Positions 1 to 64,000 of a stretch of 64,000 bases of DNA are shown here, in pieces. Source of the DNA: an uncultured virus (IMG/VR IMGVR_UViG_3300050821_024078) (lineage: Duplodnaviria > Heunggongvirae > Uroviricota > Caudoviricetes). The DNA is taken from IMG/VR virus record IMGVR_UViG_3300050821_024078; one strand, 5' to 3'. Each line of letters begins with the position of its first letter. Position 1 is the stretch's first letter. A program made the position numbers and the translations under genes. The notes under the pieces were generated by a model. That model ran no database searches and was not told the DNA's origin. It saw nothing but the letters and a program-made list of their open reading frames with translations.

Positions 1-933
1 ATGGAAATCGAAAAAATATTAATTACTGATACAGCAGAAATTTTAGATATTGCTGATAAAATATTTCCTGAAACTATAGGATTTAATTACGGTTATATTG
101 GTAGTTATTTAAATAAAAAACAAGTCCAAGATATTTCTGTCAAACTTGTCGATAATGAAAAAATTATCGGTTTCTATATTATGAACTCTGCATCATGTCC
201 CTCATTAGTTAAAGAAGCTCGAATATACGGTATTGATCCTATGAAGGGTATTGAGGGAATAGCTCTTGGTATAATTCCAGAATATAGAGGAACCGGTTTA
301 GGAAAACGTTTAATAATGTATCCTTATGCTATGACAGATTTTGATTACATATGGGGTAAACATTTTACACATCTGAATAATATGAAAGAATGGGCCAAAA
401 GAAGAGTTGTGATTGATGAAGGTTCTATATTCTTGTCTATAACAGCTTTAAGACATACAAATATGGGAACCATGCCGATGTTCAAGCATTATCAACAAAC
501 CGAAGGGTGGAATTGTGGGCCAACAGCTCTTTTAATAGCTTATAAACCCATGTTGAATTATAAGTCTACTACTATTGATGAAATATCTAGTCTTTGTGGT
601 GCTGATAATATTACCGGTACTACTGATGTAAGAATGAAAGCTGGGTTAGATGCTCTTGATATAAAATACTTACAAAGCTCTGAATTAAATAATAAAAATG
701 CTTTACACTGGTTAAAATATCATTTGAATGAATCTGATGTTTTTCTTCTTAGAGGTCTTGTTAAAGGTGTCAAACACTGGGTGGTTGTAACTAATTACGA
801 TAAAAGAAATAAAGTATTCCGTATACTTGATCCATGGCTTGGTGATTATGAACTAGATGGTACCGGATTATTGGAAATATGGCAACCAAGGAATTTTGAT
901 GGATTTATTTTGTTCAAAGAAAATTATATTTAG
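1..933 (+). CDS. GNAT acetyltransferase fused to a C39-like cysteine peptidase domain
   Basis: GNAT motif A (IPEYRGTGLGKRL); C39-like YQQTEGWNCGPTAL ... KHWVVV ... ILDPW; starts at the window edge so the start is uncertain. Confidence 0.7.
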   Translation: MEIEKILITDTAEILDIADKIFPETIGFNYGYIGSYLNKKQVQDISVKLVDNEKIIGFYIMNSASCPSLVKEARIYGIDPMKGIEGIALGIIPEYRGTGLGKRLIMYPYAMTDFDYIWGKHFTHLNNMKEWAKRRVVIDEGSIFLSITALRHTNMGTMPMFKHYQQTEGWNCGPTALLIAYKPMLNYKSTTIDEISSLCGADNITGTTDVRMKAGLDALDIKYLQSSELNNKNALHWLKYHLNESDVFLLRGLVKGVKHWVVVTNYDKRNKVFRILDPWLGDYELDGTGLLEIWQPRNFDGFILFKENYI

Positions 934-934
934 T

Positions 935-1504
935 ATGAAAACATTTACAAAAACTAAAAATAGATATGTTAGTCTTGGTATTTATGCACCAAGTAAAAAT
1001 TCTGAAACTTACGTAAAAGCACTTCCTGGTGATTATGTTTGTAATAAAAGTGGACATTACTACTATTATTTTGGTGAATCTATGTCTTTTAAGAATAGAT
1101 TGGTTGTTAAAAAATCTGTTTTTGAATACTATAAAAATTTACCAAATATTTCCGAAGAGATATTAGATGGTAATTTAGTTTATAAACTTACTAAAGATAC
1201 GTTAATGGTTGAAGTGAAAACATTAGCGAAATTTATTGAAATGTGTAGTATGAGAGCCGGTAACCAGTTGGTTGGTATTGATGATATAATGAAAATTTAT
1301 GAAATACTTTCTGGTAATCCAATGAAGAAAGACTTTATGCTCTTTGATAATGCTGGTGGTAGAAATTTTAATGTGATTGAAGGTGAATCTGCGAAAGCCA
1401 TTCTCGAAATGGTGAAAATAGGTAATCTTAAAGAATCTTACATCTATGCTTATGTTATCAATGGTAAGGAGGTTATTAACAACATTCCTTATTTTATGAA
1501 GTAG
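935..1504 (+). CDS. hypothetical protein
   Basis: ORF; ATG at 935 directly follows the previous stop. Confidence 0.6.
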   Translation: MKTFTKTKNRYVSLGIYAPSKNSETYVKALPGDYVCNKSGHYYYYFGESMSFKNRLVVKKSVFEYYKNLPNISEEILDGNLVYKLTKDTLMVEVKTLAKFIEMCSMRAGNQLVGIDDIMKIYEILSGNPMKKDFMLFDNAGGRNFNVIEGESAKAILEMVKIGNLKESYIYAYVINGKEVINNIPYFMK

Positions 1505-1564
1505 TTCTAAAACATATTAGGTTATTTGAATATAAAAATGTATTTTTGAGAAAATTATATAATT

Positions 1565-2977
1565 ATGGCAATTACAGCGAAACAACTTATAAGTCTTGGG
1601 TATATTACTGGACCTTCTATTGGTATAGCTATGAAGATAGTTGGTTATGCAACATCTGATGGTATGTCGGATGAAGGTATCACTACTATATTGGTAAATA
1701 TACTAACAGAACCAAAAAAATATTTGGAGACTTCTGAAGATCCGTTAATTCTTTCTCTAGCTTCTTCTTTATTACCTAAAGAAATTCCAAATGATACATT
1801 TGAATTAGTGGAACAGAAACCATATAAAATATATGGTGTCGAAAATATTGAACAAGGTGCATTGGATCAGATGAATATCGCTATGCGACTACCTATAACT
1901 GTTGCTGGTGCTGTAATGCCTGATTCACATTTAGGTTATTCTCTTCCAATTGGTGGTGTGCTTGCGACAAATAACGTAGTATCTCCGGCCTCAATAGGAA
2001 ACGATGTTTCGTGTATGATGAAACTAACCATTTACGATATTAAACCGTCTTTTTTAACAGGTCAAGTTGATAAGTTAAAAAATTCTCTTCTTGCTTGTAC
2101 AAATTTTGGTACTGGTGGAGAATTAGAAAAACCTGTAGATGATGAAGTTTTGGAAAATAGGGCTTTTTCTGAAATACCGCTTCTAAAAAGTTTACATAAT
2201 AAAGCTGTGCGTCAGCTATCAAGCAGCGGAAATGGTAACCATTTTGTCGAAATTGGTGTAGTTAATATTACAGATATATCCAATGAATTCGGGTTACCAA
2301 TTGGTGAATATGTGGGAATTCTTTCACATTCCGGATCAAGAGGTTTAGGAGCAAATATAGCTAAATATTATACAAAATTAGCCATGGAAAAATGTAAACT
2401 TCCTAAGGAGGCTAAAAGTTTAGCTTGGTTAGATTTGAATAAGCAAGAAGGTCAGGAATATTGGATTTCAATGCTTCTTGCTGGTGATTATGCAACAGCT
2501 TGTCACGCACATATCCATAAAAGACTTTCTAAATATATGGGTTGGAAAGAAGTAGGTAGTACCGAAAATCGACATAATTTCGCCTGGAAAGAACAACATA
2601 ATGGTCAAGAAGTAATCGTACACCGCAAAGGGGCGACTCCTGCGGGTAAAGGTGTTCTTGGAATCATACCAGGATCTATGGCTACTCCAGCTTATATTGT
2701 AAGAGGTAAAGGTGAACCAGAATCTTTAAATTCAGCTTCTCATGGTGCAGGTCGGTTAATGTCAAGAACTGCTGCTAAAAATAGTATTACAATGTCTTCT
2801 TTAAGAAAATTGTTAAAGGAGGAAGGTGTAGAGTTAATTGGTAGTGGTGTTGATGAGGCCCCTGGTGCATATAAAGATATTAACAAGGTGATGGGTTATC
2901 AAACTGATCTTGTTGATATTCTTGGTACATTTCATCCAAAAGTGGTTAGGATGTCTGAAGAAAAAGGTGATAATTAA
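1565..2977 (+). CDS. rtcB: RtcB-family RNA 2',3'-cyclic phosphate ligase
   Basis: MPDSHLGYSLPIGG, GNDVSC, GNHFVE, HSGSRG, HRKGA, SHGAGR, DEAPGAYKDI motifs. Confidence 0.95.
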   Translation: MAITAKQLISLGYITGPSIGIAMKIVGYATSDGMSDEGITTILVNILTEPKKYLETSEDPLILSLASSLLPKEIPNDTFELVEQKPYKIYGVENIEQGALDQMNIAMRLPITVAGAVMPDSHLGYSLPIGGVLATNNVVSPASIGNDVSCMMKLTIYDIKPSFLTGQVDKLKNSLLACTNFGTGGELEKPVDDEVLENRAFSEIPLLKSLHNKAVRQLSSSGNGNHFVEIGVVNITDISNEFGLPIGEYVGILSHSGSRGLGANIAKYYTKLAMEKCKLPKEAKSLAWLDLNKQEGQEYWISMLLAGDYATACHAHIHKRLSKYMGWKEVGSTENRHNFAWKEQHNGQEVIVHRKGATPAGKGVLGIIPGSMATPAYIVRGKGEPESLNSASHGAGRLMSRTAAKNSITMSSLRKLLKEEGVELIGSGVDEAPGAYKDINKVMGYQTDLVDILGTFHPKVVRMSEEKGDN

Positions 2978-2978
2978 C

Positions 2979-3188
2979 ATGTACGAACTTATCAGAAAAT
3001 ATCGAGAAAGTCTTTTAGAAAAAATTACTGATAAAGAACAGTTAAAAGCTGTTTTAGAATATATGGAATCAGTAGCTGGATCTACTAATCTCTCAGAGGT
3101 TAGTTACAGTGTACAAGATGCTATTGACGGTCTAAATAATAGGTTAAATATACTGAATCATGAAAATATTCAAGAAAATATTCAGTAG
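2979..3188 (+). CDS. hypothetical protein
   Basis: short ORF immediately after rtcB. Confidence 0.5.
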   Translation: MYELIRKYRESLLEKITDKEQLKAVLEYMESVAGSTNLSEVSYSVQDAIDGLNNRLNILNHENIQENIQ

Positions 3189-3342
3189 TAAAATAGATCG
3201 ATTAAAATCTCAAATAAAAGAGAAGAATTTACTTCTTTTAGATGAGGAAGAAAGTCAGTCCTTATATTACGTTCAGAAGTTGTATGATTGGCAGGAGGAG
3301 TTTGATGATGAAGATTTCTTAGAAAAATTTCTCACTATCTAA
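3160..3342 (+). CDS. hypothetical protein
   Basis: short ORF overlapping the previous one. Confidence 0.5.
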   Translation: MKIFKKIFSSKIDRLKSQIKEKNLLLLDEEESQSLYYVQKLYDWQEEFDDEDFLEKFLTI

Positions 3343-3421
3343 AAATAAAATTAGGAAATTTCAAAAACAGAAGTTACCTTTGTGATATATAAAGTATATA
3401 AGAACACAAATAATAAAAACA

Positions 3422-3508
3422 ATGCTTAGTTCAATAAAAAATAATAGCTTTAATTTTAATAAGAATTTTAACAAATTCTTAGCAGGAAAGCTATTAGGTA
3501 GAAATTGA
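3422..3508 (+). CDS. putative leader peptide (28 aa, MLSSIKNNSFNFNKNFNKFLAGKLLGRN, UGA stop)
   Basis: ATG after an A-rich tract, downstream of promoter-like motifs (3375-3398) and upstream of a terminator hairpin. Confidence 0.45.
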   Translation: MLSSIKNNSFNFNKNFNKFLAGKLLGRN

Positions 3509-3531
3509 GATAAGTAATAAAGATATAACTC

Positions 3532-3575
3532 AAAACCCTGGTCGCTTTTCAAAAGCTTCCGGGGTTTTTTGTTTT
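3532..3575 (+). terminator. intrinsic terminator / putative attenuator upstream of the tRNA cluster
   Basis: AAAACCCTGG...CCGGGGTTTT stem with inner GCTTTT/AAAAGC and a U tail. Confidence 0.7.
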
Positions 3576-3582
3576 AATACAA

Positions 3583-3784
3583 TATCCGATGGTGAAATAG
3601 GCAGACATACCCTCCCGTCTCGAGGGTGACGAGTAAATTAAACTGGTAAAGTTTGATAAGCTGACAAACTGGAATTGAAATAGACACAATTAAAATAAAA
3701 GGGGTTGACCACCAAGTCTGGCCAGGCGTAAATTTTGATTGATAGTTGAACAGCGTCATGGAGGTTCGAACCCTTCTCGGATAG
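3583..3784 (+). ncRNA. tRNA-like RNA (GUC anticodon-like loop) with a 132-nt variable-arm insertion
   Basis: acceptor TATCCGA/TCGGATA, D arm GGTGAAATAGGCAGACA, stem CCCTC/GAGGG around CCGTCTC, T arm GGAGG-TTCGAAC-CCTTC; insert closed by TGACG/CGTCA. Confidence 0.75.
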
Positions 3785-3795
3785 CAATAAAATAT

Positions 3796-3869
3796 GGGAC
3801 TGTAGCTCAGTTGGTAGAGCGACGGACTGAAAATCCGTGACAGCACCGGTTCAAATCCGGTTGGTCCCA
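3796..3869 (+). tRNA. tRNA-Phe (GAA)
   Basis: cloverleaf; ACGGA-CTGAAAA-TCCGT; no encoded CCA. Confidence 0.93.
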
Positions 3870-3876
3870 CAAAAAT

Positions 3877-3950
3877 GCGATCTTAGCTCAGATGAATAGA
3901 GCATTCGTCTTTTAAACGAAGGGTCAGCGGTTTGAATCCGCTAGGTCGCA
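3877..3950 (+). tRNA. tRNA-Lys (TTT)
   Basis: cloverleaf; TTCGT-CTTTTAA-ACGAA; D loop lacks GG and T loop is TTTGAAT (slightly atypical); no encoded CCA. Confidence 0.85.
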
Positions 3951-3977
3951 CTAAAACCCTTTATTTGTAAGGGTTAT

Positions 3978-4049
3978 GGACGCTTAGCTGAGAAGGATTA
4001 GCAAAAAGCTGTTAACTTTTAGAGGTTGGTTCGATACCAACAGCGTCCG
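3978..4049 (+). tRNA. tRNA-Asn (GTT)
   Basis: cloverleaf; AAAAG-CTGTTAA-CTTTT; no encoded CCA. Confidence 0.88.
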
Positions 4050-4114
4050 CAATAATTTTTACTATTTTTTAGCTCAAATACTGTATGAGCACACAATAAT
4101 TTCATATATAGATT

Positions 4115-4954
4115 ATGAAATTAGAATTTGATATTGAGTTTATTAAAAAGATTGTTTATGAAAGTCATAGTAAAAAAGAAGTTTTCAAAAAATTAAACTT
4201 ATCTTATGTGTGGAGAATTTTAAATGATTTTAATATATTTTTGAAAGAAAATCAAATAGATATTTCACATTTTGGAAAAAATCCTATTATTGAAAAAGTA
4301 TGTCCTAAATGTAGTACATTATTTTCTACTTATAAAAATGGTAAAATAAGCAGAAAGTTCTGTTCCAGATATTGTGCCAATAGTCATACACATAATGATG
4401 AAACAAAAAACAAAATTTCGGAATCATTAAAAAGAAGAGCTTCTGGTAAGCCAAAACCAATTAAGGATATACCAATTAAAATTCCTAAAAACAAAATTCC
4501 TAAAATAAAAGAATCTGTTATTAAAAAAGTTAAGATTACTTTGGAAGAAAAAATTATGGGTGAAATTTTTGAAGATATTTCACCATGGTCTATAAAAAGA
4601 AGAGTTGTGTTAGAACAAAAAGGTTGTTGCAATAAATGTGGATTGGATAAATGGTTAGAACAACCAATTATTTTAGAATTAGAACATAAAAATGGTAATC
4701 ATTATGATAATAGTCGAGAAAATGTTGAAGCTATATGTCCTAACTGTCATAGTCTTACTGATACTTGGCGAGGTAGAAATAAAAAAAATATAAAATTGAA
4801 AATAACAGATGAGCAATTATTGGATGCTTTATTAAAAAATAATTTTAATATGAGACAAGCTTTACTAGATGTTAATTTAGTACCTAAAGGTGGAAATTAT
4901 AAAAGATGTCATCATTTAAAAAGATTATATGAATCTGTAGTAAATAATAAATAA
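4115..4954 (+). CDS. HNH homing-type endonuclease with zinc fingers
   Basis: CNKCG...LELEHKNGNHYDNSRENVEAICPNCHS; CPKC...FCSRYC. Confidence 0.88.
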   Translation: MKLEFDIEFIKKIVYESHSKKEVFKKLNLSYVWRILNDFNIFLKENQIDISHFGKNPIIEKVCPKCSTLFSTYKNGKISRKFCSRYCANSHTHNDETKNKISESLKRRASGKPKPIKDIPIKIPKNKIPKIKESVIKKVKITLEEKIMGEIFEDISPWSIKRRVVLEQKGCCNKCGLDKWLEQPIILELEHKNGNHYDNSRENVEAICPNCHSLTDTWRGRNKKNIKLKITDEQLLDALLKNNFNMRQALLDVNLVPKGGNYKRCHHLKRLYESVVNNK

Positions 4955-4976
4955 TAAATAGTTTGAAAGATAATAT

Positions 4977-5276
4977 TTATTTATCAACAATATTCAACCC
5001 AACACTATTCCTCCTGGATAATTCACATTTACCAGATTGTAGATCTCTCATACATTCATCAATATCTTCCTGAACAGCATAGTCATAAGGATTGAATATC
5101 CAATAATTTGTACTTCTGATTTCGTTTTTAAAATCAATGATAGTATACAATACTGTTCTCTTAAGGTTGAATGGTTTTGTACATATAGCATACCGGTCAT
5201 CAGCAGCCTTTATTGTATATGGTCTTTTTTCTCCATAGAAGTAAACTTTATCTCCAACTTTTAGGGTATTTTCCAT
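4977..5276 (-). CDS. hypothetical protein
   Basis: ORF, 99 aa. Confidence 0.65.
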   Translation of the reverse strand: MENTLKVGDKVYFYGEKRPYTIKAADDRYAICTKPFNLKRTVLYTIIDFKNEIRSTNYWIFNPYDYAVQEDIDECMRDLQSGKCELSRRNSVGLNIVDK

Positions 5277-5342
5277 ATTTTATATAGTAAAACAAGGGTC
5301 TCCAGTACTATAATATATAGGTCATAAAACAATTCAAATATT

Positions 5343-5603
5343 ATGAAATTTATTTTAGAATTATTTTCGTCTTTCAAAAAAAGTGAAAGAAACGAACTTA
5401 AATTAACACATGGTAAACATGATATAAAATTTAAGACAAAGAAAACACCAAAAGAAGTAATTATAACTTTTGGTCCGGAATGTTATCCAACATGTGCTCC
5501 ACAACATAAGGATACTTGTCATGCTGAGATTATTCATCATGGATTTATTTTACATGCTGATATAAAATCTAACGAGAGAGTAATCTTCTGGAGGGTAAAG
5601 TAA
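5343..5603 (+). CDS. hypothetical protein
   Basis: ORF leading the glycosyltransferase cassette. Confidence 0.6.
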   Translation: MKFILELFSSFKKSERNELKLTHGKHDIKFKTKKTPKEVIITFGPECYPTCAPQHKDTCHAEIIHHGFILHADIKSNERVIFWRVK

Positions 5604-5604
5604 A

Positions 5605-6564
5605 ATGAACATAATAGTGTATGGTTGGTACGGGCATGGTAACATAGGCGATGAAAGTTTTAAGTTAGCATTCCAAAAGATATATCCCCAACACACATTT
5701 AGTTTTACTGATACAGATAAAGACTTTCACGAGCAGGGTTATGATTTGTGTATTATTGGTGGTGGTGATATAATCTGTAAACAAAATCTTGATATAATTT
5801 CTACATTGAAATGTCCCAAGATTGCTCTTTCTGTAACAATTACAAGAAATTCTTTAATAGAAGAGATTAATATATTGGATTTTATTTATACAAGAGATGT
5901 TTATTCTGAGCAGCTTCTTATAGATTATGGTTATTATAACTGTGATTATATTCCTGATGTTTCTTTAGTTCTTGATCCTAATGTAGAAAATGGAAAAAAA
6001 CTAATTCGTAACTATTTTCAAGAGTCTAAATCAGATCAATATGAAAAAGTATGTTCCTTAATAGTTAATGCTCATTTATTACCAACTCCTGAAAGCCCTT
6101 CCAAGTTAAAAAGTAGTTTCGATAAATTTATTAATGATTTAGCAGAATTTATGGATACGACATCTATGTCTTTTTTACTTGTTCCATATTCAATGCAATA
6201 CCCATGGGATGATAGGGTTACTAACTCCTATATTAATTCTCAATGTAAGTATTTTAATAAAAATGCTGTAATATTTGATAAGCTGGATGTACAAGAAACG
6301 CTTGATATTATAGGTGCTTCTGATTTAGTTATTACTACTAGATTTCATGGTTTGATATTCGGTTTAGCGTCACAAGTTCCGACTATAACAATTAGTTCGC
6401 ATGATAAGAACACATATTTCCTAAATACAATAGAAATGGATTATTTGGATTATTGGAATTTTAATTCAGAAAAGTTAAAGGAAATGTTAGATGAAAAAAA
6501 TACTTCAACAATTGATTTCAAAGAGAGAATCAAAAAATACAACGAAATTTGTTTCCTTCAATAA
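5605..6564 (+). CDS. polysaccharide pyruvyl transferase family protein
   Basis: YGWYGHGNIGDE, IIGGG, YTRD, TTRFHGLI motifs. Confidence 0.85.
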   Translation: MNIIVYGWYGHGNIGDESFKLAFQKIYPQHTFSFTDTDKDFHEQGYDLCIIGGGDIICKQNLDIISTLKCPKIALSVTITRNSLIEEINILDFIYTRDVYSEQLLIDYGYYNCDYIPDVSLVLDPNVENGKKLIRNYFQESKSDQYEKVCSLIVNAHLLPTPESPSKLKSSFDKFINDLAEFMDTTSMSFLLVPYSMQYPWDDRVTNSYINSQCKYFNKNAVIFDKLDVQETLDIIGASDLVITTRFHGLIFGLASQVPTITISSHDKNTYFLNTIEMDYLDYWNFNSEKLKEMLDEKNTSTIDFKERIKKYNEICFLQ

Positions 6565-7762
6565 GGACAATAAAATTTCCATTATATCGTCTGTTGAATT
6601 TGAGAATGATTCAGAGATTATAAAAACAAGAACTGATGTAGATCTTTTTATGAAAAAAGAAATAGCAATTAATGATTTAAAACTGGCCTTTATTTGTAAT
6701 TGGAATCAGAAGTGTGGTATATCTACCTATTCTGGTTTTTTGTTAAATTCATTAAAGGATAAAGTAACCGAATATAAGATTTTCTCTGAGTATAATACAG
6801 TTGAACAGCCGGCAGATGATTTGGTTCAGTATTGTTGGAAACGTGGTGAGAAGTTAAACGATCTATATGAAGCCATTAAAGAATATAGGCCTAATTGTGT
6901 AATCATTCAGCATGAATGGGGTTTGTTTCCTAATGCTGCACACTTTATGAAATTTATTACAAAGCTGGATGCTTTAAATATTTCCTATTTAGTTACAACT
7001 CATAGTATCTATGAACATCTTGATAAGACTATACCTCTTTCTATAATTAAGAAAGCTGTAGTTCATACTGAGAATGCTAAAGAAATTTTAGATAAGTCTA
7101 AATTTCCTGGAAAGATAACCGTTATACCACATGGTTGTCCGGCAGTTAATGAATATCCAGAATTATGGAATATATTTCAAAATCCTTATTTGGTTTTTGG
7201 TTACGGTTTTGGTTTTCGTTATAAAGGTGTAGAAGTAGCTATTGAAGCAATTCATCATTTAAAGACTACGGATCCTAAATTTTCTAATATAGTTTATGTG
7301 TATGTTTGTTCTGAAAACGATCAGAATTTAGGTGTACATAATAGTTACTATGAATCGTTATCTGACAAAGTGAAAGAATTAGGTGTTGAGGATAATGTAA
7401 TACTTGTTAGAGGATTTTTAAGTGAAGAGTTATTGTCCACTTATCTGAGAACTGTTAAGATGGCTTTATTTCCTTATGTGATGGAAGACAATAATACTGT
7501 ATACGGATCTTCTGGAGCAATAAAAGTTGCTATGTCTTATGGAGTTCCTGTTATCGCTTCTAACTCTCATTTGTTTGATGATATAGATGGTGTAGTAACT
7601 AGGATAACCGATTATAAAGAGCTCGCTGCTGAGATTGATAAAATATTCAGTAATGGTATTTATCGGGAGGCGTTAATTCAGAAACAAAAGGATTACTTGA
7701 TTAGTAATTCCTGGGATAATGTTGCTGATATGTATATACAAGCATTAAAAGAGGGTTTGTAA
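6491..7762 (+). CDS. glycosyltransferase family 4 (GT-B)
   Basis: CGISTYS, IQHEWGLF, IPHG, FGFGFRYKGVE, SGAIKVAMSYGVPVI. Confidence 0.85.
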   Translation: MKKILQQLISKRESKNTTKFVSFNKDNKISIISSVEFENDSEIIKTRTDVDLFMKKEIAINDLKLAFICNWNQKCGISTYSGFLLNSLKDKVTEYKIFSEYNTVEQPADDLVQYCWKRGEKLNDLYEAIKEYRPNCVIIQHEWGLFPNAAHFMKFITKLDALNISYLVTTHSIYEHLDKTIPLSIIKKAVVHTENAKEILDKSKFPGKITVIPHGCPAVNEYPELWNIFQNPYLVFGYGFGFRYKGVEVAIEAIHHLKTTDPKFSNIVYVYVCSENDQNLGVHNSYYESLSDKVKELGVEDNVILVRGFLSEELLSTYLRTVKMALFPYVMEDNNTVYGSSGAIKVAMSYGVPVIASNSHLFDDIDGVVTRITDYKELAAEIDKIFSNGIYREALIQKQKDYLISNSWDNVADMYIQALKEGL

Positions 7763-7771
7763 ACCCTCTTT

Positions 7772-8170
7772 TTATTTAAAACAATAATTCAATACTCTAG
7801 CAGATCTGTATAATTCACTATCGATATAAGCGATACCACCTCTTAAATTTACTAAATCTACAACAGCCTGAAGACTCCTTAATTCAAACTCGTTAAATCC
7901 ATCTGGTATTACATGTAGTATTGTTCTTTTACTTTTGGTATGAGTACTATCAATAACTTCAGCAATTGAGAATACTCCTTTCATTTCTTTGGTAATACAG
8001 TAAAAATGAATATTACAGTAAGTTTCTTTTTCTAAAATCTCTATTTGTTGACATTCTGATGTCCAATCTTCTACAACCGGATTATAGTAATCTATTTGTA
8101 TAGCTTTTATTAGTTCATCTCTCCAGGTTGTTTTAGCACAGGTACCACCTAAGAATATTCTATTTTTCAT
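7772..8170 (-). CDS. nucleoside 2-deoxyribosyltransferase-like protein
   Basis: IFLGGTC...WRD...YYNPVVEDW...GVFSIAE. Confidence 0.65.
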   Translation of the reverse strand: MKNRIFLGGTCAKTTWRDELIKAIQIDYYNPVVEDWTSECQQIEILEKETYCNIHFYCITKEMKGVFSIAEVIDSTHTKSKRTILHVIPDGFNEFELRSLQAVVDLVNLRGGIAYIDSELYRSARVLNYCFK

Positions 8171-8261
8171 TACTTATGATTTGTTTATACTTTTATATAA
8201 TTTGTTTGTGATAAGTTTAAGATCTCTTTATTGATATATAATAAAAACAAACTGTAAAATA

Positions 8262-8684
8262 ATGGGGAAGTATGTAAAAACCTTTGAGGGATTTTATGAT
8301 GAGAAATATAATTATGATCATATATGTGAAGTATTAAGTTTAGAATTAAATGAGGATCCAAAGAAGATATATCACTTCTGTTCTTTGTTTGAAGAATCTA
8401 TGTATTTCGAGGAAGATATGTCTGAAGATAACTATATTATAGCATTGAGAAAATTTATCGAAGATGTGAATAATGGTATAGAACCAGATCCAAGAGATGA
8501 CGACGATTATTATGATACAACAGTAATTATCGAAAGTAAAAAGCTTAATGAAGATAGATATACTGATTTATCGGAAAGAGATAGAGATTTTAAAAAAGAG
8601 TTTAAATCTCTGTTTAAAAAATTAAAAAGTCGTGATTTTGATGAAGAACATTGTTTAGAACTAGTAAAAGAAATACTTAAGTAA
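8262..8684 (+). CDS. hypothetical acidic phage protein
   Basis: ORF after a GATATATAA motif; N-terminal KYVKTFEGF. Confidence 0.65.
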   Translation: MGKYVKTFEGFYDEKYNYDHICEVLSLELNEDPKKIYHFCSLFEESMYFEEDMSEDNYIIALRKFIEDVNNGIEPDPRDDDDYYDTTVIIESKKLNEDRYTDLSERDRDFKKEFKSLFKKLKSRDFDEEHCLELVKEILK

Positions 8685-8714
8685 ATGAAAAGGTCCTTTC
8701 GGACCTTTTCATTT
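8684..8714. terminator. bidirectional terminator
   Basis: ATGAAAAGGTCC-TTTC-GGACCTTTTCAT between convergent genes. Confidence 0.75.
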
Positions 8715-9389
8715 TTAATGTAATAGTTCAACTTTTCCACGTTCAATAAATTTAAATTTGGTTTGTTTACCGGTAGTATGATCTATTACTAAATCATCCT
8801 TTACTCTGTAGGTCCTTCTTTTGTTCCCTCTTTCACCATTCCCTATTTGATTATTTCTGGTTGAACAAACCTCTTTGTTTATTTTTTCCTCATGAAGATC
8901 TCTTAATCTTTTTTCAAGTATGGTCCAGGCCTCTAATTCATTTTTAGGTTGATCTCTACCATCTATTCTAACTGATATCCCTGTAGGTTTATGTGTTAGT
9001 ACAACGCAAGAATTAACTTTGTTCTTATTTTGACCTCCAGGTCCGGAACCTCTGGTATAAACTCTATTAACTTCAGATCTATCTAATACAAAAGTATCAA
9101 TTACAGGATCCATAACAGCAACTGTAATACTGCTAGTATGAGTTCGTCCTTTTCTTTCTGTTGGTGGAGTACGTTGAAAGCGGTGATTACCGGTTTCGTT
9201 GTTGAAAAATTGCTTTACATCATTACCTTGTATTCATAATGAGATAAGTCCCTCTCTTCACTGGAGGATTTTTTGTGAAAAATTGTGATTGGTGCATGTT
9301 TTAATGTAAATAGCTGCCATATCCTGGATAAGTAGCTTTGCATCGGTACCACCTTCACCGATTCTTAATTCTAAATGTATGGTTTCCAT
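8715..9389 (-). CDS. RF1-like peptide chain release factor lacking domain 1, with two in-frame UGA codons (9260-9258 and 9236-9234)
   Basis: one frame gives LELRIGEGG...ILQ*REGLISL*IQG...ETGNHRFQRTPPTERKGRTHTSSITVAVM...GSGPGGQNKNK...RTY. Confidence 0.85.
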
Positions 9390-9463
9390 AATGTTTATAT
9401 ATGTTAAGAAAATTTTCTTAAAAACTTTTGGTGTTCTTATTCTATAAAAGAGAAACACTATTT

Positions 9464-9766
9464 ATGTTTACATTCATAAAAAAATTATTCAAAACACCTA
9501 CTATTGATCGTCAAGTTATAATAGACACTAATGCTCATTGGGAATATCAAAATACTTTATCTAATTTTGAACATAAAGCATCGATATATTTTAATGATGA
9601 TTGTTCTGAAGAAGTACGCAAAAGTTTAGCTGAATTAATTTCTCTTTATAAAGATCAGATAGTTATTGTAGAAACTTTTACTGTTGGTGGTATATCTAAA
9701 AAAGAAGCCGAAGTCATAATTAACAGTAATACACATACACCTTACAAAAAAGAGTACTTTGTTTAA
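9464..9766 (+). CDS. hypothetical protein
   Basis: ORF. Confidence 0.55.
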   Translation: MFTFIKKLFKTPTIDRQVIIDTNAHWEYQNTLSNFEHKASIYFNDDCSEEVRKSLAELISLYKDQIVIVETFTVGGISKKEAEVIINSNTHTPYKKEYFV

Positions 9767-10249
9767 ATGAGAAGGCCTAAAGCAAACACAATAGACCGAA
9801 CCCCTGTCATAGATAAAATTGCTCTCAAAGTATATGAATGGTTTGATAAGGGTGAAGATCTTGAATCTCTTAAAGGAGATATGAAACAAATGCTCGAAAA
9901 GTGTGATTCCTCAAGTGATGGTTATGAACTTGCTGAATATCTTGAAAGAAAATTAGGATATAGTTCTGATTCACAATTAGTTTCTATATTAGATGATGTT
10001 CCCTTTTTGATAAATGAACAAGTTAGTATAGAAGTCGCTGAATGGGTGAAACATCTTGATATAAAAGCCAAATATTCAATAGATGATCATGTGAAAATTC
10101 ATCATGAAAGAAAAATTGTAGATGGTATTATAATTGCTGTTTATGATAATAGTGGTGAGTATTCAGTGTATGTAGAATCATGTGGGCATGTTAAAGAAGG
10201 TATTGGTACATACGGTTTTATAGTGAAATTCGAAGATATTATTGATTAG
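9767..10249 (+). CDS. hypothetical protein
   Basis: ORF abutting the previous stop. Confidence 0.65.
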   Translation: MRRPKANTIDRTPVIDKIALKVYEWFDKGEDLESLKGDMKQMLEKCDSSSDGYELAEYLERKLGYSSDSQLVSILDDVPFLINEQVSIEVAEWVKHLDIKAKYSIDDHVKIHHERKIVDGIIIAVYDNSGEYSVYVESCGHVKEGIGTYGFIVKFEDIID

Positions 10250-10323
10250 GTTATATAAAAATTCTTATTGATGTTTTTGTTTTATAGTTTTTTATGATAC
10301 ATTTGTAGCTGAAACAATAATAA

Positions 10324-10869
10324 ATGTACTCAGATACCTCACATAATAAACTTGGTTTGTTCCTTGGTCACAAGGATATAGATATTACTAAGTTCAATGT
10401 TATAAAGAGCACACCCAAAGATTTTATATCTGTGAGTTCTGTACCACCAGTTTCTATTTTTATCGAAGTTGGTATACTTGGTGCTAGTCATTATGTTAAA
10501 TTTAAACATAATCAAGATGTTTTTTGTGAAGTGTTTTCTTGTGCACCTATTGTTGAACAAGGAAGGTATTATTCTATAAAAAATCTTCTAAAACAAAAAG
10601 AAACCATTTACGAAAATATATTTGAAAATGATTTGTATACTTTCAACGCTGATGTTGTTTTTCTTGATGAGAATAAAGAAAAATATAATTCTTTTTTAAT
10701 TCCTGAATCACAAAAGTTAGTTTTATCTCATGTATTCCCAGGGCCAGCAACTTCTGTTTATAAAGCATACACTGTTATTAAATTGTCTGGGTTAACTATT
10801 GAAACTATGCATGTTTATCCTGAAGAAAATATTGTTGTTTTTACTAAATCTAACATTTCTACTCTATAA
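10324..10869 (+). CDS. DUF2617-like protein
   Basis: VGILGASHYV, EVFSC, ETMHVYPEE; neighbours DUF350 and SpeE-like genes. Confidence 0.6.
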   Translation: MYSDTSHNKLGLFLGHKDIDITKFNVIKSTPKDFISVSSVPPVSIFIEVGILGASHYVKFKHNQDVFCEVFSCAPIVEQGRYYSIKNLLKQKETIYENIFENDLYTFNADVVFLDENKEKYNSFLIPESQKLVLSHVFPGPATSVYKAYTVIKLSGLTIETMHVYPEENIVVFTKSNISTL

Positions 10870-10873
10870 CATC

Positions 10874-12460
10874 ATGCGATATACTTTAATTTTCTTGTTA
10901 TTAGTAATTCTTATCTCTTGTAATCCGATACCGGATAGCTTGAAGATTAAGTCTACAAATTTAATAACTACTCTTGATAATACAGAAAAGTCTATTGAGG
11001 CAAACGAAATACAATTCAAATATTTTTTAGAAGGTAATATATTTCTAAGACGTGACGAAGGTAAAATTAAATGTGAAATGATACTTGGTAAAATTCTTAT
11101 TCAGGAGAAGTTAAAAAGTAATTTTACCAAGGCTAGGGAAACTCTTAAGACTTGCTACACAAATAAATTAAAAATTCAAGAACTTATCAATGATAACGAT
11201 AATAAAAAAGCGTCTCAATTAGAATCTGAAATTGCTGAACTTGAAGCTAAGCTCGCTCTGATTTATGAATTAATTCGTATTCCTATGACCAGAGGAATGT
11301 TTTTTATTGATATTTACAGAGATTATGAAACGTTTAAGAAAACTAATGATTCTTTAATGACTCAATTATCGGATTCGTTAAGATCGGTAAGTAGATATGT
11401 AAAAATTACTAGTATAAAATATTCCGCTAAAAAAGAATCTTTATCTAAAGAGCTTTTACAAATTGAATTGAACTTAAAAATGAATAAAACTATACGAGAT
11501 TCATTTCTAGTCCAGTATAATTATAGAAAAAATGATAAGCTTACAGGATATTTTGATCTTAAAAAGTTTGGTGATTCGTACCAATTGTTTTATAAGAATA
11601 GACAGTATATTTTATCCTGTATGTCTCAGTTAAAAAGTAAATTAGCTGAACTTGATTTATCTTACACTAAAATTCTCGATGATACAGATGCTGATTTTTA
11701 TGTTACTATAGCAAGGACCTCTTGGGATGAGTCTTCTGATTATGGTGAACAAGATTATACTTATAAACGATTAGAAGTAAGCGAATCGGTATTTGAGTAT
11801 ATTGATCAACTCGATGATAATGCTATTATTGCTGAATATACAACATGGAGTGCTGGTTTGACTACTCATATTTCTGATTCTATATGGTCTTCATTAAAAA
11901 TAGATCCTAAAGAAGGTTGGTTGAGTAGTTTACATGATCGTTCAGAATTTTGGGTACAGGCCTCAGATGTTGTATATTATCACAAGTATATGATTGAGAA
12001 GAATGGTAAGTTAGATAGTACTGATTATATTCCTGTCAGTGAGGCTGATTATTATAAGTATGAAGATGCTGATGGTTTAGCTATATTTTCTAAAACAACA
12101 GGTAAATTTAACAGTGAGGCTGATACAATACCGGCTATACCAGGAATATCTCATGTAGGTAATAATCAATACGGTGAATGGAGAGATTCTACATCAAATC
12201 AACGGAGATCTGCTGGTGTTGGAGCTTATTGGTTCTTCTATAGGCCTTATATGTATTATAATATATGGGGAGGAACGCATACATATTCTAATTATAACAC
12301 ATACTCATCAAGTTACAGAAATCACACACCTTATTATGGTAGTGTTGGTAGAGAACAACATTATCGAAATTATAGTAGTAGAAGAGGTCATACTTCTCAA
12401 AGTTCTTTCCGAAACGGTAGTAGCTATCGTGGAGGAGGTGCCGGTGGTGGCGGTAAATAG
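10874..12460 (+). CDS. lipoprotein with coiled coil and Tyr/Ser/Arg/Gly-rich C-terminal tail
   Basis: lipobox LISC; VGNNQYGEWR...YWFFY...SYRGGGAGGGGK. Confidence 0.7.
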   Translation: MRYTLIFLLLVILISCNPIPDSLKIKSTNLITTLDNTEKSIEANEIQFKYFLEGNIFLRRDEGKIKCEMILGKILIQEKLKSNFTKARETLKTCYTNKLKIQELINDNDNKKASQLESEIAELEAKLALIYELIRIPMTRGMFFIDIYRDYETFKKTNDSLMTQLSDSLRSVSRYVKITSIKYSAKKESLSKELLQIELNLKMNKTIRDSFLVQYNYRKNDKLTGYFDLKKFGDSYQLFYKNRQYILSCMSQLKSKLAELDLSYTKILDDTDADFYVTIARTSWDESSDYGEQDYTYKRLEVSESVFEYIDQLDDNAIIAEYTTWSAGLTTHISDSIWSSLKIDPKEGWLSSLHDRSEFWVQASDVVYYHKYMIEKNGKLDSTDYIPVSEADYYKYEDADGLAIFSKTTGKFNSEADTIPAIPGISHVGNNQYGEWRDSTSNQRRSAGVGAYWFFYRPYMYYNIWGGTHTYSNYNTYSSSYRNHTPYYGSVGREQHYRNYSSRRGHTSQSSFRNGSSYRGGGAGGGGK

Positions 12461-12497
12461 TAAAATAAAAGTTAAACCCTTAAATTAAAATAAACAA

Positions 12498-13328
12498 ATG
12501 GAAAATTTCGCACATTTATTAGAATCTCTTGTATATGCCCTGATAGGTCTGGGTGTATTCTTTATCATCAAGTTTTCAAGAAAAATATTACTGTATAAGG
12601 AATCTGAGGATGAACAACTAGCAAAAAACAATCTTGCTGTATCGTTGAATTTGTCTGGTCTTTATATCGCTCTTGGTATTTCTATACTGGCAGCATTATC
12701 TGGTGAGTCACATACTTTTATAAAGGATGTAACATCTGTTTTTATTTATTCTCTAGTAGGTATAGTTATGATTACTATATTTTCAAAGGTTCAATTTTAT
12801 CTTATAATCGGTAATAAAATTAAAGACTATCTGAAAGAAGGTAATATTGCAGCAGGTATTATAGCCTTTGGTACATATGTTAATATTGGTATAGTTACAC
12901 TTGGAAGTTTCTTTGGTGAAGGAACTATAGCTTCAGCGGTTGTATTCTTTATATTAGGTCAGGCTGCATTGATTGCTACAACATATGCCTGGGAGAAGAT
13001 AAACAAATTTGATGTTACAAATTTTATTACTGGTAATAGTATAGCCGGAGCCGTTCTTTATACATTAACTAAAATAAGTCTTGCTATAATTATTTATGCT
13101 TCTATTCGAGGAAATTTTACTGCTTGGATTCCAGACTTAATACATTTCACTTATAGTTTAGTTGCTGGTGTTGTATTTATAATGATTTTATTTAATAAGA
13201 TTCTTGATAAATTTGTTCTTCCGGAAACTGATACTAAAACAGAAATAGAACAAGGGAACGTTGCTTCAGCATTCTTAATTGGCTCTATTAAAATAGCATT
13301 AGCTCTAATTATCTCTGGTATTATATAA
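12498..13328 (+). CDS. DUF350-family membrane protein (tandem domains)
   Basis: multiple TM helices; repeated NNLAVS/GNIAAG/GNVASA motifs. Confidence 0.75.
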   Translation: MENFAHLLESLVYALIGLGVFFIIKFSRKILLYKESEDEQLAKNNLAVSLNLSGLYIALGISILAALSGESHTFIKDVTSVFIYSLVGIVMITIFSKVQFYLIIGNKIKDYLKEGNIAAGIIAFGTYVNIGIVTLGSFFGEGTIASAVVFFILGQAALIATTYAWEKINKFDVTNFITGNSIAGAVLYTLTKISLAIIIYASIRGNFTAWIPDLIHFTYSLVAGVVFIMILFNKILDKFVLPETDTKTEIEQGNVASAFLIGSIKIALALIISGII

Positions 13329-13329
13329 C

Positions 13330-14007
13330 ATGAAAGAAATAATTCTTGATAATATCAAATACAAGTTGGTTCCTGTTAGTCAGGAATCAGCTTTAATTCC
13401 TTTTGAAAAGGGTGACTGGGTTTGTAGTGATAACAATGAAATTAAATATACGAATAGATTCGGTGATATTGTTCCTATACCTAATGAGATAGATTACGTT
13501 TATACAAAAAACAATGCTGTTTATGTTAGTTATACAAAAGTATCCTCTCATGATTGGCATAGAATAGATGCTATAAGAAAAGCTTCTCATGATGAAATAT
13601 TAGACAGGCTTATACATAGACATTGTAATTTCAAAGAAGGTGATACGGTTTGGTTTAAAGATAAAGGTGTAAGAAAAGAATGTGGTACACGGAAATACTT
13701 AGTCTTAGGGTTTGAATTATGTGTAATTGGAGATATCATAATTGATGATTATATAACTGTTCATCTTAAATATAGTTGTAAACCGGGCTCAGAAACATCT
13801 TATCTTAGTTGTGAGTTAACCAAATATGATGAATCTGTTAAGTCTGCCACTGATAATAATCAAAAAAGAACAATTATCTTAGATGGTATTAAATATAAAT
13901 GGCTCTACTTCATAAATTGGTGCAAATGCTACACAATAGCTATCTGTTTAGATGAAATTAAATACCTAATAATCATTTTATTATATATAATCTGCACCAA
14001 CTTATGA
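13330..14007 (+). CDS. hypothetical protein whose C-terminus is altered by a MITE insertion
   Basis: removing 13901-14024 restores ...IILDGIKYKLEEIQ*. Confidence 0.65.
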   Translation: MKEIILDNIKYKLVPVSQESALIPFEKGDWVCSDNNEIKYTNRFGDIVPIPNEIDYVYTKNNAVYVSYTKVSSHDWHRIDAIRKASHDEILDRLIHRHCNFKEGDTVWFKDKGVRKECGTRKYLVLGFELCVIGDIIIDDYITVHLKYSCKPGSETSYLSCELTKYDESVKSATDNNQKRTIILDGIKYKWLYFINWCKCYTIAICLDEIKYLIIILLYIICTNL

Positions 14008-14016
14008 AGTAGAGCC
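13901..14016. mobile_element. 116-bp MITE, IS1595-family-like
   Basis: 27-bp terminal inverted repeats (GGCTCTACTTCATAAATTGGTGCAAAT, 2 mismatches); 8-bp direct repeat ATATAAAT at 13893-13900 and 14017-14024. Confidence 0.85.
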
Positions 14017-14043
14017 ATATAAATTAGAAGAAATTCAATAATT

Positions 14044-14547
14044 ATGTACACATTCTATATCATATCCATAATTGGTATTTTATGCACCATTATCCACTGT
14101 TATAAATCAAAGAAGTTCAGAGGGGAAGGTTTATTCTTTACTTTTGTTGTTGGACCTGTTATGCTTGCAGCATTTAGTCTCGGGCTTACTGAAATTGATG
14201 ACTCTTATAAAGTTGATAGTTTATATGTAAAAGTATCAAAATTAAAAAGTCTTGAAGATGATAAAACATCATTTGTACTTGGTATGAGTGATTTTTCTTC
14301 AGATCCTTTGTATTATTACTATTATCAGCAACCTAATGGTGGATATAAACTAGGTTCTAAAAAATATCACTCTGTTGTATTATTTGAAGCTAATGGTGCT
14401 ATATTAGTAGAAAGATTTCATAAAAAATTTTACAAAAAAAGTAAATGGATCTGGGCTAATCCGGCGATTGAAAATATAGAGTTAGATACTTACATTTACT
14501 TACCAACAAACACGATAAAGCGTACTTATAACATTGATAGTAAATGA
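14044..14547 (+). CDS. hypothetical membrane protein
   Basis: two N-terminal hydrophobic segments. Confidence 0.6.
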   Translation: MYTFYIISIIGILCTIIHCYKSKKFRGEGLFFTFVVGPVMLAAFSLGLTEIDDSYKVDSLYVKVSKLKSLEDDKTSFVLGMSDFSSDPLYYYYYQQPNGGYKLGSKKYHSVVLFEANGAILVERFHKKFYKKSKWIWANPAIENIELDTYIYLPTNTIKRTYNIDSK

Positions 14548-16187
14548 AAAAATTAACTCTTCCAACAATACTTCTGGGAATATCAATGTTCTTTACCGGA
14601 GCATCATGCTTTGTTGTTCAGAATATACTTAGTATAACAGCTAGTTCCATCTTAGGTAATACATTCGTTCAATACGGTGTCACTATATCTCTTATGCTTG
14701 GTGCTATGGGTATAGGTGGTACATTACAGCGTTATATTAGTAGTGATAATATTCTTGCTAAGTATCTTTTTCTTGAAATGCTTCTGATACTTCTTACCGG
14801 ATTTGCTCTTATTGGTTTATATGCTGCTTATGCTTTAATGCCGGAACATTTCTTATTGATTCAATATCTTTGGATAATTTTGGTTGGTCTTTTTATAGGA
14901 TTTGAGATACCAATAATTTCCAGGATAAACGAAACATACCAACCTAATATTAAAGATAATCTGGCCTCTATTATGACTATGGATTATGTTGGTAGTATGA
15001 TAGGAGGTTTACTTTGGACATTTGTTTTTCTAGGTGAAATAGAGCTTGGTTTGGGTGCATTCTTAACAGCTGGTCTAAACCTAATTGTTTCGTTTGCTGT
15101 ATATTTCTACTTTATGTATAAACAAACCGGTAAACTATTTGATAAGGTCTTTGCTGCTGTAATAATTACTAGTGTTTTACTTGTTATAGGTTTTTATAAT
15201 TCTAAAGCCTGGGAGGTAGATCTTCAACAAAAATTATATGATGAAAAAATAGTATTTAATAAAATAACAAAATATCAAATACTTACTATGACGCATGATA
15301 GTGATATTAATGATTATAGACTTTATATAAATGGAAATTTACAATTTTCTTCAATAGATGAAAATATTTATCATGAACATTTAGTACACCCTATTCTGAG
15401 TTCTTCTAAAAAAAGAGATTATGTGTTAATTCTTGGTGGAGGTGATGGGTTCGCTTTGAGAGAGGTTTTAAAATATCCTGATGTGAAGTATGTTAATCTT
15501 GTAGATCTAGATCCTGAGATGATAAAGATTTCGAGTACTGGTATAATCGCTGAATTGAATCATAATTCTTTCAAAGATGCTCGTGTAGAGACAGATTCAC
15601 CGGAAATGTTAAAGAAGGGTCTTAAGAATATTTATATTGATGATTCTGATACAAGTAAACCTAAGATAAAGCTGGCTAGAGTAGAAATATTTAATATTGA
15701 TGCCTTCAATTTTATCAAAGATACTGATAAAAAGTATGATGCTGTCATAATAGACTTTCCTGACCCTTCTCATGTGGAAGTGAATAAATTATATACGAAG
15801 GAATTTTTTATACATTTACAAGGATTACTTAATCTAGGAGCAAATATTGTTGTACAATCAACTTCACCCTATCATGCGAAGGAGGCTTATCTTTGTATAG
15901 ACAGAACAATGAAATCTGTAGGTTTTAAAACTTTGTTGTATCATCATAATGTTCCCTCTTTCGGGGATTGGGGCTGGATAATTGGTTATACAGATAGTTC
16001 ACTGTTAAAAAATATTGATACTATTCAACAATATCAGGTAAAAACTACTTATCTGGAACCTAGTCTGATGAGATCTTCTATGTTTTTTGGTAAAAGTATT
16101 TTAGATACAAAAGAGGTTGCTGTAAATACTATTCTTAATCCGGTTCTTTTGAAATATTATACAAAGGAATCCTGGAAAGTTGAGTAA
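14544..16187 (+). CDS. speE: membrane-bound polyamine aminopropyltransferase (spermidine synthase-like)
   Basis: about 7 TM segments, then LYINGNLQFS, YHEHLVHP, LILGGGDG, VDLDP, IIDFPDP, VPSFGDWG. Confidence 0.88.
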   Translation: MKKLTLPTILLGISMFFTGASCFVVQNILSITASSILGNTFVQYGVTISLMLGAMGIGGTLQRYISSDNILAKYLFLEMLLILLTGFALIGLYAAYALMPEHFLLIQYLWIILVGLFIGFEIPIISRINETYQPNIKDNLASIMTMDYVGSMIGGLLWTFVFLGEIELGLGAFLTAGLNLIVSFAVYFYFMYKQTGKLFDKVFAAVIITSVLLVIGFYNSKAWEVDLQQKLYDEKIVFNKITKYQILTMTHDSDINDYRLYINGNLQFSSIDENIYHEHLVHPILSSSKKRDYVLILGGGDGFALREVLKYPDVKYVNLVDLDPEMIKISSTGIIAELNHNSFKDARVETDSPEMLKKGLKNIYIDDSDTSKPKIKLARVEIFNIDAFNFIKDTDKKYDAVIIDFPDPSHVEVNKLYTKEFFIHLQGLLNLGANIVVQSTSPYHAKEAYLCIDRTMKSVGFKTLLYHHNVPSFGDWGWIIGYTDSSLLKNIDTIQQYQVKTTYLEPSLMRSSMFFGKSILDTKEVAVNTILNPVLLKYYTKESWKVE

Positions 16188-16411
16188 TATTTTTATGGTA
16201 CTAAAACTTTACTAGTATCAAACGATTTTCCTCTTCTTTCATTTAAATCACTATCAGTTAATATTCTTCCTTTAACATTTTCTAATAATGTTTTTGTGTT
16301 AATGAGTTTTCCATCAGAGGCAAAGGCCCAGTTTAATCGTTCACCTTTTGATTTTTTAGTTCTGGTATTCATAGTTTATATAAAATTCTTTGTGGTGACT
16401 GATGTTATGTA

Positions 16412-16681
16412 TTAAGATTTTACTCCTTCTATTTCTCTATATTCTGAAACGAGTTTGAAAAAATCACATACAGTATCAACTATTTCTGAAGGGTTAGTAT
16501 AAATGTTATGATCTTGAGTAATACGCTGAGATGATTTTATACCTTCAAAGAAAATGCTATTGAATTCATAAATACTATTGTCTTTTGAAGGGCTATTCAA
16601 GCTTTTTATTTCGATGTTAATTCCAAGCTTAGTCATTGTTTCTCTGATTTCTTTCAATCTTTTGTCTATAGATGTTTTCAT
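16412..16681 (-). CDS. hypothetical protein
   Basis: ORF. Confidence 0.5.
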   Translation of the reverse strand: MKTSIDKRLKEIRETMTKLGINIEIKSLNSPSKDNSIYEFNSIFFEGIKSSQRITQDHNIYTNPSEIVDTVCDFFKLVSEYREIEGVKS

Positions 16682-16796
16682 TGCTTATCTGAATTTTAAA
16701 TATATATTCAGATACTATCTATTCTTCAAATATGAACAGAATAAAAATTGTTCAATTTTTTCTATCACTATAGAACTGCTAACATATCTTTATAAA

Positions 16797-16935
16797 TAAA
16801 CATTAAAAATAGACTTTTTTAATGTTTACTATTAGAACAGACGGTAAATTGATGTTGAATATACTAGTAAACAGTAAAATATTGAATTTTTAATGTTTAC
16901 TAAATCGCATATTTGCGGTGATCATCACCGCAAAT
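16797..16935. repeat. three consecutive inverted repeats in an intergenic region
   Basis: TAAACATTAAAAA/TTTTTAATGTTTA; TAGTAAACA/TGTTTACTA; perfect ATTTGCGGTGAT-C-ATCACCGCAAAT. Confidence 0.7.
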
Positions 16936-17013
16936 TCTAACTTATATAAACTAAACCTTAAAACTTTATCATTTTTTCTCCGTATAATACTATTATAAAT
17001 ACAATCCTATTAT

Positions 17014-17139
17014 ATGAAGAAAATAGCAATTTTATTAATCATGACAATCCTAGTATTCTCTTGTGCTCCTTCAAAGAGTCATCAACAAAAGAGGAAGAAG
17101 GTTAAAACTTCAAAATATTTCTATAATTTCCAGAAATAA
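17014..17139 (+). CDS. small basic lipoprotein (41 aa)
   Basis: MKKIAILLIMTILVFSC lipoprotein signal; below the ORF-track size cutoff. Confidence 0.55.
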   Translation: MKKIAILLIMTILVFSCAPSKSHQQKRKKVKTSKYFYNFQK

Positions 17140-17203
17140 ATATTACTCTAAAACTTTAGGTAATATATCAGATATAATTATTATATTTAAAAATTATATC
17201 TGT

Positions 17204-17785
17204 ATGTTAAACATAGTAATATTCGGCCCTCCTGGTGTAGGTAAAGGAACACAAAGTAATTTGCTAATAGAAAAATATAAACTTAAGCATTTTTCAACAG
17301 GTGATATTTTGCGTGATGAAAGAAATAAAGGTTCTGAATTAGGATTAGTTGCTGCTGGATATCATGAAAAAGGTAATTTAGTACCAAGTGATTTGATTAA
17401 TCAAATTATGGGTAAAGTCATCACTGAGAATATAACTGCTCCTGGATTTATCTTTGATGGTTATCCAAGACGTGTTGATCAGGCTGTTTATTTGGATACT
17501 ACATTAGATAGTTCATTCAATCATATAGCATTAGTAATAGCTTTAGATGCTGATGAAAGTATTCTTAAAGAAAGATTACTTGAAAGAGGAAAAACTTCGG
17601 GGAGGCCTGATGATCAAGATGTTTCTATTATTGAAACAAGAATAAAAGTTTATAAAGAAGAAACGTTACCTGTATTGGAATATTATAAGTTCTTCGGAAA
17701 AACTATTAATATTGACGGTTCTAAATCTGTTGATGAAATATTTGAAATAATATCAGAGCGTATAAACCACCATATAGAAAATTAG
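17204..17785 (+). CDS. adk: adenylate kinase
   Basis: GPPGVGKGTQ, STGDILR, FDGYPR, GRPDD. Confidence 0.95.
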   Translation: MLNIVIFGPPGVGKGTQSNLLIEKYKLKHFSTGDILRDERNKGSELGLVAAGYHEKGNLVPSDLINQIMGKVITENITAPGFIFDGYPRRVDQAVYLDTTLDSSFNHIALVIALDADESILKERLLERGKTSGRPDDQDVSIIETRIKVYKEETLPVLEYYKFFGKTINIDGSKSVDEIFEIISERINHHIEN

Positions 17786-18043
17786 ATGTTAATTATGCAA
17801 TCAGGAACTAATGGTATCGATATTTGTGATGATAGTGAAGAATGGAAAATGTTTAATAATGCTTGTGAAAAAATAATGAATGATAATCCTGAAATTAAGG
17901 ATAATCCTTTTAATGAAATTTTCAAAAGGTTTATTTACAAAACAATCGTTAAGGCTCCTGTAATGCCTGATATAAAACCTATGAATGATATCAATTTTGA
18001 ATTTCAGTATCCAAATTTTACTAAAGACTATTTCAATGAATAA
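17786..18043 (+). CDS. hypothetical protein
   Basis: ORF. Confidence 0.55.
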   Translation: MLIMQSGTNGIDICDDSEEWKMFNNACEKIMNDNPEIKDNPFNEIFKRFIYKTIVKAPVMPDIKPMNDINFEFQYPNFTKDYFNE

Positions 18044-18491
18044 TTATGTTGTAATGTGTATTTTATTAATTTGTATTTTATGTATAGTTTTATATTTTCT
18101 ATGTAAATCATTCATTAATACGTTCAAACCAGAAGAATATTATGAAGAATTTTTATTAAAGGTGGTTCCGAAGGAATATAATGATAATTGGGTTAATTTT
18201 AAATACTTTTATAAAGATAAAAGTGGATACATATTAGATATAGATCAACCAATTTATAGGGATGAAATATACGGAGTTAGAAAGATGACTACCAAATTAG
18301 GTGACTGTGACTATGGTTATGAGCGTGATGTAATTTTAGATATTAAAAGAAAATTTGATAGTTATGAAAAGATAATCGAACATAATGCAAAACTCCATTT
18401 AATGGCTGATAAGTTAAATCAAGAACTTAAAGACAAAAAGGGAAAAGAACAAGAAGATAGAATAGAAAGATATAAAAAATTCAATGATTAA
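18036..18491 (+). CDS. hypothetical membrane-anchored protein
   Basis: N-terminal TM segment. Confidence 0.6.
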   Translation: MNNYVVMCILLICILCIVLYFLCKSFINTFKPEEYYEEFLLKVVPKEYNDNWVNFKYFYKDKSGYILDIDQPIYRDEIYGVRKMTTKLGDCDYGYERDVILDIKRKFDSYEKIIEHNAKLHLMADKLNQELKDKKGKEQEDRIERYKKFND

Positions 18492-18765
18492 TTTCTTCAA
18501 AAAGAAAGAACGTATAGTTATTATAATACCCACATATATTGTATTCAATGTTAATAACTTCAATCTTTGGTTCAATGAACCAAATAATAAGGCTGTTTAT
18601 GCTCACTCGGGGATTTTTCTTAGATTAGATAAACTATCAGAAGCTCATATACATGATTACCTTGATAAATGTTATGGATATGACCAAAACGTTATTGATG
18701 GGTATTCGGATGTGATAAGAGTATTTTATGATTCTGTAAAAGCAAACTGGAAAAACAGACTTTAA
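18484..18765 (+). CDS. hypothetical protein
   Basis: ORF. Confidence 0.55.
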   Translation: MINFFKKKERIVIIIPTYIVFNVNNFNLWFNEPNNKAVYAHSGIFLRLDKLSEAHIHDYLDKCYGYDQNVIDGYSDVIRVFYDSVKANWKNRL

Positions 18766-18849
18766 TTGTATAATATTTAGAAAATTCCTTGTTAATGTAA
18801 CTTTTATATCTTAATTTCGTATTAAGTTTTATACCAAACCTTAAAACCT

Positions 18850-19560
18850 ATGAAATTCGAAACTACTGTTGATATTGAAAATTACTTTAAAGTACTTCAG
18901 GATAATAATCTTGAAATACCTGGTGTTTATAGTCCAGCAGAATTAGTAATTGATAATAAAATCAATAACATGGTTCATGCCGGTAATAAGGACAACCTTG
19001 AAATAAATGTTGGTAAAGTAATAAAAGCTATAGAATTGAAGAAAATGAAATCCTTCAATGAAATGGAAACTGCTATAAGCGATTATTTCGCTCAGTATAA
19101 TGTTTCTGATAAGCTAGAGCAGGTTTATCAGAAAATATCACTTGCTGGTACCAAAATAGACGGTGTAAAACTGGAAGAAGCAAAAAAGGAATTTAAACAG
19201 TCCACAAAATTTATGTGGGGTATGATAGTTGATTTCAGAAAAAGTTTAAAAATAAATTTAGGTAAAATTGAATACTATTCTTTTTCTGGCTCCTATAATA
19301 TTTATGGTGGTTCTGATAATATAACAGCTTTAAATTATTTGGTGAAACATTTCTTTGATGTGGACCTTCCATCCATGATGAATATGACGACATGGCGTGA
19401 TGCTGATATTAGTAAATGGATTGATTATGGTAACGGCCTTCAAGGAAAAATGTATAAGAATGGTACTTTTGAAATCAAGCATAAAGATTTAGATATTCTT
19501 ACAAAAGAACTACACCATTATTACAGATCTAAATATGATCACTATTTTATTCAAATATAA
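18850..19560 (+). CDS. hypothetical protein
   Basis: ORF, 236 aa. Confidence 0.7.
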   Translation: MKFETTVDIENYFKVLQDNNLEIPGVYSPAELVIDNKINNMVHAGNKDNLEINVGKVIKAIELKKMKSFNEMETAISDYFAQYNVSDKLEQVYQKISLAGTKIDGVKLEEAKKEFKQSTKFMWGMIVDFRKSLKINLGKIEYYSFSGSYNIYGGSDNITALNYLVKHFFDVDLPSMMNMTTWRDADISKWIDYGNGLQGKMYKNGTFEIKHKDLDILTKELHHYYRSKYDHYFIQI

Positions 19561-19562
19561 CA

Positions 19563-20156
19563 ATGACAAAAACGAGAAAAAGATTTGATAATGAAAAGAG
19601 ATCCCGATATTATGGAATTCGTGTTGGTGATACTATAACAGTAAAATATTCAGCTGATGAAAATTTGAATGGACTTGTTGTTGAGTATGGTTTTATGGAT
19701 AATAATAGAGTTATAGTCCAATTTGATGGTAGTAAAGAGTATGACAGTTGTGTTGCTGAGTATTGCAAAATAGTTGTTCCTGTGGAAGATAAACCACATT
19801 CAGTATGTGCTTTCATTCGTAACAAAGAAACCGGATTGTTTCTTGGTGTCTCAAGAAAATACGATCCAAATGACTTTGGTTTTTGTGGTGGTAAAGTTGA
19901 TCCAGGAGAAACCCCTGAAGAAGCAATGGTTCGTGAGGCTAAAGAAGAGACCGGTTTAGATATCGTAATCATTGAAGAGATTCATACTGAATTCTATGGC
20001 GGTTATAATACTCACTGTTATATAGCTGATTACTCTGGAGAATTTTCTTATGATAAAGAGAAAGAAACCGGTAGAGTTGCTTGGGTTACAAAACAAGATT
20101 TACTTGATGGTTGTTTTGGTGATTATAATGCTGGAATATTTTCTTTACTCTATTAG
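19563..20156 (+). CDS. Nudix hydrolase with an N-terminal extra domain
   Basis: Nudix box GGKVDPGETPEEAMVREAKEETGL. Confidence 0.9.
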   Translation: MTKTRKRFDNEKRSRYYGIRVGDTITVKYSADENLNGLVVEYGFMDNNRVIVQFDGSKEYDSCVAEYCKIVVPVEDKPHSVCAFIRNKETGLFLGVSRKYDPNDFGFCGGKVDPGETPEEAMVREAKEETGLDIVIIEEIHTEFYGGYNTHCYIADYSGEFSYDKEKETGRVAWVTKQDLLDGCFGDYNAGIFSLLY

Positions 20157-20198
20157 AATCATATAAAATATGAAATCATCAGCTCAATGATAAATATT

Positions 20199-20508
20199 AT
20201 GAATAAAGAACAATTCGAAGAGTTTTTAAAAAGAACAGGTTTAAACCATCGTGATCATGATAATTGTTATCACTTAATCCTTAAAGATATAAGAGAAGGG
20301 GAATATTGGAAAGCAAGAGAAATACTAATTATAGGTATATCTTGTAAAGATGATATATATATATTCAGTTTATAAAACACAAATATGCAAGGGTAGTTAT
20401 AGACCAATAGGAAATCATAACGACTACCATGAGCCTACATATACTAATATTCCTGGGATCAATACTTTCGAAAAGGTAGAACAATTCATTGCTATTATTA
20501 AATCTTAG
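20199..20508 (+). pseudogene. hypothetical gene frameshifted at an (AT)6 tract
   Basis: ORF stops at 20375; the +1 frame is open 20365-20508; (AT)6 at 20353-20364. Confidence 0.45.
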
Positions 20509-20515
20509 TTCAGAT

Positions 20516-21346
20516 ATGAAAATTTTAAAATTCAAAGGTGAAGTAACTAAACCATCAATATTGATTATTGCTGGTACACATGGTAATGAAACAACACCAT
20601 TACTATGTTTAAACTATTTCTTGCAAGATTTTTCTCCTGAATTTCTATCTGATTGTTATTCGGGTATGACTATTGTAAATGGTTTAAATATTCAGGCTCT
20701 TCATTCTGGTACTCGTGAAATAAAACCGGATAATATATCTGATCTAAATAGAGCGTTTAAATCTAACGAATATGAGCCAGTCAAAATAATAAAAGATCTT
20801 GTAGCTAAACATGATATCATCATTGATATTCATAGTTCTCCGAGTATACCGGAATTTGTTCTTATAGATATTGATGAGAATGCTAATAGTTATGTAGAAT
20901 GGTGTAAAAAAGCAAAAGTTTTATATGCTGCCCGCTATTCTTCAGCTGACACAATAAAAAAATATAGTATCAATAAGGGTAAAATCGGTGTTACAATTGA
21001 ATTAAATGGTATGGATTCACCTGACTTTCTTTCTGCAACGAAAGGTCAAACGATTCTACACAATTTGATTGTGGCTTTCGAGGAAATTAAATTTGAAAAA
21101 TCTGAGCCTAGTGTTTTACCTATGGTAGAGGTAAGAACACATAAGGAAGGATTATTTGTTTTTAAGAAAGAGTTAGGTGAATGTATAAAAGAAGGTGAGT
21201 GTTTTGCTTCTCTTACAGGTCTTGATGGCGAAGAAATTGGTAAATTTAAGGCTCCAGTTAAAGGATATATCATCGAAGGTCCGGATACATCATATTATGT
21301 TAAAGCTGGCTCTAAAGTAGCATTAATACAACCATACCAAAAATAA
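20516..21346 (+). CDS. succinylglutamate desuccinylase/aspartoacylase (M14-like) family protein
   Basis: AGTHGNE, DLNRAF, IDIHS; C-terminal barrel-sandwich-like region. Confidence 0.8.
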   Translation: MKILKFKGEVTKPSILIIAGTHGNETTPLLCLNYFLQDFSPEFLSDCYSGMTIVNGLNIQALHSGTREIKPDNISDLNRAFKSNEYEPVKIIKDLVAKHDIIIDIHSSPSIPEFVLIDIDENANSYVEWCKKAKVLYAARYSSADTIKKYSINKGKIGVTIELNGMDSPDFLSATKGQTILHNLIVAFEEIKFEKSEPSVLPMVEVRTHKEGLFVFKKELGECIKEGECFASLTGLDGEEIGKFKAPVKGYIIEGPDTSYYVKAGSKVALIQPYQK

Positions 21347-21351
21347 TAAAA

Positions 21352-21714
21352 ATGAGGTTTATAGAGTTTAAAGTAGATAGAAAACTGGATAATAATAGAG
21401 AACCGGTTAATGTTATATTAATCAAACTTTCTTATGTTATGGGTGATAAGAAGATAAAGCGAGAAACTGTAAGATATAAAAGTCGCTCTGGTTATTGTCT
21501 TGATGCTGAAAAAAACAGTAATGATACCATTGGTATTGATGAAATAGGTGTTTTACGCAAACAACATTCAGCTAATACAAATGCTAGAAATCCTCGCTGG
21601 GTTATTTATGCCTATCAACATAGAGAATCTGAAGCCCTTAGTAAACTAAACAAGGATTTAGAAAAGAAGAGACAAAAGTTAATCGAAAAGGCTAACTCAA
21701 TACCAACTATTTAA
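21352..21714 (+). CDS. hypothetical protein
   Basis: ORF. Confidence 0.6.
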   Translation: MRFIEFKVDRKLDNNREPVNVILIKLSYVMGDKKIKRETVRYKSRSGYCLDAEKNSNDTIGIDEIGVLRKQHSANTNARNPRWVIYAYQHRESEALSKLNKDLEKKRQKLIEKANSIPTI

Positions 21715-21723
21715 TAAGCAGAT

Positions 21724-22395
21724 ATGTTTGAAGGAATATTCATAGGACAATACACAAAGGAAGATAACCATATGCCTGTTCATGAAGGTGATGTTGTTAA
21801 TTTTATTTTTAGAGAACCTGGTAGACATACAGGATATCAGGAAGGAAAAGCTCGTGGTGTTGTGAAGTACAATATAGACAAAGCGTGTTTTGAGATAATT
21901 GTTAAATCTGAAGAATATGATTATAATGAATATACAGAATCAAGATATAATACAAAGCTTGAAGTATGTACTTTTTGTTTAGATAGAATAGATAAATTTC
22001 CTATAATAGAAATAATCGAAACTATTGATACAATTTATGATTCGTTTGATAGTTTTGGTTCAGCTGAAATAAAAGATACTCTGGATGAATTAGTCTTCCT
22101 CCGGGATGTATCAAGTATAGGTTTAACACTAAAAGCTAAGCGGGCTTTATACTCGGCTATTGACATAATCAATAAAGTTAAAAAGAAATTTCTGAACAAA
22201 AATGATGATTTTGGTATTAAGAAAATATTTGTTTGTCAAATAGATACTTCTGGCTTTGAGGTTGTTCTTTTTGCTAAAGATAAGCAAGAAGTCAAAGATA
22301 TAATTAATAGTCGATATGAATGTATTGTATTTGATGATGAAAAAATAAAAGAAGCTGATATTTCAGTTCCTATAATAACAGCTTCCACTTATTAG
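21724..22395 (+). CDS. hypothetical protein (YopX-like N-terminus)
   Basis: GQYT...EGDVV pattern. Confidence 0.5.
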   Translation: MFEGIFIGQYTKEDNHMPVHEGDVVNFIFREPGRHTGYQEGKARGVVKYNIDKACFEIIVKSEEYDYNEYTESRYNTKLEVCTFCLDRIDKFPIIEIIETIDTIYDSFDSFGSAEIKDTLDELVFLRDVSSIGLTLKAKRALYSAIDIINKVKKKFLNKNDDFGIKKIFVCQIDTSGFEVVLFAKDKQEVKDIINSRYECIVFDDEKIKEADISVPIITASTY

Positions 22396-22474
22396 ATTGA
22401 GGAATTAAACACGCTTGATATATAAAGTACATGGTTATCTATTCAAATAGTCCATAGCAGTATCAGATGCTGAT

Positions 22475-22774
22475 ATGGTAAAAGTTAGATGGGATTTGTG
22501 GAACCGTAACAAGAAACCTTTAGTGAGAATGACCGAAGAAGAAAAACTTTGGGATAAAAAACTAAAGAAGTTTACAATTGTTGCACCTTCTGCAAACCTG
22601 AAACACGAAACCATCCGTTATTGGATGGTGGATGTTACCCTTACGAGTGGTAAAGTCCAATCCTTCTATGTGAAGGCCAAAACAAAGTTTGATGCTTTGA
22701 ATAAAGCGGAGGAGTTAAAATTCCTTACCTTGATTCCAAAACTTCAAACCGACAAGTTAGTTCTCCGGGACTAA
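22475..22774 (+). CDS. hypothetical protein
   Basis: ORF after a GATATATAA motif and followed by a hairpin. Confidence 0.6.
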   Translation: MVKVRWDLWNRNKKPLVRMTEEEKLWDKKLKKFTIVAPSANLKHETIRYWMVDVTLTSGKVQSFYVKAKTKFDALNKAEELKFLTLIPKLQTDKLVLRD

Positions 22775-22843
22775 CACAAACAAGAACTGTGATCAATGAT
22801 CACGGTTCTTTATTTTATAGTTTCACCTTTTAAATTTCAATAA

Positions 22844-24274
22844 ATGAAAATATTTTTAACTTCAACTTTGCCTTATAATAATTCTCAAATTCATGTAGGA
22901 ATGGGTTTAGAGATAGTTCAGGCTGATTCAATAACCAGATATTTAAAACAAAAAGGTTATGATGTGTTTTTTAATACTGGTTTAGATGAAGAGGGATTAA
23001 AGATTTATCAGAAAGCAAAATCTTTAGGAAAGGATACTCAAACTTTTTTGGATGAAATGGCTGAAACATGGGTTGAAGCTTTTAAAAAATTATTGATAGA
23101 TTATGATGTTTTATATAGGACATCAAATCATCCTAAACATGCTGATGGTGTTCAAAAATTCTGGAAGTTATGCGAGGATAAAGGATACATTTATAAGAAA
23201 TTATATAAAGGAAAATATTGTTCTGGATGTGAATCATACAAAACTGACCAAGATCTTATTGAAGGGAAATGTTTGGATCATTTTACTCTTGATATAAATG
23301 AAGTAGAAGAAGAAAATTATTTTTTTCGTCTAACTTCTTTTAAGGAAGCATTATTTGAAGATATTAATAATTCTAAAATTAAGTTACAACCACAATCAAA
23401 AATGACAGAACTTATATCTTTGATTGAAAATTGTAGTGATGTATCTATATCAAGACTTAGAAGCCAATTACCCTGCGGTGTTGAGGTTCCTGATGATCCA
23501 GAACATACTGTTTATGTTTGGTTTAGTGCCTTGTGTAATTATTTTATAAGTGCTGGTTGGCCAGATGATAATTTTAAAGATAATTGGCAAAATGTTATAC
23601 AGTTATTTGGTAATGATAATTTAAGATTTCAAGGTGTTTTATTTCAGGCTATGCTTAAAGCTGCTGATATTCCTTGTACATCAAAGCTTTTAATGCATGG
23701 TACTGTATTAGATGAAAAAGGACATAAAATGTCTAAAACTGTAGGTAATGTAGTTGATCCAATTATAGAGATTGAAAAATATGGTTTGAGAGCTGTTAGA
23801 TACTATATTTTGGCTGGTTTAAATACTTATCAAAATAGTCCGTGGTCAAGTAGTGATTTAATTACTTTACATAATTCGGATCTGGCTAATGATTATGGTA
23901 ATCTCCTCTCCAGGGTAATTCATCTTTTAGATAAACAAGATATTGTAATTAATGAATCTATAGTACAAGAATCATTTAAGAAAAACATTTTAAATATTGT
24001 TGATGAATCTACTGAGTTATTTGATAATTTTGAGTTAAAACAAGGTTTACAAAAATTGAATCAAGTATTCAAATACTCAAACAAATATATCACACAAGAA
24101 GAGCCATGGAAGAATAAAGAAACGGCTCCAGTAGTTGTAAATAATTTGGTATGGGTTTTCAGAAGAGTAGCTGAATTATATGAGCCTTTCATTCCAGGTG
24201 TTTGGGTTGATACTTGTGTATGGATAGCACAGAAAAACAAAGAACCTTTATTTCCTAGGATACAAACATTATAA
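22844..24274 (+). CDS. metG: methionyl-tRNA synthetase (divergent)
   Basis: HVGM (HIGH), TGLDEEG, YCSGCESY, EEENYFFRL, VYVWF, KMSKT, LANDYGNL, EPWK. Confidence 0.88.
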   Translation: MKIFLTSTLPYNNSQIHVGMGLEIVQADSITRYLKQKGYDVFFNTGLDEEGLKIYQKAKSLGKDTQTFLDEMAETWVEAFKKLLIDYDVLYRTSNHPKHADGVQKFWKLCEDKGYIYKKLYKGKYCSGCESYKTDQDLIEGKCLDHFTLDINEVEEENYFFRLTSFKEALFEDINNSKIKLQPQSKMTELISLIENCSDVSISRLRSQLPCGVEVPDDPEHTVYVWFSALCNYFISAGWPDDNFKDNWQNVIQLFGNDNLRFQGVLFQAMLKAADIPCTSKLLMHGTVLDEKGHKMSKTVGNVVDPIIEIEKYGLRAVRYYILAGLNTYQNSPWSSSDLITLHNSDLANDYGNLLSRVIHLLDKQDIVINESIVQESFKKNILNIVDESTELFDNFELKQGLQKLNQVFKYSNKYITQEEPWKNKETAPVVVNNLVWVFRRVAELYEPFIPGVWVDTCVWIAQKNKEPLFPRIQTL

Positions 24275-24278
24275 TAAC

Positions 24279-24298
24279 AGGGCCGAAAGGCCCTTTTT
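24279..24298 (+). terminator. intrinsic terminator
   Basis: AGGGCC-GAAA-GGCCCTTTTT. Confidence 0.8.
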
Positions 24299-24407
24299 AA
24301 TTTTCTAAATTTTTATATAAACAAATACTTTCATGTTTTAAGAATTTTTTGTTACTTTTGTAAAACAATTTCACTATTGTATAACATAAAAGGCAAAAAG
24401 CTGTATA

Positions 24408-25346
24408 ATGAAAGAAATTAAGATTTTTGGTTTATCGAATTCGCAAAAGTTAGCTGGTGATATAGCTTATCAAATGGGTTTACCCTTGGGAGAATTAAAA
24501 ACTGATGTGTTTTCAGATAGTGAAATGACTGTTTATTATAATGAAACAATTCGTAAAAGAGAAATATACATAGTTGGTTCTACAAATTCTCCTCAAGCTA
24601 TTATGGAAATGATGCTCGCTATAGATGCTGCTAAACGTGCCGGAGCTAAAGCTGTAAATGTAGTAATACCATATTTCGGATATTCAAGACAAGACAGAAA
24701 AGATCAACATAGAGGGCCTATATCAGCGAAAGTTATGGCTACAATGCTTGAATCTGTTGGTATGGATTCTCTTATGACAATAGACCTACACTCCAATCAA
24801 ATTGAAGGTTTCTTTTCAAAACCTGTAGTTCATATTCAGGGAAGTTTCATATTTACATCTTATTTAAAATATATTATAAATACCTCATACTCAATACTTT
24901 CACCTGATCAGGGAGGAATTCAGCGTGCTACAATGTTCTCAAACAAGTTAAAATTGCCTCTTGTAATGATGAATAAACGTCGTGATAAACCAGGTAGTAT
25001 AAAATCCATGGAGCTTGTTGGTGATGTGGAGGGTAAGAGAGTATTGCTTGTTGATGACATAATTGATTCAGGTGGGTCCCTATCTAAAGCGGTAGATGTT
25101 CTAATTGATAATGGTGCCGTGGAAGTAAATGCTTGTATTACACATCCAGTGTTATCAGGTAAAGCTTTTGATAATATTAATAACTCTAAACTAACTACTT
25201 TATTTGTAGGTGACACAATTCCTATGGAAAATCGTATTATATCAAATAAGATAAAAGTTATCTCTACAGCGGATAGTTTAGCTAAAATAATTACTAGAAT
25301 TAACAACAAACAAAGTGTGAACCAATTACAGCAATTTATAGAATAG
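24408..25346 (+). CDS. prs: ribose-phosphate pyrophosphokinase
   Basis: FSDSE, PYFGYSRQDRK, DLHSNQIEGFF, SPDQGG, VDDIIDSGGS. Confidence 0.93.
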   Translation: MKEIKIFGLSNSQKLAGDIAYQMGLPLGELKTDVFSDSEMTVYYNETIRKREIYIVGSTNSPQAIMEMMLAIDAAKRAGAKAVNVVIPYFGYSRQDRKDQHRGPISAKVMATMLESVGMDSLMTIDLHSNQIEGFFSKPVVHIQGSFIFTSYLKYIINTSYSILSPDQGGIQRATMFSNKLKLPLVMMNKRRDKPGSIKSMELVGDVEGKRVLLVDDIIDSGGSLSKAVDVLIDNGAVEVNACITHPVLSGKAFDNINNSKLTTLFVGDTIPMENRIISNKIKVISTADSLAKIITRINNKQSVNQLQQFIE

Positions 25347-25371
25347 TTGAACCCTCATAAATTTCATCAAC

Positions 25372-25761
25372 ATGGAAAGCGAAAAAATAACATCATCAAA
25401 AGAACTGATAGCACAACTAAAGGCTATTGATAATGATATTGAGTCTTTGGCTTTACAAAAAAGAAGTCTTGTAGATGATCTTAATGCTAAAGCTAAGCAA
25501 AAACTAAGAATAAAAGCAGAGCTTACTAAAACTGTTTTAGAAGACGATGATGCGGTGATAGTTTCTGATCATGCAATTGTTCGTTATCTTGAGAGGATTG
25601 AGGGAATCGATATTGAAAAGCTAAAAAAGATGATAGTTGGTGATGGTCGAATAGCTCAGGCTGTAAAAACACTTTCAAGTGGAATTTTTCCATCCGAAGA
25701 TGGTGTCTTCATGTTAATTGTAAAAGATAAAGTAGTTGTAACTGTTATAAAATATGAATAA
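25372..25761 (+). CDS. hypothetical phage protein (coiled coil plus VSDHAIVRYLER domain)
   Basis: ORF. Confidence 0.65.
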   Translation: MESEKITSSKELIAQLKAIDNDIESLALQKRSLVDDLNAKAKQKLRIKAELTKTVLEDDDAVIVSDHAIVRYLERIEGIDIEKLKKMIVGDGRIAQAVKTLSSGIFPSEDGVFMLIVKDKVVVTVIKYE

Positions 25762-25766
25762 GAAAT

Positions 25767-25958
25767 ATGAAAGGAAACACTATAGTTTTAAAAATTAAAA
25801 AATGGAACTGGAATATATTTTGGGCTATTATTTTTGCCTGTTGTATGGGAGCATTATCAAATAAATCGATACCAAGTATACTGGAATGTTTTATAGTAGC
25901 TCTAATAATAGGATTGCCTCTTGGTTTGTTTCTAGCTTACTCTACTAAAGATGAGTAA
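25767..25958 (+). CDS. small membrane protein
   Basis: two TM segments. Confidence 0.55.
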   Translation: MKGNTIVLKIKKWNWNIFWAIIFACCMGALSNKSIPSILECFIVALIIGLPLGLFLAYSTKDE

Positions 25959-26136
25959 TTTAAATGAACATATGACGCTGATTAAGATATTAGCGGAATT
26001 AAGAAATATGCGTAATAAACATGAGTTTGATGAAGTTAGGCAATGTTACAATGAAGTATGTGACCGTTTAGACGTATTACAATCAAAGGTATTTCAAACA
26101 TATCAAGAAAATGAGCATACAGAAGAAAAAGCCTAG
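25951..26136 (+). CDS. hypothetical protein
   Basis: ORF in a tightly packed run. Confidence 0.5.
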   Translation: MSNLNEHMTLIKILAELRNMRNKHEFDEVRQCYNEVCDRLDVLQSKVFQTYQENEHTEEKA

Positions 26137-26338
26137 TTTGTCGGAACTAATTGAACAAGCACTAAACATGATGTCTGAACATAAGGTTGTCTTTTATGTG
26201 ATTCAGAGTTTTGAAGGTAAGGAAGTGATTTCAAATTCTAATTTGTATCACTTTACTAAAGATGGTGGTGAGTTTAGTTTTCTGTGGACACCAACACCGG
26301 AACAAATAAATAAAGTAATACCTAATATCAAATTATAA
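26111..26338 (+). CDS. hypothetical protein
   Basis: ORF in a tightly packed run. Confidence 0.5.
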   Translation: MSIQKKKPSLSELIEQALNMMSEHKVVFYVIQSFEGKEVISNSNLYHFTKDGGEFSFLWTPTPEQINKVIPNIKL

Positions 26339-26341
26339 ATC

Positions 26342-26878
26342 ATGAAAAAGTTTTTCTTTGCTGTAAATAATGATAAATCAGAAATAATTGAATCAGAAAC
26401 ATATCCTATTATGTTGTCTCAAGGTGGCGAATGGACGAGTTGTACTTCTGGTTATAACTCAAAAGAAGAATTAATTGAGAAATGTGGTATACCGGAAACG
26501 CCTTGTGTCGAGTGTGGAAACATTTTTAGTACAAATTATCATGACAATGAAAAGATGATTGAACGCAACATGTGTTTTAGCTGTAATCTTTGGACTGACC
26601 GAATATCAGCAGCATCTAAACTAAATGTCATGATTGTTAATCATTCGATGTATACTATGGGGACTGAAACTAATGAAATATTTAAATACCGTGGGTTTGG
26701 TGGTCGTAAGTTTGAATTTATTAAAGATAATGTAAGATATGAATCAACTAATGTTTGGTTTGGTGGTAAAGTCCCTGTACATTTTAGAGATAGAATTAAA
26801 GATAATGCTATAATAGATGATGGTAGAAAATCAGTTGCTATAAATGATGCTATAACTAAACTACGTAACGATCTCTAA
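26342..26878 (+). CDS. hypothetical phage protein with CxxC pairs
   Basis: CVECG, CFSC, GFGGRKF, STNVWFGG. Confidence 0.65.
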   Translation: MKKFFFAVNNDKSEIIESETYPIMLSQGGEWTSCTSGYNSKEELIEKCGIPETPCVECGNIFSTNYHDNEKMIERNMCFSCNLWTDRISAASKLNVMIVNHSMYTMGTETNEIFKYRGFGGRKFEFIKDNVRYESTNVWFGGKVPVHFRDRIKDNAIIDDGRKSVAINDAITKLRNDL

Positions 26879-27329
26879 TTTTTTGAATCACATTACTTGT
26901 ATTTTCTGTTTCCTGTATCCACTGTATTATTTGGAGAAAATCTCTATTTGTTAGAACTTGACCTTTTTCCTGGAAGAATTTTCTTAATTGTTCGCTGGCC
27001 CATTCAGCTTCTTCAATAGTTTTGAAACCATTTCCAAATCTAATAAGGTTAGCATGTTTTTGAGCTAAAAAATAATCTGATATTATTCTACCATCAGAAC
27101 TTATAAAATGGTATTCATCTCCAACCTTGTGATTGAAGAATATCTCTTCATAGTGTTTAGGACTATTTTCAATCATCCTTAAATCTACTTTGTAACAAGG
27201 TTCATCTACCCATACACAGAATTCTGATTTAGAAAATGGTAAATATAATAAATCCCCAGCGGTATGATGTGGTGTCATATCTAAGCATTTGAATAATCTT
27301 ATCTTGTTATCTTCTCTTATTTCCTCCAT
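26856..27329 (-). CDS. hypothetical protein
   Basis: ORF. Confidence 0.6.
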   Translation of the reverse strand: MEEIREDNKIRLFKCLDMTPHHTAGDLLYLPFSKSEFCVWVDEPCYKVDLRMIENSPKHYEEIFFNHKVGDEYHFISSDGRIISDYFLAQKHANLIRFGNGFKTIEEAEWASEQLRKFFQEKGQVLTNRDFLQIIQWIQETENTSNVIQKIRDRYVV

Positions 27330-27331
27330 CT

Positions 27332-28093
27332 TTATATACCACTATTTTCTTTTAACGTTATCACTGGATTAAGAATAGATTTATCAAATTCTTTATTGTT
27401 AATCAGGTAATCCATAATAATAGGCCTTGTTGATTTTAAATAATCTGATGGGTTATGTGCTGTGTCAGCATCATATGTTTTATTATTGATACCATCAGCA
27501 CCATAATGTTCCAAATAACTTATATTACTTGTTATCCATGGTAAATGCAACATTTCTATAATCCTGAAGTCCCAGGCATAATCAAATACCGTATTCTTAT
27601 CTATCCAATCAACAATAGTCTCAACCATTCCTCTATCAAGTAACATACTCACACCTGGAGCTGTCTTACGAATAATCATATCTTCGGTTTCTTTAATAGT
27701 AGCAAAGAAATGATGCTTTGTGTTGTATAATGTAACCGGAAGCTTTCGACCATCAGCTGTTTTGTACTTGTGATATAATTCCATCATACGCTTCACGTAA
27801 TCAGGATCGTGAAGCGTATCATTATCTGTAAGATATAGGAAGTTATAATCTGTTTTAATAAATTCTCTGAACTGATGCCAGCGAAGATGATGTACACCTA
27901 ATTGTTTTGGGTGTTTAATTACTTCATCAGCCCAGGGTGTGAGCCAATCATTATCGTATTCCGTTGAATGATCGTTGTATATTTGTACAAAACAATTTTC
28001 TGTTTTATACTTGTATATTTGTGCTAATGAAAGTTCTGCTATCTTCTTTCTGTTAAAAGTAGGTACATTTATTAATATTTTATCCGTAGACAT
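27332..28093 (-). CDS. glycosyltransferase family 2 (GT-A)
   Basis: VPTFNR, YNDHST, LTDNDTLHD (DxD). Confidence 0.8.
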   Translation of the reverse strand: MSTDKILINVPTFNRKKIAELSLAQIYKYKTENCFVQIYNDHSTEYDNDWLTPWADEVIKHPKQLGVHHLRWHQFREFIKTDYNFLYLTDNDTLHDPDYVKRMMELYHKYKTADGRKLPVTLYNTKHHFFATIKETEDMIIRKTAPGVSMLLDRGMVETIVDWIDKNTVFDYAWDFRIIEMLHLPWITSNISYLEHYGADGINNKTYDADTAHNPSDYLKSTRPIIMDYLINNKEFDKSILNPVITLKENSGI

Positions 28094-28155
28094 TTAAATA
28101 GTTTTTCTTTAACTATTATATCTGAATAATAATGAATTGTTTTAATTTATAATTT

Positions 28156-28512
28156 CTAAAATCCGAAGTAATCATGAAGATTTTTAACTACTTCTGGATG
28201 AAGAGTTATTGGATAACGATTTACTTTACCGGTATTTATAATATTTTCAATACTACTAAGCATTTTTTCTAATGGTACATGTTCTAAATAATCGGCAACA
28301 GCTTTATATTGGGTTTTAAAGTCATAGTGTTCCACATTCATGTTTTTGTTTTGAGAAAAATTATGAAAACTCATAACAAAAGAATTACTTTTTGGTTCAG
28401 TTCTTTTTATATTAGTATTATCTGGTAGATTCAGTATATCATTTATTATTTGTTGTTTATATAGAGAAGCTGATTCTAAATAGTTTTTAATATCTTCAAG
28501 ATTTCGATTCAT
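28156..28512 (-). CDS. hypothetical protein
   Basis: ORF. Confidence 0.6.
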   Translation of the reverse strand: MNRNLEDIKNYLESASLYKQQIINDILNLPDNTNIKRTEPKSNSFVMSFHNFSQNKNMNVEHYDFKTQYKAVADYLEHVPLEKMLSSIENIINTGKVNRYPITLHPEVVKNLHDYFGF

Positions 28513-28981
28513 AAAGTAATATTTTCTTTTATATATTTTGTAATATAGAATTTTTATAGTAATTTTACAACAAGTTTGTGTCTTTTACGTATACACATTA
28601 AGAAATAGTGAATCTTAATGTAATAAAATACTAATATTCAAAACATTATGTATTTAATTAGTTTATATGACAGATGTTATCTATATTTATATTATAAATT
28701 CTTAAAAAGATTGTGTGAATGATGTAAAATGAACACAGAAATGTATAAGTTTTATATGTGAAAAGATTTATAATTTTGTACAAATAAGAAAGGAGAAATA
28801 AAAATGAAACACATATGTTAGGAAAAACAAAATTTAAGCAACTGAGAGGCAAGCTGTCGAATAGAGCTAACCAGATCTTTTCAACAATAGGTTGTTTAAA
28901 TTTTAACGAAGAAATAAAAATTAGGTATAAATTAAGTGATTCTCTAAAAACCAAATGTTTTAATTTTAATTAAAAAATATC

Positions 28982-29644
28982 ATGGCAACAAGAGGATTAG
29001 TACAGGTTCAGGAAAAGCAACCTAAATCGCATACGGTATATAAAGTGTGTGAGGAACATGGTCAGACAGAGTTTTATTACTATTCTGAGCATAAAATATC
29101 GATGTGTAAAAAATGTACTCGGGAAAAGAGAAAGGATAGGTTACAGGATCCTACGAAAAGAGAAAATGAATTAGCTTATGCTAAGAAGTGGCAAGAGGAG
29201 AATAAGACAAAAATAAAAGCTCATTATGTTCTTTCTCAAAAAATTAAAAAACAGGAGAAGAAAGAAAAAATTGATAGATTCCTGGCCGAACATCAAAAAT
29301 ATGTTGGATATATCTTAAAGGTTTATGAGATACCTATGGATAATGTCCTTAGAAAGGATATTGCTCGGCTTGAAGAACCTAAATTGAAGGATTTTATTGA
29401 TATTGTTAGAAAAAAGAAGTTTTCTAAATTGAAGGCACATTTTGCATGGAAACGTTCAAGTCTTCTTAAGTATGAGTATAATGTTCGAGATAATTATGCT
29501 AATGCTAAACAATCTTTAAAAGATCGTATCGCTTCTGAAAGTCAGGAGTATGCTATTGAAGAGGCTAATAATGTTATACTGGATCTTGACGAAAAACTAC
29601 CAGTTAATAAAACGATAGGTAAAAAACGAGTGGTGAAGAAGTAG
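28982..29644 (+). CDS. basic protein with an N-terminal zinc finger
   Basis: CEEHG...CKKC; Lys-rich. Confidence 0.65.
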   Translation: MATRGLVQVQEKQPKSHTVYKVCEEHGQTEFYYYSEHKISMCKKCTREKRKDRLQDPTKRENELAYAKKWQEENKTKIKAHYVLSQKIKKQEKKEKIDRFLAEHQKYVGYILKVYEIPMDNVLRKDIARLEEPKLKDFIDIVRKKKFSKLKAHFAWKRSSLLKYEYNVRDNYANAKQSLKDRIASESQEYAIEEANNVILDLDEKLPVNKTIGKKRVVKK

Positions 29645-29754
29645 TGAAGAAAGATGTGTAGTTGATTAATGGAGATGTGCTCTGAGTTGTAAGTTAGCTC
29701 AGAGCACAATTTTTTGATAAATACTTGATATATAAATCAAATGTATTTATTCAA

Positions 29755-30048
29755 ATGGTAAGGTCGGTTTTAGATTTTAATTCTTTCAGTAAAAGCTTAA
29801 ACGAAAGTAATGAGCATTCTGAATCAGATAATAATGAGACTTTTCATATCTACTATATTGTCGGTGAGGAAGCTGTCCATCTTTATAGCCACAAGGAATT
29901 TAATGATATACCAAAGAAACAAGTTCATAAAGAAAGTTTTGATACAGAGGCTGAAGCCGATGCTTTCGAAAAAGGTTTAAAGGCAGCTGCTGGATGGAAT
30001 AGTGTTACCGGTATTTCTGAAAAAGAATATATTTCTATTAAAGGTTAA
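29755..30048 (+). CDS. hypothetical protein
   Basis: ORF after GATATATAA; N-terminal VLDFNSFSKSLNES. Confidence 0.6.
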   Translation: MVRSVLDFNSFSKSLNESNEHSESDNNETFHIYYIVGEEAVHLYSHKEFNDIPKKQVHKESFDTEAEADAFEKGLKAAAGWNSVTGISEKEYISIKG

Positions 30049-30050
30049 GT

Positions 30051-30347
30051 ATGGAAAGTGTTTTTAATTTCGAATATGATTTAGTTTTTGATAACTGTCT
30101 AAAAGTACTTAAATTATTAGAAATGGTTATTGAACATAAGGATAAGAAAACAGGCATTATAAACACTTCCACCAAAACTTCTTTTAGATCATATGGTGAA
30201 GATATTGAAATAAAATTTATAAAGGCCTCTAATAAAACAAAAGTAATTGTAAGATCAATTGCTAAATCTCAACTTTTTACATGGGGTAAAAATTATAATA
30301 ATGAAATAAATATAATCGAAAAAATGACTCACATTCTAAGTAATTAA
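30051..30347 (+). CDS. hypothetical protein
   Basis: ORF. Confidence 0.6.
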   Translation: MESVFNFEYDLVFDNCLKVLKLLEMVIEHKDKKTGIINTSTKTSFRSYGEDIEIKFIKASNKTKVIVRSIAKSQLFTWGKNYNNEINIIEKMTHILSN

Positions 30348-30373
30348 TTTATTTTTTTTGATATCTTTGTAAA

Positions 30374-30754
30374 ATGCAAATAAAAACTCCTATAGTAAGT
30401 TCAGAAAATTATTTTGATGACGAGATAAAAGCAATTCTTTCAAGATTTATTTTTAGACCATCTAGTAGTTATTTAGTTAGTGAAATAAAATCTTTTATTG
30501 ATTCTTATTTACAGGCGAGGGTTCATAATATCGGTGCTCAACATTATAAACTTATGTATGAAATATATTGTGATGATTTTACAATTTTTATCACACCAAA
30601 AAATTTGTTTACAATGCTTATGTTTGTTGGTGAGGATCCGAATTTCCCTGCTTGGGCCGAAGAACCAGAATTTTTTAACGGACTTAAATATAAAATCCTT
30701 TATGTAAATAAAGAGCACTTCGAAATATATCCAAGAGGCACAAGATTTTTGTAA
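30374..30754 (+). CDS. hypothetical protein
   Basis: ORF followed by a terminator hairpin at about 30758-30787. Confidence 0.6.
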   Translation: MQIKTPIVSSENYFDDEIKAILSRFIFRPSSSYLVSEIKSFIDSYLQARVHNIGAQHYKLMYEIYCDDFTIFITPKNLFTMLMFVGEDPNFPAWAEEPEFFNGLKYKILYVNKEHFEIYPRGTRFL

Positions 30755-30808
30755 ATAAAAAAGCCTTATAATTTCTAAGGCTTTTTTATTATATGTAAAG
30801 ATTGTATT

Positions 30809-31567
30809 TTATACCATAGTATAATCATACAAAATGACTTTATGTTTTGTATCCGGAAGTTTCTCTGGGTATGCTGTTAAAATCCGTATAGTTAAAAATG
30901 GTAGGCTATTTAATAGTCTCTGCATTTCTTCGATTTGTGTATGATCCGTTAACTGTGTTTCAAAAACGATCTCTTTTAGGCCAGACATAATTAGGATATT
31001 AAGTTCCTTCTTTAAAACATCCATTGGTATCTCCCTGAGTCTGGTTATACTATTGTAATTTATGATGCTTTCTTTTTCCAACAAAATTAAAAGATCTTTC
31101 GATATAGTAGAAGCATTTTCAATAACAAGAACATTTGAATTAATTCCTTTCTTTATGTTTGGATAAGAAGGCTCGAAATAATCATCAGAAACATATTCAA
31201 ATTCTATACCTTCTCTGAATACACCGTATCCGCCAGCTTCATTAACAAGCATAGTTTGTTCTGTATCTTTAATGCTACTCAATGTTTTTGACATACCCAT
31301 TATAATCTTTGTTAAACCCATTTGCGTAGCTGTAATAAGATCATTGTTTTGATGAAACAGTTTAATAGTTCTTTTTTCAGGAGATTCATCTTTTCTCATG
31401 ACATCTTGTGCGTCATAATCTTTATCACGAAGAATATCCTCTAGGGCTCCTTTAAAGCGATTATTTTTAAATTTGGTATACTCCTCCAAATCTTCATGGT
31501 TGTTGATGATTATCCTTTCCTGAATAGAATTTTCAAAACCTAAGAATTTTACTTTTTTCTTTATCAT
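30809..31567 (-). CDS. hypothetical protein
   Basis: ORF, 252 aa. Confidence 0.7.
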   Translation of the reverse strand: MIKKKVKFLGFENSIQERIIINNHEDLEEYTKFKNNRFKGALEDILRDKDYDAQDVMRKDESPEKRTIKLFHQNNDLITATQMGLTKIIMGMSKTLSSIKDTEQTMLVNEAGGYGVFREGIEFEYVSDDYFEPSYPNIKKGINSNVLVIENASTISKDLLILLEKESIINYNSITRLREIPMDVLKKELNILIMSGLKEIVFETQLTDHTQIEEMQRLLNSLPFLTIRILTAYPEKLPDTKHKVILYDYTMV

Positions 31568-31608
31568 ATAACCTATAACGATTTTATATCTTAAAAGTTA
31601 CAAATGTT

Positions 31609-31887
31609 TTAATCAAAATCTTCTGCTATACCATTATGATCTTTAGGATAAATGTATTCTTTTGGTACAATAAGAGATACAATCACTTTATCATCACTTA
31701 TATTTGTGATTCTACAGGTAGGATAGGCCCGACTTTGTATCCTGACAATGTCTCCTTTTTTAATCATTGTTCTAAAATCATTGTTCTTCTTTGTATTTAC
31801 ATAAACTTTGTAAACGACATAAAGAACGCCTAGTATTTGTAATATTACCAACGTTGATAATGCATAGGAAATGTATGTATTTTCCAT
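31609..31887 (-). CDS. small membrane protein (YajC-like layout)
   Basis: N-terminal TM segment followed by IKKGDIV. Confidence 0.5.
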   Translation of the reverse strand: MENTYISYALSTLVILQILGVLYVVYKVYVNTKKNNDFRTMIKKGDIVRIQSRAYPTCRITNISDDKVIVSLIVPKEYIYPKDHNGIAEDFD

Positions 31888-31919
31888 TGTTTTAGTATGA
31901 TTTTTTAGGTGGTGAGGAT

Positions 31920-33470
31920 TTAATTCCCCACCACTGATTTAAAAGCATCAAGAATACGTTCCTTCAAATCTTCTTTACTAAGTGTATCAAAAATGTTATG
32001 TAACTCAGGACCATGTTCTTCACCTGTTACTATATATCGCAAAGGTTTTAAAACTTGTCCATTTTTTAGACCTTTTGTTTTTATTAAAGCAAAAAGTTTA
32101 TCCTTAATTTGAAATCCGTTATCTTCGGAATCAATGATATTAGGAAATTCTAATATTACTGCTACAATTTCTTCTGGAACTAAATTAACAGTGTCTTGTA
32201 TCATTACTGGTTTTATGAAGAAGAAATCTATATTTTCCAAAAGCTCTCTTTCGAAAGAAGATCTTTCATAAGCCATTTCAAATACTTTTCTCGCTTTATT
32301 ACTAAGAGCCGGCTCAATATCTCTATCAATCAAAGATTTATTTAAAGTAATAAAGAATCTTTCGTAAAGTTCTTCTTTATCTTGAGCTTTAAAATAAATA
32401 TTCTGGAAATGCTTCAGTTTTACCGGATCGAATAAACAGCCTGATTTGTTTACTTTCTCTAGGCTGAATTTTTCAATAATTTCTTCTCTACACATAATCT
32501 CTTTGGTGTCTCCAGGACTCCATCCCATTAAGGCCAAGAAGTTGAACAAAGTATCTGGATTATAACCAACATCTTTAAACCCGGTTACAGATTCTTCAAT
32601 GCCAGTATCTGGATTTGTATAAGTATAGCTTAGAGGGAATATGGGAAACCCTAATGTATTACCGTCCCTTTTACTTAGTTTACCATTAGGACCCATTAGA
32701 AGAGGTAAATGAGCAAATTCTGGCATACTATCTGACCATCCGAGATATTTGTAGAGTAATATATGAAAAGGTGCTGATGGTGCCCACTCTTGGCCCCTTA
32801 TAACATGAGTTATCCCCATCAAATGATCATCAACGACATTTGCTAAGTGATAGGCTGGCATACCATCGGATTTCATCAATACTTTATCATCGATATCTTT
32901 GGATTCAACCATAATCCAACCTAGAATAAGATCATGAAAGCGAATTTCTTCTTTTTCCGGAACTTTGAGTCTTATAACATAAGGATCCTTCGCTTCTAGT
33001 TTTCTTGTAACTTCACTGGCTGGTAATGTGAGAGAATTCATCATTACCTTCCTTGTGTTACAGTTATATCCTTCTTTTGATTTCATGAGTTCTTGTCTCT
33101 TTCTCATCAAATTAAGATCGCTTTCTGTATCAAAAGCATAATATGCATAACCAGCATCAAGAAGTTGTTGTACATACTCTTTGTAAATACCAAGTTCCTT
33201 TCTTGCTGACTGTCTGTATGGTCCACAATTACCAGGATTAAGTGGATGTTCATCAGGTTCTATACCCAACCAGTATAAAGATCTCATAATATAATCTTCT
33301 GCACCTGGAACGAAACGTTTCTGATCGGTATCTTCTATTCTAAGAATGAATTTACCACCATGTTTTTTAGCGAACAAATAATTGAATAAGGCTGTCCTGA
33401 GACCTCCGCAATGTTGAGATCCAGTTGGGCTGGGTGCGTATCTTACACGAATAATCTTTGTGTCTTTCAT
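31920..33470 (-). CDS. gltX: glutamyl-tRNA synthetase
   Basis: RYAPSPTG, LRIEDTDQ, GPYRQS, YHLANVVDDHLMGITHVIRGQEW, KLSKR. Confidence 0.95.
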   Translation of the reverse strand: MKDTKIIRVRYAPSPTGSQHCGGLRTALFNYLFAKKHGGKFILRIEDTDQKRFVPGAEDYIMRSLYWLGIEPDEHPLNPGNCGPYRQSARKELGIYKEYVQQLLDAGYAYYAFDTESDLNLMRKRQELMKSKEGYNCNTRKVMMNSLTLPASEVTRKLEAKDPYVIRLKVPEKEEIRFHDLILGWIMVESKDIDDKVLMKSDGMPAYHLANVVDDHLMGITHVIRGQEWAPSAPFHILLYKYLGWSDSMPEFAHLPLLMGPNGKLSKRDGNTLGFPIFPLSYTYTNPDTGIEESVTGFKDVGYNPDTLFNFLALMGWSPGDTKEIMCREEIIEKFSLEKVNKSGCLFDPVKLKHFQNIYFKAQDKEELYERFFITLNKSLIDRDIEPALSNKARKVFEMAYERSSFERELLENIDFFFIKPVMIQDTVNLVPEEIVAVILEFPNIIDSEDNGFQIKDKLFALIKTKGLKNGQVLKPLRYIVTGEEHGPELHNIFDTLSKEDLKERILDAFKSVVGN

Positions 33471-33472
33471 AT

Positions 33473-33916
33473 TTATTTTATCTTTAATTCTTGCTTAATC
33501 CAAGGAATACTGACTTTATTTTCAATGATTAATTTTATAAGTTCTTCCTTAGTTATTGTATTTTTGTCTTTTTTGTTTGGATCTCCAAATTTTTTATCAT
33601 CTGGGCAATCTTGAAGTAAATTTAAAAAAGTAATGCGAATACTATTATTAATTATTGTGTTTTGTGATAATATAATGGATCTTTTAGATAATTCAGTAAA
33701 ATAGTCCAGTATATCAAAGCCTGTTTTAGTGTCATAATATTTCAGAAAACTTAAAGTTCTGTCAACAGAAATTTGTAAAATATTAAATTCTCTGACTATA
33801 TGGTATTTTGTAATGATATCATCTGATATTCCTATTATAATAGCTTCAAATTTCTTTGTGGGTTTTCCTCTAATAAAACTTTTATTCCATTCTTTATGTA
33901 AAGTAGTTCTATCCAT
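33473..33916 (-). CDS. hypothetical protein
   Basis: ORF. Confidence 0.6.
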   Translation of the reverse strand: MDRTTLHKEWNKSFIRGKPTKKFEAIIIGISDDIITKYHIVREFNILQISVDRTLSFLKYYDTKTGFDILDYFTELSKRSIILSQNTIINNSIRITFLNLLQDCPDDKKFGDPNKKDKNTITKEELIKLIIENKVSIPWIKQELKIK

Positions 33917-33917
33917 A

Positions 33918-34463
33918 TTATAAAGTTTTTGAAACTATATCTGATATTTCTGAGATGAATTTATCTGAATCAAATTTACCTTGTCTTATTGATTTTAATA
34001 CTTCAGCTCTTTTGGTTTTATTGATTCTTTTAGAATCCATACTTAAAATTATTTGATACGCTGTAGCATTTTTAGCTGTATTACTTCTAAGATCAAGTGA
34101 TTTTTGAATTCCCTGATCTATCATTAAACGAAAATAACCTAATGAACTTTTGCATTTTGTTGGATTACAGTTTGTCCAAATAGTTTCAATGTATTCTAAA
34201 GTTTCTTCAGCGACAGCTTTTGTGTCAAAATTTGCTCTGTTACCAGAATTATATTTTTTTACTTCTAAATGATATGAAATAACTTTTTTGAGTGCTCTAA
34301 GAAAGCCAGGTGTTATTACTTTTGCTTTACAGGATTTAAGATGTTCTTCAGTAAAATGTTTGGTTTTAACATTTAAAATTGGTATTTCACCAAACCCATA
34401 TTTACTAATATGGGAAGTTGATGTATTCCGTAATGTTACATTAATTGTTGTGTTATTTTCCAT
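33918..34463 (-). CDS. hypothetical protein
   Basis: ORF. Confidence 0.6.
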   Translation of the reverse strand: MENNTTINVTLRNTSTSHISKYGFGEIPILNVKTKHFTEEHLKSCKAKVITPGFLRALKKVISYHLEVKKYNSGNRANFDTKAVAEETLEYIETIWTNCNPTKCKSSLGYFRLMIDQGIQKSLDLRSNTAKNATAYQIILSMDSKRINKTKRAEVLKSIRQGKFDSDKFISEISDIVSKTL

Positions 34464-34464
34464 A

Positions 34465-35751
34465 CTATTCGTTTATTTCGTTCAACAAATTTGCGTCTAT
34501 TGTTTTTGATGCTTTAGCACCTAATTTTTTCATTCTTTCGAAACGGCTGATTATGTTTCCAGTACCATCAGTTAATTTATTCATAGCAGCATCATAGGAT
34601 TTCCTAGTTTTATCCATAGTATCACCTATAGATGTCATATCTTCTATAAAACCAACAAATTTATCATAAAGTTTACCAGATTCAGAAGCAATTTCAAGAA
34701 CATGCTTCTGTTGACTTTCTTGTTTCCATATACTAGCAACAGTTCTTAGTGTGGCTAGCAATGTTGAAGAAGTAACAAGTACTATATTCCTTTCCAATGC
34801 AAAATGGAATAATGCTGGATCTTGCATAGCTAAAGTAAAGGCTGGCTCCAGTGGAACAAACATTAAAACATAATCAGGTGTATTAATACCTAAGAGTTGT
34901 TCATATTTCTTCTCACTCAATATTTTGATGTGACTTTTGATTGCTGACACATGTTCTTGATATTTTTCTTTTTGTATAATAGTATCTTCGCTAGAACAGT
35001 ATTCACTATAAGCATTTAATGATACTTTTGAATCTATTACTAAATTTTTATTATCTGGTAGATAAATTACTACATCAGGTCTTCTTACATCACCATTATC
35101 ATGACTTAATGTTACTTGTGTTTTATATTGAACTTCTTTCTCTAGGCCGGATTTTTCAAGTAATGTCTCCAGAAGTATTTCACCCCAATTACCTTGTATT
35201 TTCTTATCACCTTTCAAGGCGTTTGTAAGATTAACAGCATCTTGTCCGATCTGTTTACTCATATCAGCAAGAGTCGTTATTTGCTCTTTTAAAGAAGTGT
35301 TGTCTTTTAGTTGTTTCTCGTAGGTTTCCTGAACCTTATTTTCAAAACTACTCATTTTTTCTTTGAGTGGGCTTAAAACATTTTGTAATGTCTCAGCACT
35401 CATTTCTCTAAATTGAGCTGAATTGTCTTTTACAATTCTGTTTGATAGGTTCTCAAACTGTTCTAAGTGTTTTTTATGTATATTCTCAGATTCTAATACT
35501 TGAGTTTCTAATTTCTCTTTTAGATTTTTATTTTCTGTTTGACTCTCGATGAGTTCTTCTTTATAGTTTTGTTTATCGCCGTTCTCTTTTGCTAGACTGG
35601 TTTTCAATTCATTTAATCTTTCATTAGTAAGTAGCTTTTCTGATTCCAGAACAGCATTCTGTGTACTGATATCTTTTGATTTCTGTAAAGCCAAAAAATA
35701 ACCGAGGCCACCGGCCAAAATAATAGCAATTATACCAAATAAAATTTCCAT
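34465..35751 (-). CDS. rmuC: DNA recombination protein RmuC
   Basis: TM plus coiled coil; QGNWGE, RPDV, IDSKVSL, DYVLMFVP, TLLATLRT. Confidence 0.92.
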   Translation of the reverse strand: MEILFGIIAIILAGGLGYFLALQKSKDISTQNAVLESEKLLTNERLNELKTSLAKENGDKQNYKEELIESQTENKNLKEKLETQVLESENIHKKHLEQFENLSNRIVKDNSAQFREMSAETLQNVLSPLKEKMSSFENKVQETYEKQLKDNTSLKEQITTLADMSKQIGQDAVNLTNALKGDKKIQGNWGEILLETLLEKSGLEKEVQYKTQVTLSHDNGDVRRPDVVIYLPDNKNLVIDSKVSLNAYSEYCSSEDTIIQKEKYQEHVSAIKSHIKILSEKKYEQLLGINTPDYVLMFVPLEPAFTLAMQDPALFHFALERNIVLVTSSTLLATLRTVASIWKQESQQKHVLEIASESGKLYDKFVGFIEDMTSIGDTMDKTRKSYDAAMNKLTDGTGNIISRFERMKKLGAKASKTIDANLLNEINE

Positions 35752-35861
35752 ATATTAGTTTTAAAGATTTATATGCAAAAATAGTTAAAATTTTTAGAAA
35801 TGACACTTTTTATTGTAGAAAATTTTCTGTTGATATATAAATCAAATAATAGAAATATAAA

Positions 35862-36116
35862 ATGTCTGTAAATATAACTGTTACTCTTGATTCGACAAGA
35901 GTGTTACCTAAGGTTGATGAAGCTGGGGCTGATACTTCCGGTAATAATATAACATATTTAGGATATGCTCCTACAGGTACACAGGATACTGATGGTAATT
36001 GGAAAATTATTAAAATGGTGAAAACTGGAACTGTAACAACATTTCAATATATTAATGGTGATGAATCTATATTAGGTGTATGGGCTAATAGAACTACTTT
36101 GACCTTTAGTAGATAA
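35862..36116 (+). CDS. hypothetical Thr/Gly-rich protein, possibly virion-associated
   Basis: follows a GATATATAA motif; YLGYAPTG...WKI...WANR. Confidence 0.55.
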   Translation: MSVNITVTLDSTRVLPKVDEAGADTSGNNITYLGYAPTGTQDTDGNWKIIKMVKTGTVTTFQYINGDESILGVWANRTTLTFSR

Positions 36117-36120
36117 ATAA

Positions 36121-36429
36121 CTATTTATCATTTTTTACACAGAATTCTTCATAAAGTTTTTGTAGTACATGCCCATGACATTTCTTAGGTGAACAGAAAC
36201 AGGCTAAAGCTTTACCGGCTAGTTCCGGTAAAGCTTCAATCAAATCTTCACGACACCTGATATATTCTTCATACTGAAGAATTACTCTATCACGATCAGC
36301 TTCATTAGCCTTAACAAATGGATTATGCCATTTAGATTCCTCTAGGTTTAACCATTTATTAGCCCGGCCAATGTAAATGTCATAGTCTGGTGTCGGTTTA
36401 TCTTTAAGATTTACTACTGTTATACTCAT
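36121..36429 (-). CDS. DUF4326-family protein
   Basis: YDIYIGR...SKWHNPF...LAGKALACFCSPKKCHGHVL. Confidence 0.85.
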   Translation of the reverse strand: MSITVVNLKDKPTPDYDIYIGRANKWLNLEESKWHNPFVKANEADRDRVILQYEEYIRCREDLIEALPELAGKALACFCSPKKCHGHVLQKLYEEFCVKNDK

Positions 36430-36830
36430 TACAATTTAATTCTTTTGATAGCTCTTTCAAACATTATTTCTCGGGCTTTGTGTTTATTTTCAAAAAACTC
36501 TGAAAACATATCATCTTCCCTGTCTGGATGTTTCATATCCGCTAATGCCCATTGTTGCTTATTATATGAAAAATATAGATTTTCATCAATAATTGTATGG
36601 TGTATATGTAAACAAAAATCCGCTGCTTGCTCCCACGTAGGTAGCAAAATATAACTCTTCTTATCTAATGTTTCTTTTTTAACACCATTAGTTATATGAA
36701 TACCTTCTGATGTATAATAAGCAAAACATAATTCATTAAAACCTATACTTTTTAACTTTTTAGCTATACTTAAAGATACAAATGTATTGTAAATATCAGT
36801 AAATTTATTATCTGTTGGTAATTTTTCCAT
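36429..36830 (-). CDS. hypothetical phage protein
   Basis: FVSLSIAKKLKSIGFNELC. Confidence 0.6.
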   Translation of the reverse strand: MEKLPTDNKFTDIYNTFVSLSIAKKLKSIGFNELCFAYYTSEGIHITNGVKKETLDKKSYILLPTWEQAADFCLHIHHTIIDENLYFSYNKQQWALADMKHPDREDDMFSEFFENKHKAREIMFERAIKRIKL

Positions 36831-36835
36831 AAAGT

Positions 36836-37489
36836 TTAATCGTTATCACCGAGTATATTTACAAGACTACTGAATAGGTTTATAATATCCAGATAAAGAT
36901 TTACAGAAACATCTATAGTATTCTGAAACGAATGTTCTATTGAACTGGCTCTCCACATATCGTATCCAATATACAAACTAAATATCCCCGCTGCTAAATA
37001 GTCCCAAATTCCCATATGACCAAAGGCTGGCCAGAATATACCTACAATTCTTATCACAAGAAGGGAACAAAGAGCGATAAACAAAACAGGACCTATACGA
37101 CTAAAGAAGTCTGGAAATATTACGCCGGCTGTACCCATAATTAATGTTACTGCTAATGTTAGAAGAACAGCGTTTTGTATAACTGTACCAGATACTCCTT
37201 TTAGTGATGTACCCATTACAAACGACATTGCTCCTACAATAAGAGCATATCCGAGTAAACTCAATATCGGTTTTTCAGCTCTACAGAGAATAATACCACC
37301 TATTGCTACAATCAAAGATAATATGATACCAAGCCAGCCCATCGTAAATCCGATACTTATAAGATATCCTGTAATGATAAAATTTGCTAATAATCCAGAA
37401 CTAATGAATATAGCGACTAAGCCATAAAATGTTCTTGATGAAATTGAGCTTGAACCGGTTCTGTTAAATACATCTAATGAAATTGCCAT
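36836..37489 (-). CDS. Bax inhibitor-1/YccA family membrane protein
   Basis: 7 TM segments; FSLYIGYD, LYLDIINLF. Confidence 0.85.
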   Translation of the reverse strand: MAISLDVFNRTGSSSISSRTFYGLVAIFISSGLLANFIITGYLISIGFTMGWLGIILSLIVAIGGIILCRAEKPILSLLGYALIVGAMSFVMGTSLKGVSGTVIQNAVLLTLAVTLIMGTAGVIFPDFFSRIGPVLFIALCSLLVIRIVGIFWPAFGHMGIWDYLAAGIFSLYIGYDMWRASSIEHSFQNTIDVSVNLYLDIINLFSSLVNILGDND

Positions 37490-37530
37490 TTTGTTTTTTA
37501 GTTTAAGTTAGAATTTATTTGTGAATTGTA

Positions 37531-38247
37531 TTATTTACCTTCTGCTTGTGCAGCAATTACTACTTTATTAATATTTATTTTTCTTACAGATTTATTTATG
37601 TGGTATTTTCGTATCATTGCTGCCCACGTTTCCATATATTTTGATACATCTTCCTTATTGGTATAATCATGCTCTTCTTTAAAGTTACATTTAGAAATTA
37701 TTTCTTTATTAGATAGATATTCTATATGATAGATATCTTCTCTCCTCATACCAATTTTAAATAATGCTTCATGTATATCTGTTATATTTAATCCTGTTGC
37801 CGGACACTGTGTATCAGTAAATGTAGTCCATGATTCCTGATCTTTGTTCGTATATTTATGTAAATGCTGTTTTAATTGTTCTTGTTTAAGACTGGTTGAA
37901 AATTGTGCTAAAACTCCAACATTACATTTTGACATATCTTGCCAATTATATGAATCATAATGCTTAATATACTTAGCAGCTGTTTCTAAATATTTCGCTA
38001 ATTTTAAAGGCCGATTCGATATGTTATCATAGATTAGTTTTTTCTCTATCTCTAATGATAAACTATCAATATTAACTGGTTTTAAATCAAGATTTTTAAT
38101 AGATACATTTTTTGTTTGTTCTGTCTTAACTTCAGCTTTTATTATAAGCGTAGTATCTTTATTTTCTGAAATTTGTTCTTTTTTCTCTGTCTGTTCTTGA
38201 CAAGAAAATAAAAGAGCTAAAATTGGGATAATTAATATTTTTTTCAT
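37531..38247 (-). CDS. lipoprotein
   Basis: MKKILIIPILALLFSC signal. Confidence 0.7.
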   Translation of the reverse strand: MKKILIIPILALLFSCQEQTEKKEQISENKDTTLIIKAEVKTEQTKNVSIKNLDLKPVNIDSLSLEIEKKLIYDNISNRPLKLAKYLETAAKYIKHYDSYNWQDMSKCNVGVLAQFSTSLKQEQLKQHLHKYTNKDQESWTTFTDTQCPATGLNITDIHEALFKIGMRREDIYHIEYLSNKEIISKCNFKEEHDYTNKEDVSKYMETWAAMIRKYHINKSVRKININKVVIAAQAEGK

Positions 38248-38254
38248 TTTAGTT

Positions 38255-38464
38255 TTATTCTGAATGTGATATTTTCTTTTTTCTATAGTCTATGCTTTTC
38301 CAACATTTAGTACATCGATATTCTTCCATAAATATTGGTGTTAAACCACATTCCGAAAGCAATGTTGGATTATCTAACCAAGTACTATGTGGACAATATG
38401 TCAACACTTCTTCTTCTTCTTCTTTTGTTGATAAAAATAAGAAAGGAAAGATTTTTCTAAGCAT
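38255..38464 (-). CDS. hypothetical protein
   Basis: ORF with CPH and CTKC. Confidence 0.5.
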   Translation of the reverse strand: MLRKIFPFLFLSTKEEEEEVLTYCPHSTWLDNPTLLSECGLTPIFMEEYRCTKCWKSIDYRKKKISHSE

Positions 38465-38735
38465 AATTATGCTGGATTAAAGTAGATGGTTAAATTAACC
38501 AATTGTCCATCTTCTTGTTTCTCCCAGCCGATGGCTTCTACTGAACAAAGATTAATTCCCATTTGATTTGGTATAACTTCTAATGGTAAAGGACATTCCT
38601 CACCAGTTTTAATTAATTCATCTACTGTTTTATAAAATGTTTTCATACTAATGTTTTTTAAGTTTAATAAAGATCAATTATTATCTCTACGATCTCTTGT
38701 TTTATAAGAAATTCATAAAAAGGTTTTCCTTTTTC

Positions 38736-38972
38736 TTAATATTCGGGACCTTGTTCTTTCCAGAAACTGTTAAGAGTTTCTAAGAAGATTGTAGCATGTT
38801 GATGTCCTCTTGATATTAAAGCACAATGATTTAATCTTTTAGTTAATTCGCTTTCTGGTTTATCGTAACAACCAATAAAAGCTTTAAATAGGCCTCTATC
38901 AGTAGTTAAAGAGCCTGTTCTAATCTCTTTATGAAAGCCGTCTTTATATTTGTATTCTATTTCAGTATCCAT
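38736..38972 (-). CDS. hypothetical protein
   Basis: ORF. Confidence 0.55.
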   Translation of the reverse strand: MDTEIEYKYKDGFHKEIRTGSLTTDRGLFKAFIGCYDKPESELTKRLNHCALISRGHQHATIFLETLNSFWKEQGPEY

Positions 38973-38974
38973 TT

Positions 38975-39361
38975 TTATAAATTGATAAAATTTTTGTCAA
39001 CGGTTTGTTTTTCGATACAATGAAATATGAATCTGTTGTTGAATTTACCAATACCTTCTTCTACAGCTTTGTTAAACCAAAGAAACTCCTCTAGTATAGT
39101 AATGTTGGAAGGCATTATTACACCTTTCTTTTTTACAACAGGAACAAATTCTACGATATCTTCAGCAAGAATATTACCTAAGCCAGCGGAAGACATTACT
39201 AAGCAATCACCAGCATCATTTCTATCCATAACATCCAATAACTTTCCTTCGTAAAGTTCAATACCACCCATATACCCTTGATTACGGTTTATAATTGGTT
39301 TTCTTATCATGGCAATACCGAGGGCCTCACCAACAGATTTTCTTTGGATTGTTTCGTTCAT
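38975..39361 (-). CDS. hypothetical protein
   Basis: ORF. Confidence 0.6.
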   Translation of the reverse strand: MNETIQRKSVGEALGIAMIRKPIINRNQGYMGGIELYEGKLLDVMDRNDAGDCLVMSSAGLGNILAEDIVEFVPVVKKKGVIMPSNITILEEFLWFNKAVEEGIGKFNNRFIFHCIEKQTVDKNFINL

Positions 39362-39363
39362 AT

Positions 39364-39981
39364 TTAAAATAATTCTTCTTGTACGAGTCTAAATGTTAAT
39401 GATATTCTTGGTTCTTTTATCTCCTTTTCCTTCAGTATTGCGTGGAGCCAATTCTCCTGACAGTTCTCTTTCATTATTAGAACATCACCATTCTCCATGA
39501 ATATTTTTACATCGGTTCCATCAGCCTTGTTTTTTAAATGAAAAGTTCTACCGGCACCAAGATTTAAACAAAGTATAACAGGATTACTTCCTAATTGGTC
39601 CTCTTTATCACTGTGCCACCGAATCTCCTCTTTACCGTCTTCATATAGGTTTAATAAAACAGAATTGAATTTATAATTAGAATGCTTTTCAACTATGTTT
39701 TTTATCTTGGTTAATGACTCATTCCATACGTCCCCAGGAAGTTCAAAATTTGCGTATTTGTAAATTACCTGCTTATCATAAATATAAGCCATGCTACGAT
39801 TGAGTCTTTTTATTTCTCCTGAGGTTGTTTTAAGATCTTTATGCCAGTTAGTTCTTACTAACAACTCATTAAACCAGTCTTTAGCGATGAGGTCACTTAT
39901 AGCATTCTTTACAAAGATAAAATCATTACCTACAAAGTGCGTACCTATATCATTCCAGTTTGTTATGTTATTATATTTCAT
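39364..39981 (-). CDS. AlkB-like 2OG-Fe(II) dioxygenase
   Basis: FNSVLLNLYEDG, WHSD, WLHAI, RISLTFR. Confidence 0.9.
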   Translation of the reverse strand: MKYNNITNWNDIGTHFVGNDFIFVKNAISDLIAKDWFNELLVRTNWHKDLKTTSGEIKRLNRSMAYIYDKQVIYKYANFELPGDVWNESLTKIKNIVEKHSNYKFNSVLLNLYEDGKEEIRWHSDKEDQLGSNPVILCLNLGAGRTFHLKNKADGTDVKIFMENGDVLIMKENCQENWLHAILKEKEIKEPRISLTFRLVQEELF

Positions 39982-39985
39982 ATCT

Positions 39986-40369
39986 TTAATCGGCTCTTCT
40001 AATAGTCCTTTTAAATTCTTCTATTGTATATGTACCTTTACCCATCCAATCCTGATCATAATGAACAAAAATTGTATCATTTTCAATTTTTTCTATTGTT
40101 GCTCTTTTTATTTGATCATCACGATCTCGAATAAGGAAGTTTTCACCTTTTTTTATTTCTTTCTTTAATCGACCGTTATAAATTGTCTCTGGTTCGATAT
40201 TTAGTAATTCGTTAGCTTTTATGCAGGCATCATTAAGACATGAGTAATAATCACCTTTTGGAACTTTTGTAATTAATTTTATAATTAACTCATTAGTATC
40301 ACCAATCGCATATTTTGCTTCAATAAAATCATTGAACTCGTAAACTTTGAATTTTATCCAGGTAGTCAT
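39986..40369 (-). CDS. hypothetical protein
   Basis: ORF. Confidence 0.6.
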   Translation of the reverse strand: MTTWIKFKVYEFNDFIEAKYAIGDTNELIIKLITKVPKGDYYSCLNDACIKANELLNIEPETIYNGRLKKEIKKGENFLIRDRDDQIKRATIEKIENDTIFVHYDQDWMGKGTYTIEEFKRTIRRAD

Positions 40370-40526
40370 ATTAATTACTAAATCTTTTCATGTACCAATA
40401 GTGTCCTATTTCATAATAATGTTCGATATCCTTAGTAAAGAAAAAGACTATAGAATGTCTTATAATTCGGACAATCCTTATGTAGAGATGTCTGGTTTTA
40501 ACTTTAAACGTTCTATCATCTTTCAT

Positions 40527-40745
40527 TTAAGCTACTTTTTTAGAGCAACCTAACATATGACCATCACCTTTAATTTTACCTCTGTTAGGTAGTTCAGCAA
40601 CTTTATGTGCTTTAGCACAATCTTGACAAACAGGACTATTACTTTTTCGATGCCACATATTTGTTTGTTTACCGCAGAAATGACAGTCTTCGTAAAGTCT
40701 CCATGCTTTATACTGACATTCACATTCTTTTACTACAGGTATCAT
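40527..40745 (-). CDS. small zinc-finger protein
   Basis: CHFC...VCQDC. Confidence 0.5.
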   Translation of the reverse strand: MIPVVKECECQYKAWRLYEDCHFCGKQTNMWHRKSNSPVCQDCAKAHKVAELPNRGKIKGDGHMLGCSKKVA

Positions 40746-40824
40746 ATTAAGATAATTTTGATGGACAAAACTAATAAACTTTTTTGAATATAACAACCTT
40801 AACGGTAAATATTATATAAAGGTT

Positions 40825-41166
40825 ATGGATTTCAAGAAAATAGTTATAGCACTTTTAATGTTTTGTTTGGGTCAAGGAATAGCCTGGGTGCAGGTTTATG
40901 GTTATTTGAAGTGGAACTGGTTCAAAAATAATGATATAATGATCTATGTACTTTCCTTACCAATTGCTTATTTTATTGTTACCGGAACTAGGTTATGTAT
41001 AGAAGGTTTAGATGGTAAAACCTGGCCGGTAAGGATTCTTACTTTTACAATAGGTTTCTTAATTTTTGGTTTGATGTCATTCTTGGTTTTAAAACAAGTT
41101 CCTGATACAAAAACATGTATTTCCATAGTACTTTGTTTAGTAATTATTGTAATACAATTTCTATAA
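40825..41166 (+). CDS. small 4-TM membrane protein
   Basis: four hydrophobic segments. Confidence 0.65.
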   Translation: MDFKKIVIALLMFCLGQGIAWVQVYGYLKWNWFKNNDIMIYVLSLPIAYFIVTGTRLCIEGLDGKTWPVRILTFTIGFLIFGLMSFLVLKQVPDTKTCISIVLCLVIIVIQFL

Positions 41167-41228
41167 AAAGTCATATTTTAATAATCAATATATAGTGTTT
41201 ATTTTCAAAAATTAGGAACTATATTAAG

Positions 41229-41456
41229 ATGACTAAATTAGAGCGTATACAGGAAAAATATGATAACATTTCAATTATATTTGCTACTGAGTATGAACAG
41301 GTTTCTGCTATTATACATCAGGGTGATTTTTCAAAAAATCTTGATATAGCCATAATGAGAAGAAGAGCAACTACTAAAGCTCTTAGATGTTTGTTAAAAA
41401 TGATACAGATAGAAAAAGAAAGAACCGCTAATTTTAGTATTTCTACTTCTAATTAA
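41229..41456 (+). CDS. hypothetical protein
   Basis: ORF after an AATATATAG motif. Confidence 0.5.
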   Translation: MTKLERIQEKYDNISIIFATEYEQVSAIIHQGDFSKNLDIAIMRRRATTKALRCLLKMIQIEKERTANFSISTSN

Positions 41457-41467
41457 CGGTTCTTTTG

Positions 41468-41867
41468 TGGAGCTGTCGGGGATCGAACCCGAGTGTTTGG
41501 TCAGCGAGTATACATCTTACTACAAGTTTATTTGATTCTGAATTATAGACATTTTGAAATAAAGAATCAACAAAAAATTTCTAGTGTCTTTTAATCAATA
41601 TTTTAAGAACTTGCTGCAACTTAGTTGCGTTGTTCTCCCGGAATTAATCAATGGACCGGTTGCGTGCTTAAGAGTTGACTCCTGTATAATTGAGATTGAC
41701 TAAGCAGCCATTTCCATCTCAACAGAAGCAGGAAACAATTCAGCGAGAACTGAATCCTGAAGGGCTTTTTTATTGCCGATTATTGTTTGATAAGACATTT
41801 AATGGGGTCTTAACAGCCCATACTTGCAAATATACACAGTAGCAGCCAGTCTATGCCGGTCAGCCCC
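41468..41867 (-). ncRNA. ssrA: tmRNA; tag GNKKALQDSVLAELFPASVEMEMAA at 41777-41700
   Basis: 5' GGGGCTGACCGGCATAGAC; 3' GGGTTCGATCCCCGACAGCTCCA; tag ORF ends AA*. Confidence 0.93.
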
Positions 41868-41932
41868 AGTTATCTATATATCATTTCTAATACTCTACAA
41901 AGGTAACAAAGAAATAATCATTAACAAACCTT

Positions 41933-42517
41933 TTATAATATTTCTTCTTCAGATTTTATTAGATCATAAAATCTTTTGATTAAAATATCTGACAAATGAA
42001 AAGGTGTTAAGTCTATTGGACCATATTTATATAATTCATAAATATCGGCTCTATCTTGTAAACTAAATCTACCCAATTTTAATGCTACCAATCCTGATGG
42101 GCTTGCAATTTTAACACCATCTACTAAATTAGCTGTATTAAATACAGCTTCTACAGTATCCTTAGTAGTATTTATACTTTCAGGTGTAATAACTTCTATT
42201 TCAACATGGGTTTTGTTATGTTGAAACGCACCTTTTCTATGGGCTTTGAATTTTTCAACTGAATCTGGTATATCAGTATCAGATAGAAACAAAACATCAA
42301 CATCTTGTGTAAATCTTGGTTTAATATAAAATGATAGAGCTATTCCACCTATTAATATACAATCAGAATTGTTGTATAAATACCAATCTTCAAGTGCTTC
42401 TATAACTTCTATTGACATAATAGATTCGTTTAAACTTCTATTTCCGTCATTCATAGATACCATTTTACCTATATTTCTAACTGCATAATCTTCTTTTTTC
42501 ATAAAAAACTTTAACAT
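41933..42517 (-). CDS. nucleotidyltransferase-fold protein
   Basis: LIGGIALSFYIKPRFTQDVDVL; LVALKL...QDRADI. Confidence 0.7.
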   Translation of the reverse strand: MLKFFMKKEDYAVRNIGKMVSMNDGNRSLNESIMSIEVIEALEDWYLYNNSDCILIGGIALSFYIKPRFTQDVDVLFLSDTDIPDSVEKFKAHRKGAFQHNKTHVEIEVITPESINTTKDTVEAVFNTANLVDGVKIASPSGLVALKLGRFSLQDRADIYELYKYGPIDLTPFHLSDILIKRFYDLIKSEEEIL

Positions 42518-42569
42518 AAGAGTATGTATTATTTTCCTACAATATACAAATATTTATGATTAAACAAAA

Positions 42570-42803
42570 TTAGTTTTGTTCATAATTTTTAAGATTATCC
42601 AAAGGAGCCCAAAGATCTGTTACTCTACTTTTACCGAATATGATAGATCCATCATTAGCATCTATAACGATTAAAGAATATTTTTCAAAAGCTTCTTTAG
42701 ATATTCTTTCAGCCATATTAAAAGATATGTTTTTTATTAATTTTGTGTATTCGTTCCAAGGAAGAGTGGTCCAATTTATAACTCTAATTTTTGCTTTTTC
42801 CAT
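42570..42803 (-). CDS. hypothetical protein
   Basis: ORF. Confidence 0.5.
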   Translation of the reverse strand: MEKAKIRVINWTTLPWNEYTKLIKNISFNMAERISKEAFEKYSLIVIDANDGSIIFGKSRVTDLWAPLDNLKNYEQN

Positions 42804-42853
42804 TTTAATGAATGTTTTTTATTTTTATATACTTAAATAAGGTAAAGTTTACC

Positions 42854-44251
42854 TTAAACTTTTATTTTCTTTTTTAACTCTTTCAACTCTTCAATATAAA
42901 TTTCTTTAGGGTTAGATGCTTTAGCTGTTTTCAATTCAATCTCACATTCGCTCACCTGCCCGAGTAATTTATTATACATATCAATCGTTAATGAAGATAT
43001 AGGCATTCTAAGAAGATATTCAAAATCACCATCAAACTTTTTGAATTTAAGACCTTCTAACTGTTCAATTACTTTAGTCTTCGGTAAGTTCTGTACTTTT
43101 AGTTTACCTTTGATTATCAAATCAATGAATCTTGCTTTCTCATTCATTATATGTAATCTTTCAATACACATAAGAACAGTATTCTCTTTTCTCTTATGGT
43201 AATATTTTAACCGGAAATTAACGAAGTATATAATAAGTTCTTCAGCACTTTTGAATTGTATAAAATTACCCTTCTCATCAAGGCAAATGAAACTTTCTGT
43301 TTTTGATTCTTCAGCCTGGAAATATTTCCATAAGGCTGGAAGGCCTTTTTTAAGTATAGTTGATAATACAGATCTTACAAATTTAACTGTATATCCAACA
43401 CGACCTTTCTTTGTATTATCTGTATAACTTTCAATAACATATTCGAAGCCTTTTTTATAATTACTCCTTGCTTTTGGTTCATTTTCAAGTTCATTCAAAA
43501 ATTCTTCATAATCCTCGAAGGTATGAGACGGAGGAAGTTCGTTAATTTTCACTGTTGTTGTATTTACAACTTCTATATCACCTCTTATAATCCATCTTAA
43601 ATGGTTTTCTTTATCCTGGATGATAGTACCATTGTAATTCGGATAATATGGTGATATAGGATTTACTTTTTTGTCTCCTAAATGTGCTAAACAAGCATCT
43701 ATAACTTCAATAGGATTTCTGTTTAATATATCACTCTTAAATCCTACTGACATACCCATTGAACCGTTTACTAAAACAGTTGGTATAATGGGTAAAAAGA
43801 AATACGGTTCTATTTTATAACCCTCTTCCTCTTTATACTCAAGTAATTCTTTATCCTTATAGATTAAATGAAAATTAGGTGTTAATTTTGTACCAATATA
43901 CCTGGGACCACCAGCTGAAGGACTTCGTAAAGATCCATATTGACCTTCTTCTGCCAGTAATACCAGGTTGTTTTTAAAACTCTGGGCCATATTAATGATA
44001 GCATCATTTAAGGATTGATCACCATGATGATAAAAAGCTTCTGAAGCAACCCGGCCAGCCAACATAAAAACCTTTAATGGTTTCTCATTACCAGTTTTCC
44101 ATATATTATTTGCTACATGTATAATTTTCCTTTGTGTTGGCTTAAAGCCATCTATTACTGAAGGTATTGCTCTGTTTTTGAGTGTATAAATGGCAAATTC
44201 TTTATAATCCTTATCTAAAAATTCGGAAATGGTTTTGTTAATTACTGGCAT
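42854..44251 (-). CDS. type II DNA topoisomerase medium subunit (T4 gp52/GyrA-like)
   Basis: RAIPSVIDGFKPTQRK, YHHGD, GGPRYI (catalytic Tyr), LLRMPISSLT. Confidence 0.93.
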   Translation of the reverse strand: MPVINKTISEFLDKDYKEFAIYTLKNRAIPSVIDGFKPTQRKIIHVANNIWKTGNEKPLKVFMLAGRVASEAFYHHGDQSLNDAIINMAQSFKNNLVLLAEEGQYGSLRSPSAGGPRYIGTKLTPNFHLIYKDKELLEYKEEEGYKIEPYFFLPIIPTVLVNGSMGMSVGFKSDILNRNPIEVIDACLAHLGDKKVNPISPYYPNYNGTIIQDKENHLRWIIRGDIEVVNTTTVKINELPPSHTFEDYEEFLNELENEPKARSNYKKGFEYVIESYTDNTKKGRVGYTVKFVRSVLSTILKKGLPALWKYFQAEESKTESFICLDEKGNFIQFKSAEELIIYFVNFRLKYYHKRKENTVLMCIERLHIMNEKARFIDLIIKGKLKVQNLPKTKVIEQLEGLKFKKFDGDFEYLLRMPISSLTIDMYNKLLGQVSECEIELKTAKASNPKEIYIEELKELKKKIKV

Positions 44252-44356
44252 ATAGATGATATATGAAAAGTACACGAAAGTTTTCGATATTGTGTTTTAA
44301 TACAAAACTTAGTGAATCTTTGTAATATAAAAATTATTAGTGTACTTTTGTGTATT

Positions 44357-44815
44357 ATGAATATTTTCAAAAAATTAAAGCATAAAATTGGTGATATAGT
44401 TAATCCTGGAATACCTAAAGTTTATACGGATTTTGAAGAAAGATTTCATTGTATTTATAATCAGTATAACAGTGATCAATTCTTTAAATATGGTATACAA
44501 ACACATCATGTAGATTTTCAAGGTGTTTTTTGGATTACTTTCTTTAAAGATTTTTCTAATAAAGAGAATACTAAAAAGAATAAATTTGAGCTTAGTAATA
44601 AAGAAAATGGTTTATCTTATTTACCAGTGTTCATACATAATCTTAACGCCAAAATCTATATCAACTGTGAGGTTATTGAAATGCCCTATATTGAAATCTA
44701 TTTAAAAACAAAAGAGAATGATTTAATTGGTGATTCTGTTAAAATATTTGTGGATCCTATACATCGAGTTATTACCTTTCATAAGAAATATGAATGTGAA
44801 AATATTAAAAGTTGA
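44357..44815 (+). CDS. hypothetical protein
   Basis: ORF ending in TGA, 3 nt before the next ATG. Confidence 0.6.
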   Translation: MNIFKKLKHKIGDIVNPGIPKVYTDFEERFHCIYNQYNSDQFFKYGIQTHHVDFQGVFWITFFKDFSNKENTKKNKFELSNKENGLSYLPVFIHNLNAKIYINCEVIEMPYIEIYLKTKENDLIGDSVKIFVDPIHRVITFHKKYECENIKS

Positions 44816-44818
44816 ATT

Positions 44819-46243
44819 ATGAACTTAAAAAGCATTATAGAGAAAATACCAGTGATTATGCAGCTGGCTGAATACGTTCAAAAGGAAAACATACAAGCTT
44901 ATGTTGTGGGTGGTTTTGTGCGTGATTCTATCTTGGAAAAACAATCCAAAGATATTGATATAGTTTGTATTGGTTCCGGATTAGAACTTGCTGAAGGTTT
45001 CGCTAAATATATTGGTCAGACCGAAGGTGTAGAATACTTCAAGAATTTTGGTACAGCACATTTTATGAGTGATGATGTTGAATTGGAATTTGTGGGAGCC
45101 AGAAAAGAATCATATGATAGAGGTTCAAGAAAACCCATTGTTGAGGATGGTACACTAGAAGATGACCTTAATCGTCGTGATCTGACATTTAATGCTATGG
45201 CTATTTCCTTAAGTGCTGATACATTTGGTGATTTAATTGATATGTTTGATGGTTTATCAGATCTGAAGAACGGTATTATAAGAACACCACTAGATCCTGA
45301 TATAACATTTTCAGATGATCCTTTAAGAATGTTGAGAGCTGTGAGATTTTATTCCAGGTTTAGTTTAACTATCCATGATGAAACTTTAGCATCTATAATT
45401 AAAAATCGTAGCAGACTTGAAATTATTTCTCAACAAAGGATTCATGATGAGCTGAACAAAATATTACTAACAAAGAAACCGAGTATAGGTTTTTATATGT
45501 TGGATCAATGTGGATTACTTGAAATGATTATTCCTGAACTCACAGCTCTTAAAGGTGTAACAAGAGTTAACGATAAAGGTCACAAAGATAATTTCAAACA
45601 TACCCTACAAGTACTGGATCAGGCTGCTGAAGTAAGTGACAATCTTTGGTTTAGATGGGCTGCACTTCTCCATGATGTAGGTAAAGGTCCTACAAAGAGA
45701 CTACTTGATAATGGATGGTCTTTTCATGGTCACGAAGATGTTGGGTTTGGCATGGTTCGAGAAATATTCAAAAGATTATGTTTACCGCTTAGTGAAAAAC
45801 TTATCTATATTCAAACAATAACAAAATACCATGGTAAACCGCAACAACTAGTTGAAGAAGGTGTGACAGATTCAGCTATACGCCGGTTATGTGTAAACGT
45901 TGGAAATACCCTTGATGATCTTTTACTATTTTGTAAATGCGATATTACTACTGCTAGAGAAGATAAAAAATTAAAGTATGTCCAAGAGATAGAAGACCTT
46001 CGAATTAAAATTGAAGCTGTTCGTGAAAGAGACAATATGCTCAATTTTAAAGTTCCTGTAGAAGGTGGTGATATAATGGCGGAATATAAATTAAAGCCGT
46101 GCGAGCTTGTTGGTGTGATTAAAAAAGCTATAAAGGAAGCAATACTTGAAGGTGTCATTCCTAATGATCGGGAAGCAGCTTTAGAATTTATGCGAAGTAA
46201 TTATGAAAAAATAAAAGAAGAGCTAGAAAACAGAGTAGATTAG
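44819..46243 (+). CDS. cca: CCA-adding tRNA nucleotidyltransferase with HD domain
   Basis: VGGFVRD, KDIDI, RRDLTFNA, DDPLRMLRAVRF, LLHDVGK. Confidence 0.92.
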   Translation: MNLKSIIEKIPVIMQLAEYVQKENIQAYVVGGFVRDSILEKQSKDIDIVCIGSGLELAEGFAKYIGQTEGVEYFKNFGTAHFMSDDVELEFVGARKESYDRGSRKPIVEDGTLEDDLNRRDLTFNAMAISLSADTFGDLIDMFDGLSDLKNGIIRTPLDPDITFSDDPLRMLRAVRFYSRFSLTIHDETLASIIKNRSRLEIISQQRIHDELNKILLTKKPSIGFYMLDQCGLLEMIIPELTALKGVTRVNDKGHKDNFKHTLQVLDQAAEVSDNLWFRWAALLHDVGKGPTKRLLDNGWSFHGHEDVGFGMVREIFKRLCLPLSEKLIYIQTITKYHGKPQQLVEEGVTDSAIRRLCVNVGNTLDDLLLFCKCDITTAREDKKLKYVQEIEDLRIKIEAVRERDNMLNFKVPVEGGDIMAEYKLKPCELVGVIKKAIKEAILEGVIPNDREAALEFMRSNYEKIKEELENRVD

Positions 46244-46938
46244 TCTACTCTGTTTTTATTTTTATATATTTGTTCAAAGTTTGTTTTCTCGCTATCAATA
46301 CCTTCTATTAAAGACATACTATCACATAATCCGGTGCTCATATAAGCTTGTATTTCATCTATAATAACTTCATCACAGTATCCCATTTCTAATAATATGT
46401 TACTCATACTTTCTTTTATTATATTTGGTAGATTATTATAAGCCTCAATAGTTCTTTGTTTATATTCACTATCAGTGTAAAATAATCCATGAGCAATTTC
46501 ATGTTGCATCACATCAGATTCTATTTTATCAACACCTAAAATATAAAAAGGTATTTCTTCGGAGCCTAAATGTTTATAGATTGCTTCTGTGATTTCATTC
46601 ATAATGTAATCATATGTGTTTACACCACAACCTTCATTTTTATTTATGAATACATTAGAAAGACACTTTTTTAATGAATGACTTGGTATATTATAACCCA
46701 TCCAATATTCTGGGTATGTAAATATATTAGCACCATTATTGTTTTTATACGTTTTCATATAAAGCATTAAATCGAATGGTTGATCTTTGATATTTATGAA
46801 AGGTGATTCATAGAACTCTTGGTACCTACAAAATAGCATTGCTCTATCATAATCATTTTCAATTATAACGGCATATATGTTTTTCCTTATTTCTATGACT
46901 TTACATTCTAGCAAAGCATTTTTAATTTCAATTATCAT
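46240..46938 (-). CDS. hypothetical protein with an HExxH motif
   Basis: RYQEFYESP, QHEIAHGLFY, DEIQAY. Confidence 0.65.
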   Translation of the reverse strand: MIIEIKNALLECKVIEIRKNIYAVIIENDYDRAMLFCRYQEFYESPFINIKDQPFDLMLYMKTYKNNNGANIFTYPEYWMGYNIPSHSLKKCLSNVFINKNEGCGVNTYDYIMNEITEAIYKHLGSEEIPFYILGVDKIESDVMQHEIAHGLFYTDSEYKQRTIEAYNNLPNIIKESMSNILLEMGYCDEVIIDEIQAYMSTGLCDSMSLIEGIDSEKTNFEQIYKNKNRVD

Positions 46939-46941
46939 ATT

Positions 46942-47157
46942 TTATTTCCAAACAAGTGATTTTATACAATCCTCAGAGAACATTTGTTTACCTGTATCAT
47001 CTTTAAATTTTCTGTATGTTTCTTCTAATTCTTTTTTCTGTTGAGTTCTGAAATATTCAATAGCTTGTAAAAGTTGTTCTCTTACTTTTCCTTCTACATC
47101 ACGTACTTTATAAATAGCTTCTCTCAAATTTTCTCTACTAACACTGAATTTCTCCAT
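46942..47157 (-). CDS. hypothetical protein
   Basis: ORF. Confidence 0.55.
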   Translation of the reverse strand: MEKFSVSRENLREAIYKVRDVEGKVREQLLQAIEYFRTQQKKELEETYRKFKDDTGKQMFSEDCIKSLVWK

Positions 47158-47159
47158 AT

Positions 47160-49475
47160 TTAATTTAGTATTTTTTCTTTTTTTCCTGAAGTATCCTTTT
47201 TATCAAACCATATCTTCAAATTTTCTTTTGCTTCTTTATCTGGGTTTATAATTACCATATAAGGATTAGATAATATAGTTTCATATTCATCATCCAATAG
47301 AGATGCCAGACCTTTTTTATATTCAATATCCCAGGTACTAACTTTTTCTTTTTTACTCCAAGCTTCATAATCTTCATTTGTATAAAAGAATTTCTTTTCT
47401 TTACCTTTTTTTGCAACAAGTAAAGGTGTCATAACTTTACATATTCTCTTCTGTTCAAATAATTCTGGCCAGTATGTATAGAAGAAATTTAGTAGCAGAG
47501 CTGATATAGCATCACCATCACAATTGTGTGATAAGATAGAATGATTAATACCATTAATGAAGAATGTATTATCATCTTCTACTTCAATATCATAAAATTC
47601 TTCTTCTTTTATGGTGTTAATATTTGTTATTGAGTCTGCTGGTTTGAAAATAAATTCAGAATTATTGTTATTATCTTTTAAATAAAGAAAATCTGTATAG
47701 AGTAATTCACCAGCAGCTATATCTATAGCTTTATTATCTCTTATTACAGGTATTTTATGTTTTTGAGAGCAATAGAATATGTTTCCTAAGATTTGTATTT
47801 TTATGTATTCTGTCTTATATGATTGAATAATACATTTAACTTTTTTATACTGTCCTGTATGAGTTAAAACATAATCTGTAGGTAATACATCTTGTATTTC
47901 TTTAATACCATCTTTACATATTATTTCAGTATCATATCTTAAGCAATCAGCATCTGTATAAATTAACAATCTAGCATACTGTAAAGCTTTAAGATCAACT
48001 CGTTCACCCAAACTTAGACCAATACTTGATATAAGATTTCGTGCCTCTTCATTCTCAAGAATAGCTTTTGGTGTAATTTCGGAAACATTAATAAATTTAC
48101 CCCGGAGAGGGAAGGCCCCAAAAATATTTTGATCACGAAACTGGCGAACCGCACTTATGGCTGAGTCTCCCTCAAAAATACCTAAAACGCATTTTGTGCG
48201 GTCATGACCTTTAGCCTCAATAAGTTTAGCGACCTTTTCTTTCTTTGAATTTTTATTAAATCTCTTGAGTGCTTGAAGTTCTTTTAATTCTATTTGTTCC
48301 AGTATAGCTCTAACGATATCTGATTTCATAATTTTCTTTAAAAGTAATTCTGAAACTTTGCTATCTTTTAATATATCTTTAGTAATAGGGTTGGTCATAT
48401 AATTTTTTGTCTGAGTATCAAATGTTGGATTTGCTATTTTGCAAATTAAGAACAAAAACAATTTATTTTTAACATCTACCCAAGTAACTTTATTCTTCTT
48501 ACTACTTATCATTTCTGCAAGTTCTTTAGATATTTCTAAAGATATATGATTTACACCTGTACCACCTCTATAAGTAGTTATACCATTAACTATACTAACT
48601 TGCTCAAAAGATTCGGATTGAGAACTAGCTACACCAACTTCCCATTCATTATTTAATTTTTCATAAAATAATTCAGTATTTTCAGGTAAATGCATAGCCA
48701 TATAATCCATCATAGTTTTTATAGGAAATGTTTCATCATTAAATGATACTTTAGCTTTAGGGCAATAACAAGCAACATCTAAAGTTCTTTTAGCTAAAAT
48801 TTTAATTACATCTTCAGTAAATCCATCCATACCAAATCTTTTAAAATCTGGATAGTATGTTATTTTGGTATAATTTTTATCACATGATGAAATTTTAGGC
48901 TTACTGTTTTTATCTATAAATTTTTTAAAATCATTATCTGAAATTTTATGATATAAATTATCTTTTACAATTTGTATATACTTATTTTTACCATCAGAAG
49001 TTTCTAAAATAAATTGATTTGATAGAATTGCCACAGCCTTCCCACCAATTCCATTACGTCCAGCACCAAATCTTTCTTCTTCATCATTAAAATTTGATGA
49101 TGCTAGTAAATTAAAAAATAAAAGTTCTGGAAGCCACATGGATTCTTTTTTATGTATTTGTACTGGTATCCCAGGACCATCATTTTCAATAGTTATTGAT
49201 TCTTTATCTAAAGAAACTTTAATATATTTAACTTTACCTGTTCTAATATAGTGATCCGATGCGTTAGTTATAATTTCATCAAAAATTTTTATGAAAGCTG
49301 GTACATATTTTACCAATTCTTTTTTTATTTTAACATCTGATAATTTTTCAATATCTTCAACTACAAACATTTTTTCTTCTATTTCATTCATAGAACCTAC
49401 ATATGTATCAGGTCTTAATAAGACATGCTCACGTTGAGACAATTTTTGATAAATATCTTCAATTTTTTTAGTCAT
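47160..49475 (-). CDS. type II DNA topoisomerase large subunit (gp39+gp60/GyrB-like), intein-containing
   Basis: EHVLLRPDTYVGS, DEIITNA, NDGPGIP, GRNGIG, EGDSA, PLRGK, YKKGL. Confidence 0.94.
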   Translation of the reverse strand: MTKKIEDIYQKLSQREHVLLRPDTYVGSMNEIEEKMFVVEDIEKLSDVKIKKELVKYVPAFIKIFDEIITNASDHYIRTGKVKYIKVSLDKESITIENDGPGIPVQIHKKESMWLPELLFFNLLASSNFNDEEERFGAGRNGIGGKAVAILSNQFILETSDGKNKYIQIVKDNLYHKISDNDFKKFIDKNSKPKISSCDKNYTKITYYPDFKRFGMDGFTEDVIKILAKRTLDVACYCPKAKVSFNDETFPIKTMMDYMAMHLPENTELFYEKLNNEWEVGVASSQSESFEQVSIVNGITTYRGGTGVNHISLEISKELAEMISSKKNKVTWVDVKNKLFLFLICKIANPTFDTQTKNYMTNPITKDILKDSKVSELLLKKIMKSDIVRAILEQIELKELQALKRFNKNSKKEKVAKLIEAKGHDRTKCVLGIFEGDSAISAVRQFRDQNIFGAFPLRGKFINVSEITPKAILENEEARNLISSIGLSLGERVDLKALQYARLLIYTDADCLRYDTEIICKDGIKEIQDVLPTDYVLTHTGQYKKVKCIIQSYKTEYIKIQILGNIFYCSQKHKIPVIRDNKAIDIAAGELLYTDFLYLKDNNNNSEFIFKPADSITNINTIKEEEFYDIEVEDDNTFFINGINHSILSHNCDGDAISALLLNFFYTYWPELFEQKRICKVMTPLLVAKKGKEKKFFYTNEDYEAWSKKEKVSTWDIEYKKGLASLLDDEYETILSNPYMVIINPDKEAKENLKIWFDKKDTSGKKEKILN
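47523..47945 (-). mobile_element. mini-intein (141 aa, no endonuclease domain)
   Basis: YTDAD|CLRYDT...YDIEVEDDNTFFING...LSHN|CDGD; block B-like SQKHKI. Confidence 0.9.
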
Positions 49476-49610
49476 TATTTTTTATTTTTTCTTCTATTGA
49501 TTATATATCTTTTCCATATAAAGTTTAATTATCAAATTAATCTCTAACATATTTTAATTAAATCTACTTAAAGGTGAACTTTATTTTTTGATATATACAT
49601 AAAAACATAT

Positions 49611-49703
49611 ATCCATGTATAATACAGAAATTTTTAAAGAAAAAGCATTCAAAATCCATGTATAATACAGAAATTTTTAAAGAAAAAGCATTCAAAATCC
49701 ATG
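49611..49703 (+). repeat. 43-bp tandem duplication over the start of an endonuclease gene
   Basis: ATCCATGTATAATACAGAAATTTTTAAAGAAAAAGCATTCAAA twice, then ATCCATG. Confidence 0.9.
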
Positions 49704-50926
49704 GTGATAAATATGATTATTCAATGGTTAATTACATAAATTCTAAAACTAGTGTTGAAATTTTTTGTAAAAAACATAATATTTTCTTTGAACAAAAACC
49801 AATATATCATTTAAGAGGTGCTTTATGTAAAAAATGTGGTTACGATAAACAAAAATCAACAACATCAGATTTTATAATAAAGGCAAGAAAAGTTCATGGT
49901 GACATTTATGATTATTCATTAGTTAATTATTATGATACTTTAACTAAAGTTAAAATTGTATGTAAAGAACATGGTGAATTCGAACAAAAACCACTAGGAC
50001 ATTTATATGGACAGGGATGTGCAAAATGTTTTCACGATACAATAAGATTATCAAAAGAAGAATGTATAATAAATTCTAAAAAAGTACACGGAGAAAAATA
50101 TGATTATTCATTAGTCGAGTATATTGATAATCTTACCAAAATTAAAATAATATGTCCAGAACATGGTATATTCGAACAACAACCATCAAATCACATGGAA
50201 GGTAATGGTTGTATCAAATGTAGACATCAAAGCCGAAGAAACAACTCATATATCAAAAAATGTAATGAAAAATTTAACAATAAATATGATTACTCTTTAG
50301 TTGATTATGTTAATAATAATACTAGAGTTGATATTATTTGTCCTGAACATGGAATATTTAAACAATCTATGAAGAGTCATTTAAAACATGATGGTTGTCC
50401 TTTTTGTTCTGGTAAAAAAATGAATACTGAATTTTTTATTTTAAATTCTAGTAAAAAACATAATAATTATTTTGATTACTCATTAGTTGAATATACTGGA
50501 GCATTTAAGAAGGTTAAAATTAAATGTCCTGAACATGGTTTATTCGAACAAATGCCTTCCACACATTTATTTGGAGCTGGTTGTCCTGTATGTAAATCTT
50601 CCAAAGGCGAAAAATCTATAATTTCTTTTTTGAATGAAAATAATATAGAATATAAACATCAGTATGCATTCGAAAAATGTAAAAATATTAATGTATTATT
50701 CTTTGATTTTTATATACCAGATAGAAATATGTGTATTGAATATAACGGTATGCAACATTATAAAAAAATAGAATATTTTGGTGGTGATAAAGGTTTCAAA
50801 ATTACTAAAAAAAGAGATAATATAAAAAAAGCTTTTTGTAAAAAAAATAAAATTTCATTAAAAATAATAACTTATAAAGATAATATTTTAGAAAAATTAA
50901 ATAAAATATTCAAAAGCAACATTTAA
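49658..50926 (+). CDS. putative homing endonuclease: about 5 repeats (KYDYSLVEY...ICPEHGxFEQ...GCxxC) plus a C-terminal PD-(D/E)xK/Vsr-like domain
   Basis: repeats visible; SKGE...FDFYIP...IEYNGMQHY...RDNIK. Confidence 0.82.
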   Translation: MYNTEIFKEKAFKIHGDKYDYSMVNYINSKTSVEIFCKKHNIFFEQKPIYHLRGALCKKCGYDKQKSTTSDFIIKARKVHGDIYDYSLVNYYDTLTKVKIVCKEHGEFEQKPLGHLYGQGCAKCFHDTIRLSKEECIINSKKVHGEKYDYSLVEYIDNLTKIKIICPEHGIFEQQPSNHMEGNGCIKCRHQSRRNNSYIKKCNEKFNNKYDYSLVDYVNNNTRVDIICPEHGIFKQSMKSHLKHDGCPFCSGKKMNTEFFILNSSKKHNNYFDYSLVEYTGAFKKVKIKCPEHGLFEQMPSTHLFGAGCPVCKSSKGEKSIISFLNENNIEYKHQYAFEKCKNINVLFFDFYIPDRNMCIEYNGMQHYKKIEYFGGDKGFKITKKRDNIKKAFCKKNKISLKIITYKDNILEKLNKIFKSNI

Positions 50927-50973
50927 ATTGAATACTATGTAAACAATATATAAGAAAAACCAATAAAGTTTAA

Positions 50974-51831
50974 ATGAACAGGTATACCGTTTTAAAATTC
51001 AATGATTATTTGATCCAGGAAGGTCTTGCTGAAGATATTGCTGGTTTAGCCGGTATTTCTGATAGTTCTAGTGGTCAAGCTGAACCAAATAAAATTGTAA
51101 CAGCTCTTAAGGGGATTCGTGTAGGCGAGAAAAACAAACAAGTTGAAGAAATTCAAACCATATTAAAATCTTTTGGTTGTGATGTTAATGTAACAGGTAC
51201 TTTAGATTCTAAAAACATTGAACAAATAAGATCTGTTATTTTTGTTGCTAAAAATGATCCAGAATTAAAATCTCTTATACCAGCCAGTTTAGAGGTTGAT
51301 TCCAATATTCTTACCGATGATGTACAAAATACTATTAGACAATTATCAACAAGCAGTAATGCTAAAGATATCATTAAGGAAAAAGTAAATAAGGTCAAAC
51401 CTCAAGATTATTCGGTTGAAAAGACAAATAAATCTGATGATGCCTTCTACCATAAGTTACTTAAACTATTAAAGGCACCTGTTTCCGAAGAAAATATGAG
51501 GTTCTTTTATGCCTGGAGACAAGCAGAAGCGGGTAAAGCCACAAACAATCCTTTCAATACAACTTTCAATCTTAAAAAAGATCCAGATATGACAGCATAC
51601 AATAAAGCTGGTGTTAAGAATTACTCAAGACCAGAATATGGTTTAGAGGCCACTTACAGAACACTTATGCTTTCATACTACAAAGACATCGTTGCTGGTC
51701 TAAGAAATGATATAGGAGCCTCTAATCTGGCAAAATGTGAGTCATTAAACACTTGGGGTACCGGATCACTTGTATCTTCTGTTATTAATAAACACAAAAC
51801 GTTAAATCCACCAGGAATAGAGGCTGCTTAG
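50974..51831 (+). CDS. putative peptidoglycan-binding / lysozyme-like hydrolase
   Basis: N-terminal PG-binding-like VEEIQTILKSFG; C-terminal AWRQAE...NNPFNTT...GVKNY...GLEAT. Confidence 0.5.
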   Translation: MNRYTVLKFNDYLIQEGLAEDIAGLAGISDSSSGQAEPNKIVTALKGIRVGEKNKQVEEIQTILKSFGCDVNVTGTLDSKNIEQIRSVIFVAKNDPELKSLIPASLEVDSNILTDDVQNTIRQLSTSSNAKDIIKEKVNKVKPQDYSVEKTNKSDDAFYHKLLKLLKAPVSEENMRFFYAWRQAEAGKATNNPFNTTFNLKKDPDMTAYNKAGVKNYSRPEYGLEATYRTLMLSYYKDIVAGLRNDIGASNLAKCESLNTWGTGSLVSSVINKHKTLNPPGIEAA

Positions 51832-51832
51832 T

Positions 51833-52519
51833 TTATTTTCTATGCCAGTAAATATGATTATCTGATAACGCATCACCCCAATTGATGTAACCATCATTTG
51901 TTTCTTCGGTATCATACATTTCATCCATTTTAAGATCTTCTGTATCATCGTTTGAATGATTCTTCTTACGTCTTCTATATTCTTTCCACCAATCTTCTTG
52001 ATTTATACCAGCTGTATAATCTGGAATAATTGCTATCTCCCAGGTGCTTTGTTTTACTTTAACAGTAGCCGGTAATCCATACCAACATATTTTTCTACCA
52101 TTTTCTTTTTCTGGTTCGAAGAAATTATATGAATGTTCACTCAGTATAATTTGAAGATATTGTATTTTAGCGAATGCAAAAGATGCCTCAAATGTACCAA
52201 AAGCATATATGAGTTTTCCGTTACACCACATTTCAACATTTGTCCCAGTACTAAAACGAGTTTCATCCCATTTATATTTGGAAGAATTATATTGAGTTAT
52301 TCGTATATCCCAAAGTCTTCTGTTTATACTTCTCGAAAATGGTACAAAATCGGGTGAATCAGCAGGTGGTATCAAATCCTCTTGAAGTTTAGTAGCATAA
52401 TAGAGCCACCAGGTTTTTGGTATATCACCATAACCCTCATGTTCTTTTCCTTCTATATCATAAACTACATACTGTTTGTTATGAACTGTGACTTCGAATA
52501 TTTTTCGTGGTATTTGCAT
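51833..52519 (-). CDS. hypothetical protein
   Basis: ORF, 228 aa. Confidence 0.7.
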   Translation of the reverse strand: MQIPRKIFEVTVHNKQYVVYDIEGKEHEGYGDIPKTWWLYYATKLQEDLIPPADSPDFVPFSRSINRRLWDIRITQYNSSKYKWDETRFSTGTNVEMWCNGKLIYAFGTFEASFAFAKIQYLQIILSEHSYNFFEPEKENGRKICWYGLPATVKVKQSTWEIAIIPDYTAGINQEDWWKEYRRRKKNHSNDDTEDLKMDEMYDTEETNDGYINWGDALSDNHIYWHRK

Positions 52520-52521
52520 GG

Positions 52522-52812
52522 CTATTTGTTAAGTAGTTCTTGGATTGCTTTATTTAATTCTGAATCTTTTTCTTCAGCTAATTTTTGTGTGTCAATACCG
52601 AAATATTCTGTGAGTAGTTGAATATGTGATTCAGGTATAAATTCGAGTGTTTCTCGTTCTTTCAGACCTTTAGTCGTTTGATACTCTTCCTTATCTATAC
52701 TTGCAATTGTATAGTTTTTCTTATTTGATAACCAATCAAGAAATTTTTTTACTGTTTCAAACTTTTCTTGTAGTTGGCTTGCTTTATCTAATTCTGTTGT
52801 ATCTGATTTCAT
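52522..52812 (-). CDS. hypothetical protein
   Basis: ORF. Confidence 0.65.
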   Translation of the reverse strand: MKSDTTELDKASQLQEKFETVKKFLDWLSNKKNYTIASIDKEEYQTTKGLKERETLEFIPESHIQLLTEYFGIDTQKLAEEKDSELNKAIQELLNK

Positions 52813-52864
52813 AATTTTAGTATGTTTACTGTTACTTTACTTCTAATTGTACATACGCCTCTGC

Positions 52865-53232
52865 GGTGTTTCAGGTCTCCAATTGAGATGCTTCAACATC
52901 ACATCCTGTCCGTATTTGTCTTTGGATGTAAGGTGTTTCAGGTCTCCAATTGAGATGCTTCAACATCAATCGAATCATTTTCAAAGGCGATCTGCTAGGT
53001 GTTTCAGGTCTCCAATTGAGATGCTTCAACATCCACATCCATGTGTTGACTCTCCGGTAACAAGGTGTTTCAGGTCTCCAATTGAGATGCTTCAACATCT
53101 TGGATCTATCCCTGATTTACCATGTACATGGTGTTTCAGGTCTCCAATTGAGATGCTTCAACATCTTTGTTCGGGAGTAATAACAAGTGTACCTTCGGTG
53201 TTTCAGGTCTCCAATTGAGATGCTTCAACATC
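52865..53232 (+). CRISPR. orphan CRISPR array: 6 identical 36-nt repeats GGTGTTTCAGGTCTCCAATTGAGATGCTTCAACATC and 5 spacers (31, 30, 30, 30, 31 nt); type VI-B-like
   Basis: repeats start at 52865, 52932, 52998, 53064, 53130, 53197; spacers are unique; hairpin repeat; strand inferred from G-U pairs; no cas gene seen in the window. Confidence 0.92.
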
Positions 53233-53447
53233 TGGTATGTTATAAACGATTGTGTTTCATAATATTGTATACCATATTTCTTCTCTAAAACTGACCAAAT
53301 AGAATCATAATCAACATCTAAACATATATTTTTTCTATTGTACATCACTACATACCCATCATTATCTTTAAAAACAATATTACCTGGATATTTTTTATCG
53401 ATTGAAATAGTAAGCTTACTTAACTCATTAAGGAAAAACTCTTCCAT
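53136..53447 (-). CDS. small protein whose 3' end runs through CRISPR repeat 6, spacer 5 and repeat 5
   Basis: ATG 1 nt after the upstream stop; ...QSFITYQ-MLKHLNWRPETP (repeat)-KVHLLLLPNK (spacer)-DVEASQLET*. Confidence 0.75.
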   Translation of the reverse strand: MEEFFLNELSKLTISIDKKYPGNIVFKDNDGYVVMYNRKNICLDVDYDSIWSVLEKKYGIQYYETQSFITYQMLKHLNWRPETPKVHLLLLPNKDVEASQLET

Positions 53448-53448
53448 A

Positions 53449-54456
53449 TTAAATGTTGTTTTTTACCCATCCTTCTTCCAGCCATTGTAGATAAGACAAT
53501 TCTGTTTTTGATTCAATATAACGTAGATATAGTTTATTCTCAACAAAGTCAAATCCGGCATCAATACATGATTGATAATTCATAGCCCAGATATCATACA
53601 AACCATCTTTAGGATAGAATCCTGATTCAAACCAGGTCTTTGTATATTCACCATTACTGTCAGCAACCCATATATTTCTAGCAACTGATTTATTGTAATC
53701 TTCGTATCCAGAAATATCAACGACAAATTTGTATGATATACTACCTTCATCATCTATATCATCTTCTTCGAAACTGATAATTTGTCCCTTCATATCTGGA
53801 TCAGCATCATACGAATGATTTTTGTTAAACTGTATAGTTGGTTTAACCCCAGCCTCTAATAATTTAATTAGTTCTTGAACTGTTGTATCTGATTTTTTGA
53901 TAGATTCTTCTTTCAAAGAAACTTTTATTAGTGGTTGATCGCTGTATTTTAATGGTAGTGAAGAATAGACATTCCAGCTGTCTTCACCGTTTATGTTATA
54001 TAATGCGTTTCCGATAATTTTATACATTTCATAACAAATCTGATCATCATTACATACATTTCCTATACCAAGATTACCTCCAGCAGCCCCACCACAAATA
54101 TTTATGTTGATATAGTCAAATAACGTTTTTAATTGTTCTTTCTTTGCAAAATATTCTTGCGAATATTGCTCTAAGTAATTATTATGAACCAAATTATTCA
54201 ATATACCATCAACAGCCTCATCCAGTTGTAAAGAATTGATCCTGGATAGAGTCTCAAGATAACGCCAAACTAAAATTAACTGTTTCTCATTTAGTTCAAT
54301 CAAATATTTTGTTTCATTTACAAGTTCTTTAGGTATATTTTTTATCGGGATACCTTCAATAAATGTATCATTATTGTTGAAAAGTTTAGCTTTTCCATTA
54401 CCTATTTTAATATAGTGAGTCGATGTAGGACCTGTATTTATTAATTCATTTTCCAT
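53449..54456 (-). CDS. hypothetical protein (no Cas motifs recognised)
   Basis: ORF, 335 aa. Confidence 0.7.
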   Translation of the reverse strand: MENELINTGPTSTHYIKIGNGKAKLFNNNDTFIEGIPIKNIPKELVNETKYLIELNEKQLILVWRYLETLSRINSLQLDEAVDGILNNLVHNNYLEQYSQEYFAKKEQLKTLFDYININICGGAAGGNLGIGNVCNDDQICYEMYKIIGNALYNINGEDSWNVYSSLPLKYSDQPLIKVSLKEESIKKSDTTVQELIKLLEAGVKPTIQFNKNHSYDADPDMKGQIISFEEDDIDDEGSISYKFVVDISGYEDYNKSVARNIWVADSNGEYTKTWFESGFYPKDGLYDIWAMNYQSCIDAGFDFVENKLYLRYIESKTELSYLQWLEEGWVKNNI

Positions 54457-54465
54457 ATCAATTTT

Positions 54466-54771
54466 TTAATTTAACCAAATAATTTCAGAACCTGTATCAT
54501 AACCAAATTTAAAATCATTAGCTATAGAGCAAATTTTACTTTTAGTTCTAAATACTTTATCTGATTCAACACAACTTTTAATATCTTCTAAGCTGGCTTT
54601 GCCTAAATCATGGCTATCACCATAAAATATAAATGAATTTTGTTCACGGTTAAATCTAAACCATCCACCCCCTTTAACTTTGGTTTTATCAGTAACAATA
54701 TTCATATGAAACGTTACTTTGCTTATGATTAACGCATCATCTTCAATTATAAATTTAGGAAATATGTCCAT
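54466..54771 (-). CDS. hypothetical phage protein
   Basis: PKFIIE...GGGWF...YGDSHDLG. Confidence 0.6.
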   Translation of the reverse strand: MDIFPKFIIEDDALIISKVTFHMNIVTDKTKVKGGGWFRFNREQNSFIFYGDSHDLGKASLEDIKSCVESDKVFRTKSKICSIANDFKFGYDTGSEIIWLN

Positions 54772-55324
54772 TTGTTCGTATAAATTCAGAAGGTACAAAT
54801 TTACTTAAATAAACATCATTAGAAGAAACAAAAAACTCTATACCATCATCATGTGCTTTTTTAGCATCAATGCTTAATATACGTATATCTTCACTCTTTC
54901 GTTTACCAACTTTTATTGCTGTTTCTTTATCCTTTGATAAATGTACATGAATTCTTGACATGGGCTTTAATCCATCTTTAAGAATCTGTTTAACTGTATC
55001 CAAAGCTGTACCATGGTATAATTTTTCCGGTGGAATAACCAATTTAACTTCGGAATCAACTTCAACAGAATGACCCTGGCAAGCTCTTACCTTTGTTTGA
55101 TCCAGATTATACTCGAATCTTTTTTTATTGTTAGTTTCAATTATCCAATCAAGACCATCTTTACCTTGTGGTATACTTAATTTTTCAATAAGAGTAACAA
55201 CATCAACAAAACCATTTTTATCTAAAGTTATTCCAGCGTGCTCTGGTTCATGTCTTAATATTTTAGACATATACCGGCTCTTGTCTTTAAGTAATTGAAA
55301 CTCTGTTTTTGTAAAGTCTGGCAT
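54755..55324 (-). CDS. kptA: RNA 2'-phosphotransferase (KptA/Tpt1)
   Basis: SKILRH, KKRF, RACQGHS, LYHGT, GLKPMSRIHVHLS. Confidence 0.93.
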   Translation of the reverse strand: MPDFTKTEFQLLKDKSRYMSKILRHEPEHAGITLDKNGFVDVVTLIEKLSIPQGKDGLDWIIETNNKKRFEYNLDQTKVRACQGHSVEVDSEVKLVIPPEKLYHGTALDTVKQILKDGLKPMSRIHVHLSKDKETAIKVGKRKSEDIRILSIDAKKAHDDGIEFFVSSNDVYLSKFVPSEFIRTNGHIS

Positions 55325-55569
55325 TATGATCTTTTTAAAATTTCTTGGTACCATTTGTATACAGCGGAAACATTAATTGAATCAAGTTGTTCAATAATAA
55401 TATCATCATTATAAATTGATACATGAGAACTTCCTCTATTACCCCAGGTAAATATTAAAACTTCACGTTCAAATTTATATGTAACCTCATCATGCCAGGT
55501 GTATAAGATTTCTTTTAATTTCTGTATATCACTTCTAGTGAGATCTGTAATTTTTATAATCTTTTTCAT
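55324..55569 (-). CDS. hypothetical protein
   Basis: ORF. Confidence 0.55.
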   Translation of the reverse strand: MKKIIKITDLTRSDIQKLKEILYTWHDEVTYKFEREVLIFTWGNRGSSHVSIYNDDIIIEQLDSINVSAVYKWYQEILKRS

Positions 55570-55781
55570 AGGTTAAAGTAGTTTAAAAATTTCGACCAAA
55601 AACTTTTATTTTCTATAACAGGATTATCTTCATCATGCCATTTGTTAAAAAGCTGATCCAATTTATTACCATCCTCTACAGATAGAGATATATAAAATCG
55701 ATATCTATCATTACTTTTTTCAGGATTTTGTTTATATCCTAGCTGTTGGTAGAGTTCGAATAAAAGCTTTACAATTATCAA
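55566..55781 (-). CDS. hypothetical protein
   Basis: ORF with ATGA stop/start overlap; start uncertain. Confidence 0.45.
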   Translation of the reverse strand: MIIVKLLFELYQQLGYKQNPEKSNDRYRFYISLSVEDGNKLDQLFNKWHDEDNPVIENKSFWSKFLNYFNL

Positions 55782-55819
55782 ACCGGTGTTCCTTCACATA
55801 AAAACTTGTTTCCATAAAT

Positions 55820-56293
55820 TCATTTTTTAAGTACAATTCTTTTTAAAATATCAGCGATAATTTTTGCTTCATCTACCGTTTCATCCAGACAAATATCATT
55901 ATCGTCTGGATCATTACCATAAGCTTCTTTAGTCTTTTTGTTAAATAAATTACCTTTAGTTGGAATATATCCTCTGATACCCTTTTCAGAGTTATAATAG
56001 ATGAATGTTACCGGCATTTCCCAATCTCCTCCAGCCCAACAAAAGAAAACATGAAATCCAGGAGCAATTTCTCTATAACCCTCTAAAATATTTGGTCTTG
56101 GTTCATCATCAAAACAAGAGTGATTCTCCCAATCAAATAGGACTTTACTTAAATCTTTAGAAATAATAGATGGTAAATTATATGGATAACCTTCATCATC
56201 GTTTTCGATTTCTTCTTCCTGAAGAGTATCCATTAAATATTCTATTTTCTTTAAGAATTCTTCTTTAGTAATTATGGAATAATAACGAGCCAT
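55820..56293 (-). CDS. hypothetical phage protein
   Basis: AGGDWE, RGYIPTKGN. Confidence 0.65.
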   Translation of the reverse strand: MARYYSIITKEEFLKKIEYLMDTLQEEEIENDDEGYPYNLPSIISKDLSKVLFDWENHSCFDDEPRPNILEGYREIAPGFHVFFCWAGGDWEMPVTFIYYNSEKGIRGYIPTKGNLFNKKTKEAYGNDPDDNDICLDETVDEAKIIADILKRIVLKK

Positions 56294-56300
56294 GGTATTT

Positions 56301-56627
56301 TTAATCTATTATAACATCAATTGAACCTTCTTCTGTTGTATCAGCTTCCATAGTATCATCTTCAGGAAGTAGAAGTACTTGTGAATTTTCTATATCAATA
56401 AGTACACCAAAGTCACCTGGAGTCATACCAATTTCTCTCAAAGAAGAAAGTAATTCATCTAATTTTTCGAATGTTGTTTCACTTTCTAAGAAACCACCCA
56501 AAATATATGCTTTAACTGGTATATTGTTTATATCGTTCATTTTCAATTCCAGGACTTCATCTGTTACAGGGTCACCAGCTATTGAATATACTAACCATGA
56601 ATGTTTTTTTCCTTTTACAATAATCAT
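56301..56627 (-). CDS. hypothetical acidic protein
   Basis: ORF. Confidence 0.6.
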   Translation of the reverse strand: MIIVKGKKHSWLVYSIAGDPVTDEVLELKMNDINNIPVKAYILGGFLESETTFEKLDELLSSLREIGMTPGDFGVLIDIENSQVLLLPEDDTMEADTTEEGSIDVIID

Positions 56628-56662
56628 AATGATTTTTAATTTTTATAGCTTTATAAAAGCTT

Positions 56663-56914
56663 TTAGTTTTTATAAATTAAAACAAATGCTGGATTATTTA
56701 AGGATTCTATTTTTTCCTCAAGGAATTCTTTTTTGATTCCAAGACCCTTTATAAGATCTTTTTTATCTCTGGTGGTTATTTCATTTAAAGGAGCATGAAA
56801 GATAATACTACTTGATAAACATCTAAGTGTAGCTTGTCTCTGGTAATCATCTTTAGCCTCTTTAGAGAAACCCACAATGAAGAATTTATCGATTATTTTT
56901 ACGGGATCTGTCAT
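56663..56914 (-). CDS. hypothetical protein
   Basis: ORF. Confidence 0.55.
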   Translation of the reverse strand: MTDPVKIIDKFFIVGFSKEAKDDYQRQATLRCLSSSIIFHAPLNEITTRDKKDLIKGLGIKKEFLEEKIESLNNPAFVLIYKN

Positions 56915-56915
56915 A

Positions 56916-57122
56916 TTATTTTAATCTATAAAATTCGTTAGATACATTAACATCCATATCTATTCGCCACAAATAACCATAGTTTATACGTCTGAATTTT
57001 ATACCATTAGAAGCAAAAGCCATAGTTTTTGTAACACGAACAACATCTAGTTCATTAATAAACTTAGTTGTGCTTGCGTTAAAAACAAGTATTTTATCTC
57101 CTATATTGGCTAGTTTTTTCAT
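56916..57122 (-). CDS. hypothetical protein
   Basis: ORF. Confidence 0.5.
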   Translation of the reverse strand: MKKLANIGDKILVFNASTTKFINELDVVRVTKTMAFASNGIKFRRINYGYLWRIDMDVNVSNEFYRLK

Positions 57123-57173
57123 AGTATAGTTGTTTTACTTTATAAAACTTTATACGAAATTAGAATATAAAAG

Positions 57174-58052
57174 TTACATTTCCAAAGAAATAAGATTTAT
57201 TTTTGAATAGTACACAAGAATATTCTGATTAGGCGACAATCCTGATACCTGACCATCACCAGTTTCCACTATACTCCAGTTACCCTCATTTGTTTCAATA
57301 ATGTCTATGGTAAGGAAATTACTAGGTATTGTTGAGGCGATTAAAAATAACCAAGATATGCCAGGTTTAGAAGCATTGTTTAAGTTAGAGTTTTGAGACA
57401 TACTCACCAGCCTTTTATTCATGAAAACACAACGCCACTCATTTACTTGTGATTGATTATATTTCTTTACATCAAGCCATTCTTTCAGAACAATACCTTT
57501 ATTAAATAGTTTACCACGGTACTTGATAAAATTTTCAATGATAGCAAACCAAGTTTTTGGATCTTTACTTTCCAATAAAACAAAATCTGATGATTCTTTT
57601 GCTGACTTAACAAAATCCTTTAAGAAAATTAGATTAGAGTTTAATTGACTCAAAGCATTAGTAATATTTTCTAATGTTATCTCGGTAAACCATACAGACT
57701 TTGATGTATATTCTTTTATGTATTCATATACTTCAGGAAGATAATGACATTGACTGTATTCTTTTGGTGAATTAATTAACTTATATTTTGGAAGAAGCCA
57801 ATTGTATAGAAGTTCATACTGAGTATCTTTCAACATATATCCTCTATATATCATAGGTCCAATAAAGTCAGTTTGTTGTATATCTGAACCGGATTCATTA
57901 TTCAAAATTATTTCAGAATCTCGAACAAATCTATCATAGTCAAATAAAACTACACGGAAGTCTTGTAATATAGCTGCCTCAAATTCTTCTTTGTATAGTT
58001 CGTCTGGAAGTTTATTGTTTACTTCATGGCAGGGAAATAATATTGTATACAT
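57174..58052 (-). CDS. ATP-grasp domain protein (DUF4343/R2K-like)
   Basis: IYRGYML, FLKDFVKSAK, NEWR, TIDI, IVETGDGQVSGL. Confidence 0.8.
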   Translation of the reverse strand: MYTILFPCHEVNNKLPDELYKEEFEAAILQDFRVVLFDYDRFVRDSEIILNNESGSDIQQTDFIGPMIYRGYMLKDTQYELLYNWLLPKYKLINSPKEYSQCHYLPEVYEYIKEYTSKSVWFTEITLENITNALSQLNSNLIFLKDFVKSAKESSDFVLLESKDPKTWFAIIENFIKYRGKLFNKGIVLKEWLDVKKYNQSQVNEWRCVFMNKRLVSMSQNSNLNNASKPGISWLFLIASTIPSNFLTIDIIETNEGNWSIVETGDGQVSGLSPNQNILVYYSKINLISLEM

Positions 58053-58053
58053 T

Positions 58054-58245
58054 TTAACGAAATTTAGGATTAATGATTGTATCTTCTCTCTTAATGATCT
58101 TAGTATATTTAGGAATTTTTTTCTTTCTTGTTTTTTTATCCTTTTGAAAAGGAACGTCAAATGTTGGACAAGGGCTTTCTTTATACAGATAATATTTTGA
58201 ATTACATGAGACAAAAAATATTAAAAATATGAAGAAGTATCTCAT
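58054..58245 (-). CDS. small basic lipoprotein
   Basis: MRYFFIFLIFFVSC signal. Confidence 0.5.
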   Translation of the reverse strand: MRYFFIFLIFFVSCNSKYYLYKESPCPTFDVPFQKDKKTRKKKIPKYTKIIKREDTIINPKFR

Positions 58246-58280
58246 GTTTATTAATATCATTTGAAATCAAAAGGTAACTT

Positions 58281-58544
58281 TTAGTAGTTACACCATTCAT
58301 TGATTAATTCTTGTTTATCACTTCTTGTTTTTAGATTTGAAATACCACCAGCTAAAGTTCCATCATCATTTCTATTCCAATCCCAATTTTGAAAATTACC
58401 AAAGTCTATTACACCATTAGCTTTCTTTATGACTATCCATTCGTCACCTTCAGCTATAATAACAGCATCGTTTAGATCATATTCACGACCAAAGAATCCA
58501 TTACAATAAGAATCTTTGATTATTTTACCAATGTTACTACTCAT
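58281..58544 (-). CDS. hypothetical phage protein
   Basis: YCNGFFGR, AEGDEWIV. Confidence 0.6.
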   Translation of the reverse strand: MSSNIGKIIKDSYCNGFFGREYDLNDAVIIAEGDEWIVIKKANGVIDFGNFQNWDWNRNDDGTLAGGISNLKTRSDKQELINEWCNY

Positions 58545-58579
58545 ATTATTTTCAAATTAATATATACTTCAAATCAAGA

Positions 58580-58831
58580 ATGAATATGGCTGTTGAAACC
58601 AAATGTCAAACCAATGGTGCTGTTTATAATACAGAAATATCATCCAATAATATTTCTGTTAATGTTAGCATACCTTTTTCTTTAGAGTTATCTGAGGAAG
58701 AGGCAGCATTGTTGGATGCAAATATACATAACGTTTTAGAATTAGTACTAGCACCTTATTTCAATACTAAAACTACTGATAGTATAGATTATACTGTCAA
58801 AAATTTTAATGATTGGTCTTCCAGTTTATAA
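58580..58831 (+). CDS. hypothetical protein
   Basis: ORF after an AATATATAC motif. Confidence 0.55.
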   Translation: MNMAVETKCQTNGAVYNTEISSNNISVNVSIPFSLELSEEEAALLDANIHNVLELVLAPYFNTKTTDSIDYTVKNFNDWSSSL

Positions 58832-59866
58832 TTACCTAAATTTCGTTAATCCTTTTTTCAATCCATCATTATCAATCAATGCTCTACGTAATCCTTTATT
58901 TGCTATTTCTAAAATATATGGAAAGGTTACATTAGTTAATCCTATCGTAGAAGTTTTTGGAACAGCACCAGGCATATTAGCAACACAATAATGTACTATA
59001 CCATCCACTAAAAATGTTGGTCTATCATGAGTGGTGGGCTCGCAGGTTTCGATACAACCACCTTGGTCAACTGCTACATCTACTATAACAGATCCTGATT
59101 TCATTAATGATAACATATCTTTTTTTATTAATGATGGAGCTTTTTTACCTGGTATTAAAACAGCACCAATTACTAAATCACTATCTGTTAATTCTTTTCT
59201 AATATTGAATTCATTAGAAAATAGTGTTCTAATATTTAGAATATCATTCAAATATCTTAAGCGTTCCAAATTGATATCCATTATAGTTACGTTGGCACCT
59301 AAGCCTAAAGCCATTTTAGCAGCATTGATTCCTACTACACCACCACCTAAAATTAAAACTTTACCTGGACTAACCCCTGGTATACCACCCAATAATACAC
59401 CAGAACCTCCTTGTGGTTTTTCTAAATACTTAGCACCTTCTTGTACAGCCATTCTTCCAGCTATTTCTGACATGGGTGTTAATATTGGTAGTGTATCACC
59501 TTTATAAACTGTTTCATAAGCCATACAATGTGCATCCGAATTTTTCATAGCTTCTTCTAAAATGTTATTGGAAGCCAAATGAAAAAATGTAAATATGATT
59601 TGATATGGTTTAATTAAATGATATTCTGATTCGAGAGGTTCTTTCACTTTTACAATCATATCACTACTTTCATAGACTTCTTTTCCAGATGCTAATATTA
59701 TAGCACCATTGGATATATAATCTTCGTCAGTATATCCAGAACCTATTCCAGCATTAGTTTCTATAAAAACTGTATGATAATTTTTTACTAATTCATACGT
59801 TCCTGATGGTGTTAAACCAACTCTATATTCCTGATTTTTTATTTCTTTAGGGATTCCTATTTTCAT
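58832..59866 (-). CDS. ald: alanine dehydrogenase
   Basis: MKIGIPKEIKNQEYRV, VKVKEP, PMSEIAGR, GGGVVG, DVAVDQGG, HYCVANMPG. Confidence 0.95.
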   Translation of the reverse strand: MKIGIPKEIKNQEYRVGLTPSGTYELVKNYHTVFIETNAGIGSGYTDEDYISNGAIILASGKEVYESSDMIVKVKEPLESEYHLIKPYQIIFTFFHLASNNILEEAMKNSDAHCMAYETVYKGDTLPILTPMSEIAGRMAVQEGAKYLEKPQGGSGVLLGGIPGVSPGKVLILGGGVVGINAAKMALGLGANVTIMDINLERLRYLNDILNIRTLFSNEFNIRKELTDSDLVIGAVLIPGKKAPSLIKKDMLSLMKSGSVIVDVAVDQGGCIETCEPTTHDRPTFLVDGIVHYCVANMPGAVPKTSTIGLTNVTFPYILEIANKGLRRALIDNDGLKKGLTKFR

Positions 59867-60353
59867 ATAAATAATTTTTATTATGATTATCTCTTATGTT
59901 TTTAAGATCTTTCCAAATAAATTTTAGTTTGTTTTTACTTAAGTCTTTGTTAGTAGCCTTCTTTAGTTGTGTTTTTGAATAACTATAATATTGGTCTTCA
60001 AACTTTTCATTTAGAAGAGCTCCATGAAGTAAATACTCGGCATATCTTATATCCTTTGAGTCAGTTGATATAGTTTTTATAAATTTATATGTTAAATATC
60101 TAGACTTCATCTCTTCAAAATAGAGAATTACTGGAAAGTTATTATTATCATAGTCAAAAGACTCTTCAAATCCTAAATTGGGTTTTTCTTTAAATGATGA
60201 TACTATCCAGTGAGCAAATTCATGAATTAATTCAGTATAATGTTTATAATATATGTTTTCGGAATCTTGATGAAATATTTTCTCACTGTTATATACAGGA
60301 TTCTTTTTTGTTATATCTTTAACTATTTGACAAACTTTTTCTTCTAAATTCAT
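59847..60353 (-). CDS. hypothetical protein with an HExxH motif
   Basis: LIHEFAHWIV...PNLG. Confidence 0.6.
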   Translation of the reverse strand: MNLEEKVCQIVKDITKKNPVYNSEKIFHQDSENIYYKHYTELIHEFAHWIVSSFKEKPNLGFEESFDYDNNNFPVILYFEEMKSRYLTYKFIKTISTDSKDIRYAEYLLHGALLNEKFEDQYYSYSKTQLKKATNKDLSKNKLKFIWKDLKNIRDNHNKNYLYENRNP

Positions 60354-60412
60354 AAATTTAATATTAAACAAAAAGGCGGTTTTACCCGCCTTTAAACTAT
60401 ATCAATTACTAA

Positions 60413-61603
60413 TTATCTTAATGTTTTAGGATTAAGATTTGCAAGCAATTCAGATTTACCGGAGCTACCTTTTTCTAGTTTTTCAATAGCTTTAGCACCT
60501 ACTTCAGTAAGTCTAGCCATTTTATCCATATTATCTTTCATTTGTGGAAGAGCACTTCTACGGAATTCATCATAATCATTGATGGCTCCAATAGTATCAT
60601 CCCAAGCTTGTTGAAGAACATTGATATCAAGTGTAGTATTTACAGCTTGTTTTTGAATTTCACCACCTTGGATTCTTAGATTCTTGGCTGTTTCTGCAAT
60701 AAGACTATTCGTTGTTGCATTCAATTCGTTAATACAATCAAGAACCAATTTTTGTTTACCAAGTGATAAAGCAACAGTGATAGCAATTCTTAAAGCATGT
60801 ACAGTAGTACTTTTCGCTCTTTCAACACCACGAATAAGTTCTCTGTTATTACGAATTATCATTTCCATAGCTGCTATACCTTGCATAGTTACAACTAAAG
60901 TTTGTTGTAAATCATTTATACGTTGAACCAAAGGAAATATTAATTCATCAGCGATAAATTTTGATTTTTCTTCATCACCTTTAAAATCTCTTTCTAGTTT
61001 ATATTCTAGTTTCTGTTTAAGAACCATACCAAGCTTAACGGTTTCTCTTAACTCTTCCATGTCTTTTAACATGGTTTGCTTGTCCTGACTTAGTATGATA
61101 TTATCGTTTTGAAGTTTTCTTGAGCCTTCATCAAGAGAATCAATAATTTCTGAAATTACAGATTCGCTGGTTCTGTATTTGTCGAAATACCTCTGCATTT
61201 TATTTCCTACAAAAGGTAGCTTTTGTATAATTCTGGAGAAGAATGATCCTGGGTTATTTAAATCATAATGATTAGGATTCAAATCGTCAACACGATTCTT
61301 AAGATTTAATATAGTGTTTGCTATAGGTCCTCCGTCCTCACCTTTTTTGATAAGATCGTTAATAGGATCTTTAAGCATTTCGCTTTTATTTACGATTCTT
61401 CTTGCTACACCGGAACCCATTTGATCTATAGAAGCATTTCTTAAACTAGATTCTGTTTTTGGATCTAGTATGGCCTCCAAGAATTTATCTGCCTTCGCTT
61501 CTAATTCAGGATTTATTTGTGTAATATCTACTACATCGGTCAATTGTAAGTCCTGAATAACACTTTTTTCGGAACTTAGAATAGGTTTTGTTACTACTGT
61601 CAT
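60413..61603 (-). CDS. toxic anion resistance protein (TelA family)
   Basis: KLPFVG...YFDKY, LVQRINDL, NNRELIRGVERA. Confidence 0.85.
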   Translation of the reverse strand: MTVVTKPILSSEKSVIQDLQLTDVVDITQINPELEAKADKFLEAILDPKTESSLRNASIDQMGSGVARRIVNKSEMLKDPINDLIKKGEDGGPIANTILNLKNRVDDLNPNHYDLNNPGSFFSRIIQKLPFVGNKMQRYFDKYRTSESVISEIIDSLDEGSRKLQNDNIILSQDKQTMLKDMEELRETVKLGMVLKQKLEYKLERDFKGDEEKSKFIADELIFPLVQRINDLQQTLVVTMQGIAAMEMIIRNNRELIRGVERAKSTTVHALRIAITVALSLGKQKLVLDCINELNATTNSLIAETAKNLRIQGGEIQKQAVNTTLDINVLQQAWDDTIGAINDYDEFRRSALPQMKDNMDKMARLTEVGAKAIEKLEKGSSGKSELLANLNPKTLR

Positions 61604-61607
61604 AAAA

Positions 61608-63395
61608 TTATTTGTTATTTAAAGGTTTACCTGTTAATTCACTTGATTTTAAAGCTTTTTCTTTCAAAAGTTCCATAGCCTCTTTGATCATATCGTCAGA
61701 CATATCATCACTATGTTTTATCTGAGATAGGCTTACTGTTGTATCTAATATAGAGTTTATAATTTGTTCATTTTCAACAAATAAATCTTCTACCATTTTG
61801 GATGTTGATTCACGCATTTTTTTACGTTTCTTCAATTCTTCCATTTCAGCTTTTACTGTACGACCCTCCATATTCTCAAGACTATTGAGACGTTCTGTAA
61901 TTTCATTTACTTCGATTACGCCTGTTGTCTGTAATAATGCTTTGATTTTGTTGAGATTATCTATACCACCTTCATATAAATCTTTCGCTATATGTAAATA
62001 ACTTGTATAAGCCTTTTCGTCTATTTCAAATTTATTACCAAGCATGGCTGTAAGGCCACTAAATGCTGTATAAAGCTCTTTTAATTGCCCCGCACCTTTT
62101 TGTGTACCTTGTGCTTCTAAATCTCTTCCGAGTTCATGTAGGTTCGTAGGAAGTTTGCTTAAAATACTTTTTATTATGTTGGATTTATCCATTTTAGGGA
62201 TTTCAAGAATACCAGCATATATAATAGCAAAACCATCTTCTATTGTATAGAATATTGGATGAGGTGCTGTAGAATATTCTTCATAATTAAGAACAAATTC
62301 TGGAAAATTACTTATTTCAAATGTGTTTTCGTGACAGAGTACATTTCCAGATAAACCACTATCTATGATTTTTGTTAGATTATCCAAACTCTCTTTACTT
62401 GCTTGAATATATTTTACACCACATTTAACACTACCATAACTTTCTCTATTTGGAAATAATGTTGTCTTTAATTGTTTAAGTGTATATTTAGTACTAAATG
62501 CTCCGGTACGGATATTTGTTTTAGCAGGCCAGCTCACCACAATACTTTTTACCATATGAAATAACCAAGGTAAAAAGAAAGCCATAGTAATAAGTCCTAA
62601 TACACAACTAATAGCTATTGCATGATATTTATCAACCTCTTCTGAACGATATTCTTTTTGTTTCATTAATTTAGCTATTTCATCTTTTCTAATAGCATCA
62701 GTTAATATTTTTTCAGAATTATAAGATGTTGTTTTATTCATTGTATCACGGTAATACGCTATTTTATTGTCTATTAAGCCACCAATTGAACAATTACATG
62801 TATCTTCAGAATCCTTTACATACTCTTTAACACCAACGGAATTTAAAGTTGCTATATTTTGATTTGAACTAATGATAGAACTTATAGCCCAAATACTCAA
62901 AACCCCGAAAACAAATGTGAACATTAAGTTTACAACAAAATTATCATGAAGTTCGAAATTTCTAAATCTTTTGAAGAAAGGTGTAGGATTTTTTTCACGA
63001 TCAATTACCTGAAAAGCTTTATCACAAGCTACTATACCTTCTTTGGTATGATTTACAAAGCTATACCACATTACATGCTTTTTGAAATCGTATAATGTGT
63101 TTTGTAAAACAACCAATTGAGGTTTTACATTTGTTTTTCTGTAAAAACTATTGTATACTCTTTCTCTGTTTTTTTCAACTACTGTTTTAACCTTTTCTTT
63201 CTCTGTTTCAGCCCACTTATCTTGAGCATCTAAAGCTTCATTTGTTTCTTTTTCGAAACCTTTAGATTCAGAACGTATTCTTTTTTTGTTTTTCTCAACT
63301 TTCTCATTAATATAGGCTAATTGAGCATCTTGGTTCTTTTGTTCGAAACTATTTAGAATTTCGTGAAAGTTATCTGATAATAATTTATTTTCCAT
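61608..63395 (-). CDS. 2-TM membrane protein with a C-terminal helical domain, TelA-associated
   Basis: two TM segments and coiled coils; directly upstream of the TelA gene. Confidence 0.65.
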   Translation of the reverse strand: MENKLLSDNFHEILNSFEQKNQDAQLAYINEKVEKNKKRIRSESKGFEKETNEALDAQDKWAETEKEKVKTVVEKNRERVYNSFYRKTNVKPQLVVLQNTLYDFKKHVMWYSFVNHTKEGIVACDKAFQVIDREKNPTPFFKRFRNFELHDNFVVNLMFTFVFGVLSIWAISSIISSNQNIATLNSVGVKEYVKDSEDTCNCSIGGLIDNKIAYYRDTMNKTTSYNSEKILTDAIRKDEIAKLMKQKEYRSEEVDKYHAIAISCVLGLITMAFFLPWLFHMVKSIVVSWPAKTNIRTGAFSTKYTLKQLKTTLFPNRESYGSVKCGVKYIQASKESLDNLTKIIDSGLSGNVLCHENTFEISNFPEFVLNYEEYSTAPHPIFYTIEDGFAIIYAGILEIPKMDKSNIIKSILSKLPTNLHELGRDLEAQGTQKGAGQLKELYTAFSGLTAMLGNKFEIDEKAYTSYLHIAKDLYEGGIDNLNKIKALLQTTGVIEVNEITERLNSLENMEGRTVKAEMEELKKRKKMRESTSKMVEDLFVENEQIINSILDTTVSLSQIKHSDDMSDDMIKEAMELLKEKALKSSELTGKPLNNK

Positions 63396-63513
63396 TATTT
63401 ACTTTATAAAGCTTTTCGACTTAATTATATGCAAAAATAGTAAAAATTTTTAGACAATGAATAGTTTATCCAAAAATATTTTTTAATTTTGTTAAAACTA
63501 ATAAAATATTTAG

Positions 63514-64000
63514 ATGAGTGAATTGAAACTGGCTGTTGATGCTGTTGTTTTCGGCTATAATGATGCTGGCTTACATGTTTTACTTATAAAAAGGGGTATT
63601 GAACCATTTAAAGATATTTGGGCTATTCCTGGAGGATTCGCTCAGGTTGATGAGACACTTGAAGAGACCGTAAAAAGAGAACTTAATGAGGAAGCTGGTA
63701 TAACAAATGTTTTTCTGGAACAATTATACACATTTTCGGATATTAGCCGGGATCCCAGAGGTAGAGTTATCTCAGCTGCTTATTACTGTTTAGTATCACC
63801 AAAAGAGCACAGGATTAAAGCTTCAACTGATGCTAAAGATGTGGCCTGGTTTCCTATTAAAGAGTTACCAGAACTTGCTTTTGATCATAAAGATATCATT
63901 AAAGTCGCTTTTGAAAGACTAAAAGGTAAAATAAAATATCAACCGGTTGGATTTGAATTAATGCCTAATAAGTTTACTATAAAAGAGCTGAGGTTGTTAT
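63514..64000 (+). CDS. NrtR-like Nudix hydrolase/regulator (truncated by the window end)
   Basis: AVDAVVFGY...VLLIKR...WAIPGGF...RELNEEAG...LEQLYTF...RDPRGRV...LAFDH. Confidence 0.85.
   Translation, partial: MSELKLAVDAVVFGYNDAGLHVLLIKRGIEPFKDIWAIPGGFAQVDETLEETVKRELNEEAGITNVFLEQLYTFSDISRDPRGRVISAAYYCLVSPKEHRIKASTDAKDVAWFPIKELPELAFDHKDIIKVAFERLKGKIKYQPVGFELMPNKFTIKELRLL

Follow-up and report, generated by a model that had tools for sequence, protein, structure and literature searches.

The window, a 64,000-nucleotide stretch of DNA from an uncultured virus, carries at 3583..3784 on its plus strand a tRNA-like RNA that, as judged from its sequence, belongs to a widespread and apparently undescribed RNA family of the Bacteroidota and their large viruses. 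We consider it likely that this family is linked in some way to GatCAB and asparagine metabolism, and we lean towards the more specific reading that the RNA may serve tRNA-dependent asparagine synthesis as a dedicated carrier of the amino acid and take no part in decoding. The basis for a carrier role is a conserved and structured family, the combination of AspRS identity bases with a U1-A72 end, and a genomic tie to an AsnC-like regulator and to gatB.

A family of structured RNAs built on a tRNA body

The RNA gene, delimited by direct reading and by a covariance model, extends from U1 to G73 with no encoded CCA; the discriminator is G3784 and the next DNA letters are C-A-A. The original prediction had described intact acceptor, D and T arms, a Leu-like class II D arm, an anticodon loop without U33 or a purine at position 37, and a TGACG/CGTCA helix closing 3627-3758, and all of these features can be read directly from the window. 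The acceptor stem is a 7-bp helix between UAUCCGA (3583..3589) and UCGGAUA (3777-3783), the first pair of which is U1-A72, the GatCAB determinant, and the second A2-U71 in place of the G2-C71 usual in the family. The D arm (3590..3609) has a 3-bp stem and a Leu-type loop with an extra A at position 20a, and the T arm (3760-3776), the 3' strand of the acceptor stem and discriminator G73 together occupy 3760..3784. Within the anticodon arm (3610..3626), the stem CCCUC/GAGGG closes the loop CC-GUC-UC at 3615-3621, so that GUC lies at 3617-3619, C38 at 3621, and C33 and U37 flank the triplet. The variable-arm domain (3627..3758) is closed by UGACG/CGUCA (3627-3631/3754-3758), a helix that homologues keep with compensatory changes. 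It includes an extra hairpin seen only in the window copy (3650..3670, from the predicted fold), a near-invariant family hairpin GG(G)G-UUGA-CC-A-CC with a bulged A (3701..3713), and a self-complementary stretch (3716..3727) whose perfect palindrome, CUGGCCAG at 3718-3725, is a candidate dimerisation site. The length of 132 nt given originally is correct, but what had been called an insert is a conserved domain of the family, usually 72-102 nt long and enlarged here by the extra hairpin.

Neither ARAGORN nor Rfam made a call at 3583-3784. Rfam likewise had no match, to an intron or otherwise, for the window, in line with the earlier statement that the domain is too short for a group I or II intron, and none for 15 homologous loci; the family is apparently absent from Rfam, and what appears to be new is a putative variant of tRNA-dependent amidation on an undescribed RNA family. 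A blastn comparison of the window with named phages and plasmids returned nothing meaningful, and the open literature held no description of the RNA, most subscription journals and bioRxiv supplements lying outside the scope of that search. The sole exact metagenome match (L582) is identical to the window over 6 kb and probably not independent. Because the folding energy of the whole RNA is no better than that of shuffles (z -0.76) and is uninformative by itself, the case against chance rests on homologues.

These homologues are numerous. A pattern for the anticodon arm matched at least 120 viral stretches, and among the matches listed 99 parsed as full RNAs, 80 of them distinct. A second pattern, blind to the anticodon arm, matched at least 119 viral and at least 120 genome stretches; among the matches listed, the RNA could be parsed in 66 of the viral stretches (58 distinct) and in 18 of the genome stretches, the rest being mostly chance. 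The named genome matches are Bacteroidota, including Pedobacter, Chitinophaga, Cyclobacteriaceae, Cytophagaceae, Aquirufa and others. An alignment of 35 sequences, chosen for typical length and less than 92% identity out of 128 distinct ones, was built on a consensus structure set by hand: 97.6% of the cells pair, versus 42-55% in slid controls, and 26 of the 38 pairs change on both sides. The acceptor/T composition of the family is 7/5, with covariation, and the D stem has 3 bp. A covariance model made without the window copy finds 3583-3784 as its only match in the 64 kb (73.8 bits, E 4e-18), whereas ordinary tRNA-Leu genes reach about 56 bits with the family model. A decayed tRNA, another candidate, is made very improbable by the conserved covarying family and by this 73.8-bit match to a model of 35 other sequences.

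The layout of the variable domain is a closing helix, an A-rich internal loop, a second helix and the near-invariant GGR-UWGA-CCAC hairpin, whose pairs never vary, so that the invariant hairpin at 3701..3713 is without covariation support. The domain measures 72-102 nt in most members and 24-48 nt in some, and it is absent from a 76-nt member in genome G233. Two or three tandem or nearby copies with differing variable domains occur at L363, L372/L380, L377/L381 and L551/L556/L561 and in several class-sample genomes.

Part of the stretch at a Chitinophaga locus is present in 20 runs, of which four RNA runs were examined (X1, X6, X7 and X11). In the soil run X7, depth is 1536-1657 on those contigs that are confined to the RNA versus 22-33 on flanking contigs, and in the pure-culture run X1 the summed depth over the RNA exceeds 100,000 versus 150-650, although these figures come from contigs of other strains and cannot rank genes. 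Contigs from X6 and X7, which belong to two studies, end at G73/C74 and then continue into adapter, and one of them has an extra C at a position that is T in the Chitinophaga DNA, which is what CCA addition would produce; X11 gave partial coverage, with one flat contig and no peak on the RNA. These observations hint that the bacterial homologue is an abundant RNA with a tRNA-like 3' end. Together with the covarying closing helix, its appearance in RNA libraries supports the earlier proposal of a tRNA-mimic non-coding RNA.

The original prediction had also placed the RNA at the head of a tRNA cluster about 600 bp past rtcB. The measured distance from the rtcB stop (1565..2977, plus strand, assigned by Pfam) is 606 bp, and tRNA-Phe follows 11 bp downstream, then tRNA-Lys and tRNA-Asn (3796..4050, plus strand). 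It had further suggested a precursor spliced by an enzyme, and one can picture an intron-bearing tRNA-Asp that is spliced and ligated by RtcB, or a relic of such a tRNA; ARAGORN does name the short members L003 and L070 tRNA-Asp. We nevertheless regard this explanation as very improbable. Covariation runs throughout the variable domain, which is structured and conserved and yet shrinks or vanishes in some members, and contigs covering the homologue in the four RNA runs show no joints. Moreover, the loop is unsuited to decoding either way, and removal of the domain would not repair it; the spliced-precursor reading is unsupported. The suggested link to Y RNAs and RtcB fares no better: RtcB has no match in the flanks of 113 homologous loci (80 viral, among the matches listed, and 33 bacterial; 1.5-4 kb a side), and no TROVE protein is found among 72 cluster representatives of 165 neighbouring ORFs, taken from short flanks. 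Relatives of the window RtcB are at two distant loci, both without the RNA, and rtcB, a neighbour in this genome only, is probably not part of the RNA system.

Putative determinants of charging and amidation

U33 and a purine at position 37 are near-universal in translating tRNAs and are needed for decoding. Among the matches listed for the pattern blind to the anticodon arm, which include 76 distinct members, position 33 is free (U in 54, C in 17, A in 5) and position 37 is U in 69, C in 6 and A in 1, that is, a purine in one of 76. The same members all have U1-A72, G2-C71 and G73 (76/76 each), and nearly all have G34, U35 and C36 (75/76 each, the exception being a mis-parsed 8-nt loop) and C38 (74/76). 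In the loop-selected set, again among the matches listed, U1-A72 occurs in 77 of 80 and A1-U72 in the other 3. The relevant part of PMC9976931 gives G73, G34, U35, C36 and C38 as the aspartate identity elements, and that of PMC1635274 states that U1-A72 governs amidation by GatCAB and that C36 costs merely two-fold. The family joins what reads as the aspartate identity set with the GatCAB determinant and dispenses with the loop features of a decoding tRNA.

Should these features mean what they do in tRNAs, a pathway can be drawn. CCA would first be added to the 3' end of the RNA, and the host's single AspRS would then load it with Asp; the GUC/C38/G73 set would let a discriminating AspRS charge the RNA, which would be impossible for that enzyme on tRNA-Asn. 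GatCAB would recognise U1-A72 and amidate Asp to Asn on the RNA, and the altered loop and bulky variable domain would exclude it from the ribosome, thereby avoiding the misreading of Asp codons. Hydrolysis would free Asn for use by AsnRS, and AsnC would switch the RNA gene on under Asn shortage.

Several observations complicate such a pathway. In published work, an extra nucleotide at 20a cuts amidation about ten-fold (PMC1635274), the docking site of the GatB tail is the D loop, close to the variable loop (PMC2811023), and E. coli AspRS hardly charges yeast tRNA-Asp, which has GUC and a U1-A72 end (PMC3367201). The window RNA lacks the short D loop without 20a that is a trait of GatCAB substrates, and insertions are found in 42 of 70 distinct phage D arms, which counts against a carrier role given the effects of 20a and the D loop on GatCAB. 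A comparison of 57 of 60 GatB proteins (3 were removed by a filter) found that 1 of 488 columns differs by more than 0.5 and that no residue tracks the RNA, and the GatB tree gave no sign of co-adaptation to it. No enzyme that releases Asn from the RNA was found, which likewise counts against a carrier.

Four bacterial genomes depart from G at position 34: the triplet is UUC in both copies of G139, AUC in three copies of G333 and in G233, and CUC in G420, three of these genomes having been examined because the pattern had missed them. This variation weakens a strict AspRS identity. It also makes the RNA almost surely non-decoding, because such changes would rewrite the code if it decoded. Tolerance of A, C or U at this position would suit a different role, in which the RNA would hold one AspRS subunit together with GatCAB and so build a transamidosome for ordinary tRNA-Asn, its own charging being unimportant. 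Scaffold tRNAs occur in the Thermus transamidosome complex, and the large conserved domain has an internal loop that resembles a protein contact. A scaffold would explain the genomic links to asnC and gatB equally well, and host tRNA-Asn keeps U1-A72 in the named species (PMC4206432). We consider this role unlikely all the same, since the invariance of G73, U1-A72 and C38 points to catalysis at the 3' end, the variable domain is missing from the 76-nt member, and G34 is fixed in phages, where a non-G34 pattern had 1 chance match on viral contigs versus at least 120 with G34.

Genomic ties to gatB and an AsnC-like regulator

In a phylum sample of 151 genomes, the RNA was found in 16 and gatB in 126, including all 16; AsnA (4 genomes) and AsnB (18) were present in none of the RNA-positive genomes at the thresholds used. 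In a class sample of 301 Bacteroidia, the RNA was found in 55 of 231 genomes with gatB and in none of 70 without it. The latter sample had 58 pattern-positive genomes, of which G163, G176 and G299 (G176 being without gatB) were discarded as chance by eye, and its counts include the unpublished genomes G228, with gatB, and G291, with GlnRS and without gatB, neither of which matches the RNA; no conclusion hinges on these two by themselves. GatCAB is thus in the same cell in every RNA-positive bacterial genome (gatB in 55/55 and 16/16), and the RNA was never found alongside AsnA or a true AsnB in the genomes tested. Absences in these samples mean "not found", and Fisher values are too small, because many of the genomes are incomplete and related. 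The genome pattern forced G or U at position 34 and so under-counts the RNA, and the phylum-wide model search scored 20 candidates per genome.

An AspRS tree of 100 of 149 proteins, in which the wrong-frame sequences of G010 and G040 were disregarded, places 15 of the 16 RNA-positive genomes in one clade of 37, within which the RNA is present in 15 of 16 genomes with gatB and in none of 21 without. The 15 RNA-positive genomes of this clade have AsnRS in all cases and GlnRS in 14, which therefore leaves GatCAB without an obvious charging job. Their main AspRS we take, by its signature, to be discriminating; the literature offered no confirmation of that signature. Bacteroidetes with AsnRS, GlnRS, GatCAB and one AspRS have been noted before in PMC4206432, where the ordinary route was assumed.

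The association is sharpest among class-sample genomes with GlnRS, where the RNA pattern occurs in 32 of 44 with gatB and in none of 67 without. Of the 12 that the pattern missed, G333 has three copies by the model, G261 has none, and 10 have a divergent GatB, which in all five cases tested is a fusion to a second AspRS with an RDHG motif. Among class genomes with GlnRS and an ordinary GatB, the RNA is therefore present in 33 of 34; the exception, G261, counts against a carrier role. At the fusion loci L546-L550 (G185, G301, G219, G248 and G275), the gene after gatA is an uninterrupted frame of about 1,110 codons for the GatB-AspRS fusion with RDHG, and no gatC was seen within the 1.5-kb flanks, a one-chain transamidosome in RNA-less Bacteroidia. 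We presume RDHG in these fusions to be the mark of a non-discriminating AspRS. That such fusions replace the RNA would fit tethering by a scaffold as well as carrying.

Genomes with gatB but without GlnRS are the harder case for a carrier, because the pattern is present in 23 of 187 and 164 have no match. Twelve of these misses were rechecked with the model, the 3'-end pattern or both: a copy emerged only in G420 and G233, G290 has AsnB, G158, G169 and G179 have no RNA by the 3'-end pattern, and G413, G383, G370, G323, G160 and G103 have neither the RNA nor AsnB above the cut-off (AsnA was looked for in G103 only). The scarcity of the RNA in this group, which leaves these last six with no evident source of Asn, is the main gap in the case for a carrier. 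Also counting against a carrier are the asnB-type genes given in PMC4206432 for Chitinophaga pinensis (3) and Marivirga (2), with none for Pedobacter heparinus.

In bacteria, the RNA gene stands outside tRNA arrays and the downstream genes vary. A divergent AsnC-like gene faces it in 10 of 11 loci with long flanks and in 11 of the 16 RNA-positive genomes of the phylum sample, the regulator lying elsewhere in the other five. The best NCBIfam match of this regulator is AsnC at 157-180 bits, below the cut-off of 227, and the next family reaches at most 85. In E. coli, the target of asnC is the facing gene asnA, which it activates under Asn shortage. The same AsnC-like regulator faces asnB in the RNA-less genomes G111, G119 and G290, the first two being 2 of the 16 gatB-less genomes with a match, so that the RNA gene takes the chromosomal slot that asnB fills in three RNA-less genomes. 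One genome, G128, has the RNA and asnC, yet no match to AsnRS or GlnRS, which counts against a carrier role.

If the RNA does act as a carrier, it would open a third way of making asparagine, in addition to AsnA/AsnB and to the route through a non-discriminating AspRS, and would explain why GatCAB is retained in Bacteroidota that have AsnRS, GlnRS and a single AspRS. It would also be a metabolic cofactor RNA that is invisible to tRNA and Rfam annotation and yet common in soil and freshwater bacteria and in large phages. Should the carrier step fail, what would be left is an RNA family that is abundant, unannotated and linked to AsnC and GatCAB.

Phage copies and comparison with known systems

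The window appears to be a piece of a large phage genome; it has 30% G+C and genes for RtcB, a tmRNA, a CCA-adding enzyme, MetRS and GluRS. The CCA-adding enzyme (44819..46243, plus strand), whose nearest clusters are mostly Bacteroidota, could mature the 3' end of the RNA. The tmRNA (41465-41867, minus strand) has an unusually long tag peptide of 25 residues, and the synthetases are a MetRS-like protein (22844-24274, plus strand) and a GluRS (31920-33470, minus strand). On the minus strand at 8715-9389 is an RF1-like release-factor gene with a GGQ motif, its single frame broken by two in-frame TGA codons; read through TGA it matches RF1 over 210 residues (E 3e-47, versus 2e-24 for the C-terminal piece), TGA is a rare stop in this genome (5 of 73 ORFs) and Trp is TGG, and the gene may regulate itself by UGA read-through or may be broken. 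Other features are a CRISPR array at 52865-53232 (six identical 36-nt repeats and five spacers of 30-31 nt), with no Cas family in the flanking ORFs scanned and no spacer match among the sequences compared; an RNA 2'-phosphotransferase (54755-55354), an alanine dehydrogenase (58832-59866) and a TelA-like protein (60413-61603), all on the minus strand; a single run of DUF2617, lipoprotein, DUF350 and spermidine-synthase-domain genes (10324-16187, plus strand); and an exact 43-nt tandem duplication (49611-49696) where a homing-endonuclease gene that has internal repeats begins (49658-50926).

Perfect palindromes of at least 6 bases, in 39 different sequences, occur directly 3' of the invariant hairpin in 71 of 82 distinct phage segments, versus a mean of 17 and a maximum of 30 in 1000 shuffled controls. 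At the same site, bacterial copies have one in 6 of 39 (shuffled mean 6.8), and the segment upstream of the hairpin has one in 7 of 78. The window palindrome lies at this family site, with a predicted self-duplex of -25 kcal/mol, and many D-loop insertions of phage copies are also palindromic. The palindromes suggest that phage copies would probably pair into dimers, and a tRNA body with 130 extra nucleotides that dimerises would be a natural scaffold of structural interest. In some phage copies (L005, L123, L124, L156 and others), the D loop contains a hairpin whose 7-nt loop, CUCAGUU or CUCUGUU, looks like another anticodon loop.

Phage-specific palindromes would also suit a regulator or decoy, namely an RNA under AsnC control that would sequester AspRS, GatCAB or a protein that senses tRNA and that in phages would serve as a decoy for tRNA nucleases of the host or a sponge for its enzymes, with avidity raised by dimers. 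The apparently high abundance of the bacterial homologue fits such an RNA, ARAGORN finds a tRNA within 1.5 kb in 54 of 80 viral loci among the matches listed (two of these being the short form itself), and a precedent exists in the Bacillus cereus tRNA-Other mentioned in PMC5389517. We think this rather unlikely, as the chromosomal gene occupies the slot of a biosynthetic enzyme and the short flanks of the homologues hold no recurrent defence or RNA-repair gene.

The neighbours of phage copies raise a further alternative. Among the 22 with a tRNA directly upstream, 16 follow tRNA-Ser (these phages are related and not independent), and in L001 a phage SerRS gene (202-1458, plus strand) stops 7 nt before the RNA; these two observations keep alive the idea that SerRS loads Ser on the RNA, as on an allo-tRNA, for mistranslation or non-ribosomal use. 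G73 with a long variable arm is indeed the serine identity in the parts consulted of PMC9976931 and PMC5389517. A serine carrier is still distinctly improbable, because SerRS ignores the anticodon, yet U35, C36 and C38 are fixed, the first pair is U1-A72 and not G1-C72, one member has no variable arm, and the bacterial context is asnC and gatB.

Upstream of the window RNA is a leader ORF of 28 codons (3422..3508, plus strand), rich in Asn, Phe and Lys, followed by a hairpin and U-run directly 5' of the RNA (3531..3575, plus strand; z -6.3 for 3415-3582). Asn takes 7 of 27 codons (shuffle p 0.005), and Asn, Phe and Lys together take 15 (p 0.0002). The leader (3422-3575) is thus rich in exactly the amino acids of the downstream tRNAs and is a candidate translation-coupled attenuator of the phage tRNA operon, the ORF being the putative attenuator peptide of the RNA-Phe-Lys-Asn cluster and the hairpin its putative terminator. 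A scan for sigma-70 and terminator consensus sequences stayed at chance level and missed this hairpin. The attenuator rests on one case, because among 103 distinct upstream regions the window itself is the only one with such a leader (in two others there was just a hairpin or unrelated ORFs) and no matching codon bias appears in two further tRNA leaders. The phage tRNA-Asn has G1-C72 and should thus be a poor GatCAB substrate, dependent on free Asn. The putative tie of phage copies to Asn consists of sequence conservation and this one leader only.

Taking the carrier proposal to its full extent, a tRNA mimic under AsnC control would replace asparagine synthetase in many Bacteroidota by Asp loading through a discriminating AspRS, amidation by GatCAB and release of free Asn. 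The phage RNA would be a captured, RNA-only auxiliary metabolic gene that keeps Asn supplied from within the tRNA operon via the host's AspRS and GatCAB, its palindrome dimers matched to the dimeric synthetase. We hold this complete scheme only tentatively, at somewhat less than even confidence.

Among known systems, the indirect Asn pathway of non-discriminating AspRS, tRNA-Asn and GatCAB is similar in its U1-A72 and G73, its dependence on gatB and its lack of AsnA and AsnB. It differs in that, here, a separate RNA with an Asp-type non-decoding loop, a Leu-type D arm and a large variable domain would replace tRNA-Asn, the proposed product would be free Asn, and an AsnC-like regulator would be in control. 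With bacterial tRNA-Asp(GUC) the family shares G34, U35, C36, C38, G73 and usually G2-C71, but it has U1-A72 and not G1-C72, no fixed U33 or purine 37, a class II D arm, and a variable domain of 0-130 nt (132 nt in the window) in place of a short variable loop. Allo-tRNAs and polycistronic irregular tRNAs (Mukai et al., PMC5389517) likewise have a long variable arm, G73 and GUC among their common anticodons, but the allo-tRNAs are 8/4 or 9/3 RNAs, unlike the 7/5 family, with a Sec-like D arm, Ser or Ala identity and a distribution in other phyla. The word "Bacteroid" has no match in the supplement of that paper. One "tRNA0" entry there (sheet 2, row 18) shares U1-A72, G73 and the loop CU-GUC-UC with the family, but it is built on a class I body, lacks a variable domain and has no assigned function.

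Like Y RNA and YrlA (RF02553), the family has a tRNA-like module, and rtcB is nearby in the window genome only; it differs in its normal acceptor end and in having no linkage to Ro60 or rtcB in homologues. The best YrlA hit in the window is 16.7 bits (E 1.7) at other coordinates, versus a threshold of 69 bits, and the YrlA model had no match in the 15 homologous loci. GOLLD, ROOL and ARRPOF are self-assembling natural RNAs with palindromic contacts. As in these RNAs, the self-complementary loop of the family changes in sequence and stays a palindrome, whereas the family RNA has no Rfam match, is small and tRNA-based, and has the palindrome enriched only in phage copies. Finally, the staphylococcal cell-wall tRNA-Gly and the B. 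cereus tRNA-Other are non-ribosomal tRNAs that, like the family, keep the tRNA shape for an enzyme and have lost translation features; the family RNA is distinguished from them by a different identity set and by its proposed use in the synthesis of an amino acid.

Follow-up and report, generated by a model that had tools for sequence, protein, structure and literature searches.

CRISPR arrays are treated as non-coding: the leader is non-coding, and the repeats are constrained only as DNA and RNA. New arrays ("neo-CRISPR") can arise by off-target spacer integration at repeat-like sites. Small arrays without cas genes have been described in viral genomes, where they serve virus-virus conflicts (Medvedeva et al. 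2019, PMC6858448; review PMC11656645). In the passages of PMC6858448 covered here, the mini-arrays of archaeal viruses carry one or two spacers that target co-occurring relatives, their repeats are host-like, and the arrays are intergenic with a promoter-containing leader. According to the parts covered of PMC10651486 and of the review PMC11656645, solitary viral repeat units act as RNA anti-CRISPRs, that is, as non-coding mimics of host repeats. Type VI-B (Cas13b) arrays, as presented in the covered text of Smargon et al. (bioRxiv 10.1101/092577), consist of 36-nt repeats and 30-nt spacers, with 5'-GUUG/CAAC-3' repeat ends and a poly-U loop, and the loci lack Cas1 and Cas2.

The locus analyzed here lies in a phage sequence of 64,000 nt (the whole stretch is called the window). 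It has in common with the viral mini-arrays, as far as the passages of PMC6858448 portray them, that a virus carries an array without cas genes, that spacers change from one close strain to another, that a related virus of the same sample is matched by a spacer, and that targets lie near arrays. It differs from the mini-arrays of those passages in that a coding gene occupies the leader position, repeat 1 being the last 12 codons of this gene, and in that five spacers are present. No host array with its repeat was found, whereas the repeats of the mini-arrays are host-like. Moreover, unlike in those arrays, the repeats co-diverge with the gene across about 540 proteins, and the spacers are open in the frame of the gene. 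With the RNA anti-CRISPRs, as described in the parts covered, the locus shares the single repeat-like tail that some paralogues keep, but the repeat of the present family is coding, and spacers are present in most of its copies. An off-target birth of the array would explain why the repeat belongs to an ordinary gene and is not equal to a host repeat; such births are, however, sporadic accidents, whereas the present arrangement is ancient, family-wide and multi-copy. The layout was not found in the literature searched, which included passages of two papers on viral arrays. Within that literature, a repeat that doubles as a conserved protein segment and an array that is kept translatable appear to be undescribed.

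Phage context of the window

The G+C content of the 64-kb window is about 30%. Its genes include those for T4-type topoisomerase II subunits, a CCA-adding enzyme, Tpt1, RtcB, an RF-1-domain protein and two aminoacyl-tRNA synthetase-like proteins, together with homing endonuclease-like ORFs, three tRNAs and a tmRNA. A T4-type portal, major capsid protein and terminase were found in related records. We read the window as part of a huge T4-like phage. BACON and Por_Secre_tail domains are encoded by one of the related records (G002), from which a host among the Bacteroidota is probable. One contig, L001, proved to be the window itself (1 mismatch in 20,364). When the window was compared by blastn with three related phage records (G001, G002 and G003), the gene-array module was nearly the sole stretch that aligned, and a blastn search of positions 51800-55400 against 50,697 GenBank phage records gave zero matches.

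The tmRNA gene was located at 41465-41867 on the minus strand (Rfam, 81.5 bits), and the genes for tRNA-Phe, tRNA-Lys and tRNA-Asn form a cluster at 3796-4050 on the plus strand. Near the tRNA and tmRNA genes are found those for the MetRS-like (22844-24274), Glu/GlnRS-like (31920-33470) and RF-1-domain (8715-9113) proteins, and also RtcB (1565-2977), the CCA-adding enzyme (44819-46243) and Tpt1 (54755-55354). The large subunit of topoisomerase II (47160-49475, minus strand) exceeds its PHROG profile by about 110 aa, and its residues 544-651 gave a weak intein-splicing match (E 5e-4, below Pfam's cut-off). Three internal direct repeats of 186 nt, 75-77% identical, are contained in an HNH/homing endonuclease-like ORF (49658-50926, plus strand). 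Two short islands of high identity were also observed. Positions 13917-14017 (101 nt) are 99% identical to G002 1605-1705, in phages that align almost nowhere else; on both sides of this stretch the window has an inverted repeat (about 25 nt), and a small RNA, a mobile mini-element and a regulatory site are possible identities for it. The second island, of 41 nt, shows 97.6% identity between window positions 34406-34446 and G001 102276-102316 in diverged surroundings.

Anatomy of the array and adjoining genes

Six identical 36-nt repeats (100% identity; GATGTTGAAGCATCTCAATTGGAGACCTGAAACACC in gene orientation) occupy positions 52865-53232, separated by mutually unrelated spacers of 31, 30, 30, 30 and 31 nt, counted from the gene outward. 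The array and its adjoining genes are all on the minus strand. Upstream lies an ORF of 335 aa (53449..54456) with no Pfam or PHROG match, which ends with a TAA at 53451-53449. The small gene starts 1 nt past this codon (ATG, 53447-53445), so that the layout of translational coupling given in the original prediction was confirmed. The gene encodes an 84-aa domain of a new family (53196..53447). Its codons 1-72 form the body, which stands in the leader position, while codons 73-84, MLKHLNWRPETP, cover repeat 1 and one further base, the first of spacer 1.

Repeat 1, the gene-proximal one (53197..53232, 36 nt), makes up the last 12 codons of the gene; since it lies within the gene, this side of the array has no non-coding leader, as had been claimed. 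Spacer 1 (53166..53196) has 31 nt and shifts the frame, and the mechanical ORF (53136..53447, 103 aa) runs through it to a stop inside repeat 2 (53130..53165). The predicted course of the gene, into the nearest repeat, across a spacer and to a stop in the next repeat, therefore holds in all its parts. Spacer 2 (53100..53129, 30 nt) contains a stop in the repeat frame. It is followed by repeat 3 (53064..53099), where an in-frame ATG opens an ORF of 75 aa (52871..53098), spacer 3 (53034..53063, 30 nt), repeat 4 (52998..53033), spacer 4 (52968..52997, 30 nt), repeat 5 (52932..52967), spacer 5 (52901..52931, 31 nt) and the gene-distal repeat 6 (52865..52900), which in this array is non-degenerate. 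A gap of 52 nt leads to the next co-directional gene (52522..52812, 96 aa), whose product has a weak PHROG match of unknown function. The array thus sits within a minus-strand gene run.

A search of positions 52780-53480 against Rfam, permissive thresholds included, detected no CRISPR repeat family and gave two chance-level matches alone. Inspection by eye revealed two mutually exclusive 4-bp stems in the repeat, which favor opposite strands. Among the three main repeat variants, a single change of compensatory or wobble type was seen in each stem, and both are disrupted in the repeat of a G001 paralogue; the stems are not taken as evidence.

Gene family and the gene-repeat junction

A word-based protein search retrieved two relatives with 59% identity, both with MLKHLNWRPETP at the C-terminus. 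Beyond the window, 7 more copies of the gene were found in the three related records (two in G001, three in G002 and two in G003). The junction is the same in 8 of the 8 copies, the tail being either the first repeat or an array remnant. Solitary repeat-like tails are present at G003 41401-41436 and G002 26349-26384. One paralogue of G001 carries the variant tail LWKHLKWKVKTP, and its own array repeats precisely that variant.

A profile of the 8 copies matched 540 proteins (E <= 1e-3) among 1.84 billion representatives. Of the 540, the 150 matches listed were examined together with proteins from other searches, 157 in all, and in 151 of these the domain reaches the end of the profile (165 domain instances). 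At least 16 residues extend beyond the 12-residue tail in 81 instances. The tail is copied downstream (at least 60% identical) in 41 of the 81, after 10 further residues in 40 cases and after 9 in one. This fraction is a lower bound, because a spacer that is not 30 nt long hides the repeat from the test; the protein of the window is itself among the 40 scored as unduplicated. At the DNA level, 30 copies of the domain were found in the records, one of them cut by a contig end. The tail was located in 26, and the four copies with no Pro at the expected place were dropped, although those of L055 and of G408 at 199 kb do have arrays. Up to ten domains were counted in a single record (G408), and G409 has seven in 72 kb.

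Some individual copies deserve description. At G408 199289-199461, a tail that lacks the final Pro (LEELLKLQGYKT) heads an array of three repeats with 30-nt spacers, showing that this Pro is not required for an array. In L002 (9620-10240, at the start of the G003 contig) the domain lacks its own start codon and continues the reading frame of an upstream ORF; the fused ORF measures 207 aa from stop to stop, and the contig ends inside repeat 1. The metagenomic protein P0007 (760 aa) is encoded by a single ORF and consists of five tandem modules of domain and array, with 1-3 tail repeats per domain. No family member was detected by tblastn with P0001 and P0037 in the 50,697 GenBank phage records, nor with the family profile in a sample of 401 Bacteroidota genomes and in 4 others.

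Had an array landed at a gene end by chance, homologues without arrays and with unrelated C-termini would be expected, as the original prediction noted. The opposite was found: all homologues end in the repeat-encoded tail, and in 20 of the 26 located tails a further unit (at least 66% identity) follows. The proposed co-variation of repeat and gene was likewise observed, since the repeats co-diverge with the gene across the family, the LWKHLKWKVKTP paralogue being one example. The gene-array layout is real, conserved and old, and is not a chance insertion.

Coding nature and predicted fold of the small protein

Nei-Gojobori estimates for the core of the 8 copies ranged from 0.14 to 0.74 for pS and from 0.09 to 0.36 for pN, with pS > pN in 28 of 28 pairs; for the small gene of the window, the core values lie at 0.4-0.6 (pS) and 0.15-0.3 (pN). 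Among the five main-type copies, all differences in the 12 tail codons are synonymous save in the pairs with the solitary copy of G003, the tail of which has an M to F change. These patterns of substitution indicate that the small gene is a real coding sequence and that its core evolves as one.

The AlphaFold2 model obtained from an alignment of 126 sequences had a mean pLDDT of 94.2 and comprises a helix at residues 2-10, four strands, and helices at 47-58 and 62-77. The last helix enters residues 73-84, in agreement with the claim that a helix continues into the repeat-encoded part. Since it crosses into the tail, residues 73-84 belong, in the model, to the confidently predicted fold. The earlier suggestion that a coding sequence is the repeat fits these data: the tail is part of the predicted fold, its peptide is kept through synonymous changes, and it persists in array-less paralogues.

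Foldseek returned no match at E <= 0.001, either with a first model (8 sequences, pLDDT 67) or with the second (pLDDT 94). In a wide structural search the best Z was 3.7, which is no convincing match and does not by itself show the fold to be new, and the ESM Atlas gave scores up to 0.80 with unnamed clusters only. Pfam searches with 25 family members produced nothing consistent, and the window protein itself has no Pfam model. The family found no match in PHROG and no relative in a sequence-profile search of the PDB. In the source databases its members are named "hypothetical protein".

CRISPR-like behavior of the arrays

A total of 20 arrays with 59 spacers was counted in 8 records. The spacer length is 30 nt in 50 of the 59, and 29- and 31-nt spacers also occur. 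The best pair of spacers agrees at 17 of 30 positions, the same as in shuffles. Repeats are identical in the young arrays, namely those of the window, the main array of G002 and two in G408. Among the 16 arrays with at least three units, the last (gene-distal) unit stands alone as the one least similar to the first in nine, and two are uniform. The window array shows no terminal degeneracy, with 6 of 6 repeats identical, and its leader position is coding, not non-coding and AT-rich. Different sequence directly follows the tail in the near-identical genes P0027, P0153 and P0154 (one 90% cluster), and another near-identical pair differs by one internal unit. The earlier suggestion that the gene body serves as leader, with acquisition rewriting the protein tail, was thus supported in part: distal repeats degenerate and near-identical genes differ after the tail, but polarized acquisition as such was not observed.

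Exact matches to phage DNA (30/30), bounded exactly by the repeats, were obtained for 3 of the 59 spacers. Spacer 3 of the window matches G001 26400-26429, inside an ORF of 922 aa. In the single run that contains the window, this target was found on a contig together with 30+30 nt of G001 flanks; the depth of the target bin was 7.65 vs 11-12.5 beside the array of the window phage. The presence of the sequence with G001 flanks in the same run identifies the target as a co-occurring relative, for 1 of the window's 5 spacers. The other two matches are within the carriers' own records. A spacer of G002 (16254-16283) matches positions 19860-19889, and one of the G001 paralogue (60750-60779) matches 160706-160735, in a solute-binding/ion-channel gene 750 nt upstream of G001's main module, which is the target near an array referred to above. 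Matched spacers are read in a different frame from that of the source sequence. The derivation of spacers from the carrier's own genome was considered as a general rule and rejected, because the spacers tested from G408 (81% complete) show no self match.

The array matched the 50,697 GenBank phage records at E >= 1 only, and no common motif, such as a PAM, flanks the three protospacers. Among the spacers of the window clade, 7 of 16 start with TT, which is above the expectation from base composition and may be the trace of an acquisition motif. No RNA dataset is listed as containing the stretch, and in the sole DNA run the contigs are broken inside the array. At the level of sequence, the arrays behave like CRISPR arrays.

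The explanation towards which we lean, with somewhat more confidence than doubt, is that of a cas-less CRISPR-type array of a huge T4-like phage, attached directly to a small conserved gene of the phage at its 3' end. The array would be transcribed with the surrounding minus-strand gene run and be at least partly translated in the gene's frame. Adaptation machinery acting in trans, most likely the Cas1-Cas2 of the host, would write 30-nt spacers beside the gene, and each insertion would duplicate the tail-encoding repeat. Spacers would be drawn from related, co-occurring phages, and the guides would load a host effector, so that the array would serve phage-phage competition; the nearest repeat class is putatively type VI-B (Cas13b). 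One possibility is that translation spares a long untranslated stretch in the gene run from termination. We infer the inserter of the spacers, the production and use of guides, the processed strand and the reason for translation. The two spacers that match their own record in full speak against this explanation.

Frame openness and translation

In the frame of the gene and repeat, 52 of the 59 spacers are stop-free, compared with 33 and 29 of 59 in the other two frames (Fisher p 2e-6). Letter shuffles (n=2000) averaged 27.1 and never exceeded 38. The ORF of the gene reaches the last unit in 13 of the 20 arrays. When downstream repeats were compared with repeat 1, differences fell on codon positions in the proportion 52/37/81 (chi-square p 1.5e-4), with a pN/pS of 0.48 in frame vs 1.50 and 0.97 out of frame; repeat variation, for which a check of codon constraint had been proposed, is thus codon-like. 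This codon-like pattern can be accounted for even if the array is not translated, since every new repeat is a copy of the gene tail of its time. The openness of the spacers is not explicable by tail copying, and indicates that something selects for a translatable array; apparently, selection holds the arrays open in the gene's frame. In an ordinary CRISPR array, spacers would have no cause to be open in one frame, which counts against the explanation proposed above, as does the codon-like variation of repeats within arrays of G409, unlike that of an active array.

Another reading is that CRISPR-type integration writes protein. Each spacer captured beside the gene would then add a module of 22 residues (10 spacer-encoded ones and the 12-residue tail motif) to the C-terminus of the protein, with selection holding the modules in frame; the array would be at once a nucleic-acid memory and a hypervariable translated domain, and gene and array would make up one fused system. 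We hold this to be unlikely. A related version, to which we assign a similarly low probability, makes the array mainly a translated part of the protein, with a CRISPR-type integrase adding 22-residue modules that are kept in frame, and with a guide role that is secondary or lost. The stop-free spacers, the read-through to the last unit in 13 arrays and the repeat differences by codon position argue for it, and so do the 760-aa ORF of P0007 with its five modules and the place of the tail within a confident predicted fold. The window itself argues against: its frame is broken after one spacer, the ORF being hit by a 31-nt spacer and a stop, and the main array of G002 stops at spacer 2. The codon-like repeat pattern could merely record past states of the gene tail, and the protein has no Pfam, PDB or fold match. 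Every repeat of the window opens with an in-frame ATG, and the 75-aa ORF spans repeats 3-6 in the repeat frame.

Cas genes, host arrays and repeat class

No cas genes were found among the ORFs of the window or, in G001-G003, among the 62 ORFs with 350 aa or more. Cas1 was detected in 0 of 5 records, which are incomplete (14-81%), the control search being positive in 7 of 14 genomes, and Cas models had no match in 134 ORFs of the 81%-complete G408. An exact 32-mer of the repeat was absent both from 185,579 species genomes and from viral contigs (0 matches each). The degenerate repeat pattern gave 18 single matches, approximately the number expected by chance, and no array. That no host array with this repeat was found in the 185,579 genomes weighs against service by host enzymes as proposed in our preferred explanation.

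A scan of 401 Bacteroidota genomes for the 36+30 geometry revealed arrays in 4 and isolated matches in 2 more. The array of one genome (G330) adjoins Cas13b (E 4e-181) and Csx27, while two other arrays adjoin Cas9 and Cas1. Window-clade repeats are identical to those of G330 and G134 at 19-23 of 36 positions (19-22 for the Cas13b repeat of G330). In the controls, shuffled repeats reached at most 20/36 (99th percentile, 18), and two Cas9-linked type II repeats 14-20. Likeness to the repeat of the Cas13b locus is equal in both orientations (19/36 each way), so that the orientation is ambiguous.

With type VI-B arrays, as far as the covered text of Smargon et al. describes them, the locus shares the 66-nt unit of a 36-nt repeat and a 30-nt spacer and the lack of Cas1 and Cas2. 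Many family repeats have, like that of G330, a GTTG... end, and the Bacteroidota as host phylum fit the BACON and Por_Secre_tail domains of the phage. In contrast to the type VI-B repeats of that text, the window repeat has the ends GAUG...CACC around a center CUCAAUUGGAG, without the complementary 5'-GUUG/CAAC-3' ends and the poly-U loop; the candidate likeness is by repeat only. Given the equal orientations and the ...ACACC end, which departs from the signature, type VI-B (Cas13b) appears to be the nearest repeat class, by modest repeat similarity. The deviating end, the absent loop and the ambiguous orientation all count against the preferred explanation. So does the divergence of repeats within one phage: those of different arrays in G408 and in G409 differ at about one third of positions, which a single effector may not tolerate.

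The lack of a matching host array favors instead a counter-defense decoy, in which the gene end mimics the host's leader-repeat junction or repeat and absorbs spacer integration or the effector, the arrays being by-products. Inhibition of Cas proteins by solitary viral repeats has precedents, according to the parts covered of PMC10651486 and PMC11656645. The many copies per genome (10 in G408, 7 within 72 kb in G409), the solitary repeat of some copies (as in G003) and the divergence of repeats with each gene, instead of remaining host-like, also point in this direction. Nevertheless, we judge a decoy to be rather improbable. With phage DNA of the infected cell as the source, most spacers should match their carrier, yet none of those tested in G408 does, and spacer 3 of the window matches a different, co-occurring phage. 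Furthermore, frame openness is not predicted by a decoy.

Origin of the repeat units

Coding tandem repeats are often mistaken for CRISPR by array finders. The arrays could be non-CRISPR coding repeats of 12 conserved and 10 fast-evolving residues that expand by unequal recombination. The strict period of 66 nt (22 codons), the many arrays spanned by ORFs and the heterogeneous repeats of G409 with their synonymous differences would agree with this. In the window, however, six identical repeats separate five dissimilar spacers, which is evidence against tandem duplication because spacers would be copied along with the repeats if whole units were duplicated. In addition, three spacers reproduce distant phage sequence over exactly 30 nt, with the repeats as limits and in a reading frame other than that of the source, and the 29- and 31-nt spacers break the frame. 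Such an origin is therefore very unlikely in our view.

Pure chance, with an array that came to lie behind an unrelated gene or with 214 nt of plain leader that hold a spurious ORF, has nothing in its favor beyond the layout in one window and is barely credible, since the same junction recurs in 8 of 8 copies and family-wide, the core evolves as a coding sequence and the confident predicted fold includes the tail.

Significance

In contrast to the view of arrays as non-coding elements, this phage gene family shows the opposite arrangement: the repeat is a conserved piece of a predicted folded protein, a gene takes the place of the leader, the repeat drifts with that gene, and the spacers are translatable. 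Returning to the preferred explanation of a cas-less array built onto a phage gene, if host enzymes serve these arrays, repeats could vary far more than has been assumed and still be accepted in integration and guide loading, and many private arrays could be present in a phage. A large class would then escape array finders that reject repeats inside ORFs. If, on the other hand, translation is the point, the family would represent a new way to diversify a protein, or to express an array inside a gene run.
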